The notes: generated from the letters alone by a model not told the origin. Positions 1 to 64,000 are shown, counted from the stretch's first letter. The stretch: DNA of 64,000 nucleotides from Candidatus Tectimicrobiota bacterium (GCA_026005175.1 BPKO01000013.1:7430-71429); one strand, 5' to 3'. Program-made: numbers and translations.

Positions 1-1057
1 CCAGGGAAATGCCCGAGCCGTTGACGTTGAGGCGGTCGAAGTGCTCCAGCTTCCACTCCCGCACCACGGCCAGCACCTGGGCGGCAAAGGCCTCGTTGAG
101 CTCGATGAGGTCGATGTCTTCAAGGCTCAGGCCGGTGCGGGCCAGCAGCTTGTTCACCGCCGGCACCGGGCCGATGCCCATGTAGGCCGGGTGCACCCCG
201 GCCACCGCCCAGGCCTTGAGGTAAGCCAGGGGCTTGAGCCCCAGCTCGGCCAGCTTGTCGGCCGCCACCACCAGGCACACGGCGGCGGCATCGTTTTGCG
301 AGCTGGCGTTGCCGGCGGTCACCGTGCCCTCGGGCATGATGGGCTTGAGCTTGGCCAGCGCTTCCAGGGAGGTGTCCTTGCGCGGCCCTTCGTCAACGGC
401 AAAGAGGCGGGGCTCGCCGCGGCGCTGCGGCACCGGCACCGGCACGATTTCCTCGGCGAACTTGCCGCTTTCGATGGCCGCCACCGCCCGCTGGTGGCTC
501 ATCAGGGCGTAGGCGTCCTGCTCCTGGCGCGAGATGTGGTACTGCTTGGCCAGGTTTTCTGCCGTCTCGATCATCCCCGAAATAAAGCCAAAGCGCTCCT
601 CCGGCGACACGGTGGCGCGGGCGCGCGTCAGGCGGTCGTGCAGGGTCACCGAGCCCAGGCGGCTGCCCCAGCGCATTTCGGTGGTGTAGAACTCCACCCG
701 GCTCATGTTTTCCACGCCGCCGGCCAGCACCACGTCGGCGTTGCCGGTCTGGATCATCATGGCGGCGTTGAGGATGGCCTGCAGCCCCGAGGCGCAGCGG
801 CGGTCGAGCTGGTAGCCAGGCACCTCGATGGGCAAGCCGGCCTTGAGGGCGCACAGGCGGCCCACCGCCGGCTCTTCGCCGCTCGGGTAGCCGTGGCCGA
901 GGATGACGTCGTCGATTTTGTAGGGGTCGAGGCCGGTTTTTTCCAGCACGGCTTTGATCACCGTGGCGCCAAGGTCAGCGGCGGGAACGTCTTTGAGCGA
1001 GCCGCCAAAACTGCCGACGGCGGTGCGCAGGGCGCAAGCAATGGCTACCTCTCTCAC
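1..1057 (-). CDS. acetyl-CoA C-acetyltransferase (thiolase); 3' end runs off the window
   Basis: Own minus-strand translation from GTG at 1057 (SD GAGAAGGAG upstream): VREVAIACALRTAVGSFGGSLKDV...YQLDRRCASGLQAI...GNASSQNDAAA...NVNGSGISLG. The catalytic-Cys region and C-terminal motifs are typical of thiolases. It is absent from the ORF track because of the GTG start and the truncation. Confidence 0.9.
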   Translation of the reverse strand, partial: MREVAIACALRTAVGSFGGSLKDVPAADLGATVIKAVLEKTGLDPYKIDDVILGHGYPSGEEPAVGRLCALKAGLPIEVPGYQLDRRCASGLQAILNAAMMIQTGNADVVLAGGVENMSRVEFYTTEMRWGSRLGSVTLHDRLTRARATVSPEERFGFISGMIETAENLAKQYHISRQEQDAYALMSHQRAVAAIESGKFAEEIVPVPVPQRRGEPRLFAVDEGPRKDTSLEALAKLKPIMPEGTVTAGNASSQNDAAAVCLVVAADKLAELGLKPLAYLKAWAVAGVHPAYMGIGPVPAVNKLLARTGLSLEDIDLIELNEAFAAQVLAVVREWKLEHFDRLNVNGSGISL

Positions 1058-1126
1058 GGGTCGCTCCTTCTCGTTGCCTTACGGCAGTGGGGTCTGCGGG
1101 CAGCATACGCTGCCGGCGCCGGGGTG

Positions 1127-1864
1127 TCAAGCCGGCGCCGCAGAACCGTTGTCTCTTGCGGCGCGGCGCTCGGCCCAGCGCAGCACCAGAATGCTCACCT
1201 CGTAGAGCCCCAGCACCGGCACCAACAGGATGCTCATGGTAAAGGCATCGGGCGTGGGGGTGAGAATGGCGGTGGCAATTGCCCCCAGGAGCACGGCGTA
1301 GCGCCGGTGGCGGGCGAGAAAGGCGGCGCTGAGCAGCCCCAGGCGCTGCAGCACCAAAGCCAGCAGCGGCAGCTCGAAGAGGGCACCGCAGGCCGCCGCC
1401 AGGCCCAGGACGAGCGACAGGTACTTGCGCACCGAGATGCCCGGGGCAATGCGGCCGCCGCCGTAGCCCAGCAAGAAGCGCAGGGTGACGGGGAGAATGA
1501 CCCCGTAGCAAAAAGCCACCCCCAGCAGGAAGAGGCCGCCGGCAGCGGCGGTGCCGCCCAGGGCGGCGCGGGGCGGCAGGCCGCAGACGCCGCGCAGGAA
1601 GCGATGGACCTCGTAAAGGAGCAGGGGGGAGGTGAGCAGGAAGCCGGCGGCCAGCGACACGGTGATGTATGCAAGAAAGCCCTCCAGAGGCGCGTACATC
1701 ACCAGCGTGGCGCCCAGGGGCTGCTTGAGCAGGTGCAGCAGGCGCGGGGCAAAGGGGTACGCGAGCAGGGTGCTGCCCAGCAGCACCAGCACCAGGCGCC
1801 CCAGGGTGCGGCGCAGGCGCTCGACGTGCCCCAGCAAGCCGGTGGTGAGCAGGCTCGGTTCCAT
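1127..1864 (-). CDS. tatC: twin-arginine translocase subunit TatC
   Basis: 245 aa polytopic membrane protein with TatC-like layout and motifs (LLKQPL..., AILTPTPDAFTM). Confidence 0.85.
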   Translation of the reverse strand: MEPSLLTTGLLGHVERLRRTLGRLVLVLLGSTLLAYPFAPRLLHLLKQPLGATLVMYAPLEGFLAYITVSLAAGFLLTSPLLLYEVHRFLRGVCGLPPRAALGGTAAAGGLFLLGVAFCYGVILPVTLRFLLGYGGGRIAPGISVRKYLSLVLGLAAACGALFELPLLALVLQRLGLLSAAFLARHRRYAVLLGAIATAILTPTPDAFTMSILLVPVLGLYEVSILVLRWAERRAARDNGSAAPA

Positions 1865-1873
1865 AGCGCCACC

Positions 1874-3926
1874 CTAGCGCGACGCCTCCTGCAAGAGCAG
1901 GTTGCCGCTGGCGTCCACCCGGCAGAGCTGGCCGGGGTAGACCACGGTGGTGGTGTCGGGCTGCTCGATGATCGCCGGGCCGCGCAGCACCGCCCCCTGG
2001 GGCAAGCGGCTGCGCTCGTAAACCGGCGTGTCGCGGTAGTCCTGGTACTCGTCGAAGTAAGCGGCACGGCTGCCCTTGCGCGCCGCCTCCAGGCTGCCGT
2101 GGCCGGGCGCCAGGCGCAGCTGGGGCTGCGGCAGCGGCGCGCGGTGCACGCTGCGCAGGTTGACGAACTCCACGGCGTGCTCGGGCCGGCTGAAGCCATA
2201 CACCTGCTGGTGCAGGGCGTGGAACGCCGCCACCGCCTGCCGCAGCGCGGCAGCGTCGAGCGCTAGCGGCAAGGGGACCTCCAGCTCGTACGACTGCCCC
2301 ACGTAGCGCATGTCGGCAAAGTGTGCCACCTGCACCGCCTCCAGGGGCACGCGGTCGCGCCGCATCTTTTCCTGCCCCAGGGCGTCCAGCTCGGCAAAGC
2401 GCCGCGCCAGCTCGGCGACCTCGGCTTCCTCGGCGTTTACCGCGTAGGTGCGGCTCTGGTCGTGCTCGATGCTGGCCACTAGCAAGCCAAACGCCGAGAG
2501 CACCCCCGGCGCCGGCGGCACGATGGCCACGGGCATGGCCAGCATGCGGGCCAGGCGGCCGCCGTGCACCGGGCCGGCGCCGCCCAGCAAGAGCAGCGCA
2601 AACTGCCGCGGGTCGTAGCCGCGGCGCACCGAGACAAGGCGCATCTCGTCGGCCATGCGGGCGTTGATGATGCGGTGGATGCCAGCGGCCAGGGCCACCG
2701 GCGTCAGCTGCAAGCGGGAGGCCAGGCACGCCAGGGCTTCCTGCGCCGCGTCGACGTCCAGCCGCAGCTGGCCGCCGGCAAAGTACTCGGGGTTGAGATA
2801 GCCAAGCACCACACTGGCATCGGTCACCGTGGGCGCTTCGCCGCCGCGGCCGTAGCAGGCCGGACCAGGAACGGCGCCGGCACTTTGCGGTCCCACGCGC
2901 AGGGCCGCCGCTGCCGTCAAGCCAGGCGAGGCTGCCGCCGCCGGCGCCCACGGTGCTCACGTCGACCATGGGCAGGCGTAGCGGAAAGGGGCCGATGCGC
3001 CCCTCGCGCGACAGCAGCGCTTGCCCCTCGCGCACCAGGGCCACGTCGCAGCTGGTGCCGCCCATGTCCAGGGTCATAACATGGCCAAAGCCGGACTGCG
3101 CGGCGGCAAAGCGGCCGCCGATCACTCCCGAGGCCGGCCCGGAAAGCAGCATGGTCACCGGCCGCGCCGTCACCGTCTGCACCGTGGTGAGGCCGCCGCG
3201 CGACTGCATCACTTGCAGCTGCGCTGCCATCCCCAGCGCCTGCAAAGTGGCGGCCAGGCGCTCGAGGTAGGCGGCAACGATGGGGCGCACGTAAGCGTCA
3301 AAAGCGGTAACGCAGGCGCGCTCGTACTCGCGAAACACCGGGTCGACTTCGCATGACAGCGACACCGCCAGCTCGGGGAAGTGCTGCTGCAGCAGGGCGC
3401 GGGTGCGCTGCTCGTGAACCGGGTTGAGGAAAGAAAAGAGGTAGCAGACCGCTACCGCCTCGATGCCGTACTGCTGCCGCAGCGCCGCCACCTCTGCCAC
3501 CACCTGCGCCTCGTCGAGGGGCTCGAGCACCTGCCCCTGGGCGTCGAGCCGCTCGCGGATGCCCACGCGCAGCGGGCGCGGGGCAAGAAAGACCGGGGTC
3601 TGCGCGTCAAGGAAGAGGTCGTACATGTCGCCGCGCTTCTGGCGGCCAATCTCCAGCACGTCCTCAAAGCCGGCGGTCATCAGCAGCGCCATCTTTGCCC
3701 CTTTGCGCTCCAAAATGGCGTTGGTGGCCACCGTGGTGCTGTGGATGAAGCGCTCTACCGCCGGTGGTGGCTGCCCGGCCAGTGCCAGCACTTGCTGCAC
3801 GCCGCGCCGCACGCCCTCGACCAGGTCGTGCGGGGTGGTGGGCACTTTGGTGAAAAAGAGCTGCTCGTCGTGCAAGCAGACCACGTCGGTAAAGGTGCCG
3901 CCGATGTCGACCGCGATTTCGAGCAT
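1874..3926 (-). pseudogene. hydantoinase/oxoprolinase A-family (HyuA-like), one frameshift
   Basis: N-terminal part MLEIAVDIGGTFTDVV...TLDMGGTSCDVALV...STVGAGGGSLAWLDGSGG lies in the frame of ORF 975..4883. The C-terminal part LRVGPQSAGAVPGPACYGRGG... is in ORF 1874..2920. The frames switch at the GGG/CCC run near 2901-2906. The ATG at 3926 was fixed from the DNA. Confidence 0.85.
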
Positions 3927-4034
3927 GAAGCGAGCCTCCGCTGCCTGGGGACGAGCCCATTGTACCACGGACTGGATCTGGCCGCAGGGGGCTGCTATGA
4001 TGGGAAAGCCCTCGCGACAAGGAGACGACGAGCG

Positions 4035-5267
4035 ATGGACTTCGAAGTGACCTATACCCCGGAGCAGGAGGCCTTTCGGGCCGAGGTGCGCGCCTGGCTG
4101 GCGGCCAACGTGCCTCCGGATCTGGAAGAGCCGGTGGACCCGGCACACCTCTCCTACGAGCAGTACGGCAAGCGGCGCGAGCTGGGGCGCAAGCTGGGCG
4201 CCAAGGGCTGGCTTTATCCCACCTATCCCCCCGAGTATGGTGGCGGCGGCCTGAGCGTAGACTTTGCCCTGATTCTGGAAGAGGAGCTCGACCGCTACGG
4301 CCTGCACTTGCCACCCTACTACGACTCGGGCGGCCGCCTGGGCGCTGCCAGCATCCTGGTGTGGGGCAGCGAGGAACAAAAGCGCTACTTCCTGCCGCCC
4401 ATGCTCACCGGGCAGTGGCGCACCTGGCAGCTGCTGAGCGAGCCGGGCGCCGGCTCCGACCTGGCGGCGGTGCAGACGCGCGCGGTGCGCGACGGCGACC
4501 ACTACGTCATCAATGGCCAGAAGATCTTCATCGGCAGCCTGCACGGCTGCGAGATGATGTGGACCTTGGTGGTCACCGACCCTGAGGCGCCGCGCCACCA
4601 CAACCTGAGCTGGTTCATGATTCCTGCTGACTTGCCCGGCATCGAGGTGCGCCCCATGGAGCTGCTTACCGCCGGCGGCGAAGGCGGCGCCTCGCCGGGG
4701 CTCAAGCACACGGTTTTTTTTGACAACGTGCGCGTGCCGGCGTTTCACCTCATCGGCGGCGAAAACAACGGCTGGAAGGTGGCCACCACCCACCTGGAGC
4801 TGGAGCACGGCGGCGGGGGCCTCATTCGCCGCCACCGGGTGGCGGAGCGCTTCCTCGAGTACTGCCTGACCACCAAGCGCCACGGCGTGCCCCTGAGCCA
4901 GGATCCCGACGTGCGCGACGACATGGTGGAGGTCTACATCAAAAAAGAAATCGTGCGCCTGCTGGGGCTGCGCACCTACTGGCTAAGCCATGCCAATCGG
5001 CCGCGCTCTTACGAAGGGCCGCAGCTGTCCTACTGCCGCAAGGTGACCAACCTGGAGATTGCCGAGATCATCCTGCGCGCCCTGGGCCCCTACACCCTCA
5101 CCACCGACCCGGCCTGGGCGCCGCTGGCCGGCCTGCTCGAGCACTTCCAGCGCGCCGCGGTGGTGGGCCTGCACCCCGGGGGCACCACCGACATCCAGAA
5201 AGTGGTCATGGCGCGCCGCCTGGGCATCGGCCGCACGGTGCGCGAAGAGGCCGGGCGCCTGCGCTGA
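4035..5267 (+). CDS. acyl-CoA dehydrogenase family protein
   Basis: MDFEVTYTPEQEAFRAEVRAWL...SEPGAGSDLAAVQTRAVRDGDHYVINGQKIF. The ATG at 4035 follows GGAGACGACGAG. The upstream part of ORF 3381..5267 is antisense to hyuA. Confidence 0.9.
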   Translation: MDFEVTYTPEQEAFRAEVRAWLAANVPPDLEEPVDPAHLSYEQYGKRRELGRKLGAKGWLYPTYPPEYGGGGLSVDFALILEEELDRYGLHLPPYYDSGGRLGAASILVWGSEEQKRYFLPPMLTGQWRTWQLLSEPGAGSDLAAVQTRAVRDGDHYVINGQKIFIGSLHGCEMMWTLVVTDPEAPRHHNLSWFMIPADLPGIEVRPMELLTAGGEGGASPGLKHTVFFDNVRVPAFHLIGGENNGWKVATTHLELEHGGGGLIRRHRVAERFLEYCLTTKRHGVPLSQDPDVRDDMVEVYIKKEIVRLLGLRTYWLSHANRPRSYEGPQLSYCRKVTNLEIAEIILRALGPYTLTTDPAWAPLAGLLEHFQRAAVVGLHPGGTTDIQKVVMARRLGIGRTVREEAGRLR

Positions 5268-5279
5268 GGAGCTGCGGAG

Positions 5280-6407
5280 ATGGACCTCTCGCTCAGCGAT
5301 GCACAGGAGCTCCTCAAGGCCAGCGTGGCCCACTTCGTGCAGCAGGAGTGCCCCAAAGAGGTGCTGCTGGCGCTGGAAATGACCCCTACCGGCACCACGC
5401 CGCAGCTCATGCGCAAGATGGCAGAGCTGGGCTGGCTGGGCATCCTCATTCCGGAAGCCTACGGCGGCGCCGGGCGCTCGTTCACCGATGCTGCGGTGCT
5501 CTTTGAGGAGCTGGGCAAGGGGCCGGTGTGCGGGCCGTACTTTACCTCCAGCGTGCTGGGGGCGCTGCTCGTCCTGCACGGCGGCAGCGAGGAACAAAAG
5601 CGCGCCCTCTTGCCGCAGGTGGCGCGCGGCACCTGCGTGTTGGGGGTGGCGGTCACCGAGGCCGACTACGGCTGGCAGCCCCAGGCGGTGCAGCTGCGCG
5701 CCCACCGCCAGGGCGACCACTACCGGCTCAGCGGCGTCAAGCTCTTCGTGCACGACGCCCAGGCTGCCACCCACTTGCTGTGCGCCGTGCGCACTGGCGA
5801 CGACCCCCGCGGGGGCATCACGCTGCTCGTCGTGGAAGTCCCCACCGCGGGCCTCACGGTGCGCTCCTTGCCCGGTTGGATGGGCCAGGTGGACGAGGTG
5901 CGCTTCGAGCAGGTGCAGGTGCCGGCCACAGCGGTGCTGGGAGGCGTCGAGGGCCGCGGCTGGGACGTTCTGGAAGCGGCGGCGCTGCAGGCCATCCCCA
6001 TCCTCTGCGCTTACAAAGTCGGCTCCTGCCAGGCGGTGGTGGACATGGCCCTGGCTTACAGCCGCACCCGCGTGCAGTTCGGCCAGCCCATCGGCCGCTT
6101 CCAGCGGGTGCAGGACCACATCATCGCCATGGTCAACCACCTCGATGCGGCGCGCTGGACCACGTACGAGGCGCTGTGGAAGCTCGACAGCGGGCGGCCG
6201 GCAGCGGCCAGCGTGCACCTGGCAAAAGCCGTGACCAGCGAAGCGTACGTTAAAGTGTGCGACGGCGCCCACGAGGTGCACGCCGGGGTAGGGGTGATGC
6301 GCGAGTACGGCCTGACGCTGCACACGCAGCGCTCGCGTGCCCTTTACCACCTGCTGGGCGATCCCCGCACCCACCGCCGCCGCCTTGCCGACGCCCTGGG
6401 CTGGTAG
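5280..6407 (+). CDS. acyl-CoA dehydrogenase family protein
   Basis: 375 aa with ACAD-like N-, middle and C-terminal regions (GWLGILIPEAYGGAG..., FGQPIGRFQRVQDHI). SD GAGGAG upstream. Confidence 0.9.
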   Translation: MDLSLSDAQELLKASVAHFVQQECPKEVLLALEMTPTGTTPQLMRKMAELGWLGILIPEAYGGAGRSFTDAAVLFEELGKGPVCGPYFTSSVLGALLVLHGGSEEQKRALLPQVARGTCVLGVAVTEADYGWQPQAVQLRAHRQGDHYRLSGVKLFVHDAQAATHLLCAVRTGDDPRGGITLLVVEVPTAGLTVRSLPGWMGQVDEVRFEQVQVPATAVLGGVEGRGWDVLEAAALQAIPILCAYKVGSCQAVVDMALAYSRTRVQFGQPIGRFQRVQDHIIAMVNHLDAARWTTYEALWKLDSGRPAAASVHLAKAVTSEAYVKVCDGAHEVHAGVGVMREYGLTLHTQRSRALYHLLGDPRTHRRRLADALGW

Positions 6408-6418
6408 GAGGTCTCGCC

Positions 6419-7643
6419 GTGGTGGCAGCGCTTGCAGGGGTAAGGGTGCTGGACCTGAGCGGCGAGGCGGGGCAGTTCTGCGGCAAGCTGCTGGCCGAGC
6501 TGGGGGCCGACGTCATCAAGGTGGAGCCGCCCTGGGGCGACGAGGTGCGCTTCCTGGGGCCGTTTTACGAGGACGTGGAGGCCCCTCGACCGCAGCCTCT
6601 ACTGGCATGCCCTCAACACCAGCAAGCGCGCCATCACCCTCAACCTGGAGCGGCCTGCTGGCCGCGCCTTGCTGCAGCGCCTCCTGGCTACCACCGACAT
6701 CGTGCTGGAGAGCTTCCCTCCCGGCACCCTAGAGGGCTGGGGGCTGGACTTTGCGGCGCTGCACCGGCAGTATCCCGGCCTTATCCTTACCTCCATTACT
6801 CCCTTTGGCCAGAGCGGCCCCTACCGCCACCTGCGCGCCACCGAGCTGGAAGTGCTGGCCCTGGGCGGCTTTCTTGCCGTGTGCGGCGATCCTGACCGGC
6901 CGCCACTGCGTATCAGCGCGCCGCAGGCCAACCTCTTTGCCAGCGTCTGCGCGTTCAGCGGCACCCTGCTCGCCTACTACCACCGCCTGCGCAGCGGCCA
7001 GGGGCAGCAAGTCGACGTTTCCATGCAGGAGTGCGTCACCCACCTCCACTACGCGCAGCTGCTGTGGAATACGTACGGCATGGTGCCGCGGCGCCTGGGC
7101 ACCACGCTCATCTTTGGCGGCGTCGCCATCCCCATCCTCTTTCCTTGCCGTGACGGCTACGTGCAGGCCATTCCCTGCCTGAGCTGGGACACCTTCGTGC
7201 CCTGGATGGCCGAGCACGGCCTTGCCGGCGACTTGCTCAGCGAGGCGTGGCAGGCGCGCTTGCAGACCCTGGCCACCGAATGGACGCAGGAGGAAGTGGA
7301 CCATGCCCACCAGGTGGTGGCCAACTTTCTGGCCCACTTCCGCAAGCAGGAGCTCTACGAAGAGGCGATGCGGCGGCGGCAGCTGCTCTACCCGGTGCAG
7401 ACGGTGCGCGACTGCCTCGCCGACCGCCAGCTGCAGGCCAGAGAGTACTTCGTGTCGCTGCCGTGCCCGGCCCTGGGCACCACCCTCACCTATCCCGGGG
7501 CGCCGTTTCGCCTCTCCGCCACCCCCTGGCGCCTGCGCAGCCCGGCGCCGCGCCTGGGGGAGCACAACGACGCCATTTACGGCGAAGAGCTGGGGCTGTC
7601 GGCGGCAGAGCGTGCCGCCTTGCAGCAAGAAGGGGTGATCTGA
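6419..7643 (+). pseudogene. family III (CaiB/BaiF) CoA-transferase, one frameshift
   Basis: ALAGVRVLDLSGEAGQFCGKLLAELGADVIKVEPP (frame of ORF 6257..6895) continues as DRSLYWHALNTSKRAITLNLERPAGRALLQRLL (frame of ORF 6669..7643). The shift is at CCCC 6582-6585. GTG 6419 follows TAGGAGG. Confidence 0.85.
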
Positions 7644-8851
7644 TGGCGGGCGTCCTGAGCGGCATTCGCGTGGTGGACTTCACCTGGGTATGGGCTGGGC
7701 CTATCATCGGGCGGTACTTGGCCGACTACGGCGCGGAAGTGATCAAAGTGGAGAGCGCCACCCGCCTCGACCTGGCGCGCCAGCTCATTTACAAAGACGG
7801 CGTGGCCGACCCCGATATGGCGGTGGCCTACACCAACTTCAATGCCGGCAAGAAGAGCCTGCTGCTCAACATGGCCACTTCCGAAGGCATCGAGCTGGCC
7901 AAGCGCCTCATTGCGGTGAGCGACGTGGTGCTGGAAAGCATGACCCCCAAAGTCATGCGCCAGTGGGGCCTCACCTACGAGGCGCTGCGGCGCCTCAAGC
8001 CCGACCTCATCATGCTCAGCTCTTGCATGCAGGGGCAGACGGGACCCTACTGCCTGTCGCCGGGCAACGGTGGCATTCTCCCCGCCCTTTCCGGCATCAG
8101 CGAGCTTACCGGCTGGCCCGACCGCGGCCCCACCGGGCAGGGCGGCCCCTACACCGACTTTCTGGCCGGCGCCATGGGGGCAGCCGCGGTGCTGGTGGCG
8201 CTGGTGCACCGCCAGCGCACCGGCGAGGGGCAGTACATCGACCTGTCGCAGAACGAAAGCGCCATGCACTTCATCACCACCGCCTTCCTCGACTACAGCG
8301 CCAACGGCCGCGTCGCCACGCGCATGGGCAACCGCCGTCCGGGCTTTGCCCCGCATGGGGTTTACCGCTGCCAGGGCGAAGAGGCCTGGTGCACCATCGC
8401 CGTGCGCAGCGAGGCGGAGTGGCAAGCGCTGTGCGCCGCCATGGGCCACCCGGCCTGGACGCGGGAGGCACGCTTTGCGACGCGCGCCGCGCGCGAGGCC
8501 AACCAGGACGCCCTTGATGCCCTGATCACGGCATGGACGGCGCAGCTGCCGGCATCGGAAGTGATGGCGCGCTTGCAGCGCGCCGGGGTGCCGGCGGCGG
8601 TGGTGCACGATGCAGCCAGCCTCGCCCACGACCCGCAGCTGGCGCACCGCGGCCACTACGCGCGCCTGCCGCACCCGCGGCTCGGCGAGCATGTCATCGA
8701 CAACTACGGCTTTCGCCTCAGCGCCACCCCAGGCGGGGTGCAGGGCCCGGCGCCGCTGCTGGGGCAGCACACCGAAGAGATCCTGGGCGGATTGCTGGGC
8801 CTGTCGTCACAGGAGATCGCCCGCTTGCGAGCGGCGGGCGTGGTGGCGTGA
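7643..8851 (+). CDS. family III (CaiB/BaiF) CoA-transferase
   Basis: MAGVLSGIRVVDFTWVWAGPIIGRYLADYGAEVIKVES... The ATG overlaps the upstream stop (TGATG). Confidence 0.9.
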   Translation: MAGVLSGIRVVDFTWVWAGPIIGRYLADYGAEVIKVESATRLDLARQLIYKDGVADPDMAVAYTNFNAGKKSLLLNMATSEGIELAKRLIAVSDVVLESMTPKVMRQWGLTYEALRRLKPDLIMLSSCMQGQTGPYCLSPGNGGILPALSGISELTGWPDRGPTGQGGPYTDFLAGAMGAAAVLVALVHRQRTGEGQYIDLSQNESAMHFITTAFLDYSANGRVATRMGNRRPGFAPHGVYRCQGEEAWCTIAVRSEAEWQALCAAMGHPAWTREARFATRAAREANQDALDALITAWTAQLPASEVMARLQRAGVPAAVVHDAASLAHDPQLAHRGHYARLPHPRLGEHVIDNYGFRLSATPGGVQGPAPLLGQHTEEILGGLLGLSSQEIARLRAAGVVA

Positions 8852-10524
8852 TGCGCTTTTTGCCCTGGCGGCGCCTGCGCGGCCTCAAGCGCTACCGAGA
8901 AGTGGCGCAGGCGCTGGTCAAGTACGGCTACGTGGACGTCGTCGAAGCGCTGCGCCTGGACATGCCGCTGCGCTTCGGGCGGCGCCTGCTGGGGCGGCCC
9001 GAAGCGCCGCCGGTGAGCAAGCCGGTGCGCCTGCGCCTGCTGTGCGAGGAGCTGGGGCCAACGTTTATCAAGCTGGGACAGCTCCTCAGCACCCGCCCCG
9101 ACCTCTTGCCCCCCGAGTACTTGCGCGAGCTGGCCCGCTTGCAAGACCATGCCCCCAGCGAGGACTTTGCCGCCATCTGCGCCACCGTGCAGGAAGAGCT
9201 GGGGCGGCCGCTCACCGAGCTGTTTGCCAGCATCGACGCCGCGCCCCTGGCGGCGGCCTCTATTGCCCAGGTCCACCGCGCCACCTTGCCCGGCGGCGAG
9301 CGGGTGATCCTCAAAGTGCAGCGGCCTGGCATCCGCCAGGTGATTCAGGCCGACCTCGACCTCCTGCGGGATTTGGCGCGGCTGGCGGAGCGCTATCTTT
9401 CCGAGCTGCGCCCCTTGCAGCCCACCGGCCTGGTCGAGGAGTTTGCCCGCAGCATCGCCCAGGAGCTCGACTTCCGCCACGAGCTGCGCAACCTGCAGCG
9501 CTGCGCCCAGCTCTTTGCCGACGACCCCACGGTCTACGTCCCCAAGGCCTACCCCGAGCTGAGCACGGCGCGGGTGCTCACCATGGAGTACGTAGAGGGC
9601 ATCAAGATCACCGACCGCGAGGCCCTCTGCGCCGCTGGCCTCGACCCCCGTGCGGTGGCGGTCAACGGCGCCAATGCCCTGCTCAAGCAAGTCTTCGTGC
9701 ACGGCTTCTTCCAGGCCGATCCTCATCCCGGTAACCTGGTGGTGCGCAAAGACAACACCATTGCCATCCTCGACTACGGCATGTTCGGCACCATCGACGC
9801 CGAAACGCGCGAGCAGCTGGCTACCCTGCTGCTGGGCCTGGTGCAGCGTGATGTGGCCAAGATCCTGCGCGCCCTGGCCGGCCTGGAGGTGCTGTCGCCA
9901 GAGCTCAACCGCCGCCAGCTGCGGCGCGATCTCACCATGCTCGCCGACACTTACCTCACCGTGCCGCTAGAGCAGCTCGATCTGAGCACGCTGGTGGAAG
10001 AAGTAATGCAGGTGGTGCGGCGCCACGGCTTGCGGTTGCCTTCGGACTTCTACTTGCTGCTGCGCGCCCTGATTACCGCCGAGAGCCTGGGCCGCGAGCT
10101 CGATCCCTCTTTTTCCATCATGGAACACCTGCGCCCCTTTGCCGAGCGCCTGGTGATGGAGCGCTACGACCCCCGCTACCTGCTGCGCAAGCTCGGCCAC
10201 ACCGCCGAAGAAGCAGAGGAGCTGCTGCTGTTTCTGCCTGCCGCGGCGATGCAGATCCTCGACAAGCTGCGCCGCGGTGAACTGCACCTGGGGCTGGAGG
10301 TGCAGCAGCTCGACCGCCTCATGCGCGAGTTCGACACCGCCAGCAACCGCCTCACCCTGGCCATCATCCTGGCGGCGAGCATCATCGGCTCTTCTCTCAT
10401 CCTGCTTACCGAAATGCCGCCGCTGCTCTTTGGCTACCCGGCCCTGGGCCTCATCGGCTTTACCGTCGCCGGCGTGCTTGGCTTCGGACTGGTGATTGCC
10501 ATTTTGCGTTCGGGAGGCTTTTAG
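8851..10524 (+). CDS. ABC1/UbiB-family atypical kinase with C-terminal TM helices
   Basis: [45 protein letters not shown] and two C-terminal hydrophobic helices. The ATG overlaps the upstream stop (TGATG). Confidence 0.9.
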
Positions 10525-11273
10525 TGGCGGTGCTGCTCCAGGGGCTCTTTGCCTTTTGGCTGCTCGCCCTGGTAGCCGCCAGGCCGGTGACCCTGGTGGT
10601 GTCGGCGGCATCGGACCTGGCGTTTGCCTTGCCAGAACTGGCGGCGCGCTTTACCCAGGAGAGCGGCGTGCAGGTGCTGTTCAACTTCGGCTCGACGGGA
10701 CAGCTGGCGCAGCAAATCGAGCGCGGCGCCCCCGTCGACCTCTTCCTGGCGGCCAACGCGGCGTTTGTGGAGCGTCTGGAGGCGCAGGGGCTGCTGCTGC
10801 CGGGCAGCCAGCGCCCTTATGCCATCGGCCGCCTGGTGTTGTGGACGCGTCCCGACAGCCCGCTGGTGCTTGCGGGCCTGGCGGACCTGCTAAAGCCGCA
10901 GGTGCGGCGCGTGGCCCTCGCCAACCCCGACCATGCCCCTTACGGCGTGGCGGCCAGGGAGGCATTGCAAGCGGCCGGCCTCTGGGAAGCGCTACAGGAC
11001 AAGCTCATCTTGGCCGAAAACGTGCGCCAGGCGTGGCAGTACGCCGCCACCGGCAACGTGGACGCGGCTCTTATCGCCTTGTCGCTGGTCGTGTCGCGGC
11101 CGGGGCGCTGGTGGCTGGTTCCCGAGCACCTCCACCGCCCTATCCTGCAAGTGCTGGCCATTCCCAAGGCGGCGCGCCACGTGCCGCAAGCGCAGCGCCT
11201 GGCTGCCTTCATCACCGGGCCGCAAGGGCAGGCAGTGCTGCGCCGCTACGGCTTTGGGATCCCTGCGCCATGA
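10524..11273 (+). CDS. modA: molybdate ABC transporter substrate-binding protein
   Basis: Signal-peptide-like N-terminus. ModA-like [26 protein letters not shown]...[10 protein letters not shown]. The GTG start overlaps the UbiB stop. Confidence 0.85.
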
Positions 11274-11905
11274 GCTGGTCTCCGGTTTTGCTGTCGGCTC
11301 AGGTCACTGCGGTGGCTACCCTGCTCATCTTGGGGCTAGGACTGGCCCTGGGCTGGCTGCTGGCGCGCTGCCGCTTCCCCGGCCAGACGCTGCTCGAGAC
11401 GCTCATCACGCTGCCGCTGGTGCTGCCGCCCAGCGTGGTCGGGTATTATTTGCTGCTGGCCCTGGGGCGGGGCAGCCCCCTGGTGGAGTGGCTGGGGCTG
11501 CGCTTGCTGTTTACCTGGCCCGCTGCGGCGCTGGCCGCGGCGGTGGTGGGCTTGCCGCTGATGGTGCAGGCGGCGCGCGCCGCCATTGCCAGCGTTGACC
11601 CGGCGCTGGAAAACGCCGCCCGCACCCTGGGCTCGTCGGAGCTCGAGATCTTCTGGCGCGTCACCTTGCCCCTGGCGCGGCGGGGCATTCTCGCCGGGCT
11701 GGTGCTGGGGGCAGCGCGCGCCCTAGGCGAGTTTGGCGCCACGCTCATGGTGGCGGGCAACATCCCGGGGCGCACCCAGACGCTGCCTTTGGCCATTTAC
11801 GACGCGGTGCAAAACCAGCAGTACGGGGCGGCAAACCGCATGGTGCTGCTGCTGACGGCGGTGGGCTTCCTGTGCCTCTGGTGGGTGCGCCGCCTGGAGC
11901 GGTAG
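11270..11905 (+). CDS. modB: molybdate ABC transporter permease
   Basis: [19 protein letters not shown]...EAARTLG-type EAA loop ([21 protein letters not shown]). ATGA overlap with modA. Confidence 0.9.
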
Positions 11906-11909
11906 GCGG

Positions 11910-13018
11910 ATGACGGCAGCGCGGTTGACCGTGGACATTTACAAGCGCCTGGAGCACTTCCCCCTGCGCGTGCAGCTGCAAGCGGGCAGCGAGATCCTGG
12001 TGCTCTTTGGTCCTTCAGGAGCAGGCAAGAGCCTGACGCTGCACGCCATTGCCGGGCTGGTGACGCCGGAGCACGGCGAGATCTGCTTCGACGGCCACGT
12101 CTTCTTTCGCTACCGCCGCGGCGAGCCCAGTATCCACGTGCCGGCGCGCAAGCGGCGAGTGGGCTACGTTTTCCAGCACCTGGCGCTGTTTCCCCACCTG
12201 ACGGCGCTGGAAAACGTCGCCTACCCCCTGTGGCGGCAGCGCCAGGGGCGCGAGCAGGCCCTGGCCTGGCTGGAGCGCATGCGCCTGGCGCACCTGGCCC
12301 ACCGCTACCCGCACGAGCTCTCGGGGGGCCAGCAGCAGCGGGTGGCCCTGGCGCGGGCCCCCTGGCGGCACAGCCGCGCCTTTTGCTCCTTGACGAGCCC
12401 TTCTCCGGGCTCGACGCGCCGGTGCGCGAGCAGCTGCAGCGCGACTTGCGCCGGCTGCAGCGCGAGCTCGGCCTGGTGGTGCTTTACGTTACCCACCACC
12501 TGGAAGAGGCCTTTGCCTTGGGCCACCGCCTGGCGCTGCTGCGCGACGGCCAGGTGGAGCAAGTAGGCCCTGTGGAGGACGTCTTCCGGCGCCCGGCCAC
12601 CTCGGAGGCGGCGGCGCTGCTGGGCATCCGCAACCTGTTCCGCGCGCGCGTCGTCGACGCCTCGCCGGCTGGCCTGCTGCTCGACTGGGACGGCCTGCTG
12701 CTAGAGGCGCCGCTGCAGCGCGCCGCGGCGGGAGAGGCGGTCACGGCGTACGTGCGCCCCGAAGACGTGAAGATTCTCTATCCTGACCGGCCGCTGGGGC
12801 CTTCAGTGCGTGCCAACCAAGTCGAGGGGGTGATCGTGACACACCGAGGGCAGGGGAGCTTTCACACCCTCTACGTGGCCATCGCCAACGGGCACGAGAT
12901 CGAAGTGCGCTTCCCGGCTTACGCCTACGTGCCCCTGCGCCTGGCGGCAGGCGAGCGGGTGCGGCTGTCGCTGCGCCGCGAAGGCGTGGTGCTGCTGCCC
13001 GCTAAACCGGTGGAATAA
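11910..13018 (+). pseudogene. modC: molybdate ABC transporter ATP-binding protein, one frameshift
   Basis: Walker A GPSGAGKS and signature LSGGQQQRVALARA, then a shift at CCCCC 12358-12362 into the frame of ORF 12230..13018 (LAAQPRLLLLDEPFSGLD plus a TOBE-like C-terminus). Confidence 0.85.
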
Positions 13019-13251
13019 GGAGAGCGACGAGGGCCGTGGGCGCCCCTTCAGGAAACACCGCCCGCCGCGGGCTAGCCCGCCGCAGGCACCGGGGTAGCCG
13101 GGGAAGTGCAGAGTATGGCCAAGAGCCTACCACTGGCGCAAGCCTCCGTGCAAGTCTGCCGGGTGGCGCTGCCTGCCGGAGCGGCGTAAGATAGGCGCAA
13201 GCAGGGCAGCCGCCGCTGCCTTGCTGCCCTTTCGAGAAGAAGGAGACCGAT

Positions 13252-14015
13252 ATGGAGCCCTACACGATTTACGCCGTGCAGTACGCCCAGCGCGAGACCA
13301 ATTCTACCGAGGTCTTCTACGGCGACTACCACAATACGCCCATGAAGATGGCTTACTACGTCTGGGGCCCTCAGCAACGGCGAGCACACCGTGGTCGTCG
13401 ACTTGGGCTTTACCGAAGCCGTGGGCACCCGCCGCGGCCGGCAGTTCCTGCGCTGCCCGTCGCGTGGCCTGGCAGAAATCGGCATCGACTGCGCCCGCGT
13501 CGAACACGTCATCCTCACCCACTTCCACTACGACCACGTGGGCAACTACGCCCTCTTTCCCCGCGCCGTGTTTTACGTGCAAGACGACGAGATGGCCTTC
13601 TACACCGGGCGCTACGCCAACCAGCCGGCCTTTCGCCACTCGGTGGAAGTGGACGACATCGTGGCCCTGGTGCGCTACAACTACGAAGGCCGGCTGGTCT
13701 TTGTCGACGGGGACCAGGAAATCGTGCCCGGCATCTGCGTGCACAAAGTGGGAGGGCACACCGCCGGCATGCAGGTGGTTAGCGTGCACACCCGAGAGGG
13801 GCGGGCAGTGGTGGCCTCCGATGCCTCGCACTACTACCACAACTTCGAGAAGAACGTCCCCTTCATGGTCCTGCACGACTTGCCCGGGATTGTACCGCGC
13901 CTTTACCCGCCTGCGCGCCTTGGCCGAGCGGCCCGACCTCATCATCCCCGGACACGATCCGCTGGTGCTGGAGCGGCTGCGCCCGGTAGGGGAGGGCATC
14001 GTGGCCCTGGGCTAG
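13252..14015 (+). pseudogene. MBL-fold metallo-hydrolase (lactonase-like), two frameshifts
   Basis: MEPYTIYAVQYAQRE...YYVW | ALSNGEHTVVVDLGF...THFHYDHVGN...HKVGGHTAGMQ...FMVLHDL | GLYRAFTRLRALAERPDLIIPGHDP. The shifts are near GGGGCCC 13364-13370 and CCCGGG 13883-13888. Confidence 0.8.
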
Positions 14016-14026
14016 GGCCGGGCGCG

Positions 14027-14055
14027 TTGACACCTGCGCGCCCTCAGTGTACCTT
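14027..14055 (+). promoter_or_regulatory. candidate sigma-70-type promoter TTGACA-N17-TACCTT
   Basis: TTGACA at 14027-14032, a 17 nt spacer, then TACCTT at 14050-14055. It lies in the 110 nt gap before the 14126 CDS. Confidence 0.4.
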
Positions 14056-14064
14056 ACGCCACAG

Positions 14065-14091
14065 GGGTCTCCGCGGCAGTGGCGGAGACCC
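14065..14091 (+). promoter_or_regulatory. perfect 10 bp stem-loop at the predicted 5' end of the 14126 transcript
   Basis: GGGTCTCCGC-ggcagtg-GCGGAGACCC, read directly. It sits about 10 nt after the candidate -10. Confidence 0.5.
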
Positions 14092-14125
14092 TGCCTCGGC
14101 CACGCCTCAAGGAAGGAGCCATCCC

Positions 14126-15730
14126 GTGCCCAGCCAGACCCGCGGCGTCCCTGCCCTCTACCGCCGGCTCGAAGAGCGCATCCTGGCGCGCGACCAGCTT
14201 GGCGCCAGCCAGGTCTTCTACGACCTGGTGCGTGCCGGACGGCCCCTGCCCGAGCTGCTGCGCGAGACGGTGCGCATCCACGGCCCCTATACGCACGTGC
14301 CTTACCACCAGCGCCTCGACCAGGGCTTTGTGCGCTTTGTCAACAACGACCACTGCCTGCTCAGTGCCCGCACCAGCCTGCGCCTGCCGGCTTTCTTGCC
14401 CTCTGAGCTGCACTACCTGCCCATGGCGCAGACCATCTGGTACGTGCCCACCGGCCTCGACCCCTGGAACCAGCTTTTGGGCAAAATGCCCGGCCACTAC
14501 GCGCGCCGCACCTACCACCCGCTGCCCGATGCCCCGCCACCCCCGCCCCAGGTGCACTGGCCCGATCAAGAACCGCGCTTCCTCGACGGCCCATACGAAG
14601 AGCGCCTCAACACCTGGCTCACCCTGGTGGAGCGCGGCCAGGTGCTCGAAGCCTACCGCGTCTTCCTGGGGCTTTTTGCCGAGCGCCGGCGGCGCCCGCA
14701 GCTCCTGGCGCACCTGGCCTTTGCCGGCCTCATCGACGTGCAGGACCGCATGCTCTACAACCGCTCGTACACCACCGGCCACAAGGCTTACCGCGCCCGC
14801 GCCACCATCGAGCTGGGCGAGGCGGTGGGCTGGGAGCGCGCCCACCCGATCCTCTACGCCGGGGTTCCCGACATGGCCGTGGGCCCGCGCTGGTACTCGG
14901 CGTACGAGATGGCCTGCCAGGTGAGCTGGACGCGGCTGGCAGAGGAAGAGGCCAGGCCGGCTTCCTCGCTCGACCCCAGCCCACCGGGGCCCCCCGAAGC
15001 GCGGCTGCTGGCCAACCGCACGCCCCTGACGCGCCGGGAGCGGCGGCGCCTGCTGCAAGCGCTCACCGAAGCCCACGAACCCGACTACATCGAGGAAATC
15101 ACCGCCTTGCTGCGGCGTGGCAAGGACCCGCTGCAGCTTGTCGACACCTTGCAGGTAGCGGCGGCCAGGATCCTGCTCGAGGTGGGCCAGCCGGGCAACT
15201 TCTCCATGCCCCAGCACGGCTACGAGTACACCAACACGCTGCGCTGGTTCTTCGACACCTTTGCCCACCCGCTGCGCCTGCGCTTGCTTTACGTCGCCGG
15301 CTCGTTCGTCAACCAGTGCGCCTGGTGGGTGCGCCACACCCCCGGCAACGGCGCCGCCGATGCGCGCCCGCCGCGCGGCGCTACCGACTTGGCCCCGCAG
15401 GAGCTGCTGCGGCGCCTCGACGCCGCCATGGTGGCGCTCAGACCGGCAGAGAGCGTGGCCTGGACGCGGGCCTATCTCAAAGCCGGCTACGACCGCAAGC
15501 CACTGCTGACCACCCTGGCGCTGGGGGCGGTGAAGCAAGGCAACGACCCCCACAACCAGGAAATCGGCCTCTGCCTGCTCGAGGACTACCTGCGCAGCAC
15601 CGCCCCCGACCGCGATGTGCTGCTGCTTGCCTGCGCCCAGCACACCGCCGGCCACGTCAAGTACGGCGACCCGCTGGAGTGCTACCGGCGCTTTATGGAG
15701 GCCTTTGGCCTCAGCGCGCCGCTGGCGTGA
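14126..15730 (+). CDS. conserved hypothetical protein (~534 aa), paralog of 22122..23675
   Basis: GTG at 14126 preceded by AAGGAAGGAG. The frame is open to 15730. It shares HVPxHQ, NxDH, YVPxGLDxWxQL, PGHY and GHKAxRxR...GWERAH...GVPD blocks with the second copy. I recognise no known domain. Confidence 0.7.
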   Translation: MPSQTRGVPALYRRLEERILARDQLGASQVFYDLVRAGRPLPELLRETVRIHGPYTHVPYHQRLDQGFVRFVNNDHCLLSARTSLRLPAFLPSELHYLPMAQTIWYVPTGLDPWNQLLGKMPGHYARRTYHPLPDAPPPPPQVHWPDQEPRFLDGPYEERLNTWLTLVERGQVLEAYRVFLGLFAERRRRPQLLAHLAFAGLIDVQDRMLYNRSYTTGHKAYRARATIELGEAVGWERAHPILYAGVPDMAVGPRWYSAYEMACQVSWTRLAEEEARPASSLDPSPPGPPEARLLANRTPLTRRERRRLLQALTEAHEPDYIEEITALLRRGKDPLQLVDTLQVAAARILLEVGQPGNFSMPQHGYEYTNTLRWFFDTFAHPLRLRLLYVAGSFVNQCAWWVRHTPGNGAADARPPRGATDLAPQELLRRLDAAMVALRPAESVAWTRAYLKAGYDRKPLLTTLALGAVKQGNDPHNQEIGLCLLEDYLRSTAPDRDVLLLACAQHTAGHVKYGDPLECYRRFMEAFGLSAPLA

Positions 15731-15739
15731 GGAGGGACG

Positions 15740-17128
15740 ATGCGGCCACGCCTCTTCGTGCGGCGCACGCGCTTGCCGGCAGCGGCGGAGGACGCCTTTC
15801 GCTGGCACGCCTGCCCCGATGCCCTGGCGCGCCTTGCGCCGCCGTGGCTGCCGGTGACGGTGCTGAGCCGCAGCGGCGGCCTGGAAGACGGCGCCCGCGT
15901 GGTCCTGGGCCTGCGCCGCGGCCCGGTACACTGGCGCTGGGTGGCCGAGCACCGCGACTGCCTCCCCGGGCGCCAGTTTTGCGACGTGCAGGTGGCCGGA
16001 CCCTTTGCTTTCTGGGAACACACGCACCGCTTCGAGCCGGCCGGACCCGAGGCCTGCATCCTGGAAGACCGCATCCGCTACCGGCTGCCCTTTGGCCCGG
16101 GCGGCCAGCTCCTCGCCGGATGGCTGGTCGAGCGCCAGCTGGCGCGCCTCTTTGCCTACCGCCATGCGGTGACGGCGCAGGACCTCGCCGCCCATGCCCC
16201 TTGCAGGGAGGGAAAGCCGATGCACGTGCTCGTCAGTGGCGCCAGCGGCCTGATCGGTTCGGCCCTGGTGCCTTTTCTCACCACCGGCGGCCACCGGGTA
16301 ACGCGCCTGGTGCGCACCACCCCGCCGCCTGAGGGCGCCGTGGCCTGGAATCCGGACTACGGCGAGCTGGAAGCCAGCGCCCTGGAGGGCCTCGATGCCG
16401 TGGTGCACCTGGCCGGGGAGAACATCGCCCGCGGCCGCTGGACCCCGGAGAAAAAAGCGCGCATTCGCGACAGCCGCGTGCACGGCACGCGCCTGCTGTG
16501 CGAAACCCTGGCCCGCCTGGAGCGCCCGCCGCAGGTGCTGGTCAGCGCGTCGGCCATCGGCTACTACGGCAACCGCGGCGACGAGTTGCTGCGCGAAGAG
16601 AGTCCGCCCGGCGACGACTTCCTCGCCCAGGTGTGCCGCGACTGGGAAGCGGCAACCGCCCCGGCTGCTGCCCGCGGCATCCGCGTCGTCAACCTGCGCC
16701 TGGGGGTGGTGCTGAGCCCGCGGGGCGGCGCGCTGGCGCAGATGCTCACCCCCTTCCGCCTGGGCCTGGGCGGGGTGGTGGGCACGGGACGGCAGTACAT
16801 CAGCTGGATCGCCATCGACGACGTGGTGGAGATCATTCACTTCTGCCTGCTCACCGAAAGCCTCAAGGGGCCGGTCAACGCCGTGGCGCCACAGCCGGTG
16901 ACCAACGCCGAGTTCACCCGCACCCTGGGCCGCGTGCTGCGGCGGCCGACGCTGCTGCCGCTGCCGGCGGCGGTGGCCCGCCTGCTCTTTGGCGAAATGG
17001 CCGACGCCCTGCTCCTGGCCAGCACGCGCGTCGAGCCCGCCCGCCTGCTGGCCAGCGGCTACCGCTTTCGCTATCCGGAACTGGAAGGCGCCTTGCGCCA
17101 CCTCCTGGGCAAACCGCGCGTGGCGTAG
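15740..17128 (+). CDS. SRPBCC-domain / TIGR01777 (YfcH-like) NAD-dependent epimerase family fusion
   Basis: The N-terminal ~150 aa look like a cyclase/SRPBCC domain. Then VLVSGASGLIGSAL Rossmann, ...YISWIAIDDVV and a C-terminal DUF1731-like RFRYPELEGAL. Confidence 0.8.
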   Translation: MRPRLFVRRTRLPAAAEDAFRWHACPDALARLAPPWLPVTVLSRSGGLEDGARVVLGLRRGPVHWRWVAEHRDCLPGRQFCDVQVAGPFAFWEHTHRFEPAGPEACILEDRIRYRLPFGPGGQLLAGWLVERQLARLFAYRHAVTAQDLAAHAPCREGKPMHVLVSGASGLIGSALVPFLTTGGHRVTRLVRTTPPPEGAVAWNPDYGELEASALEGLDAVVHLAGENIARGRWTPEKKARIRDSRVHGTRLLCETLARLERPPQVLVSASAIGYYGNRGDELLREESPPGDDFLAQVCRDWEAATAPAAARGIRVVNLRLGVVLSPRGGALAQMLTPFRLGLGGVVGTGRQYISWIAIDDVVEIIHFCLLTESLKGPVNAVAPQPVTNAEFTRTLGRVLRRPTLLPLPAAVARLLFGEMADALLLASTRVEPARLLASGYRFRYPELEGALRHLLGKPRVA

Positions 17129-17150
17129 GGCGCTGCGGGAGGAAGACGCC

Positions 17151-18509
17151 ATGGAGACGCGCGATGTGGTCCGCCAGGCCATCGAGGCCGGCGTGCAGCT
17201 GGTCTTCTTCCTTTACTGCGACAACGGCGGCATCATCCGCGGCAAGGGCACCCACGTGGCCCGCCTCGAGCAGCGGCTGCGTACCGGCATCGGCCTTACC
17301 GTGGCCATGCAGGCGATGAGCGACATGGACCAGCTGCAGGCAGTGCCCGGCATGGGGCCGGTGGGCGAGGTGCGCCTGGTGCCCGACCCCCAGACGTTTA
17401 CCGTCCTGCCCTATGCCCCCAAGCGCGCCGTGATGCTCGCCGACTTGCTCACCCTGCAGGGAGAGCCCTGGGGTGCCTGCCCGCGCAGCTTCCTCAAGCG
17501 CATGGTGCAGAAGGCGGCGGCGCAGGGGCTGCGCCTGCGTGCCGCCTTCGAGCCGGAGTGGACTCTGGCGCGCCGCCGCGACGACGGCACCGTGGTGCCC
17601 ATCGACGACAGCCTGTGCTTTAGCAGCGTCGGCATGACCGCCGCCCAGGAGGTGGTCGACGCCATCGTGGCCGCCCTCGAAGCACAGGGGCTCGAGGTGG
17701 AGCAGTACTACCCCGAGCTCGGCCACGGCCAGCAGGAGCTCAGCATCCGCTTTGCCGACGCCCTGCGCGCCGCCGACAACCAGATCCTCTACCGCGAAAC
17801 GGTGCGCAACGTGGCCTGGCAGCACGGCTACCTCGCCTCGTTTGCCCCCAAACCCTTTGCCGACCAGGCCGGCAACGGCTGCCACCTGCACTTTAGCCTC
17901 TGGGACCTGGCCGGAGAACGCAACCTCTTCTACGACCCCGAAGATCCCCTGCAGCTGAGCCAGACGGCTTACCACTTCCTTGCCGGCGTGCTGGCCCACC
18001 TGCCAGCCCTGGTGGCCCTGACGTGCCCCAGCGTCAACAGCTACCGCCGCCTTGGCCCGCGCACCTGGAGCTCGGCCTTTGTCTGCTACGGCCCCGACAA
18101 CCGCGAGGCCGCCCTGCGCATTGCCTCGCCATTCTGGGGGCAGGAGATGGCCTCGCTTAACCTAGAGCTCAAGCCGGCCGACGCCACCGCCAACCCCTAC
18201 CTCGCCCTGGGCGGCCTGCTCGCCGCGGGGCTCGACGGCCTCGCGCGCGGCCTGCAGCCGGCCGAAGGACAGCGGGTGGACGTCGACCCCGCCACCTTGC
18301 CTCCGGAAGAGCTGGCCCGCCGCGGCATCCGGCGCCTGCCAGCCAGCCTGCCCGAGGCCATTGCCGCCCTGGAAAGCGACGCCACCCTCCTGGAGGCCCT
18401 GGGGCCAGCGCTGGCCACCTCGTACCTGGCGGTGCGGCGCGGTGACGCGGCGCTGTTTGCGTCGCACGACGAGGCATTCGAGCTGCGCCACCACTTCTAC
18501 AAGTACTGA
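17151..18509 (+). CDS. glutamine synthetase family protein (gamma-glutamyl ligase-like)
   Basis: EQYYPELGHGQQELS, FAPKPFADQAGNGCHLHFSLW, NSYRRL and DNREAALRI are GS catalytic-domain motifs. ATG 17151 follows GGGAGGAAG. Confidence 0.9.
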   Translation: METRDVVRQAIEAGVQLVFFLYCDNGGIIRGKGTHVARLEQRLRTGIGLTVAMQAMSDMDQLQAVPGMGPVGEVRLVPDPQTFTVLPYAPKRAVMLADLLTLQGEPWGACPRSFLKRMVQKAAAQGLRLRAAFEPEWTLARRRDDGTVVPIDDSLCFSSVGMTAAQEVVDAIVAALEAQGLEVEQYYPELGHGQQELSIRFADALRAADNQILYRETVRNVAWQHGYLASFAPKPFADQAGNGCHLHFSLWDLAGERNLFYDPEDPLQLSQTAYHFLAGVLAHLPALVALTCPSVNSYRRLGPRTWSSAFVCYGPDNREAALRIASPFWGQEMASLNLELKPADATANPYLALGGLLAAGLDGLARGLQPAEGQRVDVDPATLPPEELARRGIRRLPASLPEAIAALESDATLLEALGPALATSYLAVRRGDAALFASHDEAFELRHHFYKY

Positions 18510-18512
18510 GCC

Positions 18513-19682
18513 ATGCGCCACCAAGCCGCCCTGGAGGCCTTCCTGGCCACCTTGCCGGTGCTCGACGGCCACTGCCACCCGCCGCGCCGCCAGCCCCCGG
18601 CGAGCGCCGAAGCCTTCCAGCGCTTTTTCAGCGAAAGCGACGACCCGCAGCTGGCCGCCCGGCACGTGCCGCACAGCCTCTTCTTCCAGCACAGCCTGCA
18701 GCAGCTGGCCACCCTGCTGGACACCCCGGCCGAGGTGGCGGCGCTGCTCGAGCGGCGCCAAGCCCTGGGGCTGCGCGACTACCTGCACCTGCTGGTGCAG
18801 CGCAGCAACCTGCGCGGCTTGCTGGTGGACGACGGCTACCGGCCCGAGGCCAGCTACACCTGCGCCGAGCTGCAGGCCCTGCTCGCCGGCACTTCCTGCC
18901 GCGTCTGGCGCGTGCTGCGCCTGGAAACGCTGGCCGAACAGCTGCTGGCGGCGCACCCCGACTTTGCCGCCTTCCTCGACGCCTACCGCGCCGCCTTGCA
19001 AGAGCTGCGCGCGCAGGGCATAGTGGCCCTCAAGAGCATCATTGCCTACCGCACTGGCCTGGCCGTAGAGCCTCCGGACGCCAAGGCGGCGGCGCAGGCC
19101 TTTGCCCAGGCGCGGCAAGCGCTGGCCCGCGACGGCCGCGTGCGCCTGGCACACAAGCCGCTGCTCGACTTTTTGCTCGCCGTGGCCCTGGAGGCGGCAG
19201 CACAGCAGGGCCTGCCGGTGCAGCTCCACACCGGCTTTGGCGACCCCGACCTCGACCTCCTGCAAAGCAACCCCTTGCTCCTGCGCCCCCTGCTGCACCG
19301 CGAGCCGGCCCCCCGGGTGCCCCTGGTGCTCCTGCACGCTTATCCTTACCTGCGCGAGGCCGCTTACCTGAGCAGCGTCTACGCCAACGTCTACGTCGAC
19401 TTGTCGCTCGCCTTTCCCATGCTGCACCTTGCCGCCGAGCGCGCCCTGGAAGAGGTGCTGGGGCTGGCGCCGGTGTCCAAGGTGCTGTACGGCTCTGACG
19501 CTGCGGGCTTGCCCGACTGGCTGTGGCTGGGCGTCCTGGCCTGCCGCCGCGCCCTGGCGCGCCTCTTGGCCGCCTGGGTCGAGGCAGGGCTGCCCGAAGC
19601 CCAGGCCCGCGCCGTGGCCGAGGCCATCCTCTACGCCAACGGCTGCGCCCTCTACGGGGTGCCCCTGGACCCACTGCCATGA
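18513..19682 (+). CDS. amidohydrolase-family (TIM-barrel metal hydrolase) protein
   Basis: N-terminal LDGHCHP, later VQLHTGFGD and LLHAYPY...GSDA. It starts 3 nt after the GS-like stop. Confidence 0.75.
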   Translation: MRHQAALEAFLATLPVLDGHCHPPRRQPPASAEAFQRFFSESDDPQLAARHVPHSLFFQHSLQQLATLLDTPAEVAALLERRQALGLRDYLHLLVQRSNLRGLLVDDGYRPEASYTCAELQALLAGTSCRVWRVLRLETLAEQLLAAHPDFAAFLDAYRAALQELRAQGIVALKSIIAYRTGLAVEPPDAKAAAQAFAQARQALARDGRVRLAHKPLLDFLLAVALEAAAQQGLPVQLHTGFGDPDLDLLQSNPLLLRPLLHREPAPRVPLVLLHAYPYLREAAYLSSVYANVYVDLSLAFPMLHLAAERALEEVLGLAPVSKVLYGSDAAGLPDWLWLGVLACRRALARLLAAWVEAGLPEAQARAVAEAILYANGCALYGVPLDPLP

Positions 19683-20168
19683 GCGCCGTGCGCTGGGTGC
19701 TGTTTCTGTGCACCGGCAACTACTACCGCAGCCGCTTTGCCGAGCTGCTCTTCAACGCCCTGGCCGCCGCCCGCGGCCTGCCCTGGCGCGCCTTCTCGCG
19801 CGGCCTGGCCCTGGAGAAAGGGCGCCACAACCGCGGGCCCATGGCCCCCGTCGCCGTGGAAGCGCTGCGCGCCCGCGGCATTCCCTTGCAGGGAAGCGAG
19901 CGCCCCCCGCGCCAGGTGAGCGAAGACGACTTGCGGCGCGCCGCGCTGATCGTCGCCCTGGAGGAAGCCGAGCACCGCCCCTACCTGCAAGCGCGCTACC
20001 CCCGCCTGGGCCGAGCGCGTGGTGTACTGGCACGTCCGTGACACGCTGCCGCAGCCGCAGTACAATCCCCTGGACGTCATCGAAGCGGAAGTGCGAGGGC
20101 TGGTGGCAAAGCTAGAGGGCGAGGAGGAGCCGCCGTGTTCGACTTCGGAGGGGAAAGGCTGCGCCTGA
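19679..20168 (+). pseudogene. low-molecular-weight phosphotyrosine phosphatase / ArsC-like, one frameshift
   Basis: P-loop VLFLCTGNYYRSRFAE. After ...LQARYP the frame shifts at CCCCC 19999-20003 to AWAERVVYWHVRDTLPQPQYNPLDVIEAEVRGLV. ATGA overlap with the upstream gene. Confidence 0.75.
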
Positions 20169-20398
20169 ACTACCCGTGCCGCTGGGTGTACAAAGTCATC
20201 GGCTCGGGGCAAGAGCAAGTGCGCCAGGCCATTGACGAAGTGGTAGCCGGCTACGACTACACGGTCACCTTTTCCAACGCCAGCAAGACGGGAAAATACT
20301 GCTGCCTCAACGTCGAGCTCACCGTCGACAGCGAGGCCGTCCGCACCCACCTCTACCGGGCCCTCAAGCAGCACCCCCACGTGATCCTAGTGCTGTAG
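20135..20398 (+). CDS. DUF493 (YbeD-like) small protein
   Basis: LNYPCRWVYKVIGSG...TVTFSNASKTGKYCCLNVELTV pattern. GTG follows GAGGAGGAG. Confidence 0.7.
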   Translation: MFDFGGERLRLNYPCRWVYKVIGSGQEQVRQAIDEVVAGYDYTVTFSNASKTGKYCCLNVELTVDSEAVRTHLYRALKQHPHVILVL

Positions 20399-21803
20399 CC
20401 GGCCAGCGCCGGTGCCAGGAGGTGTGCTGCTCGTACGCGTAGGCCAGGCGCAGTATCGTGGCCTCGTCGAAGGGGCGGCCGGCGAGCTGCAGCCCGATGG
20501 GCAGCCCCTCGTTGCTAAAGCCGCAGGGCAGGGAGAGGGCCGGCAGGCCGGTGAGGTTGAAGGGGCGGGTGAAGCGGGCCAAGTTGGCCGCCACCACCAC
20601 CTCGCTGCCGCCCAAGCGCACCACCGGCTCGTCGAGGCGCGGCGCCGGCAGCAGCGTCGTCGGCGTGGCCAGAGCGTCGACGCGCCGCAGCGCCTCGCCG
20701 ACTTCCTGGCACAGCAGGGCGCGAAAGCGCTGCGCTTTCAGGTAGTGCGCCCCCAGCACCGTGCTGCCCAGCGCCAGCCGCAGGCGCACGTCGGCGCCGT
20801 AGTCCTGCGGCCGCGTGCGCAGCCAGGCCTCGTGCACGGCGTAAGCCTCAGTGACCATGATGGCCAGGGAGGCGCCGGGCACATCGCGCATCAGGGGGAG
20901 GTCGAGGTCTACGCAGGTCACGCCCAGCTCGCGCAGCACCGCCAGGGCGGCCTCCACAGCACGAGCCACCTGCTCGTCGAGCTGCTCGAAAAAGAAGGGG
21001 CGCGGCACGCCCAGGCGCAGGCCGCGCACCTCGCCGCGCAAGGCCCCGGCATAGTCAGGGACCGGCAGGCGGCGGGTAGTGGGGTCGGCGGGGTCATGGC
21101 CGGCAATGGCTTGCAGCACCAGGGCGGCGTCGGTCACGCTGCGGGTGAGCGGCCCCGGGTGGTCAAGCGACCAGCAGAGGGGAAAGACACCGTGGCGGCT
21201 GACGCGCCCGTAAGTGGGCTTGAGGCCAACCACGCCGCACAGGGCAGCAGGAATGCGCACCGAGCCGCCGGTGTCGGTGCCCAGGGTGGCCATGGCCAGC
21301 CCGGCGCGGGTGGCCACCGCCGAGCCACCGCTTGAGCCCCCGGGAAGGCGCGTGGGGTCCCAGGGATTGCACGGCGTGCCGTAGTGGGGGTTGATGGACG
21401 TGGCACCCCAGGCGAATTCGTGCAGGTTGAGGGTGCCCAGCAGCACGGCCCCGGCGTCTTCGAGGCGCTGTACCACGGTGGCTTGCTGCTGCGCCACGTG
21501 CTGCGCCAGGATCTGCGAGCCGCAGGTCATGCGCACGCCGCGAATAGCAAAGAGATCTTTGACGGCCACGGGGATGCCGTGCAGGGGGCCGCGGTACTGG
21601 CCGCGGGCAATCTCCGCCTCGGCGCGCCGCGCCGCGGCCAGCGCCCGCTCGGGCAGCACGGTGAGGTAGGCCCGCAGGCGGTCGTTCTCCCGGGCGATGC
21701 GCTCCAGGTGCGCTTGTGTTACCTCCACCGGCGACACCTCGCGCCGCTGCAGCCGCGGCGCCAGCTCGGCAATGGTAAAGCGGGTGAGTTCCTCAGCCGC
21801 CAT
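20364..21803 (-). CDS. amidase-signature enzyme (AtzE/GatA-like)
   Basis: GIPVAVKDLF and GGSSGGSAVATRAGLAMATLGTDTGGSVRIPAALCGVVGLKPTYGRVSR. The preferred start is MAAEELTRF at 21803, which overlaps the stop of the upstream mini-ORF. Confidence 0.9.
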   Translation of the reverse strand: MAAEELTRFTIAELAPRLQRREVSPVEVTQAHLERIARENDRLRAYLTVLPERALAAARRAEAEIARGQYRGPLHGIPVAVKDLFAIRGVRMTCGSQILAQHVAQQQATVVQRLEDAGAVLLGTLNLHEFAWGATSINPHYGTPCNPWDPTRLPGGSSGGSAVATRAGLAMATLGTDTGGSVRIPAALCGVVGLKPTYGRVSRHGVFPLCWSLDHPGPLTRSVTDAALVLQAIAGHDPADPTTRRLPVPDYAGALRGEVRGLRLGVPRPFFFEQLDEQVARAVEAALAVLRELGVTCVDLDLPLMRDVPGASLAIMVTEAYAVHEAWLRTRPQDYGADVRLRLALGSTVLGAHYLKAQRFRALLCQEVGEALRRVDALATPTTLLPAPRLDEPVVRLGGSEVVVAANLARFTRPFNLTGLPALSLPCGFSNEGLPIGLQLAGRPFDEATILRLAYAYEQHTSWHRRWPATALGSRGGAA

Positions 21804-21999
21804 CGCCCTCTCCTGGCAGGCAGGCAAAGCGCAGCGCCGGCTCTACCGCGGCCAGGTCCAGCGCCTCGAGCCGGTGCAGCTCGGCCAGCAGGGCTGCCGC
21901 CTGCGGCACGAGTTCCGCCAGCTCGGCATCGCCAAAGGGCAGCCCGGCCAGGGCAGCCAGCTGCCGCAGGGTTTCCAGGGTGACGGGGGACTCGGCCAT
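21793..21999 (-). CDS. GatC/AtzG-like small subunit (~68 aa)
   Basis: MAESPVTLETLRQLAALAGLPFGDAELAELVPQAAALLAELHRLEALDLAAVEPA is a GatC-like pattern. SD AGAGGAG upstream. It overlaps the amidase start by 11 nt. Confidence 0.65.
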   Translation of the reverse strand: MAESPVTLETLRQLAALAGLPFGDAELAELVPQAAALLAELHRLEALDLAAVEPALRFACLPGEGDGG

Positions 22000-22054
22000 G
22001 AACGTCTCCTCTGTGGCAGGCATGCCGGCACATTGTACCACAGCCGCGGAGGCC

Positions 22055-22083
22055 TTGCCTCCGTCCAGGCCTTTTGCTATAAA
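22055..22083 (+). promoter_or_regulatory. candidate promoter TTGCCT-N17-TATAAA
   Basis: Read directly. It lies in the divergent gap between 21999 and 22122. Confidence 0.35.
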
Positions 22084-22121
22084 GAGCCCGGACCGCGCAA
22101 CGCCTTACGGGAGATCCCGCC

Positions 22122-23675
22122 ATGACCCGCCCCGATGCCGTGCACCTGCGCCAAATGGACGACTATATCCTCGACGGCAAGTACCACGAGGCCACCGAGC
22201 TCTTCTGCCAGCTGGCCACCGCCGGCCACCCCGTGCCCGACTTGGTGGTGCACGTGATGGAAACCGCCGCCCCTTACCTGCACGTGCCGGCGCACCAGAA
22301 GCTGCTGCCCAACGGCGAGTTTCGCAACGTCAACTACGACCATACCATTCTCGGCATTCGGGCCGGCATGCGCCTCATGCCTTACCTGTCGGACAAAGAG
22401 AAGTACCTGACCCTCGTCCAGGCCGTTTACTACGTGCCGCAGGGGCTCGACATCTGGTCGCAGCTCGACTGCGGGTTTCCCGGCCACTATTCGCGCGAGC
22501 AGGAGCGTTGCCCCGAAGACCAGATCCGCAAGGAGCTGCACTGCTACTTCGAGGATCAGGAGCCGCTGGTGGAGGGCTCGGTAGAAGAGCGCTTCCAGCG
22601 CCTGCTGTACGCCCTTACCCACGGCGACCGGGTGACCGGCTACCGCCTCTTCCTGGGGCTGGCGCAGCTGCCCGAGGTGCGCCGGCGCCTGGAGGACACC
22701 TTGCTCTTTGCCGCCATCATCGACCAGCAGGAGTTCAACTCCTTCCGCCGCGTGCGCCACATCGGCCACAAGGCCATCCGCATCCGCTCCATGTTCGATA
22801 TTGCCCACTGGCTGGGCTGGGAGCGGGCCCACAGCTTTTTCTACGTCGGCGTGCCTGACTTGGCCACGCTGCCCATTTTTCACTCGCTCTATGACCACGC
22901 CAGCGTGGTGCTGGGCATGACGTTCAAGGGCGAGCAGTATACGCTGCACACCCGCAACACGGCGCTGCTCGACCCCCAGCGGCAAGAGCGCTTCATCGGC
23001 CGCATCCTGGAAGGCGACCCCCTGGCGGTGAGCGAGGAGATCACCGCCTTGCTGCAGCAGGGCTACGCCCTGCGCAGCATCGCCGACACGGTGATGCTGG
23101 CCCACGCCCGCCACTGCGTGGAGAAGCTGCGCGCCCCTATTGCCTATACCGTGCCCACGCACAGTTTTGATTACTGCAACGTCATCAACCACTGGCTGCG
23201 GGCGTTTCGCAACCCCCACCAGGCCAAGGCGGTCTACCTGGGGGCCTGGTTCGTCACCGACACCATCCGCGAAGTGGACTGGTATCCTGACGTGCCCGAG
23301 GTGGAAAAGCCCGACCCGGCGCCGTTTCGCCGCTGGGCCGACGGCCTGGCGCGGCGCCAGGTGCTGGCCGCGCTGGAGGAAGCCATCGCCGCCCAGGACG
23401 CCTCGCGCGCCATGGCCCTGGTGCAGTCATACGTGGAGCGCACCGCCGAGCGCGACGAGCTCATACGCCTGCTGGTGCACTGCGCCGGCAAGTTCCAGGG
23501 CGACGCCCACATCTTCCGCAATGCCCGCTCGATGATCGAGGAGTACACGGCGAGCACGTGCAGCGAGGCGCAGAAGAACGTCTTCTTTGTGGCCTGGGCC
23601 AAGTTCCTGGCGTTTTACAAAAAGCGCACCCTGTCGACAGCCTGCTATGACCTCTACCATCGCTACTTTGTCTGA
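22122..23675 (+). CDS. conserved hypothetical protein (517 aa), paralog of 14126..15730
   Basis: Full-length ORF with SD GGGAGA. It is collinear with the 14126 protein (blocks listed there). Confidence 0.75.
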   Translation: MTRPDAVHLRQMDDYILDGKYHEATELFCQLATAGHPVPDLVVHVMETAAPYLHVPAHQKLLPNGEFRNVNYDHTILGIRAGMRLMPYLSDKEKYLTLVQAVYYVPQGLDIWSQLDCGFPGHYSREQERCPEDQIRKELHCYFEDQEPLVEGSVEERFQRLLYALTHGDRVTGYRLFLGLAQLPEVRRRLEDTLLFAAIIDQQEFNSFRRVRHIGHKAIRIRSMFDIAHWLGWERAHSFFYVGVPDLATLPIFHSLYDHASVVLGMTFKGEQYTLHTRNTALLDPQRQERFIGRILEGDPLAVSEEITALLQQGYALRSIADTVMLAHARHCVEKLRAPIAYTVPTHSFDYCNVINHWLRAFRNPHQAKAVYLGAWFVTDTIREVDWYPDVPEVEKPDPAPFRRWADGLARRQVLAALEEAIAAQDASRAMALVQSYVERTAERDELIRLLVHCAGKFQGDAHIFRNARSMIEEYTASTCSEAQKNVFFVAWAKFLAFYKKRTLSTACYDLYHRYFV

Positions 23676-23699
23676 GCTCGCCACACGGAGGAGGCCATC

Positions 23700-25295
23700 A
23701 TGTTCTTGCCCCTGACGCCGCTGCACTTCTTGCAGCGTGCCGCGCGGCTCTTCCCCACCAAAACGGCGGTGGTGGACGGCGCGCGGCGCTACACGTACGC
23801 CACCTTGCAAGAGCGCGTCCACCGCCTGGCCAACGCCCTGCGCCAGCTGGGGGTGGGCAAAGGGGACAAAGTGGCCGTGCTCTCTCCCAACAGCCACCGC
23901 ATGCTGGAGAGCTTCTTTGCGGTGCCCCAGCTCGGCGCCGTGCTCACCCCCCTCAACTACCGCCTCACCACCCCGGAGTTTGCTTACATTCTGGAGCACT
24001 CCGAGAGCAAGGTGGTGCTCGTCGACTGGGAGTACGCCCACCAGCTGGCGCCGCTCACGTCCCGGCTGGCCGGGGTGCAACACTACGTCTTGCTGCGCGA
24101 CGAAGAACCCCCTACGGCGCCGCTGCCGGCTGAGGACTACGAGGCGCTGCTGGCTGCCGCCAGCCCCGAGCCGCCGCCGCCGGTCGAGCTTGCCGAAACC
24201 GACATTGCCACCCTCAACTACACCAGCGGCACCACGGCGCAGCCCAAAGGGGTGATGCTCAGCCACCGCGCCTGCGTCATCAACGCCATCAACTACATCG
24301 TGGCGCTTCACGTGCGCCCCACCGACGTCTACCTGCACACCCTGCCCATGTTCCACGCCAACGGCTGGGGCGGCATCTGGGCCCTGGCTGGCCTGGGCGG
24401 CACGCAGGTGTGCCTGCGCAAGGTGGAGGCGCAGGCGGTCTTCGAGCTCATGGAGCGCGAAGGGGTAACCCTGGCCTGCGCCGCGCCCACGGTGCTGGTG
24501 ACCCTGGCCAGCTATGAGAAGGCGCGAGACTACCGCCTGGCGCCGGGCCTGCGCATCGGCACCGGCGGCGCGCCGCCGGCCGCCGCGGTGCTGCGCAACA
24601 TGGAGGCGCTGGGCATCGAGGTCATCCACCTCTACGGCCTCACCGAGACCGGCCCCTTCCTCACGTCTTGCGAGTGGCAGCCGGCCTGGGAGGCCCTGGC
24701 GGTGGAAGAGCGCTACCGCCGCAAGGCCCGCCAGGGCATCGCCCAGCTGCTCACCGACGTGCGCGTCGTCGACGCGCAGGGGCGCGAGGTGGCCTGGGAC
24801 GGCAAGACCGTCGGCGAAATCGTCGCCCGCGGCAACAACGTCATGGAGGGCTACTACAAGCAGCCCGAGGAAACCGCAAAGGTGCTGCGCGGCGGCTGGC
24901 TGCACACCGGCGACCTGGCGGTGGTGCACCCCGACGGCTACATCGAGGTGGTGGACCGCGCCAAGGACGTGATCATCAGCGGCGGCGAGAACATCTCTTC
25001 GGTGGAAGTGGAGGCCACCCTCTACGACCACCCGGCGGTGCTGGAAGCGGCGGTGGTGGGGGTGCCCGACGCCAAGTGGGGCGAGGTGCCCAAGGCCATC
25101 GTGGTGCTCAAGCCCGGGCAGCAGGCCACGGAGGAAGAGCTCATCGCGTTCTGCCGGGCCCGCATGGCCCACTTCAAAGCCCCCAAGTCGGTGGAGTTCG
25201 TCGCCAGCCTGCCCAAGACGGCCACCGGCAAGATCCAGAAGTTCGCCCTGCGCGAGCGCTACTGGCAAGGCTACGACAAGCGCGTGCAGGGCTAG
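23700..25295 (+). CDS. AMP-dependent acyl-CoA synthetase/ligase
   Basis: LNYTSGTTAQPKGVMLSH, YGLTETG, GWLHTGDLA and PKTATGKIQK. SD GGAGGAGG. Confidence 0.92.
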   Translation: MFLPLTPLHFLQRAARLFPTKTAVVDGARRYTYATLQERVHRLANALRQLGVGKGDKVAVLSPNSHRMLESFFAVPQLGAVLTPLNYRLTTPEFAYILEHSESKVVLVDWEYAHQLAPLTSRLAGVQHYVLLRDEEPPTAPLPAEDYEALLAAASPEPPPPVELAETDIATLNYTSGTTAQPKGVMLSHRACVINAINYIVALHVRPTDVYLHTLPMFHANGWGGIWALAGLGGTQVCLRKVEAQAVFELMEREGVTLACAAPTVLVTLASYEKARDYRLAPGLRIGTGGAPPAAAVLRNMEALGIEVIHLYGLTETGPFLTSCEWQPAWEALAVEERYRRKARQGIAQLLTDVRVVDAQGREVAWDGKTVGEIVARGNNVMEGYYKQPEETAKVLRGGWLHTGDLAVVHPDGYIEVVDRAKDVIISGGENISSVEVEATLYDHPAVLEAAVVGVPDAKWGEVPKAIVVLKPGQQATEEELIAFCRARMAHFKAPKSVEFVASLPKTATGKIQKFALRERYWQGYDKRVQG

Positions 25296-25765
25296 CGCTG
25301 CACGCGCACCACCACCGTGGTGCCTGCCGGCACCTGTACCACGCGCTCGTAAGCCCGGCCGTTGACTTGCAGGCGCACCACGTGCCGCCCTGGCGCGACC
25401 GCCAGGCGCAGCGGGCCGTGGTGTGGCAAGGGGCCCACAGAAGCCCCGTCCACGTAAAGGGCGTCGAGGGGAAAAAACAGCTCGAGGTGCAGCACCGCCC
25501 GCGGGTGCCGGTGCACGATGTGGTGCACGTGCCACCGCGGGACGTAGACGTGCTTTTCTACCACCACCACACAGCGGGGGTGGTGCCTGTGAACGAAATG
25601 GCGGTGCGGCGGTGCCCCCAACCAGACGTCGAGGTGGAGCCCGTGGTGGTGCGCATGCCCATGGGGGCTGCGGTGCCAGGCCACGGCCGGCTGCGGTCCT
25701 AAGAGCCCAATTCCCAAAATCGCCCCGGCCAGCAGGACGAGGAACCCTTTCGCGCGCTTGCTCAT
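25292..25765 (-). CDS. exported histidine-rich protein with PEGA-like C-terminal domain
   Basis: Signal-like MSKRAKGFLVLLAGAILGIGLL...AVA. Then a dense His tract (WHRSPHGHAHHHGLH...HRHFVHRHHP...WHVHHIVHRHP). The C-terminus LYVDGASVGPLP...GRHVVRLQVNGRAYERVVQVPAG looks like a PEGA beta domain. Confidence 0.7.
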   Translation of the reverse strand: MSKRAKGFLVLLAGAILGIGLLGPQPAVAWHRSPHGHAHHHGLHLDVWLGAPPHRHFVHRHHPRCVVVVEKHVYVPRWHVHHIVHRHPRAVLHLELFFPLDALYVDGASVGPLPHHGPLRLAVAPGRHVVRLQVNGRAYERVVQVPAGTTVVVRVQR

Positions 25766-25881
25766 ACCGGACTCCTTCTCCTAACGCACAGGGCTTTTGC
25801 CAGGGGAGTTCCCTCACGGACGCCTGGCTGCCGCGCGCCCGGGACGAAAAATTTTTTCGCTTTTGGTTACCAGGGGTTGCC

Positions 25882-25910
25882 GGAACTTGCCGGGGGCGAC
25901 GCGACACATT
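25882..25910 (+). promoter_or_regulatory. possible ECF-type promoter (GGAACTT -35)
   Basis: GGAACTT at 25882-25888. CGAC/CACAT elements follow 15-17 nt downstream, about 30 nt before ATG 25937. The -10 match is weak. Confidence 0.3.
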
Positions 25911-25936
25911 TGGCCCGCTCGGGGAACTACCTCACG

Positions 25937-26506
25937 ATGAACTGGGACCGGCTGCGCCCCGCTGACCAGAGCGTGCACGAGGCCATTGCCGCCGGCGACT
26001 ACCGGCGCGCCCTGGAGGCGCTGGTGGCGGGGTACCAGCACCCGGTGGTGGGCTTCTGCACGCACATGCTGGGCGATGCCGCGCTGGGGGAGGACGTGGC
26101 GCAGGACGTCTTCCTGGCTGCCTATGCGGCCATGCCCGGCTTTCACCGCCACGCCTCGGTGCGCACCTGGCTGTTTGCCATTGCCCGCAAGCGCTGCTTG
26201 CAGGTGCTGCGCAACCGCCGCCGCCAGGCCCGCCTCGCCCGGCTCAAGCAACACTGGCTGGCCGCCGGGGCCCATCGCCAGCCGCCGCCTTCCCCGGAGG
26301 CAGAAGCGGACAGCGCGGTGCAGCGCGTGCAGGCGGGGCTGCAGCGGCTCCCCGAGGCGGAGCGCGCTTTGCTGCTGATGCGCTACGAGCTGGGCTTGCC
26401 CCTGACCGAAGTGGCCCACATCCTGGGGACCTCGGTGAGCAGCGTGCGCCGGCGGCTGGCGCGGGCCCTGAGGCGGCTGCAGGAGGCGATGGCAGATGAC
26501 GCCTGA
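25937..26506 (+). CDS. ECF-family RNA polymerase sigma factor
   Basis: Region 2 DVAQDVFLAAY...RTWLFAIARKRCL and region 4 LPEAERALLLMRYELGLPLTEVAHILGTSVSSVRRRLARA. ATG 25937 is preferred over the ORF-track start at 25877. Confidence 0.88.
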   Translation: MNWDRLRPADQSVHEAIAAGDYRRALEALVAGYQHPVVGFCTHMLGDAALGEDVAQDVFLAAYAAMPGFHRHASVRTWLFAIARKRCLQVLRNRRRQARLARLKQHWLAAGAHRQPPPSPEAEADSAVQRVQAGLQRLPEAERALLLMRYELGLPLTEVAHILGTSVSSVRRRLARALRRLQEAMADDA

Positions 26507-27227
26507 GGAACTGGCGCGCCGCGAAGCGGCAGCACACGCGCAGGTGGCGGCGCTGCGTGCCCTGGCAGAAACAGAGCGCGCCACCCCGGGCTTTGCCGCG
26601 CGGGTGCTGGCTGCTGCCGGGGGCGTGCGCCCGCGCCGCGCTGCGGCCCTCCCCGTGCCGGCAGGGCTCCTGGTGCTGCTGGGGCTGGCCCTCCTTGGCG
26701 CCGTGCCGCAGTACCTGGCCTGGTTCCAGGCGCTGCGCCTGAAGGTGCCGCCGGCGGCGGTGGCCGTGGCGCGCCTGCAAGAGCAGCTGTGGCAGCGCAA
26801 TTTTGCCTGTGCCGGGCAGCTCGACGCGCGCTCGGGCAACTACGCGGCGCTGACCACCGAGGCGGTGGTGGTGGTGGTGTGGGCCTGCCCCTCGGGCGAC
26901 GTCCTGCTCACCGTGGAGTCGCCCGCGGGGGCCTTTCCGCGGCGCAGCCTGTGGATTGCCCACGACGATCCGCTGCTGCGGCAGGGACTGGCCACCCTCT
27001 GGCCGCGCCTGCTGCCGGTGGCGCAGGCGGCGGAAAAGCCCCGGCGCCCGGCGCCCATGGTGCGCGTGCTCTGCCAGCGGTGGCTGCCGCGGCGCCTGGT
27101 CTGGCGGCACGTGCAGCTGGCCGACGGCCGCTGCCAGGAGGAAGTGGTCAATCCGCGCACCGGCCGCGTGGTGCAGCGCCGGCTGGCGCCCTGCGCCCTT
27201 GCCTGCGGCCCCCCGGGCCGGCCCTGA
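26496..27227 (+). CDS. putative anti-sigma factor (single TM, Cys-rich outer domain)
   Basis: It overlaps the sigma gene by 11 nt. It has a short cytoplasmic N-terminus, one TM helix (LLVLLGLALLGAV) and a C-terminal domain with several Cys. No ZAS motif is present. Confidence 0.55.
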   Translation: MTPEELARREAAAHAQVAALRALAETERATPGFAARVLAAAGGVRPRRAAALPVPAGLLVLLGLALLGAVPQYLAWFQALRLKVPPAAVAVARLQEQLWQRNFACAGQLDARSGNYAALTTEAVVVVVWACPSGDVLLTVESPAGAFPRRSLWIAHDDPLLRQGLATLWPRLLPVAQAAEKPRRPAPMVRVLCQRWLPRRLVWRHVQLADGRCQEEVVNPRTGRVVQRRLAPCALACGPPGRP

Positions 27228-27370
27228 ACCCGCTTGCACCCGCCGGTGGCTTGCGGTACAACTCTTCTTGCCTCAGGCCGCTTCTTGCCCCTCCTGCCTC
27301 CCGGTATTCCCCGTAGCGGCCGCCGCGGCTCTGGGGTGTGTCGTCCCCGTCTTGGGCAAAGGAGTGCGGC

Positions 27371-28870
27371 ATGCGCGTCCTCTTCGTGCACCCCAGCTGC
27401 TTGCTTTACTCCGAGCTCTACCTGCGGCTTGAGCCCTTGGGGCTAGAGCGCGTGGCCCAGGCGGCGCGCGCCGCCGGCCACCAGGTGCGGCTGCTCGACC
27501 TGCAGGTGGCCCGCCACCGCGACTTTTTCCGCGCCCTGGAGACTTTCCGGCCTCAGGCCATCGGCTTTTCCCTCAACTACCTGGCCAACGTGCCGGAAGT
27601 GCTCGACCTGGCGCAGGCGAGCAAGGCCCGCCTGCCCGAGTGCTTCGTCTTTATCGGCGGCCACAGCGCCTCCTTCATCGCCCCCGAGCTGCTGCAGCAC
27701 GCGCCGCAGGCCGTCGACTGCGTGGTGCGCGGCGAAGGGGAGCCGGTGATCGCGCCCTTGCTTGCCGCCTGGCCCGAGGGTCCCCTGGAGCACTTGCCCG
27801 GCGTCGTTACCCGCCACGGCATGGGCCCGCCGCCGCCGCTGCTCGAGCGCCTCGACGCCTACCTGCCGGCGCGCGACTTGACACGCCGGCGCCGCAAGTA
27901 CTTCATCGGCCAGCTCGACCCCTGCGCCTCGGTGGAGTTTTCCCGCGGCTGCCCCTGGGACTGCGCTTTCTGCAGCGCCTGGACGTTTTACGGCCGCGCC
28001 TACCGCCAGCTCTCCCCGGAAGCCGCCGCCGAAGACCTGGCCCGCCTGCGCGAGCCCAACGTCTTTATCGTCGACGACGTGGCCTTCGTCCATCCCGAGC
28101 ACGGGCTGGCCATTGGCCGCGAAGTGGAAAAGCGGCGCATCCGCAAGCAGTACTACCTGGAGACGCGCTGCGACGTGCTGCTGCGCCACCGCGAGGTCTT
28201 TGCTTATTGGCGGCGCCTGGGCCTCAAGTACCTCTTTTTGGGCCTGGAAGCCCTCGACGAGGAAGGGCTGCGGCTGCACCGCAAGCGCGTCACCCCGGGC
28301 GAGAATTTCAAAGCCTTGGAGGTGGCCCGGCAGCTGGGCATCGCGGTGGCCGTCAACCTCATCGCCGACCCCGACTGGGACGAGCGCCGCTTTGAGATCG
28401 TGCGCGAGTGGGCCACCAGCGTGCCGGAAATCGTCCACCTTACCGTCAACACCCCTTACCCCGGCACCGAGACCTGGTACACGGAAGCGCGCCAGCTGAC
28501 CACTTACGACTACCGCCTCTTCGACGTGCAGCATGCCGTGCTGCCCACCCGCCTCCCCCTGCAGCGCTTTTACGAGGAGCTGGTCAAGACGCAGGCGGTG
28601 CTCAACCGCAAGCACCTGGGCTTTGCTGCGCTGCGCCGCGTGGGCACCACGGCGCTCTCCTTGCTGCTGCGCGGCCAGACCAACTTCCTGCGCATGCTCT
28701 GGAAGTTCCCGCGCGTCTACAACGCGCAGCGCCAGTACGCCGACCACTTCCGCCCGGTGCGCTACGCCCTCTCGCCACCGCCGGCCACCCGCCCGGCGGC
28801 CACCGCCCTCTACGTGCACCTGCCGGCCACGGTGCAGCGCCGCGCCGCGCGCCAGGGATCCCAGGGCTGA
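27371..28870 (+). CDS. B12-binding radical SAM enzyme, HpnR (hopanoid C-3 methylase)-like
   Basis: N-terminal B12-binding-type MRVLFVHPSCLLYSELYLRLEPLGLERVA...FIGGHSASF. Radical SAM cluster motif SRGCPWDCAFCS. The length and N-terminal signature recall the HpnR family. SD AAAGGAG. Confidence 0.6.
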   Translation: MRVLFVHPSCLLYSELYLRLEPLGLERVAQAARAAGHQVRLLDLQVARHRDFFRALETFRPQAIGFSLNYLANVPEVLDLAQASKARLPECFVFIGGHSASFIAPELLQHAPQAVDCVVRGEGEPVIAPLLAAWPEGPLEHLPGVVTRHGMGPPPPLLERLDAYLPARDLTRRRRKYFIGQLDPCASVEFSRGCPWDCAFCSAWTFYGRAYRQLSPEAAAEDLARLREPNVFIVDDVAFVHPEHGLAIGREVEKRRIRKQYYLETRCDVLLRHREVFAYWRRLGLKYLFLGLEALDEEGLRLHRKRVTPGENFKALEVARQLGIAVAVNLIADPDWDERRFEIVREWATSVPEIVHLTVNTPYPGTETWYTEARQLTTYDYRLFDVQHAVLPTRLPLQRFYEELVKTQAVLNRKHLGFAALRRVGTTALSLLLRGQTNFLRMLWKFPRVYNAQRQYADHFRPVRYALSPPPATRPAATALYVHLPATVQRRAARQGSQG

Positions 28871-28880
28871 GGCCACCGTC

Positions 28881-28909
28881 TTGCCCGCTGTGACCCGGTG
28901 TGCTATATA
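28881..28909 (+). promoter_or_regulatory. candidate promoter TTGCCC-N17-TATATA upstream of amt
   Basis: Read directly in the 96 nt gap before GTG 28967. Confidence 0.35.
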
Positions 28910-28921
28910 GAGCGCTGTGAC
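28886..28921 (+). repeat. direct repeat CGCTGTGAC x2 flanking the candidate -10
   Basis: CGCTGTGAC occurs at 28886-28894 and 28913-28921. The starts are 27 nt apart. Confidence 0.5.
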
Positions 28922-28966
28922 GCCTGAACCGCGGCTGGCCGCAACACGAAGGGGAGGAGAAATTAC

Positions 28967-30754
28967 GTGCGCCGCCGCTCTCTGCTCACCAGCTCCGTGC
29001 TCCTTGTGGCATGGCTTTCCGAGGCCGTGGCGCAGGAAGCCCAGGGCGTGGCCGCGCTCGCCGACACCAAGGTGGCGCTCGACACCCTGTGGACGCTGCT
29101 TTGCGCCTTCCTCGTCATGTTCATGGCCCTTGGCTTTGCCATGCTCGAGTCGGGGTTTTGCCGCGCCAAGAACACCGTCAACATCCTGGCCAAAAACCTG
29201 GTGGTCTTTGCCATCACCGCCATTGCCTTTCTCGCCGTGGGCTGGGGGCTGATGTTTGGCGACGGCACCGGGTTTATCGGCCTCAAGGGCGTCTGGTTCC
29301 TCAGCGGCCCCGACAACAGCCCGGCCACCGGCGAGGCCTACCGGGGCGTCTACGGCGCCATTGCCTGGACGGGGATCCCGCTGGCCGCCAAGTTCCTCTT
29401 CCAGATGGTCTTTGCCGCTACCGCCGCCACCATCGTTTCGGGGGCGGTGGCGGAGCGCATCCGCTTTTCCGCGTTTCTTCTCTTTTCCACCCTGATGGCT
29501 GGCCTCCTTTACCCCATCACCGGCCACTGGATCTGGGGCGGGGGCTGGCTGCAGCAGCGCGGCATGCTCGACTTTGCCGGCTCTACCGTGGTGCACTCGG
29601 TGGGCGGCTGGGCGGCCCTGGCCGGGGCGCTTCTTTTGGGGCCGCGCCTGGGCAAGTACACGCCCGAGGGCCGCGTGCAGGCCATCCCCGGCCACAGCCT
29701 CACCTCGGCCACCATCGGCGTCTTCGTGCTGTGGTTTGGCTGGTTTGGCTTCAACCCCGGCTCGACGATGGCCGCCGACTGGCGCCTCATCGGCCACATC
29801 GCCGCCACCACCAACACCGCCGCCGCCGCGGCCACCCTCAGCGCCACCGCCACTGCCTGGGTGCTGCTGGGCAAGCCCGACTTTGCCATGATCCTCAACG
29901 GCGCCATTGCCGGCCTGGTGGCCATCACCGCCCCCTGCGCCTTTGTCAGCCTGGGCAGCGCCTTCTTCATCGGCCTTGGCGCCGGCATCCTGGTGGTGCT
30001 GGCGGTGCTCTTCTTCGACCGCATCCGCGTCGACGACCCGGTGGGCGCCATCTCCGTCCACCTCGTCTGCGGCGCCTACGGCACCCTGTGCGTTGGCCTC
30101 TTTGCCGAGCCGGCGGTGAACCCGGCGGTGACCACCGCCGGCCTCTTCTTTGGCGGCGGCTCGACGCTCTTCGGGGTGCAGCTGCTCGGCGTGGTGGCGG
30201 TGGGCGCTTTTACCTTTCTGTCTTCCCTCGTCGGCTGGTCGCTGATTAAAGGGCTGGTGGGCCTGCGCGTGCCGCCGGAAGAGGAGCTCGAGGGCCTCGA
30301 CCGCGGCGAGCACGGCAACCTCGCTTACCCTGACTTTGCCCTGGTGACCACCGGCCGCGAAGTGACCGTGCCGCGGCCGGCGCCACCGGTGGCCGCGCCG
30401 GTTGCCGCCACCGCCCAGCCCGCCGCGGCGGCCCGCGGGCCACAGCCTTCTAGCCGGCGCCCGCCGCTGCGGCCAGAAGCGCCCCGCAGCCCTGCCGGCT
30501 TCCAGCACCGCCCCTTTACCCTGGTGGTGCACGGCGTCGACAAGCGCGCCCTCAAAGCGGTCTGGGAGCAGCTCTGCTACGACTACCCGGCCAAGACGCC
30601 CAAGGCCTTCAACGAGCTCTACCCGCACGTGGTCACCGTCGGCGAGCAGACCTTCACCTTCCGCCAGGGCGATCCCCTGCTCTACCGCGAAGCGGTGGAA
30701 CGCCTGCTGCGGGACTACGGGCTGGAGACGGCCCAGGTGGAAGTCACTGCCTAG
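28967..30754 (+). CDS. amt: ammonium transporter (Amt family) with Pro/Ala linker and ~84 aa C-terminal domain of unknown function
   Basis: FAMLESGFCRAKN, DFAGSTVVHSVGGWAAL, WFGWFGFNPGS and VHLVCGAYGTL. GTG start follows GAAGGGGAGGAG. The C-terminal extension is described in the findings. Confidence 0.9.
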   Translation: MRRRSLLTSSVLLVAWLSEAVAQEAQGVAALADTKVALDTLWTLLCAFLVMFMALGFAMLESGFCRAKNTVNILAKNLVVFAITAIAFLAVGWGLMFGDGTGFIGLKGVWFLSGPDNSPATGEAYRGVYGAIAWTGIPLAAKFLFQMVFAATAATIVSGAVAERIRFSAFLLFSTLMAGLLYPITGHWIWGGGWLQQRGMLDFAGSTVVHSVGGWAALAGALLLGPRLGKYTPEGRVQAIPGHSLTSATIGVFVLWFGWFGFNPGSTMAADWRLIGHIAATTNTAAAAATLSATATAWVLLGKPDFAMILNGAIAGLVAITAPCAFVSLGSAFFIGLGAGILVVLAVLFFDRIRVDDPVGAISVHLVCGAYGTLCVGLFAEPAVNPAVTTAGLFFGGGSTLFGVQLLGVVAVGAFTFLSSLVGWSLIKGLVGLRVPPEEELEGLDRGEHGNLAYPDFALVTTGREVTVPRPAPPVAAPVAATAQPAAAARGPQPSSRRPPLRPEAPRSPAGFQHRPFTLVVHGVDKRALKAVWEQLCYDYPAKTPKAFNELYPHVVTVGEQTFTFRQGDPLLYREAVERLLRDYGLETAQVEVTA

Positions 30755-30765
30755 GAGAGACTCCC

Positions 30766-32361
30766 ATGTGGTTCCTCGTCCTCCTCGTCGTCCTTGCTGC
30801 CCTTGCGGCCTGGCTCTTCACCCGCCTCTACGTCAAAACCCCAGCCAACATGGCCTTCATCCGCACCGGCCTGGGGGGCAAGCGGGTGGTCATCGACGGC
30901 GGCGCCCTCGTCTGGCCGCTGGTGCAGCACATCCAGTGGCTTTCCCTCGAAACCTTTAAGCTCGAGGTGGTCAAAAGCGGCAAAGAGGCGTTTATTACGC
31001 GTGACCGCTTGCGCGTCGACGTGGGGGCCGAATTCTACCTCAAGATCCCGCCCGATGCCGCCGCCATCGAGCGCGCCGCCCGCTCCCTGGGCGAGAAGTC
31101 CTTTAGCCCCGAAGGCGTCCACCTCCTCATCCAGGAAAAGCTCATCTCCGCCCTGCGCGCCGTCATCGCCACCATGGAGCTCATCGAGATGCACGAAAAC
31201 CGCCGCCGCCTCGCCCTGGCGGTGATGGAGCAGCTGCAGGAGCCGCTGCTGGCGGCCAACGGCCTGATGCTCGAGGAGGTGTCGATTTTCCACCTCGACC
31301 AGACCGAGCGCGGCTTTCTCGACCCCGGCAACGTCTTTGACGCCGAGGGCCTGCGGCAAATCGCCGCCCAGGTCTCCGAGCGCGCCCGCCAGCGCAACGA
31401 GATCGAACGCAACACGGAAGTGGCCATCAAGCGCAAGGACGTGGAGGCGGTGAAGCTAAAGCTGGCCCTCGACCAGGAACGTGCCTTTGCCGAAGCAGAG
31501 CAGGCCAAGGCGGTGGAGACTTACCGCGCCCAGCGGCTGGCCGAGACCGAGCAGTTCAAAGCCGAGCAGGAGCGCCTGGCGCGCGAGGCGGAAATCGCCA
31601 AGCGCCGCGCCATCCGCGAGGCGGAAATCGCCGAGGCGCAGGCCATCCGCGCCGCCGAGCTGCAGCGCGAGGTCTTCCTCCTGGGGCAGCAGCGCCTGCG
31701 CGAGCTGGCCGAAATCGAAAAGGCGCAGGCCGTGGAAGAGGCACAGCAGGACAAGGCCATTGCCGTGCTCCTCAAGGAGCGGGCGCGGCTAGAGGAAGAG
31801 CAGCGCCGCCTGCAGGCCGAAGCCCTCAAGGAACAGGCAGCACAGGAAGTGATCACCGCCGCCGAGCGCCTGGCCGCCGAGCGCGCCCGCGAGCTGGCGG
31901 TCATCGCCGCCCTGCAGGAGCTGGAGGTGGCCATGAAGAAAGCCGAGGCGCGCGAGCGCCTGGCCGCCGCCCGGCGCCAGGAAGGAGAGGCCGAAGCGTA
32001 CGCCCTGCTCAAGCAGCGCGAGGCGGAAAACACCCTGGAGGAAAAAATCATCCGCCGCGACTTGCTTCTCGCCCTCATCGAGCGCGCCCCGCAGCTGGTG
32101 GCCGAGCTCATGGCCCCGGCCAAGCAGATCGACAGCATCCGTATCCTCGACGTGGGCGGCTGGCGCGCCAATGGGGCCGCTGGCGAGACCTCGGCGGTGG
32201 ACCGCGTCATTGCCGGCGTCCTCGGTGCTGGCGCCGCTTTGCCGCTGCTCAAGGAGCTCCTTGACTTTGCCCGCCTCGAGCCCGCCCAGCTGCTGCAGCG
32301 CCTCGCCGAGCAGCTGCCCGGGCTGCGAGAAGCCCTGGCACGCCAGGAGCCGCCCCACTGA
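30766..32361 (+). CDS. flotillin / SPFH-domain protein
   Basis: N-terminal TM helix, an SPFH/band-7 region, then a long Ala/Glu/Arg/Gln coiled coil (AEAEQAKAVETYRAQRLAETEQFKAEQERLAREAEIAKRR...). Confidence 0.85.
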   Translation: MWFLVLLVVLAALAAWLFTRLYVKTPANMAFIRTGLGGKRVVIDGGALVWPLVQHIQWLSLETFKLEVVKSGKEAFITRDRLRVDVGAEFYLKIPPDAAAIERAARSLGEKSFSPEGVHLLIQEKLISALRAVIATMELIEMHENRRRLALAVMEQLQEPLLAANGLMLEEVSIFHLDQTERGFLDPGNVFDAEGLRQIAAQVSERARQRNEIERNTEVAIKRKDVEAVKLKLALDQERAFAEAEQAKAVETYRAQRLAETEQFKAEQERLAREAEIAKRRAIREAEIAEAQAIRAAELQREVFLLGQQRLRELAEIEKAQAVEEAQQDKAIAVLLKERARLEEEQRRLQAEALKEQAAQEVITAAERLAAERARELAVIAALQELEVAMKKAEARERLAAARRQEGEAEAYALLKQREAENTLEEKIIRRDLLLALIERAPQLVAELMAPAKQIDSIRILDVGGWRANGAAGETSAVDRVIAGVLGAGAALPLLKELLDFARLEPAQLLQRLAEQLPGLREALARQEPPH

Positions 32362-32417
32362 GGCCGCCCGCCGCCGGACTTTCGCGCGGGCTGCCGCTGT
32401 GCTATGCTGGCACCACC

Positions 32418-33197
32418 ATGGTGGTGCTGGAGCATGTCAGCAAGCGCTTTGGCGCGCGCCTTGCCCTCGACGACGTCTGCCTCTGCCTGGGGCAGGGGCG
32501 CACCCACGTGCTGCTGGGCTCGAGCGGCTGCGGCAAGACGACGCTGCTGCGCCTCGTCCTCGGCCTGGAGCAGCCCGACGGCGGCGCGGTGTACGTCGGC
32601 GGCACGCGCGTGGAGGCTGCCACCTGCCGCGCCTTGCGGCGGCAGATGGGCTACGTGGTGCAGGAAGGCGGCCTTTACCCGCACCTGACGGCGGCCCGCA
32701 ACGTGACGCTGCCCGCCGAGGCGCAGCGCTGGCCGCGGCCGCGTATTGCCGCTCGCCTCCACGAGCTGGCGGCGCTGGTGGACTTGGACCTGGCCACGCT
32801 GCAGCGCTATCCCCAGCAGCTCAGCGGTGGCCAGCGCCAGCGCGTGGGCCTCATGCGCGCCCTCATGCTCGATCCGCCGCTGCTGCTCCTCGACGAGCCC
32901 CTGGCTGCCCTCGATCCCCTGGTGCGCGCCGAGCTGCAAGCGCAGCTGCGGGCCATCTTCACCACCCTGGGCAAAACGGTGCTCCTTGTTACCCACGACC
33001 TGCGCGAGGCTGCCCTCCTTGGCGACACCGTTACCCTGATGCACGCCGGCCGCGTGGTGCAGCACGGCACGCTGGCCGACTTGGTAGAGCGCCCGGCCAC
33101 GCCCTTTGTCACCGCCTTCTTGCAGGCGCAAGCGCTGCCCCCGGTGCTGGAGAAAGGGCGCCTGGCGCCTGCTGCCGGCGCAGAGGAGTCGCCCTGA
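32418..33197 (+). CDS. ABC transporter ATP-binding protein (osmoprotectant/OpuC-type, no CBS domains)
   Basis: Walker A GSSGCGKTT, signature LSGGQRQRVGLMRAL and Walker B LLLLDEPLAALD. Confidence 0.88.
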   Translation: MVVLEHVSKRFGARLALDDVCLCLGQGRTHVLLGSSGCGKTTLLRLVLGLEQPDGGAVYVGGTRVEAATCRALRRQMGYVVQEGGLYPHLTAARNVTLPAEAQRWPRPRIAARLHELAALVDLDLATLQRYPQQLSGGQRQRVGLMRALMLDPPLLLLDEPLAALDPLVRAELQAQLRAIFTTLGKTVLLVTHDLREAALLGDTVTLMHAGRVVQHGTLADLVERPATPFVTAFLQAQALPPVLEKGRLAPAAGAEESP

Positions 33198-33200
33198 GCC

Positions 33201-34694
33201 ATGGGCAAAGGCGTGGCTTGCGCAGCAATGCTCTTTTGCCTGCTGTGGCTGCCGCGCAGCGCCGTCGCGCAGCCGGTGCTGCGCGTGGGCTCTAAAGCCT
33301 TCACCGAGAGCTACCTGCTGGCCGAGCTCGTGGCCCAGATCGCCGAGCAGGTGGGCGAAGCGCGGGTGGAACGCCACCTGGGGCTGGGCGGCACCGGCAT
33401 CACCTTTCAGGCCCTGGTGAGCGGCAAGATCGACCTCTACCCCGAGTACACCGGGACCTTGAGCCACGTGATTCTCAAAGACCCCTCGCTGCGCCAGGTG
33501 GCAGCGCTGCGGGCGCGCCTTGAGCGCTGGGGGCTGACCCTCAGCGAGCCCCTGGGCTTTAACAACACCTACGCCCTGGCAGTGCGCCGCGAGCTGGCCG
33601 AGCGCCTTGGCCTGCGCCGCATTAGCGACCTGGCCCGCCATCCCGAGCTGCGGGCTGCCTTCAGCCCTGGCTTCCGCGAGCGCGCCGACGGCTGGCCGGG
33701 CCTGCAGCGCCACTACGGCCTGCGGTTTGCCGCCGTGCACACCATGGAGCACGCCCTCACCTATACCGCCCTGGCCGAGGGGCGGGTGGAGGTGATCGAC
33801 GTCTATACCACCGACGGCAAGCTCACCCGCCTCGACTTGGTGCTGCTGGCCGATGACCGCGGCTTTTTCCCCGCTTACTACGCCGTGCTGCTGGCACGGC
33901 AGGAAGCGGTACGCCGCTTTCCCCGCACCTGGCAGCGCCTGCAGCGCCAGCTGGTGGGGCGCCTCGACGACGCCACCATGGCCCGCCTCAACGCCCGCGT
34001 CGACCTCGACGGGCAGCGCTTTGAGGCGGTGGCGGCGGAGTTCCTGCACGGCACGGCGGCGCCACGGCGCTTCTGGCGCCAGCTGCTGCGCCTCACCTGG
34101 GAGCACCTGGCGCTGGTGCTGCTGGCCCTCGCCGGCGCCGTGGCCGCAGGTGTGCCGCTGGGGGTGCTGGCCGCCCGCTGCCGCGGCCTGGGACAGCTGG
34201 AGCTCATGGCCATCGGCGGCCTGCAGACGGTGCCGGCGCTGGCCTTGCTCTGCTTCATGATTCCGCTGCTGGGCATCGGCCCGCTGCCGGCGCTGGTGGC
34301 CTTGTGGCTCTACGCCTTGCTGCCCATCGTGCGCACCACCCACGCCGGGCTTATCGCCCTAGAGCGGCAGCTTCTCGACATCGCCGACGTCCTTGGCCTG
34401 AGCCGCTGGCAGCGCCTGTGGCGCCTCGAGCTGCCGCTGGCTTCGGTGAGTATCCTGGCGGGAATCAAGACGGCCGCGGTGTTTACCGTGGGCACCGCTA
34501 CCCTGGCCGCTTTCGTCGGAGGCGGCGGCTACGGCACCCTCATCGTGCAAGGCCTGGCCCTCAACGACGTGGGGACGATCCTGGCAGGGGCGGTGCCGGC
34601 CGCGCTGCTGGCCCTTCTCATGCACGGCGCCTGCGAGCTCCTCGACCGCCTGTGCGTCCCGCGCGGCCTGCGCCAGGCGCGCGCTTCGAATTAA
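33201..34694 (+). CDS. fused glycine-betaine-type substrate-binding domain + ABC permease
   Basis: Signal peptide, then SBP-like LRVGSKAFTESYLLAEL...IDLYPEYTGT...GFNNTYALAV. The C-terminal half is a permease with an EAA-like loop (LDIADVLGLSRWQRLWRLELP). Confidence 0.85.
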   Translation: MGKGVACAAMLFCLLWLPRSAVAQPVLRVGSKAFTESYLLAELVAQIAEQVGEARVERHLGLGGTGITFQALVSGKIDLYPEYTGTLSHVILKDPSLRQVAALRARLERWGLTLSEPLGFNNTYALAVRRELAERLGLRRISDLARHPELRAAFSPGFRERADGWPGLQRHYGLRFAAVHTMEHALTYTALAEGRVEVIDVYTTDGKLTRLDLVLLADDRGFFPAYYAVLLARQEAVRRFPRTWQRLQRQLVGRLDDATMARLNARVDLDGQRFEAVAAEFLHGTAAPRRFWRQLLRLTWEHLALVLLALAGAVAAGVPLGVLAARCRGLGQLELMAIGGLQTVPALALLCFMIPLLGIGPLPALVALWLYALLPIVRTTHAGLIALERQLLDIADVLGLSRWQRLWRLELPLASVSILAGIKTAAVFTVGTATLAAFVGGGGYGTLIVQGLALNDVGTILAGAVPAALLALLMHGACELLDRLCVPRGLRQARASN

Positions 34695-34775
34695 CTTGAT
34701 CTACCGGTCACGAAGGGTTACGCTTAGCTCAACCCGCGTGCCTGGCGGCAAGCTGCGGGCTTGGAAAACAAGGCA

Positions 34776-36060
34776 ATGAAGTTACTTGTGGTAGACGACA
34801 ACCCGGCGCAGCGGCGCGCCTTGGCCGAAAGCCTGCGCAGCCGCGGCTTCGAGGTGGTGACGGCGAGCAGCGGCGAAGAGGCCCTGGCGCGGCTGCGCCA
34901 GGAAGGCGTTGACCTGGTGGTGGCCGATGTCTTCATGCCCCGCCTCGACGGCCTCCAGCTCTGCCACGCGGTAAAAGCCGACCCGCAGCTCTCTCGCATC
35001 CCCTGCGTGCTTTTACTCTGCCCTCTGCACCGGTGCCGAGGACGAGGCCCTGGCGCGCCAGGCCGGGGCGGCGGCGTTTGTCGCCCTGCCGGTGGATGAG
35101 GAAACGCTGGCCGCCGCCCTGCAGCAGGCGCGGCAAGCCCCAGCGGCCCGCCGCCCAGCCCTGCCCCCGCCGGCCGACGCGCCCGTGCGCCTTGAGGCGT
35201 ACGACGCCCGACTCGTTCACCGGCTGGCGGCGCAGGCGCAGCGCCTGGCGCGCGCCAATGCCGAGCTGCGGGCCGAGCAGGAAGCGCTCGGCGCCACCCA
35301 GGGCCGCCTCTCGGCCCAGGTGGCGGCGCACGCGCAGGAGCTGCGCCAGGCCTACGAAGACCTGGAGGCCTTTGCGTACGCCGTGTCGCACGAGCTGCGG
35401 GCGCCGCTGCGTGCCCTGCAGGGCTTTGCCCAGGCGCTGCTCGAAGACTACGCGCCGCAGCTCGACGCCCACGGCCAGGACTACGCCCGCCGCATCGCCC
35501 GCGCAGCAGAGCACATGGACACGCTGATCCAGGATCTGCTGGCTTACAGGCCGCCTGGGGCGCGCCGCCTTGCCGCTGCAGGCCGTGCCGCTGGCCGAAG
35601 TGGTGGCAGAAGCGCAGCGCCTGCTGCAGGCAGAAATCGCCGAGCGCCGCGCCCAGGTGACGGTGGTGCCGCCGCTGCCCGTGGTGTACGGCCACCGCAC
35701 CACTCTTGTGCACGCGGTGGCCAACCTGCTCTCCAATGCCATCAAGTTCGTGGCTCCCGGGGTGCGGCCGCGGGTGCGGCTGTGGGCAGAAGTGCGCCAG
35801 GGGCGGGCACGCCTGTGGGTCGAAGACAACGGCATCGGCATCGCCGCGGAGCACCACGAGCGCATCTTTCGCGTCTTCGAGCGCCTGCACGGCACCGAGG
35901 CCTATCCCGGCACCGGCGTGGGCCCCTGGCCCTGGTGCGCCGCGGCGTCGAGCGCCTCGGCGGCCGCGTAGGGGTGGAGTCAGCGCCGGGCCAGGGCAGC
36001 CGCTTCTGGATCGAGCTGCCGCAGGCTACGGGGACGGAAAACGCGCGGGGAGGGACGTGA
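34776..36060 (+). pseudogene. N-terminal receiver + HisKA + HATPase hybrid histidine kinase, three frameshifts
   Basis: MKLLVVDDNPAQRRAL...VVADVFMPRLDG...IPCVL | SALCTGAEDEALARQAGAAAFVALP...AYAVSHELRAPL...DLLAY | RLGRAALPLQAVPL...NLLSNAIKF...EDNGIGI...GTGVG | LALVRRGVERLGGRVGVESAPGQGSRFW. The shifts are at TTTT 35011-35014, GG 35549-35550 and CCCC 35923-35926. Confidence 0.8.
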
Positions 36061-36069
36061 CCAGGACAT

Positions 36070-36507
36070 ATGCCCGACGTCGTCTTGCTGGTGGAGGACG
36101 ATGCCAACGACGTGCTGCTCGTCGAGCTGGCGTGGCAGCGGGTGCAGCCGCCGGCGCAGCTGCAGGTGGTGCGAAATGGCGATGCCGCCATCGCTTACCT
36201 TAGCGGCCGGGGCGCTTACGCCGACCGCCAGCGCTATCCGCTGCCCGTGCTGGTGCTGCTCGACCTGCAGCTTCCCGGCCGCTCGGGCTTCGAAGTGCTG
36301 GCCTGGCTGCGGCAGCAGGCGCGCCTGCGGCGCCTGCCGGTGATGGTTTTCACCTCCTCAGGCGAGGCGGGTGACGTGAATCGCGCGTACGATTTGGGAG
36401 CCAACGCCTACCTGGTCAAGCCGGCAACGCTGGCGGCGCTGGTGGATCTGGTGCAGGTGCTGGCCGCGCACTGGCTGCGGCTGGTGCGGCGGCCGGAGGT
36501 GGCTTAG
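36070..36507 (+). CDS. single-domain response regulator (receiver only)
   Basis: VLLVEDDANDVLL...VLLDLQLPGRSGFEVL...VMVFTSS...ANAYLVKP. Confidence 0.88.
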   Translation: MPDVVLLVEDDANDVLLVELAWQRVQPPAQLQVVRNGDAAIAYLSGRGAYADRQRYPLPVLVLLDLQLPGRSGFEVLAWLRQQARLRRLPVMVFTSSGEAGDVNRAYDLGANAYLVKPATLAALVDLVQVLAAHWLRLVRRPEVA

Positions 36508-36541
36508 GGATGCCGCGCCCGATGCGGGCAGGAGGGCAGCG

Positions 36542-37198
36542 GTGACGCCCGGCAAGCACCCGCAGGCCCGCAGCGCCATCGCACGGCCGGCCCAGGAGGA
36601 GCCCCAGTGGCAGCGGCTGGCGCAGCTGCTGCACGACGGCCTGGGACAGCAGCTCACCGGCGTTGCCCTGCTGGCCAAGGCCCTGGAGCAGCGCCTGGCC
36701 GACCGCGCCCTGCCAGAAGCGGCGGCGGCCGCGCAGCTGGTGGCGATGGTCAACCAGGCCGTGGATCACGTGCGCCAGCTGTCGCAGTTCCTGGCGCTGG
36801 CCCCCCTGCAGCAAGGGGACTTGCCGGCGGCGTTGGCCGCCCTGGCCGCCAGCCTGCATGGCCTCTTCGGGATCAACTGCGCTGCACACAGCGTGCCAGG
36901 CATGCAGCCCGTGCCGGCAGAGGCGGCGCGGAGCCTGTACCGCCTTGCCCAGGAGGCCGCAGTGAGCCTTGCCGGCAGCAAGCAGGCATGCGGGGTGACC
37001 CTTGGCCTCGCGCCACACCGCGCCGGCCTGCGCCTCACCGTGGACGCCAGCGGGGAGGGGGCTCCCGCGGTGCTAAGCCGGCTGCGCCTGCGGGCGCGCT
37101 GCCTCGGTGCCCGCTTGACGGTGCGGCGGCGGCCGCACGGCCTGCGCTTGGTCTGCACCCTGCCCCTGCCAGGAGCACGCTCGGACCATGCCCGCTGA
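36542..37198 (+). CDS. sensor-less HisKA_3-type histidine kinase-like protein with degenerate ATPase motifs
   Basis: H-box LLHDGLGQQLTG (NarX/DegS-type dimerisation domain). I saw no TM or sensor domain. The C-terminal half lacks a clear N-box Asn and G1/G2 glycine motifs. Confidence 0.65.
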   Translation: MTPGKHPQARSAIARPAQEEPQWQRLAQLLHDGLGQQLTGVALLAKALEQRLADRALPEAAAAAQLVAMVNQAVDHVRQLSQFLALAPLQQGDLPAALAALAASLHGLFGINCAAHSVPGMQPVPAEAARSLYRLAQEAAVSLAGSKQACGVTLGLAPHRAGLRLTVDASGEGAPAVLSRLRLRARCLGARLTVRRRPHGLRLVCTLPLPGARSDHAR

Positions 37199-37862
37199 CG
37201 TGCCGCCGCAGCGCTTCCGTATCCTGGTGGTCGACGACCACCCCATTGTGCGCCGGGGGCTGGTGTGGCTCCTGGCGCGCGAGCCCGACCTGGAGGTGTG
37301 CGGCGAGGCCGAAGACGCGGCGCAGGCTCTGGCCGCCGTAGAGGCGCTGCGCCCTGATCTGGCCATCGTCGACATTGCCCTGCGCGCGAGCAGCGGCCTT
37401 GACCTCATCAAAACCCTGCACGCCCAGGTCCCGCAGCTGCCGGTGCTGGTGCTCTCCATCCACGACGAGACCCTCTACGCCGAGCGCGTGCTGCGCGCCG
37501 GCGGCCGCGGCTACGTGATGAAGCAAGAAGCCACCGAGACCCTGCTGCAGGCCGTGCGCCAGGTGCTGCGCGGGGAGCTCTACCTCAGCCCGCGCATGGC
37601 CTCGCGGCTGCTCGCGGCCTTTGTCCAGGGGCGCCCGGCCCCGGTGGTGTCGCCGCTGCAGCGGCTCAGCGACCGCGAGCTCGAAGTCTTTCGCCTCCTG
37701 GGACAGGGCTACAGCACGCGCCAGGTGGCCGCGGCGCTGCACGTGAGCGTCAAGACCGTAGAGACCCACCGCGCCCATCTCATGAAAAAGCTGCACTTGG
37801 CCAGCGCTGCCGAACTCCTCCGCTACGCCACCCAGTGGGTGAACCACCCCGAACGCGGCTAA
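37188..37862 (+). CDS. NarL/LuxR-family response regulator
   Basis: ILVVDDHPIVRRGL...AIVDIALR...VLVLSIHD...YVMK. C-terminal HTH LSDRELEVFRLLGQGYSTRQVAAALHVSVKTVETHRAHLMKKL. Confidence 0.92.
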   Translation: MPADVPPQRFRILVVDDHPIVRRGLVWLLAREPDLEVCGEAEDAAQALAAVEALRPDLAIVDIALRASSGLDLIKTLHAQVPQLPVLVLSIHDETLYAERVLRAGGRGYVMKQEATETLLQAVRQVLRGELYLSPRMASRLLAAFVQGRPAPVVSPLQRLSDRELEVFRLLGQGYSTRQVAAALHVSVKTVETHRAHLMKKLHLASAAELLRYATQWVNHPERG

Positions 37863-37887
37863 ATCTCCCCCTTGATTTGCACTCGCC

Positions 37888-37906
37888 CTCAGGGTTTCCC
37901 TGAGGC
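37888..37906 (+). terminator. hairpin CCTCAGGG-ttt-CCCTGAGG after the NarL-type gene (no U-tract)
   Basis: Perfect 8 bp stem read directly, 26 nt past the stop. The lack of a T-run keeps confidence low. Confidence 0.3.
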
Positions 37907-38012
37907 CACAGTCAGGAAGCGGGGCATCAAGGCAAAAGCGGCGCCGCCCGATACGTATTGCAGCAAGGGGGAGTGAGCTGCCCCTGGCGGGAAGTGCGAG
38001 GAGAGGGGAGGC

Positions 38013-39976
<1,964 letters not shown>

Positions 39977-39980
<4 letters not shown>

Positions 39981-41197
39981 CGGCTGCCAGCGAACCGGTC
40001 AAAAAGCGTGTGCTCTTTGTCGACGACGAACCCAACGTGCTGCAGGCCCTGCGCCGCATGCTCCACACGATGCGTCAGGAGTGGGAAATGGCCTTTGCCA
40101 GCAGCGGCGAAGAGGCCCTGCGCCTGCTGGCCGAGCAGCCCTTTGACGTCATCGTCTCCGACATGCGCATGCCGGGCATGGACGGCGTGCAGCTGCTCAC
40201 GCGGGTCATGGAGCAGTACCCCGGCATCGTGCGCATCGTCCTGTCGGGCCACTCCGACCGCGACATGATCCTGCGTTCGGTCAAGCCGGCGCACCAGTAC
40301 CTGGCCAAGCCGTGCGATGCCGAGCGCCTCAAAGCCACCGTGGCTCGTGCCTGCGCTTTGCGCGAGCTGCTGGCGGATCAAGCGCTGCAGCGCCTGGTTT
40401 CCGGAGTCAAGACCTTGCCGAGTTTGCCGACATTATATACGGAGGTAATTGCTGCCATTCAGGCCCCCGATAGCTCCCTGGAGGAGGTGGGGCAAATCAT
40501 CGAGCAGGACATGGCGATGTCGGCGAAGATCCTGCAGCTGGTGAACTCCGCGTTCTTTGGCCTGCGCCGCCACGTGGCCAGCCCCACGCAGGCCGTTTGT
40601 TTGTTGGGGCTCAATACGGTGCAGGCGCTGGTGCTCTCGGTGCAGATCTTTGCCCACTTTGACCAGGCAGTGCTGCGCCGCCTGGCACTGGACACCCTCT
40701 GGCAGCACAGCCTGGCCACCAGCGTCTGCGCCAAGCAGATTGCCGCTGACCTCGCCAGCGACCGCACCACCGTCGATCACGCCTTCATGGCCGGCCTGCT
40801 GCACGACGTGGGCCAGCTCTTGCTGGCGGCTAACGTGCCCGAGGCTTACGGGCGTGCCCTGGCCCTGGCCCACGAGGCCTCTCTTCCCTTGTGGGAAGCC
40901 GAGCAGGCCGTCTTTGGCGCCACGCACGCCGAGGTGGGGGCATACTTGCTCGGGCTCTGGGGGCTGCCCGATGCCATTGTCGAAGCCGTGGCCTATCACC
41001 ACCGCCCCGCAGCCTGCCTGCACCAGGCCTTCAGTCCCTTGGCGGCGGTGCACGTGGCCGACGCCCTGGTGCGGGAAGCCGAAGCCGGCGGCGGAGAAGA
41101 CACCGGCCTCAATCCACAGTACGTGGCGGCGCTGGGCCTGGCCGAGCGCCTGGCCGAGTGGCGGGTACAGTGCCAGGGCGTGCCATCGCCTGCCTGA
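39977..41197 (+). CDS. response regulator: receiver + HDOD domain
   Basis: VLFVDDEPNVLQAL...VSDMRMPGMDGVQLL...YLAKPC, then HDOD-like LPSLPTLYTEVIAAIQ...ILQLVNSAFFGL...AGLLHDVGQLLL...THAEVGAYLLGLWGLP. The GTG overlaps the kinase stop (GTGA). Confidence 0.85.
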
Positions 41198-41212
41198 CGC
41201 AGAGGAACGCCT

Positions 41213-41800
41213 ATGACCCACGCGGTGCTCCTTGTCGACGACGAACCGCACGTGCTGGCCGGCCTGCGCCGGGCGCTGCGGCGCGAGCCGCTCGAGCTTT
41301 TTTGCGCCACTTCTGCCGAAGAGGGGTTCGTCATCCTGCACGCCCGCCACATCGACGCCGTGGTCTCCGACCAGGACATGCCGGGCATGCCCGGCACCGT
41401 TTTCCTGGCCAAAGTGCGGCAGGAGTTTCCCGACACGGTGCGCTTCATGCTCACCGGCAAGGCCACCCTGGAAGTGGCGCTGCAGGCCATCAACGAAGGC
41501 GCCATCAGCCGCTTTTTTACCAAGCCCTGCGACCACGTTGAGCTGGCCATTGCCATGCGCCAGGCGCTGCAGCACCGCGACTTGCTGGTGGCGGCCAAGC
41601 GGCTGCTTGCCGGCGTGCGGCGCCAGTCGGCAGTGCTCGAGCAGCTCGAGCGCCAGTTCCCCGGGATTACCCGGGTGCGGCGCGACCCTTCCGGTGCCGT
41701 CCTCGCCGAAGCCCAGGACGTGCCCATCGAGGAGCTGCTGCAGCAGCTGCGCGCCGAGGCGAGCCGCCTCGAGGCCCGCCTGCGCCGCTTTGATCCCTAG
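41213..41800 (+). CDS. response regulator: receiver + short helical C-terminal tail
   Basis: VLLVDDEPHVLAGL...VSDQDMPGMPGTVFL...RFFTKPC. The ~70 aa tail has no domain I recognise. Confidence 0.85.
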   Translation: MTHAVLLVDDEPHVLAGLRRALRREPLELFCATSAEEGFVILHARHIDAVVSDQDMPGMPGTVFLAKVRQEFPDTVRFMLTGKATLEVALQAINEGAISRFFTKPCDHVELAIAMRQALQHRDLLVAAKRLLAGVRRQSAVLEQLERQFPGITRVRRDPSGAVLAEAQDVPIEELLQQLRAEASRLEARLRRFDP

Positions 41801-41886
41801 CCCGGGTGAAGGCTTACCCCTCAAGAAGCCCGGGGGGCAAGGCGGACGCGGCGTAAGCGCTGCGCAAGCGCCCGGCAGAAGCAAGG

Positions 41887-43041
41887 ATGGCTATGAGCGA
41901 CGCGATTCTCTTTGTCGACGACGACGTCAACGTCCTCGAGGCATACCGCCGCGTGCTGCGGCGGCACTTTGCCATCGAAACCGCCGCCGGCGGCGCCGCC
42001 GGTTTGGCGCTGCTGGAACAAAAAGGGCCTTTTGCCGTGGTGGTTTCGGACTTGCGCATGCCGGGCATGGATGGCGTGCAATTCCTCACCGCGGTGCGGC
42101 AGCGGGCGCCCGATACGGTGCGGGTGATGCTCACCGGCCAGGCAGACATCACCGCTGCGATTGCCGCCATCAACGAAGGCCACATTTTTCGCTTCCTCAC
42201 CAAGCCCTGCCCTCCCGAGCTGCTGCTCAGGGCCCTTGAGGACGCCCTGGCCCAGTACCGCCTGGTAACGGCAGAGCGCACCCTGCTGGAGCAGACCCTG
42301 CACGGCAGCGTCAAGGTGCTCACCGACGTCCTGGCGCTGGTCAACCCGGCGGCGTTTGGCCAGTCGGCACGCCTCAAGCACTACGTGCGCCACATCAGCG
42401 AGCGGCTGGGGCTGGCCGAGCGCTGGCAGTTCGAGCTCGCCGCCATGCTCTCCCACCTGGGCTGCGTTACCCTGCCGGCCGAGACGCTGGAAAAAGTCTA
42501 CGCCGGGCAGCCGCTGAGCCCCGAAGAAGAGCGCATGTTTGCCGCCCACCCCGAAGTGGGCCACGACTTGCTGCGCCACATCCCGCGCCTGGAAGGGGTG
42601 GCCCAAATGATCGCCCGCCAGCGCGAGCCCTGCGGCGCCAACGGCGCCTGCCCGCCTCTCGAGGCGCTCGATCCGGTCACTCTCGGTGCCCGCCTGCTCA
42701 AGGTGGTGCTGGCGTTCGACCAGCTGGTGGCCCGCGGCGTGCCCCACCGGCGCGCCGTGGCCGAGCTGCGCCAGCACCCCGAGGCGTACCACCCCGCGCT
42801 GGTCGAGGCGCTGGAGGACGTCGACGCCGCCGGCACCGCCATGGTACTGCGGCTGGTCACGGTGCGCGACCTCTTCCCGGGCATGGTCCTCGACGAAGAC
42901 GTGCGCACCACCAGCGGCGTCCTCGTGCTGGCCAAAGGCCACGAGGTGACCCCGGCGCTGGTACAGCGGCTGCGCAGCTTCGCCCTCAAAGCCAAAATCG
43001 TCGAGCCCTTCCGCGTCCTCGTTCCCCGCCACGACGCCTGA
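41887..43041 (+). CDS. response regulator: receiver + degenerate HD/HD-GYP-like output domain
   Basis: ILFVDDDVNVLEAY...VSDLRMPGMDGVQFL...RFLTKPC. The output region has AAMLSHLGC where HD-GYP proteins carry HD, plus FAAHPEVGHDLL. Confidence 0.75.
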   Translation: MAMSDAILFVDDDVNVLEAYRRVLRRHFAIETAAGGAAGLALLEQKGPFAVVVSDLRMPGMDGVQFLTAVRQRAPDTVRVMLTGQADITAAIAAINEGHIFRFLTKPCPPELLLRALEDALAQYRLVTAERTLLEQTLHGSVKVLTDVLALVNPAAFGQSARLKHYVRHISERLGLAERWQFELAAMLSHLGCVTLPAETLEKVYAGQPLSPEEERMFAAHPEVGHDLLRHIPRLEGVAQMIARQREPCGANGACPPLEALDPVTLGARLLKVVLAFDQLVARGVPHRRAVAELRQHPEAYHPALVEALEDVDAAGTAMVLRLVTVRDLFPGMVLDEDVRTTSGVLVLAKGHEVTPALVQRLRSFALKAKIVEPFRVLVPRHDA

Positions 43042-43109
43042 AAAGCGCCCTCTTGCCACCTGCTTTTGGCTGGCGTAGCTTTAGGCATGCAGAAGGGAGG
43101 AGCGCAGAG

Positions 43110-43757
43110 ATGGCAGCGGAGACCACCGAGCGCGACCCGGCAGCGGTGCGCGCGGCCGTGTCGGCCATGGCGCAGCAGGCCGTGGACATGCTGCGCTTGA
43201 CCTGGGAGGGGTGGAAAAAGCAAGATGAAACCCTGCTTCAGGAAGCCGGACGCCTGGGGCGCGAGCTGCACCAGCAGGAAAAGCAGCTCACGGCGCAGCT
43301 GCTGCAGCCAGGAAGCGACACCCCGGCCGAACTCACCCTCGTGCCCTTGCACCTCGAGCGCATCGGCGACAACGTCGAGCTGCTGGTGCGGGCCGTGCGC
43401 GGCGCCGTGCACGATGGCGTGCTCTTTACCGAGCGCGCGCGGCGCGAGCTGCACACCCTCTTCGAGAAGGCGTGCGAGCTCCTGGAGTGCGTGCGCGATG
43501 CCATCCGCACCGGCAACCGCGTGCTCATTCGCTACGTGCGCGACGAGGCGCAGCGCTACGAAGCGCTGGTCAACGCCTACGCCCTTTCCCACCAGCAGCG
43601 CCTGGTGGAAGGCGTGTGTATGCCGCGTGCCTCGTCGATTTACGTGGCCCTGCTCGACGACTTCAAGAGCCTGGTGTGGCACGCCGGCCAGATTGCCGAC
43701 AAGCTGGCCGCGCCGGCCTCAGCGGCGGGCGCGCAGGGCGGCGAGGAGGGCGGGTAA
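43110..43757 (+). CDS. PhoU-domain protein
   Basis: Two helical repeats with LHLERIGDNVELL and LVWHAGQIADKL, the PhoU-type E/D-R-I-G-D pattern. ATG 43110 follows GAAGGGAGGAG. Confidence 0.6.
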   Translation: MAAETTERDPAAVRAAVSAMAQQAVDMLRLTWEGWKKQDETLLQEAGRLGRELHQQEKQLTAQLLQPGSDTPAELTLVPLHLERIGDNVELLVRAVRGAVHDGVLFTERARRELHTLFEKACELLECVRDAIRTGNRVLIRYVRDEAQRYEALVNAYALSHQQRLVEGVCMPRASSIYVALLDDFKSLVWHAGQIADKLAAPASAAGAQGGEEGG

Positions 43758-44700
43758 GACCTCTTGCCAGTCGCCGACGATGCCGTAGCGGGCAACGCGG
43801 AAGATGTGGGCCTGCGGGTCTTTGTTGATGGCCACGATCACCCGCGCCCCGGCGCAGCCTGCCAGGTGCTGGCTGGCGCCGGAGATGCCCACGGCGAGGT
43901 AAAGCTCCGGGGTGACGGTCTTGCCGGTGAGGCCGATCTGCCAGTGGCCGGGCACCCAGCCGGCGTCGACCGCCGCCCGCGAGGCCCCCACGGCGCCGCC
44001 CAGGAGGCCGGCCAGCTCTTCCAGGAGGCGAAAGGGCTCCGGCCCGCCCAGCCCGCGGCCGCCGGCCACCACCACGCGCGCGTCTTCCAGCTTTACGCCC
44101 GGCGTGTCGTGGCGCACCACCTGCCGTACCGTCACCTGCGGGGTAACCGCGTCGAGGTCAACCTCAAAAGGCACCACTTCCCCCTGGCGGCTGGGGTCGG
44201 GGGGCAGGGGGGCATAGGCCTTGGGGCGCAGGGAAGCCATGTGCGGAAGGGTGGTGCTGCGCAGCCGCGCCAGCACGTTGCCGCCGTAAACCGGGCGCTC
44301 GGCCAGAAGCGCCCCGTCGGCATCGAGGGCCACCGCCACGCAGTCGGGCAGCAGGCTGACGCCCAGGCGTGCCGCCAGGCGCGGGCCCAGCTCGCGGCCC
44401 AGCGCCGTGCGCGCCAGCAGCACGATGCGCGGGCTGAGCTGCGCGGCACAGCGCCTCGGCCGCTGCCAGCAGCAGCGCTACCTGCCCGCCGGCAAGCCGC
44501 GGGTGGGCCACCGTGTACACGCGGTCGGCGCCGCCATGCAGCGCCGCCGTGGCGGCCGCGCTCAGTTCTGTGCCCAGCAGCGCCGCCCCTACCGCCTTGC
44601 CGGCAGCGGCCGCCAGCTGGCGCGCCGCGGCCAGCACCTCGGCAGTGGCGGCGCTCAGAGCGCCGTCTTCCACTTCCCCCAGCACCAAAATGTCGCTCAT
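43719..44700 (-). pseudogene. etfA: electron transfer flavoprotein alpha subunit, one frameshift
   Basis: MSDILVLGEVEDGALS...AAEALCRAAQ | PRIVLLARTALGRELGPRLAARLG...GASRAAVDAGW...[28 protein letters not shown]. The shift is near GGG 44431-44433. Confidence 0.85.
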
Positions 44701-44715
44701 CGCGTCCCTTTCGTC

Positions 44716-45519
44716 CTAAAGAAGCCCTTCGGCGTGCAGCTTGTCGAGCAGCTGCTCGACGGCAGCGGCGGCGTCGTCGGCGGCAGAAATGAGTTCGCAC
44801 TGCAGCTGGCGCTCGGGCCGCCACAGCGCCACCACCTCCACGCCAGGAGTGAGCTGCGCGGCGCTTAGTCCCAGGTCGGCCAGCGTCCACACCGTGGGCC
44901 GCTTGCGGTTGGCAGCCATGATGTGGCGCATGGTGGGGTAGCGCGGCTGCCCCAGCTCGTTGCTCACCGTTACCAGCGCCGGCAGCGGCGCCTCGGCCAC
45001 CTGGTAGCCGTCGGGCAGCAGCAGCTCGGCGCGCACGCTGCCGCCTGCCACCTCGACTTTCTGCGCCAGGGGCAAGCAGGGCAGGTGCAGCAGCTCGGCC
45101 AGGTAAAGCGGCACCTGGGCGTTGTCCCAGTCCGAGGCCTGGCGGCCGCAGAGGATGAGGTCAAACGGCTCCAGCTTGGCGAGGGCGGCTTGCAGCACGC
45201 GCGCCGTCACCAGGCTGTCGGGGCTGTTGGCCAGCGCCGGGTCCTGGCACAGCACCAGGCGGTCGGCGCCCATGGCCAGCGGCTTGCGCATCACCGCAAG
45301 GTCAAACTGCGGGCCGGCGGCCAGCACGGTAACCGTGGCGCCGTGCTGGTCCTTGAGGCGCAAGGCGGCTTCCACGGCGTACTCGTCAAAGCCGTTGACC
45401 ACCGGCGGGAAGGTGGGCGGCACCGTCACCTGCCGTGCCGCGGCGTCGATGTGAAAAGCCGCCGGCGGAATTTCCGGGTCGATCACCTGCTTGGCGGTCA
45501 CCACGACGTGCAGTGCCAT
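44716..45519 (-). CDS. etfB: electron transfer flavoprotein beta subunit
   Basis: MALHVVVTAKQVIDPE...NGFDEYAVEAALRLKD...LILCGRQASDWDNAQV. Only the last 267 aa of ORF 44716..46413 are real. Confidence 0.9.
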   Translation of the reverse strand: MALHVVVTAKQVIDPEIPPAAFHIDAAARQVTVPPTFPPVVNGFDEYAVEAALRLKDQHGATVTVLAAGPQFDLAVMRKPLAMGADRLVLCQDPALANSPDSLVTARVLQAALAKLEPFDLILCGRQASDWDNAQVPLYLAELLHLPCLPLAQKVEVAGGSVRAELLLPDGYQVAEAPLPALVTVSNELGQPRYPTMRHIMAANRKRPTVWTLADLGLSAAQLTPGVEVVALWRPERQLQCELISAADDAAAAVEQLLDKLHAEGLL

Positions 45520-45529
45520 GGTCCCGCCC

Positions 45530-47011
45530 TCAGTAGCCCAGGTCGGCAGCGGCACTGGCGCCGGCCAGGCGGCCAAACACCGCCCCTGCGGCCAACCCGG
45601 CGCCGCCGGGGTAGTTGTGGTAGAAGAGGCCGCCCACCAGCTCGCCAGCGGCGTAGAGCCCGGGAATGGGGTTGCCCTCGGTGTCGAGCACCTGGGCGCG
45701 GCTGTTGATGCGCAGGCCGCCAAAGGTAAAGGTGATGCCGCAGGTAACGGGGTAGCCCACAAAGGGCGGGGTGTCGATGGGCAGCGCCCAGTTCGACTTG
45801 GGCGGGGTGATGCCCCGCGTGCCCTTGCCGTCGAGAATCGTGGGGTTGAACTCGCCTTCCTGCACCGCGGCGTTGAACTCCCGCACCGTCTGCAGCAGGC
45901 CCTCGCGGTTAATCCCCAGCTGCTCGGCCAGCGCCTCCAGGGTCTGGGCCTCCACGCGCGTGGCCTGCGGGATGCGGTACTCCTCGCGCAGCAAGTGCAG
46001 CACCTTGGCGTCGAAGATCTGCACCGCCACCCCCAGGGGCTGGCGCAGGATCTCGCGGCCGTACTTGGCGTAGGTGTAGTTGCGGAAGTCGGCCCCCTCG
46101 TCGAGAAAGCGCTTGCCCTCGAGGTTGACGACGATGCCAAAGGGGTAGGAGTGCTTCTGGTAGAGCTCGGTGAGGTTGCGGTCGCCGCTGGGCGGGGCGT
46201 TGATGTCCCAGGCCACGGCGTGGCAGCTGCTCCAGTGGCCGTAGGGCTGCGCCCCCACCTCCAGGGCCATGCGGATGCCGTCGCCGGTGTTGTAAGGAAT
46301 GCCGCGCACTTTGGCCAGGTCCCAGCCCGGCCCCAGGTAGCGGGCGCGCATTTCGGCGTTGGCCTCAAAGCCGCCGCTGGCCAGGATGACGGCGCGCGCC
46401 GCCAGGTCTTCAAAGCCCTGCGGCCCCTGTGCCGTCACCCCCACGATGCGCCCCTGGCGGTCCTGCAGCAAGCGCACCCCTTTGGTGGCGTAGCGGATCT
46501 CCACCCCGAGGCGCTCGGCGGCTGCAAACTGCTGGTCCGAGAGCCCTTTGCCGGCACCCACCGCTTCCACCACCAGGCCGCCCCAGAAGTGGTACTTGCC
46601 GTCGCGCTTGAAGGCCTGGCGGCCAAAGGCGAGCACGAAGCGCACCCCGTGGCGGTGCAGCCACTCCAGGGTGTCAAAAGACTGCGACACCAGGATCTGC
46701 GCCAGCTCGGGGTCGGCCAGGCCCTCAGTGACGCGCATGAGGTCGTCGTAGTACTGGTCCTCGGTGTACTGGCCGACCTCCACCGTGGCCTCTTCCTCGG
46801 GGGTAAGGTCGGGAATGAGCCGCTTGAGGTCCGCGATCCCGTTGTAGGCACAGCGGATGATGCCGCCGGTAAAATACGTGTTGCCGCCGCGAAAGTAAGC
46901 CGGCGCCTTTTCCAGAGCCAGCACGCTGGCCCCGCGCTCGCGCGCGGCAATGGCCGCACACAGCGCCGCGTTGCCAGCGCCCACAATGATCACGTCGTAG
47001 CCGTTGCTCAC
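45530..47011 (-). CDS. FAD-dependent dehydrogenase of the tricarballylate dehydrogenase (TcuA) family
   Basis: YDVIIVGAGNAALCAAIAARERGASVLALEKAP...RGGN, ILASGGFEAN, PPKSNWALPIDTPPFVGYPVTCGITFTFGGLRI and LYAAGELVGG. GTG 47011 follows TGAGGTG. Confidence 0.8.
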   Translation of the reverse strand: MSNGYDVIIVGAGNAALCAAIAARERGASVLALEKAPAYFRGGNTYFTGGIIRCAYNGIADLKRLIPDLTPEEEATVEVGQYTEDQYYDDLMRVTEGLADPELAQILVSQSFDTLEWLHRHGVRFVLAFGRQAFKRDGKYHFWGGLVVEAVGAGKGLSDQQFAAAERLGVEIRYATKGVRLLQDRQGRIVGVTAQGPQGFEDLAARAVILASGGFEANAEMRARYLGPGWDLAKVRGIPYNTGDGIRMALEVGAQPYGHWSSCHAVAWDINAPPSGDRNLTELYQKHSYPFGIVVNLEGKRFLDEGADFRNYTYAKYGREILRQPLGVAVQIFDAKVLHLLREEYRIPQATRVEAQTLEALAEQLGINREGLLQTVREFNAAVQEGEFNPTILDGKGTRGITPPKSNWALPIDTPPFVGYPVTCGITFTFGGLRINSRAQVLDTEGNPIPGLYAAGELVGGLFYHNYPGGAGLAAGAVFGRLAGASAAADLGY

Positions 47012-47199
47012 GGTGCACCTCACGCTCAGAGAAACGCCACTCGCTTGCCGAATCCCCAAAAGTACAGCACAAACGCCCGCGTCGTGCAAGGGCCGCCTTG
47101 CCCGGGGCGGCCAGCTGCGCTAGGCTGGACACGCGGACCCCGGCCGGTGTCAAGCAAAAGTGCAAGAAAAACGAGGGCCTGGGGGGTTCCCCACCGCGG

Positions 47200-47221
47200 C
47201 TGTGGAAAAGCTGGGGAAAAG
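47200..47221 (+). repeat. CTGTGGAAAAGCTGGGGAAAAG motif (copy 1 of 2)
   Basis: 20/22 identical to 53838-53859. It lies in the 364 nt divergent gap between 47011 and 47376. Confidence 0.6.
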
Positions 47222-47375
47222 CGGCGCTAAGCGGCTGTTTTTGGAAAGTAAAAGGCCCTTTGCCCACGGCCGCCTCACCGCCCAAGCCCTTGAAAAACCG
47301 GAAATTATACGCCTGTGACGAGCGTGGCCGCCGGGCAGGGGAGTTTTCAACACCGTTGTGCACAGGAGGACGAGG

Positions 47376-48509
47376 ATGCGGCGTACCGCTTATATTTACA
47401 CCGACGAGTATGCGCGCTTTGAGTACGGCGAGACGCACCCACTCAAGCCTTACCGCCTCAAGCTCACCCACGCGCTGATCGAGAGCTACGGCCTGCTTGC
47501 CCTGCCCGCGTGCCGGGTGGTGGAGACGGTGCCGGCGACGCGTGCCGAGCTGGAGACGTTTCACACCCCAGAGTACCTCGACGTCCTGGAAGCCGCCGAC
47601 TTGGGCCTCTACCGCCCCGATTACGCTGCTTACGGCCTGGGGCCGGGCGACAACCCCATCTTCCCCGGTATGTACCGCTGGTCGCAGCTGTGCGCGGGCG
47701 GCACCTTGCAGGCGGCGCGCCTGGTGGCGTCGGGGGAGGTGGACGTCGCCTTTCACAGCGCTGGCGGCTTGCACCACGGCATGCCCGACCGCGCTTCGGG
47801 CTTTTGCTACATCAACGACCCGGTGCTGGCCATCGGCGAGCTGGTGCGCCAGGGCTACCGCGTGGCTTACATCGACATCGACGTGCACCACGGCGACGGC
47901 GTGCAGGCGGCCTTTTACGACACCGACCGCGTGCTCACCATCTCCTTGCACGAAAGCGGCCGCTACCTTTTCCCCGGCACCGGCTTCCCGCAGGAAATCG
48001 GCGAGGGCAAGGGCCGCGGCTACGCCGTCAATTTGCCTTTCCCGCCGGGAATGGACGACGCGCTTTATCTGGAAGGCTTCCTGGCCATCGTGCCGCCGCT
48101 GGTGGCGGCCTACCAGCCCGACATCGTCTTTACCCAGCTCGGCGTCGACGCCTTCCACGACGACCCCCTGGCGCACGGCAACCTGACCACCGCCGGCTTC
48201 CTGCGCGTGCTGGAAGTGCTCAAAGCGCTGGCGCGGCGCTGGGTGGCCACCGGCGGCGGCGGCTACAACCTGGCCAACGTGGCCCGTGCCTGGACCCTGG
48301 CCTGGGGGGTGATGAACGACGTGGAGGTGCCCGACCCCCTGCCCGAGGCGGTGCGGCCGCTGCTGGCGCGCCAGGGCTACCACGGCCAGACGCTGCGCGA
48401 CCGCCCCCTCGAGCAGCCCGTCTCGCCCCGCCAGCGCCAGGAGGTGGCCGAGGCCATTGCCTACCTCAAGCGCCACGTCTTCCCCCTCCACGGCCTGCCC
48501 AGCACCTAA
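47376..48509 (+). CDS. histone deacetylase-family / acetoin utilisation AcuC-like deacetylase
   Basis: HPLKPYRL, SAGGLHHGMPDRASGFCYIND, IDIDVHHGDGVQ and GGGGY. ATG 47376 follows AGGAGGA. Confidence 0.9.
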   Translation: MRRTAYIYTDEYARFEYGETHPLKPYRLKLTHALIESYGLLALPACRVVETVPATRAELETFHTPEYLDVLEAADLGLYRPDYAAYGLGPGDNPIFPGMYRWSQLCAGGTLQAARLVASGEVDVAFHSAGGLHHGMPDRASGFCYINDPVLAIGELVRQGYRVAYIDIDVHHGDGVQAAFYDTDRVLTISLHESGRYLFPGTGFPQEIGEGKGRGYAVNLPFPPGMDDALYLEGFLAIVPPLVAAYQPDIVFTQLGVDAFHDDPLAHGNLTTAGFLRVLEVLKALARRWVATGGGGYNLANVARAWTLAWGVMNDVEVPDPLPEAVRPLLARQGYHGQTLRDRPLEQPVSPRQRQEVAEAIAYLKRHVFPLHGLPST

Positions 48510-48517
48510 GGCCAGGG

Positions 48518-48546
48518 TCGACACGCGCGTCGGACTCTGGTACACT
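48518..48546 (+). promoter_or_regulatory. candidate promoter TCGACA-N17-TACACT
   Basis: Read directly in the 70 nt gap before ATG 48580. Confidence 0.35.
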
Positions 48547-48579
48547 GGCGCCACCCCTGCAGGGCCCGGAGAAGGCGTG

Positions 48580-49716
48580 ATGGCGGCGGAGCCCCCCACC
48601 ATTCTGCACGTTGACGATTACGCCGGCACGCGCTACGCGGTGCGGCGCATTTTGCGCCGCGCCGGCTTCCGCGTCGTCAGCGCCGCCAGTGGCGCCGAGG
48701 GCCTGCGGCGAGCGCGCCAGGGCCCCAGCCTCGTTATCCTCGACGTCCACTTGCCCGACATGAGCGGCCTGGAGGTGTGCCGGCGCCTCAAGAGCGATGC
48801 GCGCACCGCCCACCTCCCCGTGCTGCATCTTTCGGCCACCTGCACCGGGGTCGAGGACCGCGTGCGCGGGCTGGAAAACGGCGCCGACGCCTACCTGGTC
48901 GAGCCGGTAGAGCCTGCCGAGCTGCTGGCCATGGTGCGCCTTTTGCTTGCCTATGACGACCGCCTCGAAGCGCTTCGGCAGCGCGTGCGCGAGCTCGAGC
49001 GCCTCCTCGCTGCCCGGCCTCCCACGCGGCTTCTTTCTTACCTGGGGCACGAGATGCGCACTCCCCTCAACGCCATTTTGACCCTCACCCGCCTGCTTTT
49101 GGAAAGAAGCGACGGCGAGCTGACGGCGGAGCAGGAGCGGCAGGTGGCCCTTATTCGCCAGGCAGCGGCAGACCTGTCGCGCCTGGTGGACGACACCCTC
49201 ACCCTGGTGCGCGCTGCGGCCGACACGCTGCCGGTGCGGCCGGAGCGCTTCAGGGTCGGCGAGCTCTTCGCTGCCCTGGAAGGCACGTTTCGCCCCCTGC
49301 ACGCCAACGCCGCCGTGGCCCTGGTCTTTGAGCCGGCCCCAGCGCTGCCGCCCCTTGTCACCGACCAGCACAAGCTGGCGCAGATCCTGCGCAACCTCAT
49401 CGACAACGCCCTGCGCCACACGGCGCGCGGCGAGGTGCGGGTGGCCGCCCGCTACCGTCCTGCCGACGACACCGTGGCCTTTACCGTCACCGATACCGGC
49501 CCCGGCATTGCCCCTGAGGCGCAGGCGCGCATTTTCGAGCCCTTCGTGCAGCTCGAAGGCGCCGGGGAAGCCGCTGCCGGCAGCGCCGGGCTGGGGCTGG
49601 CGCTTGGCCAGGAGCTGGCCCGCCTGCTGGGCGGCGACCTTACCGTGCAGAGCCGGCCCGGGGCGGGCACCACCTTTGCCCTCACCCTGCCGCGGGTTTA
49701 CGCGGCCCGGAGGTAA
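48580..49716 (+). CDS. N-terminal receiver + HisKA + HATPase hybrid histidine kinase
   Basis: ILHVDDYAGTRY...ILDVHLPDMSG...ADAYLVEPVEP; H-box YLGHEMRTPLNAI; NLIDNALRHT; TDTGPGI; GLGLALGQELARLLGG. Confidence 0.9.
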   Translation: MAAEPPTILHVDDYAGTRYAVRRILRRAGFRVVSAASGAEGLRRARQGPSLVILDVHLPDMSGLEVCRRLKSDARTAHLPVLHLSATCTGVEDRVRGLENGADAYLVEPVEPAELLAMVRLLLAYDDRLEALRQRVRELERLLAARPPTRLLSYLGHEMRTPLNAILTLTRLLLERSDGELTAEQERQVALIRQAAADLSRLVDDTLTLVRAAADTLPVRPERFRVGELFAALEGTFRPLHANAAVALVFEPAPALPPLVTDQHKLAQILRNLIDNALRHTARGEVRVAARYRPADDTVAFTVTDTGPGIAPEAQARIFEPFVQLEGAGEAAAGSAGLGLALGQELARLLGGDLTVQSRPGAGTTFALTLPRVYAARR

Positions 49717-49733
49717 GCCGTAAGGAAAGCCGT

Positions 49734-52168
49734 ATGTCTCCTCAGCCTCTCGTTCTTCTTGTTAACGACCACGCAGGCAGCCGCTACGCGCTGGGGCATC
49801 CCCTGCGCCAGGCCGGCTTTGCCGTCCTCGAGGCGGCCAGCGGGGGCGAAGCCTTGCGCTTGGCCCGGGAGCAACAGCCCGACCTCGTCATCCTCGACGT
49901 GTACTTGCCCGACATAAGCGGCTACGCGGTGTGCCAGCGCCTCAAGGCCGACCCGCATACCGCCGCCATTCCCGTCCTTTACGTGTCGGCGACGTTTACC
50001 AAGAGCGAAGACCGCGTGCGCGGGCTGGAAAGCGGCGCCGACGCCTACCTGGTGCAGCCGGTAGAACCCGCCGAGCTGCTGGCCACGGTGCGCCTCTTGC
50101 TACGCCGGCGCCAGGCCCTTGCCGAGCTCTACGCCGAGCTCGTGCAGCAGCGGCGGCAAGCCGAGGAGCTGGCCGCTGCCAGCCGCCTCCTGCTGGAAGA
50201 AGCCGACGTGGCCGAGGTGGCGCAGTACGTGGTCGACAGCGTCTGCCGCCTTTTTGCCGCCCAGGGGGCGGTGCTTTACCGTCTTGACGAGGCGACGCAG
50301 GAGCTGGTGGTGGTGGCAGTAAGCGGCGCCCTGCCGCAGGCCGAGCTACGCCCGGGCCTGCGGCTGCCGCCGCAGGTGGGGGCGGTGGGGCTGGCGGTCG
50401 AGCGGCGGCAGGTGGTGGCCTCGGCCGATATCTTCGCCGATTCGCGCCTTCACTTCCCTCCCGAGCTGCGGGGCCCCGCTACGCTGCAGCGCCGGCGGCG
50501 GTGCTTGCCGTGCCCTTGCTCGTCAAGGGGCGGGTCACCGGCGCCCTGGGGGTAGGAGACGCGGCCGGGCGCACGTTTACCCCGGAGGAGATGCGCCTGG
50601 CGGTGGCTTTTGCCAACCAGGCGGCCCTGGCCCTCGAGCAAGCGCGGCTCTACGCTCGCCTGCAGCGCACCGGCGACTTTCTCCTCTCGGTAATCGACCA
50701 CTCCGCCGACGCCATCCTCACCACCGACTTGCACGGGCGCATCACCTTTTGCAGCCCCAGTGCCGCCGAGCTCTTTGGCTGCCGCTGCGAGGAGCTGGTG
50801 GGGCAGGCCATGGCCGCCTTCTATCGCGGCGGGCGGGCCGAGGCAGAGGGGGTAATGCGGCGGCTGCGCGCCGAAGGCACCCTGCGCGACTACGAGACGG
50901 TGCTGCGCACCCGCGACGGCCGGGAGGTGGAGGTAAGCGCTTCGATATCGCTGCTGCGCAACCTCAAAGGCGAGGTGACCGGTACCCTGGGCATCCTCAA
51001 GGACATCTCGGCGCGCAAGCGGCTCGAGGCGCAGCTGCGGCAGGCGCAGAAAATGGAGGCCATCGGCACCCTGGCCGGCGGCATCGCCCACGACTTCAAC
51101 AACATCCTGGCCGCCATCATGGGCTACGCCGAGCTGGCGCAGCAGGACGTCCCCGAGCAGAGCCCGCCCTGGCACCACCTGCAAGAAGTGCTGCGCGGCT
51201 GCCAGCGCGCCCGCGACCTCATCCGGCAGATCCTTGCCTTTAGCCGCCAGGGCGAAGCAGAGCGCCGGCCGGTGGCCCTGCACCAGCTGTGCCGCGAGAC
51301 CCTGCGGCTGCTGCGCGCCGCCCTGCCGGCCACCGTCACGTTGCGCGAGCACCTCGAAGAGGGCACGGTGCTGGCCGACCCCACGCAGCTGCAGCAGGTG
51401 CTGCTCAACTTGGGCAGCAACGCCGGCCACGCCATGCGCGAGGGCGGCGGCGAGCTGGAAGTGCGCCTGGAGACAGTGCAGGTAGAGGCGCCCCTGGCGG
51501 CCACGCACCCGGCGCTGCACCCCGGCCCTTACCTGTGCCTGACGGTGCGCGACACCGGCACCGGCATGCCGCCGCAAGTGCTCGAGCGCATTTTTGACCC
51601 CTTCTTTACCACCAAGGCGCCGGGTGAAGGCACCGGCTTGGGGCTGGCCACCGTGCACCGCATCGTCAGCGACCACGGCGGCGCCATCCTGGTGGAGAGC
51701 ACCCCGGGGCGGGGGACGACTTTCCGCGTCTACTTGCCGCGCCACGAGGGCACGGCGGCCAGCGAAGCGGCGCCGGCGGCGCTGTCCGGCGGCCAGGAGC
51801 GCGTCCTGTTCGTCGACGACGAGCAAGCCCTGGCCGCTTTGGGCGGCGAGCTGCTGAGCCGCCTGGGCTACCAGGTGGTGGTGTGCAGCGACAGCCGCGC
51901 CGCCCTTGAGGTCTTCCGGGCGCAGCCGCAGCGCTTCGACGTGGTGGTTACCGACCAGACCATGCCCCACCTTACCGGCGAGGCGCTGGCGCGCGAGCTG
52001 CGCCGCCTGCGTCCCGACATCCCCCTTATTCTCTGCACCGGCCTTGGCTTCGAGCGCGCCGAGGACGCCGACGCCGTGCTGCTCAAGCCTTACAGCGCTG
52101 CCGATCTGGCGCAGGCGATTCGGCGGGCGCTGGCGGCGCGGCGTCCAGCAGGCTCCGCAGCAGGGTGA
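49734..52168 (+). pseudogene. REC-GAF-PAS-HisKA-HATPase-REC hybrid histidine kinase, one frameshift
   Basis: REC (ILDVYLPDISG...ADAYLVQPVEP) and the GAF start run to ...HFPPELR. Then a shift at GGGGCCCC 50470-50477 into ORF 50501..52168 ([48 protein letters not shown] and a C-terminal REC with VTDQTMPHLTG...LLKP). Confidence 0.85.
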
Positions 52169-52997
52169 GGGCCTCGCGGTCTTCTTGCAAGTCCTTGCCC
52201 TTGGGCGTTTCCAGGCACATGGGCAGGCCCCAGAAGCGGCGGTCGTGCAGCAGGCGGTGGAAGAAGGCCACCCCCAGCTGCCCTTTGCCGATGTGGGCAT
52301 GGCGGTCGACGCGGCTGCCGCGGCCCTGGGGGGCATCGTTGAGGTGAAAGGCGGCCAGGCGCTCGAGGCCAACAAGGGCGTCAAACGTGGCAAAAGCGTG
52401 CTCGTAGCCGGCGGGGGTGCGCAGCTCGTAGCCGGCGGCAAAGGCGTGCTGGGTGTCAAAGCACACGCGCAAGCGCTCGCTCTCGCGTACCAGCTCGAGC
52501 AGGCGCCGCAGGTGGGCAAAGCGGCAGCCCAGGCTGGTGCCCTGGCCGGCGGTGATTTCCAGGGCAAGCCGCACCCGGAAGCCAGGGCAGGCGGCGTGAA
52601 TGGCGTCGAGGGCGCGCGCCACGCGGCGCAGTCCGGCAGCTTCGCCCTCGCCGCCGTGGGCGCCGGGGTGGAGGATGAGCAAGTCGATACCCAGCGCCTC
52701 GCAGCGCTCCAGGTCCTCGATGGTGGCGCGCAGCGAGCGCTGCCAGAGGGCCGCATCGGCGCTGGCGAGGTTGACGAGGTAAGGGGCGTGCGCCACCACG
52801 GTGGCAATGCCGGTGGCGCGGCGGGCTTCCTGCCAGGCGGCAAGCGCCGCCTGCGTCAGGGGTGGGGCCTGCCACTGGCGGCTGGGGCGGGTAAAGACTT
52901 GAACTACCTCGCAGCCCACCTGCTGGCCGCGGTAGAGGGCCTGGGGCAGGCCGCCGCTTGTGGGCATGTGGGCGCCCAGCAGCGGCGCGGCGCTCAT
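52083..52997 (-). CDS. nfo: deoxyribonuclease IV (endonuclease IV)
   Basis: LLGAHMPTSGG, HAPYLVNLAS, LILHPGAH, LEITAGQG, VCFDTQHAFAAGY, HLNDA and DRHAHIGKG. Its 3' end overlaps the convergent kinase gene by 86 nt. Confidence 0.9.
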   Translation of the reverse strand: MSAAPLLGAHMPTSGGLPQALYRGQQVGCEVVQVFTRPSRQWQAPPLTQAALAAWQEARRATGIATVVAHAPYLVNLASADAALWQRSLRATIEDLERCEALGIDLLILHPGAHGGEGEAAGLRRVARALDAIHAACPGFRVRLALEITAGQGTSLGCRFAHLRRLLELVRESERLRVCFDTQHAFAAGYELRTPAGYEHAFATFDALVGLERLAAFHLNDAPQGRGSRVDRHAHIGKGQLGVAFFHRLLHDRRFWGLPMCLETPKGKDLQEDREALTLLRSLLDAAPPAPAESPAPDRQRCKA

Positions 52998-53734
52998 GCC
53001 GCCTCTCCCAGGTAGACCCGCTGCACCTCGGGGTGGCGGCGCACCGCCTCGGGCGGGCCTTCGGCCAGCACGCGGCCCTGGTGCAGCACGGTGATTTTTT
53101 CTGCAATGCTGAACACCACCTCCATGTCGTGCTCGGTAAAGAGCAGGGTGAGGCCGCGCTGGCGGGCGATGCGCGCAAGAAGGGCGATGGTGCTGGCCGT
53201 CTCCTGTGGAGACATGCCGGCGGTGGGCTCGTCGAGCAGCAGCAGCTCTGGCTCGCTGGCCAGGGCGATGCCCAGCTCGAGCTGCTTTTGCAAGCCGTAC
53301 GACAGGGTGCCACTGGGGAGGTGGGCCACGTCGGCCAGGCCCACTGCCTCGAGGAGGGCTTCGGTTTCGCGCCGCAGCAGCTTCCGGGCCGGGGTGAAAA
53401 AGCGCAGCGTCTGGCGGTGGTGGGCGAGCACCGCCACCTGCACGTTGTCAAAGACGCTGAGGCGCGGGAAGATGTTGGTGCGCTGGAACGAGCGGCCGAT
53501 GCCCAGCCGGCAGATGCGGTGCGGGGGCAAGCCGGTGATGTCGCGGCCGCGGAAGTAAATGCGGCCGCGGCTGGGGCGCAGGTGGCCGGTGATGAGGTTG
53601 AAAAGCGTCGACTTGCCGGCGCCGTTGGGGCCAATGAGGCAGGCCAGCTGGCCTTTTTCGACGGCAAGGTCGACGCGGTCGACGGCAAGAAAGCCGTCAA
53701 ACGCTTTGCTGACGCCTTCGACACGCAGCAGCAT
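52994..53734 (-). CDS. LivG-type (branched-chain amino acid family) ABC ATP-binding protein, no partner genes nearby
   Basis: MLLRVEGVSKAFDGFLAVDRVDL, Walker A GPNGAGKST, LSYGLQKQLELGIAL and LLLLDEPTAGM. SD GAGAGGAG. ATGA overlap with nfo. Confidence 0.88.
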   Translation of the reverse strand: MLLRVEGVSKAFDGFLAVDRVDLAVEKGQLACLIGPNGAGKSTLFNLITGHLRPSRGRIYFRGRDITGLPPHRICRLGIGRSFQRTNIFPRLSVFDNVQVAVLAHHRQTLRFFTPARKLLRRETEALLEAVGLADVAHLPSGTLSYGLQKQLELGIALASEPELLLLDEPTAGMSPQETASTIALLARIARQRGLTLLFTEHDMEVVFSIAEKITVLHQGRVLAEGPPEAVRRHPEVQRVYLGEAA

Positions 53735-53837
53735 GGCTCCTCTCTCATCGCGTAACACCGGGAAAGCGGGCCGGCCCTGCGGCCCGCGCACCCTGTCAGC
53801 ATACCAGAAAGACAAAGCCAGCGCAGCCGGCGCCGGG

Positions 53838-53890
53838 CTGTGGAAAAGGCGGGGAAAAGGCGGGGAAAAAGAGTGGCAAAAGCGGCCAAA
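53838..53890 (+). repeat. phased A-tract block; first 22 nt = copy 2 of the CTGTGGAAAAG..GGGGAAAAG motif
   Basis: GGAAAAGGCGG / GGAAAAGGCGG / GGAAAAAGAGT / GGCAAAAGCGG / CCAAA. A-runs recur about every 11 nt in a GC-rich background. Confidence 0.6.
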
Positions 53891-53955
53891 TCCGGGTATA
53901 AGTGACGGCGGAGCCTCCCCCTGTCGCCAAGGGAGAAAAAAATGCTCCACCCCCA

Positions 53956-53984
53956 TTGACTTCTGCGGGCAAACGCAGTACGTT
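53956..53984 (+). promoter_or_regulatory. candidate promoter TTGACT-N17-TACGTT (spacer contains dyad CTGCG-N6-CGCAG)
   Basis: Read directly. It lies about 10 nt upstream of the 19 nt palindrome. Confidence 0.35.
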
Positions 53985-53993
53985 AGTCGGCAG

Positions 53994-54012
53994 TTAATGC
54001 AAGTTGCATTAA
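53994..54012 (+). promoter_or_regulatory. perfect 19 nt palindrome TTAATGCAA-G-TTGCATTAA (candidate operator)
   Basis: Exact inverted repeat read directly. It is AT-rich in a GC-rich genome and it covers the first in-frame ATG (53997) of the MerR-like ORF. Confidence 0.55.
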
Positions 54013-54524
54013 GTGGGGACACGCGCGTGGAACTCTACGACAGCCGCACGGTAGCCGCCCAGCTGGGGATCCCCTACCGCACCCTGATGTACTGGGTGGA
54101 GACGGGGCTGGTGCGTCCCCACACCTATTCGGGGCGGCGGCGCACCCCGGTGCTCTTTTCCGCCAAGGACGTCAAGGAAATCGGGCGCCTGGCGCAGCTG
54201 CGCAAGTACCTGCGCGGGCAGGCGCTGCGCGACGTGCTCAACACCCTGCGCGCCATGGGGCACAACCCCTTGTCGCAGGGCGATTTCCTCGTCCTGGAGA
54301 GCCGCCAGGGGCGGCGCAACGTCATCAAGATCATGCAGAACAACGAGGCCATCCAGCTGCTGCACGCGCAGCCCGACCGCCAGCTGCGGCTCATCCCGCT
54401 CACCGGGGACGAGGTGCAGGAGGCCATTTCGGCGGGGCGGCAAGAGGTGCTCTTCAGCACCCGCGAGAGCGAGCCTCCGGCGCGCGGCGGCGAGGCGGGA
54501 CCGGCGCGGCAGGGGGAAGGGTAA
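53997..54524 (+). CDS. MerR-family HTH protein with uncharacterised C-terminal domain
   Basis: YDSRTVAAQLGIPYRTLMYWVETGLVRPH...FSAKDVKEIGRLAQLRK is a MerR-type wHTH pattern. The alternative start GTG 54027 (after GGGGA) is equally plausible. The upstream part of ORF 53559..54524 is antisense to the ATPase gene. Confidence 0.7.
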   Translation: MQVALSGDTRVELYDSRTVAAQLGIPYRTLMYWVETGLVRPHTYSGRRRTPVLFSAKDVKEIGRLAQLRKYLRGQALRDVLNTLRAMGHNPLSQGDFLVLESRQGRRNVIKIMQNNEAIQLLHAQPDRQLRLIPLTGDEVQEAISAGRQEVLFSTRESEPPARGGEAGPARQGEG

Positions 54525-54551
54525 GGCACGGCGACAGGGGGAGGAGGGTGT

Positions 54552-55733
54552 ATGATTCAGTTTGCCGAGGAGCCGGTTAGCAACGCCCGCATCAAAGTCA
54601 TCGGGGTCGGCGGTGGCGGCGGCAACGCCGTCAACACCATGATCGCCTCCGGCCTACAGGGGGTGGAGTTCATCACCGCCAACACCGACCGCCAGGCGCT
54701 GGAGACCACGCAGGCCGAGGTGCGCCTTCAGCTCGGCGCCCACCTCACGCGCGGCCTGGGGGCCGGCGCCAACCCGGAAATCGGCCGCAAGGCGGCGCAG
54801 GAGGACCGCGAGGCCATCCTCGAGGTGCTCGACGGCGCCGACATGGTCTTTATTACCGCCGGCATGGGCGGCGGCACCGGCACCGGCGCCGCGCCGGTGA
54901 TCGCCAGCCTGGCGCGCGAAAAGGAAATCCTCACCGTGGCGGTGGTCACCAAGCCCTTTGCCTTCGAAGGGCGGCAGCGCATGCGCCAGGCCGAAGCGGG
55001 CATTCACGAGCTGCGCGAGCACGTCGACACCCTCATCGTGATTCCCAACCAGCGGCTGCTGGAGCTGGTGGACCGCCAGACGACGCTGCGCGACGCCTTC
55101 CGCATGGCCGACGAGGTGCTGCGCCAGGCGGTGCAGAGCATCTCCGACTTGGTGCTGGTGCCGGGGCTCATCAACCTCGACTTTGCCGACGTGCGCACCA
55201 TCATGGCCGGGCGCGGCAAGGCGATCATGGGCACGGGCACCGCCGAGGGGGAGACCGGCGCCATGGCGGCGGCGCAGCGCGCCATCGACAGCCCCCTGCT
55301 GGAGGCCTCGGTGCACGGCGCCCGCGGCGTGCTCATCAACATCACCGGCGGGCCGCAGATGACCCTCATGCAGGTGCACGAAGCGGCGTCGGCGGTGCAG
55401 ATGGCCGCCCACCCCGAGGCGCAGATCATCTTCGGGGCGGTGATCGACGAGCAGATGGGCAACGCCATCCGCGTCACGGTGATCGCCACCGGCTTTGACG
55501 AAGCCGCCAGCGAAGAGGCCGCAGCGGGGCTGCCGGGGCGCCGCCTCGAGCTGCCGGGACACGAAGCGCCCTCCAGCCCGCAGCCCTCCTACGAGGTGCA
55601 CGAGAAGTTCAACGAGGAGGCCTACTCGCGTTGGCTGGCCTTTGCCCGCGGCAAGGAGAGCAATCCGGCGCCGGCAGACGAGCGCTTCCTGGACGTGCCC
55701 ACCTTTTTCCGCCGCCGGGCGCGCCGGCGCTAG
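54552..55733 (+). CDS. ftsZ: cell division protein FtsZ
   Basis: [42 protein letters not shown] and C-terminal peptide [24 protein letters not shown]. Confidence 0.97.
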
Positions 55734-56095
55734 GCCGCCGTCTCCTTGCCCACCGTGTGGCGGGTGACAAAGTCGGCCAGCGCCGCCTGCACCGAGGCGT
55801 CGCGCCAGCCAATCCACCAGAACTCGGCGCCCACCTCGTGGTGGGCGCCGCGCGGGCGGCACCACACCACGCGCGCCAAGGCAACAATGGGAGCGCCAAA
55901 GTCCGGGGCCTCGATTTCCAGGGTCAGCACGCTGCCTTTGGGCAAGGCAGACGCGGCTTCAAAGCAGATGCCGCCGCCGCTGATGTTGACGGCAAAGCTG
56001 CTCAAGGGGTGCTGCGCCAGGGCTTGGGAATCCACCACCTCGTAGCGCAGCCGGTACTCCCGCCGCAGGCGGGGAAACTTGCGTCGCTGCCACAC
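55730..56095 (-). CDS. PilZ-domain protein (~121 aa)
   Basis: RRKFPR (RRxxxR) and NISGGG (NxSxxG) motifs. GTG 56095 lies 8 nt after AGGAGG. The rest of ORF 55730..56704 is out of frame over queC. Confidence 0.7.
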
Positions 56096-56178
56096 CGTCC
56101 GTTCCTCCTGCCAGGGACGACACCGCTCGGGCTTCTGGATCCTATCGGCAGCCGCAGCGGCCCACTTGAGCCCGCGGG

Positions 56179-56850
56179 CTAGCGCTTGCCCTGGGCGCGC
56201 AGCAGCAGCGGGTCGGGCAGGCCGGCTTCGGCAAAGCCGCGAGCGCGCAGCTGGCACGCCGGGCACTGCTGGCAGGGCGGAAAGGTGCCGGCGTAGCAGG
56301 TGTGCGAGTAGGCCAGCGCCTCGTACGCGCCTACCTCGCAGGCCAGCCGCACCGTCTGTGCTTTGGTGAGGTGCATGAGCGGCGTGTGGATGCGGAAGGG
56401 GTAGTCCATGCCCAGCTGCAGGGCCCGCTCCATGGCTGCCATGGTCTGCTGGCGGCAGTCGGGGTAGCCGCTGTAGTCGGTCTCGCAGGCGCCGATGACC
56501 AGATCGGCAATTTCGTGGTGGTAGGCAAAGGCCGCCGCCACGGTAAGAAAGAGCAGGTTGCGCCCCGGCACGAAGGTGGTGGGCAGGCCGCCGCGGCCGC
56601 CGCTGGCAGCAATGGGCAGCTGCGGGTCGATCAGCGCCGTGCCGCCCAGCTCGCGCAGCACGTCGAGGCGCAGCACGGTAAGGGGCACCCCGGCCCGCTC
56701 GCACACCGCCCGCGCCGCTTCCAGCTCGATGCGGTGGCGCTGGCCGTAGTCAAAGCTCAGCGCCAGCAGGGGAGCAAAGCGCTGCTTGGCCCAGTACAGG
56801 CAAGTGGTGGAGTCTTGGCCGCCGCTGGTCAGGCAGACTGCCCCGGCCAT
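56179..56850 (-). CDS. queC: 7-cyano-7-deazaguanine synthase
   Basis: VCLTSGGQDSTTCL, FDYGQRH, FVPGRNLLFL, and a C-terminal Cys cluster CYAGTFPPCQQCPAC. Confidence 0.93.
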   Translation of the reverse strand: MAGAVCLTSGGQDSTTCLYWAKQRFAPLLALSFDYGQRHRIELEAARAVCERAGVPLTVLRLDVLRELGGTALIDPQLPIAASGGRGGLPTTFVPGRNLLFLTVAAAFAYHHEIADLVIGACETDYSGYPDCRQQTMAAMERALQLGMDYPFRIHTPLMHLTKAQTVRLACEVGAYEALAYSHTCYAGTFPPCQQCPACQLRARGFAEAGLPDPLLLRAQGKR

Positions 56851-56863
56851 GGCGTCGCTTCCC

Positions 56864-57067
56864 TCAGCGCTCCAGGCGGAAGGAGACTTCGGCGCGCACG
56901 CGGAAGACTTCGATTTTGTCGTCGCGCAGGCGCACGTCGAACTCTTTCACCCCGATGCGGGTGATGCCGCGCAGCGTCTTTTGCGCCTCGGCCACCACCT
57001 CGCGCAGGGCCTCTTCCCAGCCGTGGGGCGACTCGCCCACCAGCTCGATGATCTTGACCACGCCCAT
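56864..57067 (-). CDS. dodecin-family protein
   Basis: MGVVKIIELVGESPHGWEEALREVVAEAQKTLRGI...FRVRAEVSFRLE, 67 aa. Confidence 0.8.
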   Translation of the reverse strand: MGVVKIIELVGESPHGWEEALREVVAEAQKTLRGITRIGVKEFDVRLRDDKIEVFRVRAEVSFRLER

Positions 57068-57076
57068 GGCGGTGCC

Positions 57077-57298
57077 TCAGAGCTCGTCGGCGTCGAGGAG
57101 GCGAAAGCCCACTTTGAGCGCCACCTGGTACTCGGAGATCTTGCCGTCTTGGATGAGGCCGCGCAGCTCGGTGACCTGGAACCAGCCCAGGCCGCGCAGG
57201 GTGGCGCTGGCGCGCTCGATGGCGTTCTTGGTGGCGTCGGAGTAGCTCTCTTTCGACACCCCGACGATTTCGATGAGCTTGTACGTGCGGTTGTCCAT
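57077..57298 (-). CDS. dodecin-family protein
   Basis: MDNRTYKLIEIVGVSKESYSDATKNAIERASATLRGLGWFQVTELRGLIQDGKISEYQVALKVGFRLLD. ATG 57298 follows GGAAGGAGGAAGG. Confidence 0.85.
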   Translation of the reverse strand: MDNRTYKLIEIVGVSKESYSDATKNAIERASATLRGLGWFQVTELRGLIQDGKISEYQVALKVGFRLLDADEL

Positions 57299-57337
57299 GG
57301 CCTTCCTCCTTCCGGCAGCGAACCCCGCTCGCTGCTG

Positions 57338-57367
57338 ACTATAGGCCCTGGGGCCGCTCCCTGTCAA
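57338..57367 (-). promoter_or_regulatory. promoter TTGACA-N18-TATAGT for the dodecin-dodecin-queC unit
   Basis: On the minus strand, TTGACA is the complement of 57362-57367 and TATAGT is the complement of 57338-57343. This is about 40 nt upstream of ATG 57298. Confidence 0.5.
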
Positions 57368-57380
57368 GCGGCGCCTTGCC

Positions 57381-57409
57381 TTGACGCCGCTGGCGGGCCT
57401 TGCCATACT
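57381..57409 (+). promoter_or_regulatory. promoter TTGACG-N17-CATACT for yacG-VOC
   Basis: Read directly. It sits back to back with the minus-strand promoter, with 13 nt between the two -35 boxes. Confidence 0.5.
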
Positions 57410-57434
57410 AAAGACCGTATAGAGGAGGCTTGCC

Positions 57435-57632
57435 ATGGGACGCGTGCTGCGGCGCCCCTGCCCGCACTGCGGCCAGGAAGTCTGCTGGCCCGAAACGCCC
57501 ACGTACCCGTTTTGCTCCGAGCGCTGCCGCCTCATCGACTTGGGGCTGTGGGCCAGCGAGCACTACCGCCTGCCGGGCGAGCCCCTGGCCGAGGAGCCGC
57601 TCGCCCCAGAACCCCCTCCGGAAGAGGCGTAA
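57435..57632 (+). CDS. yacG: DNA gyrase inhibitor YacG (zinc-ribbon)
   Basis: [10 protein letters not shown]...[23 protein letters not shown]. Confidence 0.85.
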
Positions 57633-57638
57633 CGTCCG

Positions 57639-58046
57639 ATGTCCACCCCGCCTTTTACCGTCACTGCCATGGACCACATCGTGCTGCGGGTGCGCGACTT
57701 GGAAGCGGTGCTGCACTTTTACGGCCAGGTGCTGGGCCTGCAGCCCGAGCGCCTGGAGGCCTTTCGCCGCGGAGAGGCTCCGTTTCCCTCGCTGCGCGTC
57801 AGTGCCGACACGGTGATCGACCTCCTGCCGGTCTCCGCTCCCCCGGCGGAAGCCGCCGACCTCGACCACTTCTGCCTGGTGCTGGCGACGGAGGACGTGG
57901 CAGGCCTGGTGGCCTACTTGCGCGCTCACGGCGTGCCCGTCGAAGAAGGCCCGGTGCCGCGCTGGGGGGCGCGGGGCATGGGGACCTCGGTGTACTGCCG
58001 CGATCCGGAAAACCGCCGCCTCGAGCTGCGCACTTACCCCGGCTGA
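57639..58046 (+). CDS. VOC/glyoxalase-family protein
   Basis: MDHIVLRVRDLEAVLHFYGQVLGL...DHFCLVL...SVYCRDPENRRLEL. Confidence 0.85.
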   Translation: MSTPPFTVTAMDHIVLRVRDLEAVLHFYGQVLGLQPERLEAFRRGEAPFPSLRVSADTVIDLLPVSAPPAEAADLDHFCLVLATEDVAGLVAYLRAHGVPVEEGPVPRWGARGMGTSVYCRDPENRRLELRTYPG

Positions 58047-58049
58047 GCC

Positions 58050-58067
58050 GTTCTCATCCTTGAGAAC
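58050..58067 (+). terminator. hairpin GTTCTCA-tcct-TGAGAAC after the VOC gene, followed by a pyrimidine-rich tract
   Basis: 7 bp perfect stem read directly. CTCTTTCTTCCCTC begins about 10 nt later. This is a weak intrinsic-terminator candidate. Confidence 0.3.
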
Positions 58068-58250
58068 CGTGGCGCCTCTTTCTTCCCTCTGAGACGCCGC
58101 GCGCCGGCGGCGCCGCCGGCCCCAGGGGACAAGAGGGCGCGTCGTTGCTTGCCCTGCGGCCATTGCGGCAGCGGCCGCCTGTGGTGGCACGCCCTTTGCG
58201 TGTACAGGACCCAGGTAGTCGACGAGCACAAGGCCGGAGACGCAGAACGG

Positions 58251-58604
58251 ATGAGGATGACGGACGTGATGCAGGCAAAACCCTTTCGCGAGGCGGCCCA
58301 GCTCCTGGCCACCTTGGCACAAGCGGGCTGCCGCCTGCGCATCGAAGGCGACCGGCTGCTGGTCTACGGGCCGCGGCGGGTGCTTACCGGCGAGCTCTGC
58401 GAGGCCATTCACCGCCACAAAATGGCCATCTTTGCCCTGCTGCTGCGCCACACCCTGGTGCGGCTGCTGCGCGTGCTCGACATGGCCCAGCCCGACATCC
58501 CGGTGGGGGTGCAGGAGGACTTTGCCGAAGCCTGGCTCGCCGCGGTGCAGCTGGTGGGAGATCCCTGGGCCGAGGACGACGAGCCCGATGTCAGGCTGGC
58601 GTAA
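58251..58604 (+). CDS. small hypothetical protein with TubC-N-docking-domain-like motif
   Basis: [51 protein letters not shown]. The start is uncertain (ATG 58251, 58257 or 58269; the ORF track starts at 58149). Confidence 0.5.
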
Positions 58605-59616
58605 GGCGCGGCCGCTCTTCGGCAATCAGGTAGAGGCGGTCGCCGGCCTGCAGGGTGTAGGCGGCCGGCGGGTTGGTGCACAGGGTGCCGTCTTCGCGCT
58701 GCACGGCAATGGCCAGGGCGTTGTGCGCTTCTTTGAGCCACCCCAGGGCTTCGAGAAACCTCTTGCCTGCCAGGGACGGCGGCAGGGGCACCAGGTAGAG
58801 CTCGCTGCCCTGGCGGGTGGTGAGCAGCTCCGAGATCACGCGCGTGCTGCCGGGGTTGAGCGCCGCTTGCACCAGCAGGTTGCTGGTGAGGGCGCCGCTG
58901 ACGATGATCTCGTCGGCGCCCGCCAGGCGGCAGTGCGCCAGGTTGGCAGCGTCGACCAGCTCCACGCACGTGTAGAGTGCCGGGTAAGCCCGCTTGAGGG
59001 TGAGGGTGGTGAGAATGGTGCGGGCGTCGCGCGAAAAGGCATCCAGGCGCTCGTCGCCCAGCACGATGGCGGCGCGCGCCGCCCCCAGGTTGGCCCGCGC
59101 CATGGTTTCTGGCGTCACCTCGCCGCGCACAAAAAAGACCTGCTCGAGGTCGAGCGGGCTTGCGGGCAAGTCGGCCAGCAGCACCAGCGGCGCCGAGGTG
59201 GGGTCGGCGCGCAGCTCGGCGATGATCTCTTGCGCCTTGTGGTTCCAGCCACAAATGACAAAATGGTCGCGGCAGTGAAGGGGACGCATGCCGCCTCTGC
59301 GCTCCAGCTTCAGGCTCACCATGGCGCTGGCCAGGGTGGCGGTGAGCGTGCCCAGCAGGCCGATGCCGGCCAGCATGGTGAGCGAGCCGACGATGCGGCC
59401 GCCGGTGCTCACCGGGGTGATGTCGCCGTAGCCCACCGTGGTGATGGTCACCAGCGTCCACCACAGGGCGTTGCCCGGCGACACGGCCTCAAAGTAAGCC
59501 AGCCCTGCCGTACCGCCGGCCAGTACCAACGCCAGCAAAAGGAGCATCTTGAGGACATTGGCCTGCCGCAAGGCACGCCCCAGGCGGCGCCAGCGGCCGG
59601 CAAGCGCGCTGCGCAT
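58591..59616 (-). CDS. potassium channel with RCK/TrkA-N domain
   Basis: Selectivity filter TTVGYGD between two TM helices. A Rossmann-like RCK follows ([14 protein letters not shown]). Confidence 0.9.
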
Positions 59617-59735
59617 GGCTCCTGTCCCGCGTTCGGATGCCCCCGCCCGGGGACTGGCCGCCGCCCGGCGGGGCTCGTATAACAGTATGCCTGGCTGCTG
59701 CCGCCGTCGCCAGTCCCCTGGGAGAGGAGAGCCGC

Positions 59736-60533
59736 ATGCTGGTGCTCTTTACCGACTTTGGTACCCGTGACGCCTACGTGGCGCAAATGAAGGGGGTGAT
59801 TGCCAGCCTTAACCCCCGCGTTCCCATCCTCGACCTCACCCACGAAGCCGGGCAGTTTGCCATCGCCCAGGCGGCATACTTGCTGGCCAAGTGCGTGGCC
59901 TACTTTCCCGCCGGCACGGTGTGCGTGGCGGTGGTCGACCCCGGGGTGGGCACCGCCCGCCGCGCCGCGGTGGTGGTCACCGCCGCCGGCAAGTTTTACG
60001 TCGGCCCCGACAACGGCCTCTTTACGTACGTGCTGGCGCGCGAGGGCCTGCAGGCCGCTTACGAGCTCACCAACCCGCAGTACTTTCGCAGCCCCCAGGT
60101 GGCTCCCACGTTCCATGGCCGCGACCTCTTTGCCCCGGTGGCGGCGTACCTCACTCTGGGGGTGCCGCCGCAGGCCATGGGGCCGCCGCTTGCCGAGCTG
60201 GTGCGGCTGCCGCTGCCGCAGCCGCGCCTTGCCGGCGACACGGCGTACGGCGAGGTGGTGCACATCGACCACTTTGGCAACGTGATCACCAACATTCCCC
60301 CGGCCTTTGTGGCGCCGCTGGCCTACGGCGCGCTTCTGGAAGTCACCCTTGCCGGCCGCACCTGGCAGGTGCCTTACCTGCGCACGTACGGCGAGGGGCA
60401 GGCGGGGCAGCTCCTTTGCCTGCGCAACAGCGACGACGAAGTCGAGGTGGCGCTGCCGCAGGGCAGCGCCGCGCAGCGGTGCCAGGCGCAGGTGGGCATG
60501 GCGGTGCGCCTGCGCCGGCTTGAGCCGGCCTGA
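59736..60533 (+). CDS. SAM hydrolase / SAM-dependent halogenase family (DUF62)
   Basis: [19 protein letters not shown]...VVDPGVGT...GPDNGLFT...[14 protein letters not shown]...[15 protein letters not shown] 59736 follows GGAGAGGAG. Confidence 0.88.
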
Positions 60534-60548
60534 AGCGCGCGGTATAAT
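60520..60548 (+). promoter_or_regulatory. promoter TTGAGC-N17-TATAAT
   Basis: Consensus -10 read directly, 34 nt upstream of ATG 60582. The -35 lies inside the end of the preceding CDS. Confidence 0.5.
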
Positions 60549-60581
60549 GCCGCCGGCCACCGCTGGCAAGAGGGGAGAGAG

Positions 60582-61736
60582 ATGGACTTTCGCTTCACGC
60601 CCGAACAGGAAGCCTTTCGCCAGGAAGTGCGCGCGTTTTTGCGCCAGGAGCTGCCCGAGCCGCCGCCCATTCCCGAAGACGCCTGGATCATCGGCTTTGA
60701 CCGCGCCTTTTCCAAGAAGCTGGCGGCACGGGGCTGGATCGGCCTCACCTGGCCCAAAGAGTACGGCGGCCAGGGGCGCAGCTACCTCGACCGCCTCATC
60801 CTCACCGAGGAGCTGCTGCGCCACGGGGCGCCGGTGGCGGCGCACTGGATCGGCGACCGCCAGATGGGACCGGCCATCCTGCGCTTTGGCACCCCGCAGC
60901 AGAAAGCCAAGTATTTGCCGGGGATCATCTCTGGCGACCTCGTCTTCTGCATCGGCATGAGCGAGCCGGGCGCCGGCTCCGACTTGGCCGGGCTGCAGAC
61001 GCGCGCGGTCGAGGAAGGCGACTACTACGTCCTCAACGGCCAGAAGATCTGGACCAGCTTTGCCCACCTGGCCGATTACTGCTACCTGGTGGCGCGCACC
61101 AACCCCGACGTGCCCAAGCACAAGGGGATCAGCGAGTTCATCGTCGACATGAAGACCCCGGGCATCACCATCAAGCCCATTGTCGACATGACCGGGGCGC
61201 ACCACTTCAACGAGGTCTTCTTCGACCAGGTGAGGATTCCCAAAGACTGCCTGGTGGGGGAGAAAGACCGCGGCTGGTACCAGATTGCCACCCAGCTTGA
61301 CTACGAGCGCAGCGGCATCGAGCGCCTGATGAGCAACTACCCCCTCATGGGGCTGCTCACCGAGCATGTCAAGCGCACCGGCCTGGCGCGCCGCGAGACG
61401 GTGCGCCACCGCCTGGCGCAGCTGCACATCGAGTTCGCCATGGGCCGCTTTCTCGTTTACAAAGTGGCCTGGCTGCTCAGCCAGGGGGTGGTGCCCAACG
61501 CCGAGGCGGCGGCGGCCAAGGCCTTCTGCACCGAGTTCGAGCAGCGCCTGGCGCAGGCAGCCAGCGAGCTGCTGGGCGGCTACGGGCTGCTGCTGCCCGG
61601 CTCGCCCCGGGCGCTGTACAACGGCCGCGTGGCACGCAACGTCCTCTATGCCCCAGCCTACACCATCCAGGGCGGCACTTCGACTATCCTGCGCAACATC
61701 ATTGCCCAGCGCGGCCTGGGCCTGCCGCCGGGATAG
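60582..61736 (+). CDS. acyl-CoA dehydrogenase family protein
   Basis: MDFRFTPEQEAFRQEVRAFL...MSEPGAGSDLAGLQTRAVEEGDYYVLNGQKIWTS...QGGTSTILRNIIAQRGLGL. Confidence 0.92.
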   Translation: MDFRFTPEQEAFRQEVRAFLRQELPEPPPIPEDAWIIGFDRAFSKKLAARGWIGLTWPKEYGGQGRSYLDRLILTEELLRHGAPVAAHWIGDRQMGPAILRFGTPQQKAKYLPGIISGDLVFCIGMSEPGAGSDLAGLQTRAVEEGDYYVLNGQKIWTSFAHLADYCYLVARTNPDVPKHKGISEFIVDMKTPGITIKPIVDMTGAHHFNEVFFDQVRIPKDCLVGEKDRGWYQIATQLDYERSGIERLMSNYPLMGLLTEHVKRTGLARRETVRHRLAQLHIEFAMGRFLVYKVAWLLSQGVVPNAEAAAAKAFCTEFEQRLAQAASELLGGYGLLLPGSPRALYNGRVARNVLYAPAYTIQGGTSTILRNIIAQRGLGLPPG

Positions 61737-61737
61737 C

Positions 61738-62661
61738 CTAGCCCAGGCTGCCGATGGTGATGGGCACCGGCATGAAGCAAAGGACAAAAATCGCCAGGGC
61801 GGCCGCCGCCATGCTCAGGCTGCGGCGGTCGAGCGGCAAGTAAGGGTCGAGAATCAGCGGGTGGCGCAGGCTGGTGAGCCAGCCAAAAAAGGCCCAGAAG
61901 AACCAGCCGGGAAAGAGGAAGCCCAGCACCAGCAAGGCGGCAATCACCGCCCGCGACACGTAGCGGGCGTAGCGGCCCAGCAGGGCGTACAGGATGTGGC
62001 CGCCGTCGAGCTGGCCAATGGGCAGCAAGTTGAGCATGGTCACCAGCAGGCCAAACCAGCCGGCCACCCCCACGCTGTTGATGTGCAGGGCATAGCCTTC
62101 GGGAACGGGGCCAACGAGCAGGCGGCCGATGGCTTGCAGCAGCAGGGGCTCGCCGAAGTAAATGCCTGCCGCGGTGCCGTGAATGGGCACCACGGTGGCG
62201 GTGGCGTAGGCGTAGATCACCGCCGGCAGGGCGACGCAGAAGCCCGCCAGGGGGCCGGCGGCGCCCACCTGCAGCAGGGCGCGGCGGTGGCGGGCCGGCG
62301 ACCTCATGCGGATAAAGGCGCCCAGGGTGCCCAGGAAAAAGAGCGGCGGCGGCGCCGGAATGAAGTAGGGCAGGGTGACGTCCATGCCGTAGTAGCGCGC
62401 CGTGAGGTAGTGGCCCATTTCGTGCGCCAGCAAAATGGCCAGCAGCGTTCCCGCATAGGGCAAGCCGCGGTAGAACTCGCCCGGGTGCGCCAGGGGGTTG
62501 AGCCCCTCCATGACCATGCCCGCCACCACCGTGGTCACCACCGTCATCACGAAAAGCAAGACGTGGGTGTGGTAGTTGGGGCGCGTCGTGGGGGCAGGGC
62601 GCCAGAGGCGGGCCAGGCCGTTTTCGGAAGGATCGAGCCGGGGTGAGCTGTAAGGCCGCAT
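61738..62661 (-). CDS. site-2 protease family (M50) membrane metalloprotease
   Basis: HEMGHYL zinc motif and a second motif NLLPIGQLDGGH. Multiple TM helices. Confidence 0.88.
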   Translation of the reverse strand: MRPYSSPRLDPSENGLARLWRPAPTTRPNYHTHVLLFVMTVVTTVVAGMVMEGLNPLAHPGEFYRGLPYAGTLLAILLAHEMGHYLTARYYGMDVTLPYFIPAPPPLFFLGTLGAFIRMRSPARHRRALLQVGAAGPLAGFCVALPAVIYAYATATVVPIHGTAAGIYFGEPLLLQAIGRLLVGPVPEGYALHINSVGVAGWFGLLVTMLNLLPIGQLDGGHILYALLGRYARYVSRAVIAALLVLGFLFPGWFFWAFFGWLTSLRHPLILDPYLPLDRRSLSMAAAALAIFVLCFMPVPITIGSLG

Positions 62662-62680
62662 GGCTGCCTCCCTGCGCCGC

Positions 62681-63628
62681 TTAGGGGGTGGCCGGAGCCG
62701 GGCGCTGCTCGAAGTAAGGGATGATCTCCTGCGCGTAGTAAGCCAGCTGCGTGATGAGCTGCGCGGGCGGGCACACCGGCCAGAGGACGAACTTGGTCAG
62801 CCCGTGCTCGACGTAGCGCTGCAGGGCCTCGCGGCACGCCTCGGGGGTGCCCACGGCGCTGCGCGGCAGCACCAGCTCGGGCGGCCGCCGGCGGTTGCCA
62901 GCAAAAACCGCGGTGACGTGGCGCCGGGCGCGCTCGCCGTCGCGGTCGACGTGGCAAAAGACGATGCTGCCGGCCTCGATCTCCTCGTCGGCGCGGCCGC
63001 AAGCCGCGGCGTAAGCGGCGATTTTCTCCATCCCGGCGGCAAACTCCTCGGGGGTGACGAAGGAAGCAAACCAGCCGTCGGCCAGCTGCGCCACGCGCTT
63101 GAGGGCGCGGTCGCTGCGCCCGCCCACCCAGAGGTCGATTTTCTTGGTGGGCCGCGGCGTCAGCGTGACGTCGTCAAAGTGGTAAAAGCGGCCGTGGTGG
63201 CTGACGTGGGTCTGCGACCACAGCTTGCGCAGCACCACGATGGCCTCGTCGGTCATCGCCGCCCGCTGCGCGAGCGGCACGTTGAAGGCGGCCACTTCCG
63301 CCTCGTCGGCGCCCAGGCCCACGGCCATGATGACGCGGCCGCCCGAGAGGTAGTCGAGGGTGGCGATTTCCTTGGCCACGGCGATGGGGTGGCGCAGGGG
63401 AAGGATCATCACGCTGGGGCCGAACTTGAGCCGCTGCGTGCGCGCGGCAATGGCGGCCATTACCGGCACGATGGCCAAGGTGGGGTGCGGCGCCAGCACG
63501 TGGTCGCTCAGCCAGATGGAGTCGAGGCCCCAGGCCTCGGCTTTGTCGATGTACTCAAAGAGGGTGGCGGCGTCCGGCAGGCCCTGCTGCCAGAGGCCCA
63601 GGCCGATGCCCATTTTGATGCTGCCCAT
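62681..63628 (-). CDS. LLM-class (luciferase-like) flavin/F420-dependent oxidoreductase
   Basis: GLDSIWLSDHV..., ATLDYLSGGRVIMAVGLG, and a typical ~315 aa TIM-barrel length. Confidence 0.85.
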   Translation of the reverse strand: MGSIKMGIGLGLWQQGLPDAATLFEYIDKAEAWGLDSIWLSDHVLAPHPTLAIVPVMAAIAARTQRLKFGPSVMILPLRHPIAVAKEIATLDYLSGGRVIMAVGLGADEAEVAAFNVPLAQRAAMTDEAIVVLRKLWSQTHVSHHGRFYHFDDVTLTPRPTKKIDLWVGGRSDRALKRVAQLADGWFASFVTPEEFAAGMEKIAAYAAACGRADEEIEAGSIVFCHVDRDGERARRHVTAVFAGNRRRPPELVLPRSAVGTPEACREALQRYVEHGLTKFVLWPVCPPAQLITQLAYYAQEIIPYFEQRPAPATP

Positions 63629-63729
63629 GGCCGTGTCTCCCTTTGTCTGCCCAGGCGGACCGAAGCTATTGTAGCCGCTTTGGGGGGGCGAGGCAAATCG
63701 CCCGGCAGCGTCCCTGAAAAGGAGCCTGC

Positions 63730-64000
63730 ATGCCCAGAGGACAGCGCATTACCGTTTACTTTGGCGAGTCAGACCGCTGGCAGCACCAGTCGCTGGCCAT
63801 GGCGCTGCTCGAGCTGCTGCGGCGCGAGGGCTGCAGCGGCGCCACCCTGACCCGTGGCGTGGCCGGCTTTGGCGCCGGCAGCCGCATCAAGACCAGCGCC
63901 GTGCTGCGCCTCTCTTTCGACTTGCCCCTGGTGCTCACCGTGGTGGACACGCCGCCGCGCGTGGCGCGCCTGCTGCCCAAAATCGGCGAGATGGTGGGCG
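63730..64000 (+). CDS. DUF190-domain protein; 3' end runs off the window
   Basis: ITVYFGESDRWQHQSLAMALLELLRREGCSGATLTRGVAGFGAGS. SD AAAAGGAG. Confidence 0.75.
   Translation, partial: MPRGQRITVYFGESDRWQHQSLAMALLELLRREGCSGATLTRGVAGFGAGSRIKTSAVLRLSFDLPLVLTVVDTPPRVARLLPKIGEMVG

Follow-up and report, generated by a model that had tools for sequence, protein, structure and literature searches.

The 64,000-nucleotide stretch of Candidatus Tectimicrobiota DNA analysed here, referred to below as the window, encodes two proteins, A and B, whose genes lie on either side of a group of enzyme genes. The original prediction described them as old duplicates that fit no recognisable family and raises the question considered in this article: are A and B truly related, do they belong to any known protein family, and which biochemical task might they perform in the bacteria that carry them?

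Two anciently diverged paralogs in the window

Both open reading frames are present where the original prediction had placed them. Each is the first gene of an operon, and the genes concerned are as follows.

14126..15730, + strand: paralog A, 534 aa, start codon GTG, at the head of a tight four-gene operon
15740..17128, + strand: fusion of an SRPBCC (polyketide-cyclase-like) part with a TIGR01777/YfcH-type NAD(P)-binding reductase (SRPBCC-SDR), beginning 9 nt past A
17151..18509, + strand: glutamine-synthetase-like (GS-like) ligase, nearest model gamma-glutamylputrescine synthetase, score under the cut-off
18513..19682, + strand: Amidohydro_2 enzyme, final gene of the A operon
20364..21827, - strand: amidase-signature enzyme, AtzE-like with a score under the cut-off, divergent from B
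22122..23675, + strand: paralog B, 517 aa, start codon ATG, at the head of an operon whose only other gene is that of the acyl-CoA synthetase
23700..25295, + strand: acyl-CoA synthetase, beginning 24 nt past B

The order in the first operon is A, SRPBCC-SDR, GS-like ligase and Amidohydro_2 enzyme. The GTG codon at 14126 is preceded by a AGGAAGGAG ribosome-binding site, and a start at this position agrees with the N-termini of homologs. A public call of A as a 779-aa protein (P0121) is an artefact, arising because the metallo-beta-lactamase gene upstream is split over three reading frames and its core is open in the frame of A. Each copy had been credited with its own candidate promoter, but a sigma-70 scan does not bear this out: no site ahead of A or B qualified, and the sole promoter-like match before A is TTGACA-17-TACCTT.

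In BLASTP, A and B are collinear, with 30% identity and 47% positives over 527 columns (E=2e-67), and the alignment spans nearly the whole length of each protein (~520 residues). The proposed end-to-end collinearity is thus confirmed by the very comparison that had been suggested as a check on paralogy. Eight of the nine sequence motifs said to be shared were matched by regular expression in both proteins and in identical order, namely HVPxHQ(R/K)L, NxDHxxL, YVPxGLDxWxQL, PGHY, (V/L)FLGL, GHKAxRxR, GWERAHxxxYxGVPDxA and EEITALL(R/Q)xG; the DQEP...EER block occurs in both as well, with one residue more in A. Each paralog has its own orthologs in other organisms, at 70-77% identity (60-77% across phyla), whereas A and B share only 30%. 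The split between them is therefore ancient rather than the outcome of a recent repeat, as had been supposed, and A and B are real, anciently diverged paralogs.

The suggestion that the two copies bracket one gene cluster holds for position only. The B operon lies beyond the oppositely oriented amidase, separate from the A operon, and the genes between A and B form no single unit. Nor do two copies delimit a cluster conserved elsewhere: besides the window, two paralogs were found only in L020 among ~150 loci.

A large family without a name

Searches with Pfam and NCBIfam gave no match for A, B or ~15-17 diverse relatives, even at E<=10, and a scan of 10 unusually long or short relatives with the same two collections revealed neither a family nor a fused domain. 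Among PDB sequences, single-sequence and two-profile searches returned chance matches only. The view that these proteins can be assigned to no family is upheld by all three kinds of search. Its further option, that they might be regulators, finds no support, as no DNA-binding domain was detected. One source names the homolog P0033 a GntR regulator, a label rejected here, since neither a GntR nor any other HTH Pfam domain was found in P0033 or in any other member scanned.

A query with A retrieved 2071 clusters at 90% identity, and a profile search yielded 762 representatives (E<=1e-3). In 185,579 species-representative genomes, 464 places encode a relative. All 80 loci listed among these places come from metagenome-assembled genomes, and the taxa represented in them are Methylomirabilota/Rokubacteria, Binatia, Tectimicrobiota, Chloroflexota and Alphaproteobacteria. 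A tblastn search of 72,556 plasmids gave no family match, so no cultured-organism plasmid in that set carries a member. The family is large and widespread, and it is without a name, a database domain or a solved structure.

Invariant residues and an internal repeat

The conserved residues had been described as rich in histidine. In 250 members, non-redundant at 90% identity, seven residues are invariant (H61, H76, H219, H364, H476, D249 and Y368 in A numbering), and the same five histidines, aspartate and tyrosine never vary among 17 sequences that represent clusters at 50% identity. Lys220, Arg223 and Arg225 are near-invariant. Judged from sequence, this set fits a putative metal site, as had been proposed.

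These residues are distributed along a chain with an internal repeat. The repeat is a three-helix module of ~45 residues, present in three or four copies per chain, each copy being followed by an invariant histidine (H61, H219, H364 and H476 in A, with H76 as the fifth). The positions are given below.

14159..14296, + strand: module R1 of A, residues 12-57, three helices
14306-14308 and 14351-14353, + strand: codons of A His61 and His76, invariant, after R1
14606..14722, + strand: module R2 of A, residues 161-199, weakly similar to the other modules
14780-14782, + strand: codon of A His219, invariant, followed by Lys220, after R2
15041..15178, + strand: module R3 of A, residues 306-351
15215-15217, + strand: codon of A His364, followed by Tyr368, invariant, after R3
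15404..15538, + strand: module R4 of A, residues 427-471
15551-15553, + strand: codon of the histidine in A D474-P-H476, invariant, after R4
22293..23510, + strand: span of the five invariant histidine codons of B (H58 22293-22295, H74 22341-22343, H216 22767-22769, H347 23160-23162, H463 23508-23510)

In hhalign comparisons, the probabilities were 92 for R1-R3, 78 for R1-R4 and 72 for R3-R4, with scores of 28-36. The R1-R3 score of 36 stands against a mean of 10.6 (sd 2.1) for column-shuffled profiles and 10.7 for a reversed control, and for the weaker R1-R2 pair the probability was 23 and the score 21.6, where shuffled profiles averaged 10.0. P-x-H61 of R1 and P-x-H364 of R3 occupy the same columns of the global alignment.

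The position three residues past the last histidine (residue 479 in A) distinguishes the clades. It is glutamate in all 145 members of the A clade and arginine in all 93 of the B clade; other clades have R (8), K (3) or Q (1).

Predicted structures

Structure prediction followed by a Foldseek search, which had been recommended as a check, produced confident models and no significant PDB match. The AlphaFold2 models of A (pLDDT 87.4, pTM 0.90) and B (pLDDT 94.9, pTM 0.93) are both all-alpha, and neither matched anything in the PDB at E<=1e-3; a search of the viral structures of BFVD gave no significant match. The sole full-length Foldseek match with TM >0.3 to both models was BruN (8yxs_A), with E-values of 0.08 and 0.56 and a TM of 0.32-0.38, which is under the usual same-fold level; 7Y3W and 8Z4Q were absent from the best 50. 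The Foldseek 'probability' means little here, because it exceeded 0.9 equally for unrelated uncharacterised viral proteins with similar E-values.

Two assignments to cofactor-dependent families were rejected. A cobalamin-binding protein is contradicted by the absence of a PF02310 match and by all-alpha models without a Rossmann domain. Membership of the known F420-dependent families (LLM, FDOR/PNPOx-like, Fno), which would be expected to show a TIM-barrel, split-barrel or Rossmann fold, is likewise contradicted by all-alpha models and by the lack of any Pfam or NCBIfam match.

Proposed function

A and B are probably metal-binding enzymes of uncultured soil and marine bacteria, acting in the breakdown of organic acids. 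More specifically, it is tentatively proposed that they represent a new family of histidine-rich metalloenzymes, possibly oxygenases, that catabolise aromatic or CoA-activated acids. In this proposal, both would be cytoplasmic, all-helical proteins built from three-helix modules, in which the five histidines, D249, Y368, Lys220, Arg223 and Arg225 would line one central pocket. These residues would form a mononuclear site, with Fe(II) as the most likely metal, and the most likely activity would be that of an O2-dependent oxygenase or a ring- or C-C-cleaving enzyme. The mode of action may resemble that of the four-His non-heme-iron dioxygenases BTG13, PaD and BruN, minus their carboxylated lysine.

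Substrates may differ between clades, since residue 479, located one helix turn past the last histidine, is always glutamate in one and arginine in the other. Aromatic or other carboxylic acids, in many cases bound as CoA thioesters, would be degraded aerobically by these enzymes with redox enzymes as partners. A would work in this genome with the reductase, a gamma-glutamyl ligase and the Amidohydro_2 enzyme, and B with the acyl-CoA synthetase.

Gene neighbourhoods and alternative explanations

To describe the surroundings of the family, ~1,440 neighbour proteins from 148 loci were clustered. No single neighbour is conserved in all 148 loci, and partners differ by clade. Counting same-strand adjacent neighbours of family genes, a LigB-type extradiol dioxygenase adjoins at 8 loci (L111 and L116 among them), always directly upstream, a short-chain dehydrogenase (SDR) at 7, a luciferase-like oxidoreductase (LLM) at 6, a P450, an Amidohydro_2 enzyme and an acyl-CoA synthetase (ACS) at 4 each, a PNPOx-like protein at 3 and a BenE benzoate transporter at 2. 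In two A-clade loci (L004, L014) and two B-clade loci (L131, L136) the Amidohydro_2 gene is directly upstream. Genes for amidase-signature enzymes are found close to the family gene in L020, L096 and L119. The B-ACS pair is conserved: in L091 and L094, synthetases 78-79% identical to that of the window directly follow the closest B orthologs. Of 22 LLM genes, 14 lie within two genes of a family gene. CoA-transferase genes are not enriched close to the family gene. Some of the adjacency may be no more than background, given how greatly the LLM, CoA-transferase III and SDR families have expanded in these phyla.

A link with GS-like, amidohydrolase and AtzE/AtzG genes had been suggested for checking. 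The amidase and Amidohydro_2 part of it recurs, as does the acyl-CoA synthetase, but the remainder does not: GS-like and SRPBCC-SDR genes adjoin no other family member in ~150 loci, and no AtzG-like small ORF was detected. B12-radical-SAM genes, which seemed to recur near B-clade members, were set aside as a mixed group; the one in the window encodes the hopanoid methylase HpnR and was judged unrelated. The neighbours vary, yet they share a theme of oxidoreductases, CoA enzymes and Amidohydro_2 enzymes.

The same surroundings would suit an enzyme that depends on a metal or on His but works without oxygen, such as a hydrolase, hydratase, decarboxylase, isomerase or lyase, with ring-fission products or acyl-CoA intermediates from the neighbouring dioxygenases and ligases as substrates. 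Where the ring-cleaving LigB-type enzyme is encoded directly upstream, that enzyme may already account for the use of oxygen, and what would be needed next is an enzyme to process its product; recurrent nearby genes include those for Amidohydro_2 enzymes, amidases, aldehyde dehydrogenases and RraA/HpcH aldolases. The conserved His, Asp, Tyr, Arg and Lys residues would also suit a Zn or Mn hydrolytic or acid-base site, and R223, R225 and the B-clade arginine at position 479 suit binding of a carboxylate or CoA. However, five invariant histidines exceed the needs of typical hydrolytic sites, the searches showed no likeness to the fold or profile of any known hydrolase or lyase, and the sole full-length structural resemblance is to an oxygenase. 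An oxygen-independent enzyme of this kind is considered somewhat unlikely.

Other neighbours would fit a role with coenzyme F420 (deazaflavin): the family could assist the cofactor pathway as an accessory enzyme, or be an obligatory partner to F420-dependent LLM/FDOR reductases. LLM is the commonest adjacent partner in the A clade, and 3 of the adjacent LLM proteins pass the F420-dependent TIGR03619 cut-off. PNPOx/FDOR-like genes stand directly downstream at three B-clade loci, and one B-clade member directly follows a complete fno-cofE-cofD-cofC-fbiC operon (L007/L008). The range of the family (Chloroflexota, Rokubacteria, Tectimicrobiota, Alphaproteobacteria) also overlaps that of predicted F420 producers, which have been reviewed (PMC8498797). 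Against this, L007 and L008 are two assemblies of one stretch, so that adjacency to biosynthesis genes occurs at one place only; most loci have no LLM or FDOR neighbour, no F420 gene adjoins A or B in the window, and neither a motif nor a fold for binding nucleotide or flavin was detected. A tie to F420 is quite improbable.

It is scarcely probable that the family is non-catalytic, serving as a helical-repeat scaffold, chaperone, sensor or regulator, for although the all-helical repeat architecture, a weak local likeness to MgsA_C (2r9g, 3ctd) and to the B12-binding_2 cap, and the GntR label of one homolog speak for it, HTH and DNA-binding domains are absent even from the protein so labelled, an invariant polar set (five His, Asp, Tyr, two Arg, Lys) at helix starts typifies active sites rather than scaffolds, and the genes are operonic with enzymes instead of divergent from them.

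The preferred reading, a histidine-rich metalloenzyme that is possibly an oxygenase, also has a bolder form, which must be regarded as unlikely. It envisages mononuclear metalloenzymes of a new structural class, in which four modules would form a pseudo-symmetric bundle around a central iron, each contributing one histidine and a fifth being added, without a carboxylated lysine. The class would occur almost only in uncultured phyla and, during the degradation of recalcitrant organic matter, would convert CoA-activated or aromatic acids by an O2-dependent reaction so far undescribed. The phyla referred to are Methylomirabilota, Binatia, Tectimicrobiota and Chloroflexota, including SAR202-like lineages.

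Significance

The family is sizeable and strongly conserved, has no domain annotation or significantly similar structure, and possesses invariant residues that resemble a metal site. Its hosts belong to phyla known mainly from metagenomes, and its loci are rich in oxidoreductases, CoA ligases and transferases, and amidohydrolases, enzymes regarded as degraders of complex organic matter. Knowing its reaction would give thousands of 'hypothetical proteins' an annotation, and both a new metal-binding architecture and new chemistry of the oxygenase or lyase kind could come to light. Candidate substrates are suggested by the conserved B-ACS pair and by the pair formed by LigB and the family gene, and the two confident models point to residues for mutation.

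Comparison with known systems

One local resemblance is to the C-terminal domain of MgsA/RarA (2R9G, 3CTD) and to the B12-binding_2 cap (PF02607; MtaC, 2I2X), which Foldseek matched over ~130 residues. These helical-bundle matches, with a TM of ~0.53 normalised to the target, are not significant and concern one module only. Cap-like sequence matches were below threshold (E=0.33 for repeat R3 to the MtaC cap; E=0.19 for PF02607 in one member). Unlike MgsA/RarA and B12 proteins, the family lacks an AAA+ domain, a Rossmann B12-binding domain and a DxHxxG motif.

A functional analogy may be drawn with the benzoyl-CoA epoxidase BoxB and the phenylacetyl-CoA epoxidase PaaA, which are ferritin-like di-iron proteins with Glu/His ligands and ExxH motifs. 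They, too, are helical metalloenzymes encoded beside an aromatic-acid CoA ligase, an arrangement to which the conserved B-ACS pair may be compared, and genes for CoA-transferases, acyl-CoA dehydrogenases, thioesterases and aldehyde dehydrogenases are repeatedly found near the family. In contrast to BoxB and PaaA, no ExxH motifs, Pfam match or fold match were seen in the family.

[quoted passage not shown] Their defining activity is the iron-dependent dioxygenation of a hydroquinone-type substrate, and BTG13, PaD and BruN share one fold. Membership of this family, or homology to it, is not established. The profile PF14027 of the Questin_oxidase-like (DUF4243) family gave no match in A, B or 15 diverse relatives, even at E<=10, and no PDB-sequence match to 7Y3W, 8Z4Q or 8YXS was obtained with single sequences or profiles.

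Several differences separate the two groups. BTG13-type enzymes belong mostly to fungal and plant natural-product pathways, whereas the present family occupies catabolic-looking loci of uncultured bacteria; its chain is ~80 residues longer and contains a fifth invariant histidine. The carboxylated lysine of the HxxK motif, three past the fourth histidine, would be glutamate or arginine here if the collinear mapping is right.

There are also likenesses. BTG13-type enzymes and the models of A and B are all-helical, at ~445 aa in the former and ~520 aa in the latter, PaD having 22 helices. As in BruN and PaD, ~55-60 N-terminal residues precede a His-bearing loop (H63 there; H57/H61 here). BTG13-type enzymes work with a partner reductase, and SDR, LLM and SRPBCC-SDR genes often adjoin the present family. 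The iron ligands are H63, H166, H308 and H386 in BruN and H63, H166, H317 and H394 in PaD, and H61, H219, H364 and H476 of A are collinear with them, in sequence order only, at similar spacing (PMC11575538, PMC11371914).

Two ancient paralogs of an unrecognised protein family

The central claim of the original prediction, an unrecognised, conserved and His-rich protein family, stands and is established as a real finding. Both open reading frames, A (534 aa) and B (517 aa), lie where it had placed them, in DNA of about 70% G+C, and BLASTP joins them in a single near-full-length alignment with 30% identity and 47% positives (E = 2e-67). The shared motif blocks read in them are all present, collinear and in identical order, the sole deviation being one extra residue in the DQEP...EER block of A. 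The orthologs of A share 56-76% identity with it and those of B share 61-77% with B, against 30% between A and B; the two are therefore ancient paralogs. This bears out the proposed old duplication and rules out a recent one in this genome.

The start of A is GTG 14126, preceded by AGGAAGGAG, and homolog N-termini agree with it in alignment. In the public record ('MAG: Candidatus Tectimicrobiota bacterium, KatS3mg131_3853'), A is a protein of 779 aa with a metallo-beta-lactamase (MBL) domain. This version is artefactual: A was annotated as a fusion because the MBL gene ahead of it is broken over three frames and has its core open in the frame of A. The MBL-fold gene (13250-14015, +) has its N-terminus, core and C-terminus in three different frames, which implies two frameshifts, and the C-terminus ends at TAG 14013-14015. 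Additionally, an ABC-transporter ATPase (11910-13018, +) is broken between two frames (ABC_tran 11910-12566, TOBE domains 12230-13018), and a CoA-transferase III ORF (6669-7643, +) begins only at profile position 78. These breaks suggest MAG-assembly indel errors or several pseudogenes.

Size and spread of the family

Pfam and NCBIfam scans gave no match for A or B, and 17 members covering the family diversity gave no consistent Pfam match even at E<=10. Ten relatives of unusual length carried no additional domain, and single-sequence and profile queries of all PDB sequences returned chance matches only. At 90% identity there are at least 2071 homolog clusters for A and at least 223 for B, nearly all unnamed or 'hypothetical'. 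Among 1.84 billion 50%-identity representatives, the family profile had 762 matches at E<=1e-3, of which 197 reached E<=1e-30; about twenty of the matches are distinct full-length clusters.

Among 185,579 genomes (one per species), 464 places encode a member. All 80 loci listed from these are of MAG origin, from Methylomirabilota/Rokubacteria, Binatia, Tectimicrobiota/Entotheonella, Chloroflexota (Dehalococcoidia, Tepidiformaceae), Alphaproteobacteria including Bradyrhizobium MAGs, and a few other groups. No PLSDB plasmid carries a member.

Protein anatomy

AlphaFold2 models of A (pLDDT 87.4, pTM 0.90) and B (pLDDT 94.9, pTM 0.93) are confident and all-alpha, with 26-29 helices plus a single tiny hairpin. 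Across 250 aligned full-length members, made non-redundant at 90% identity, seven residues do not vary (numbering of A): H61, H76, H219, H364, H476, D249 and Y368. Conservation is 99% for H124, R223 and R225, 98% for K220 and K512, and 94% for H57. The five histidines are also invariant in 17 representatives of 50%-identity clusters. Position 479, three residues past H476, separates the two clades: all 145 A-clade sequences have Glu there and all 93 B-clade sequences have Arg, making it a plausible specificity determinant.

Local profile-profile comparison reveals a module of three helices and about 45 residues, found at residues 12-57 (R1), 306-351 (R3) and 427-471 (R4) of A, with a weaker copy at 161-199 (R2). 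Controls, whether column-shuffled or reversed, reach scores of about 10 (sd about 2).

Table. hhalign comparison of the repeat modules
R1-R3: probability 92, score 36
R1-R4: probability 78, score 28.5
R3-R4: probability 72, score 27.9
R1-R2: probability 23, score 21.6

An invariant His comes after each module, and modules 1, 3 and 4 have a P-x-H or P-H motif after them. The four modules may pack pseudo-symmetrically, each placing one His into a common putative site.

Gene context in the window

Table. Genes around A and B
14126-15730 (+), A
15740-17128 (+), SRPBCC-YfcH-type reductase fusion, 9 nt past A
Glutamine-synthetase (GS)-like ligase, 22 nt past the fusion
Amidohydro_2 enzyme, 3 nt past the ligase
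DUF493 gene, between the A operon and B
20364-21827 (-), AtzE-like amidase-signature enzyme, opposite to the A operon and divergent from B
22122-23675 (+), B
Acyl-CoA synthetase, 24 nt past B

The first four genes are a tight operon headed by A. Its second gene is unusual: it encodes a ligand-binding SRPBCC domain (polyketide cyclase/START-like) fused to an NAD(P)-binding reductase of the TIGR01777/YfcH type. The idea that A and B bracket one gene cluster does not hold up, nor was the promoter proposed for each copy found: a strict sigma-70 scan detected none ahead of A or B. The suggested GS/AtzG association also fails, as the GS-like gene, like the SRPBCC-SDR (short-chain dehydrogenase) gene, adjoins no other family member, and no AtzG/DUF4089-like small ORF was detected beside the amidase. 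The nearest models of this amidase are AtzE, below cut-offs (401 vs 461 bits); its relatives occur near family members at three other loci (L020, L096, L119).

Elsewhere in the window, a B12-binding radical SAM protein (27338-28870, +) reaches 851.7 bits with the HpnR model for hopanoid C-3 methylase, whose cut-off is 650; 3-methylhopanoids are therefore probable products of this Tectimicrobiota MAG. Just upstream, at 25877-26506, is a gene for an ECF sigma factor.

Gene context at other loci

Genes were called with a frame-specific composition model at 87 A-type and 61 B-type loci, and about 1,440 neighbour proteins were clustered and their representatives annotated. No neighbour is universal among these loci.

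Table. Recurrent partners (adjacent: same strand, within 150 nt of the family gene)
A clade, adjacent luciferase-like oxidoreductase (LLM): 6 loci
A clade, adjacent P450, always 6 nt downstream: 4 loci
A clade, adjacent Amidohydro_2: 2 loci
B clade, adjacent divergent LigB-type class III extradiol dioxygenase, immediately upstream: 8 loci
B clade, adjacent SDR, directly downstream: 7 loci
B clade, adjacent acyl-CoA synthetase: 3 loci
B clade, adjacent PNPOx-like protein: 3 loci
B clade, adjacent Amidohydro_2: 2 loci
B clade, adjacent BenE benzoate transporter: 2 loci

Directly past the closest B orthologs (L091, L094) lie orthologs of the acyl-CoA synthetase that follows B, 78-79% identical to it; the pair of B and synthetase is thus conserved. 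Of the 87 A-type loci, 19 have an LLM within 6 kb, and 14 of the 22 LLM genes are at most two genes from the family gene; CoA-transferase III is found within 6 kb at 15 A-type loci, without such proximity. Other recurring genes encode acyl-CoA dehydrogenases, thiolase-like proteins, thioesterases, aldehyde dehydrogenases, amidases, RraA/HpcH aldolases and SBP_bac_5 transporters.

In Methylomirabilota, Rokubacteria and Verrucomicrobiia MAGs (L013, L015, L025, L030), the A-clade member is followed by the P450, and an MFS transporter gene is close by. At three of these loci, a 181-193-aa protein without a Pfam domain precedes the A-clade member. The order small protein, A-clade member, P450 looks like a fixed operon.

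Only one other locus was found with two paralogs together (L020, Methylomirabilia, 359-8486): one is A-type, and the second shares about 35% identity with each of A and B. Two LLM genes lie between the copies; the A-type copy is immediately preceded by an aldehyde dehydrogenase gene and immediately followed by an amidase gene.

Three adjacent LLMs (L011, L039, L040) pass the F420-dependent TIGR03619 cut-off. In an uncultured bacterium (L007/L008, two assemblies of one stretch), a B-clade member lies on the same strand 131 nt downstream of a full F420 biosynthesis operon. This compact operon (3802-9869) comprises an LLM fragment, fno, cofE, cofD, cofC and a fused fbiC.

Functional interpretation and comparison with known systems

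Three observations favour an enzyme over a regulator or scaffold: purifying selection is strong, the invariant set of His, Asp, Tyr, Arg and Lys lies at helix starts, and the genes are consistently placed within operons of catabolic enzymes. The genes nearby suggest a role in the aerobic degradation of aromatic or other carboxylic acids, in many cases via CoA thioesters and in many cases beside a reductase or oxygenase.

By analogy, the family is tentatively predicted to be a His-ligated mononuclear iron oxygenase, BTG13/PaD-like with a different fifth ligand. Nearly as good, and itself rather doubtful, is a metal-dependent hydrolase, lyase or isomerase with non-oxidative chemistry, acting on ring-fission or CoA intermediates. 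An F420-linked role, recalling the F420 operon and the TIGR03619-type LLMs, is improbable, and a non-catalytic role, which the purifying selection and invariant residues speak against, even more so.

Foldseek searches of the PDB gave no match at E<=1e-3 for either model, and the only full-length match with TM above 0.3 for both was 8yxs_A (A: E = 0.08, TM 0.33/0.38; B: E = 0.56, TM 0.32/0.36). Foldseek 'probabilities' were comparably high for unrelated viral proteins. Local matches to the MgsA C-terminal bundle and weak sequence matches to the B12-binding_2 cap probably reflect a generic helical module.

The 8YXS structure is that of BruN, a non-heme iron dioxygenase of the BTG13/DUF4243 type that cleaves anthraquinone-hydroquinone; its iron ligands are H63, H166, H308, H386 and carboxylated K389 (PMC11575538). 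The related PaD is all-helical, with 22 helices and ligands H63, H166, H317, H394 and K397 (PMC11371914); the BTG13-type family is reviewed in PMC12173810. The order and spacing of these histidines resemble H61, H219, H364 and H476 of the present family. However, the HxxK lysine is not conserved, the TM-scores lie below the same-fold range, there is no profile match to the BTG13/DUF4243 type, and BTG13 and PaD themselves were not recovered with either model. Since the resemblance fails several tests, BTG13-like chemistry is kept as the best available analogy, short of a claim of family membership. The best description places the family close to an enzyme type of recent discovery; it may instead form a new fold class.
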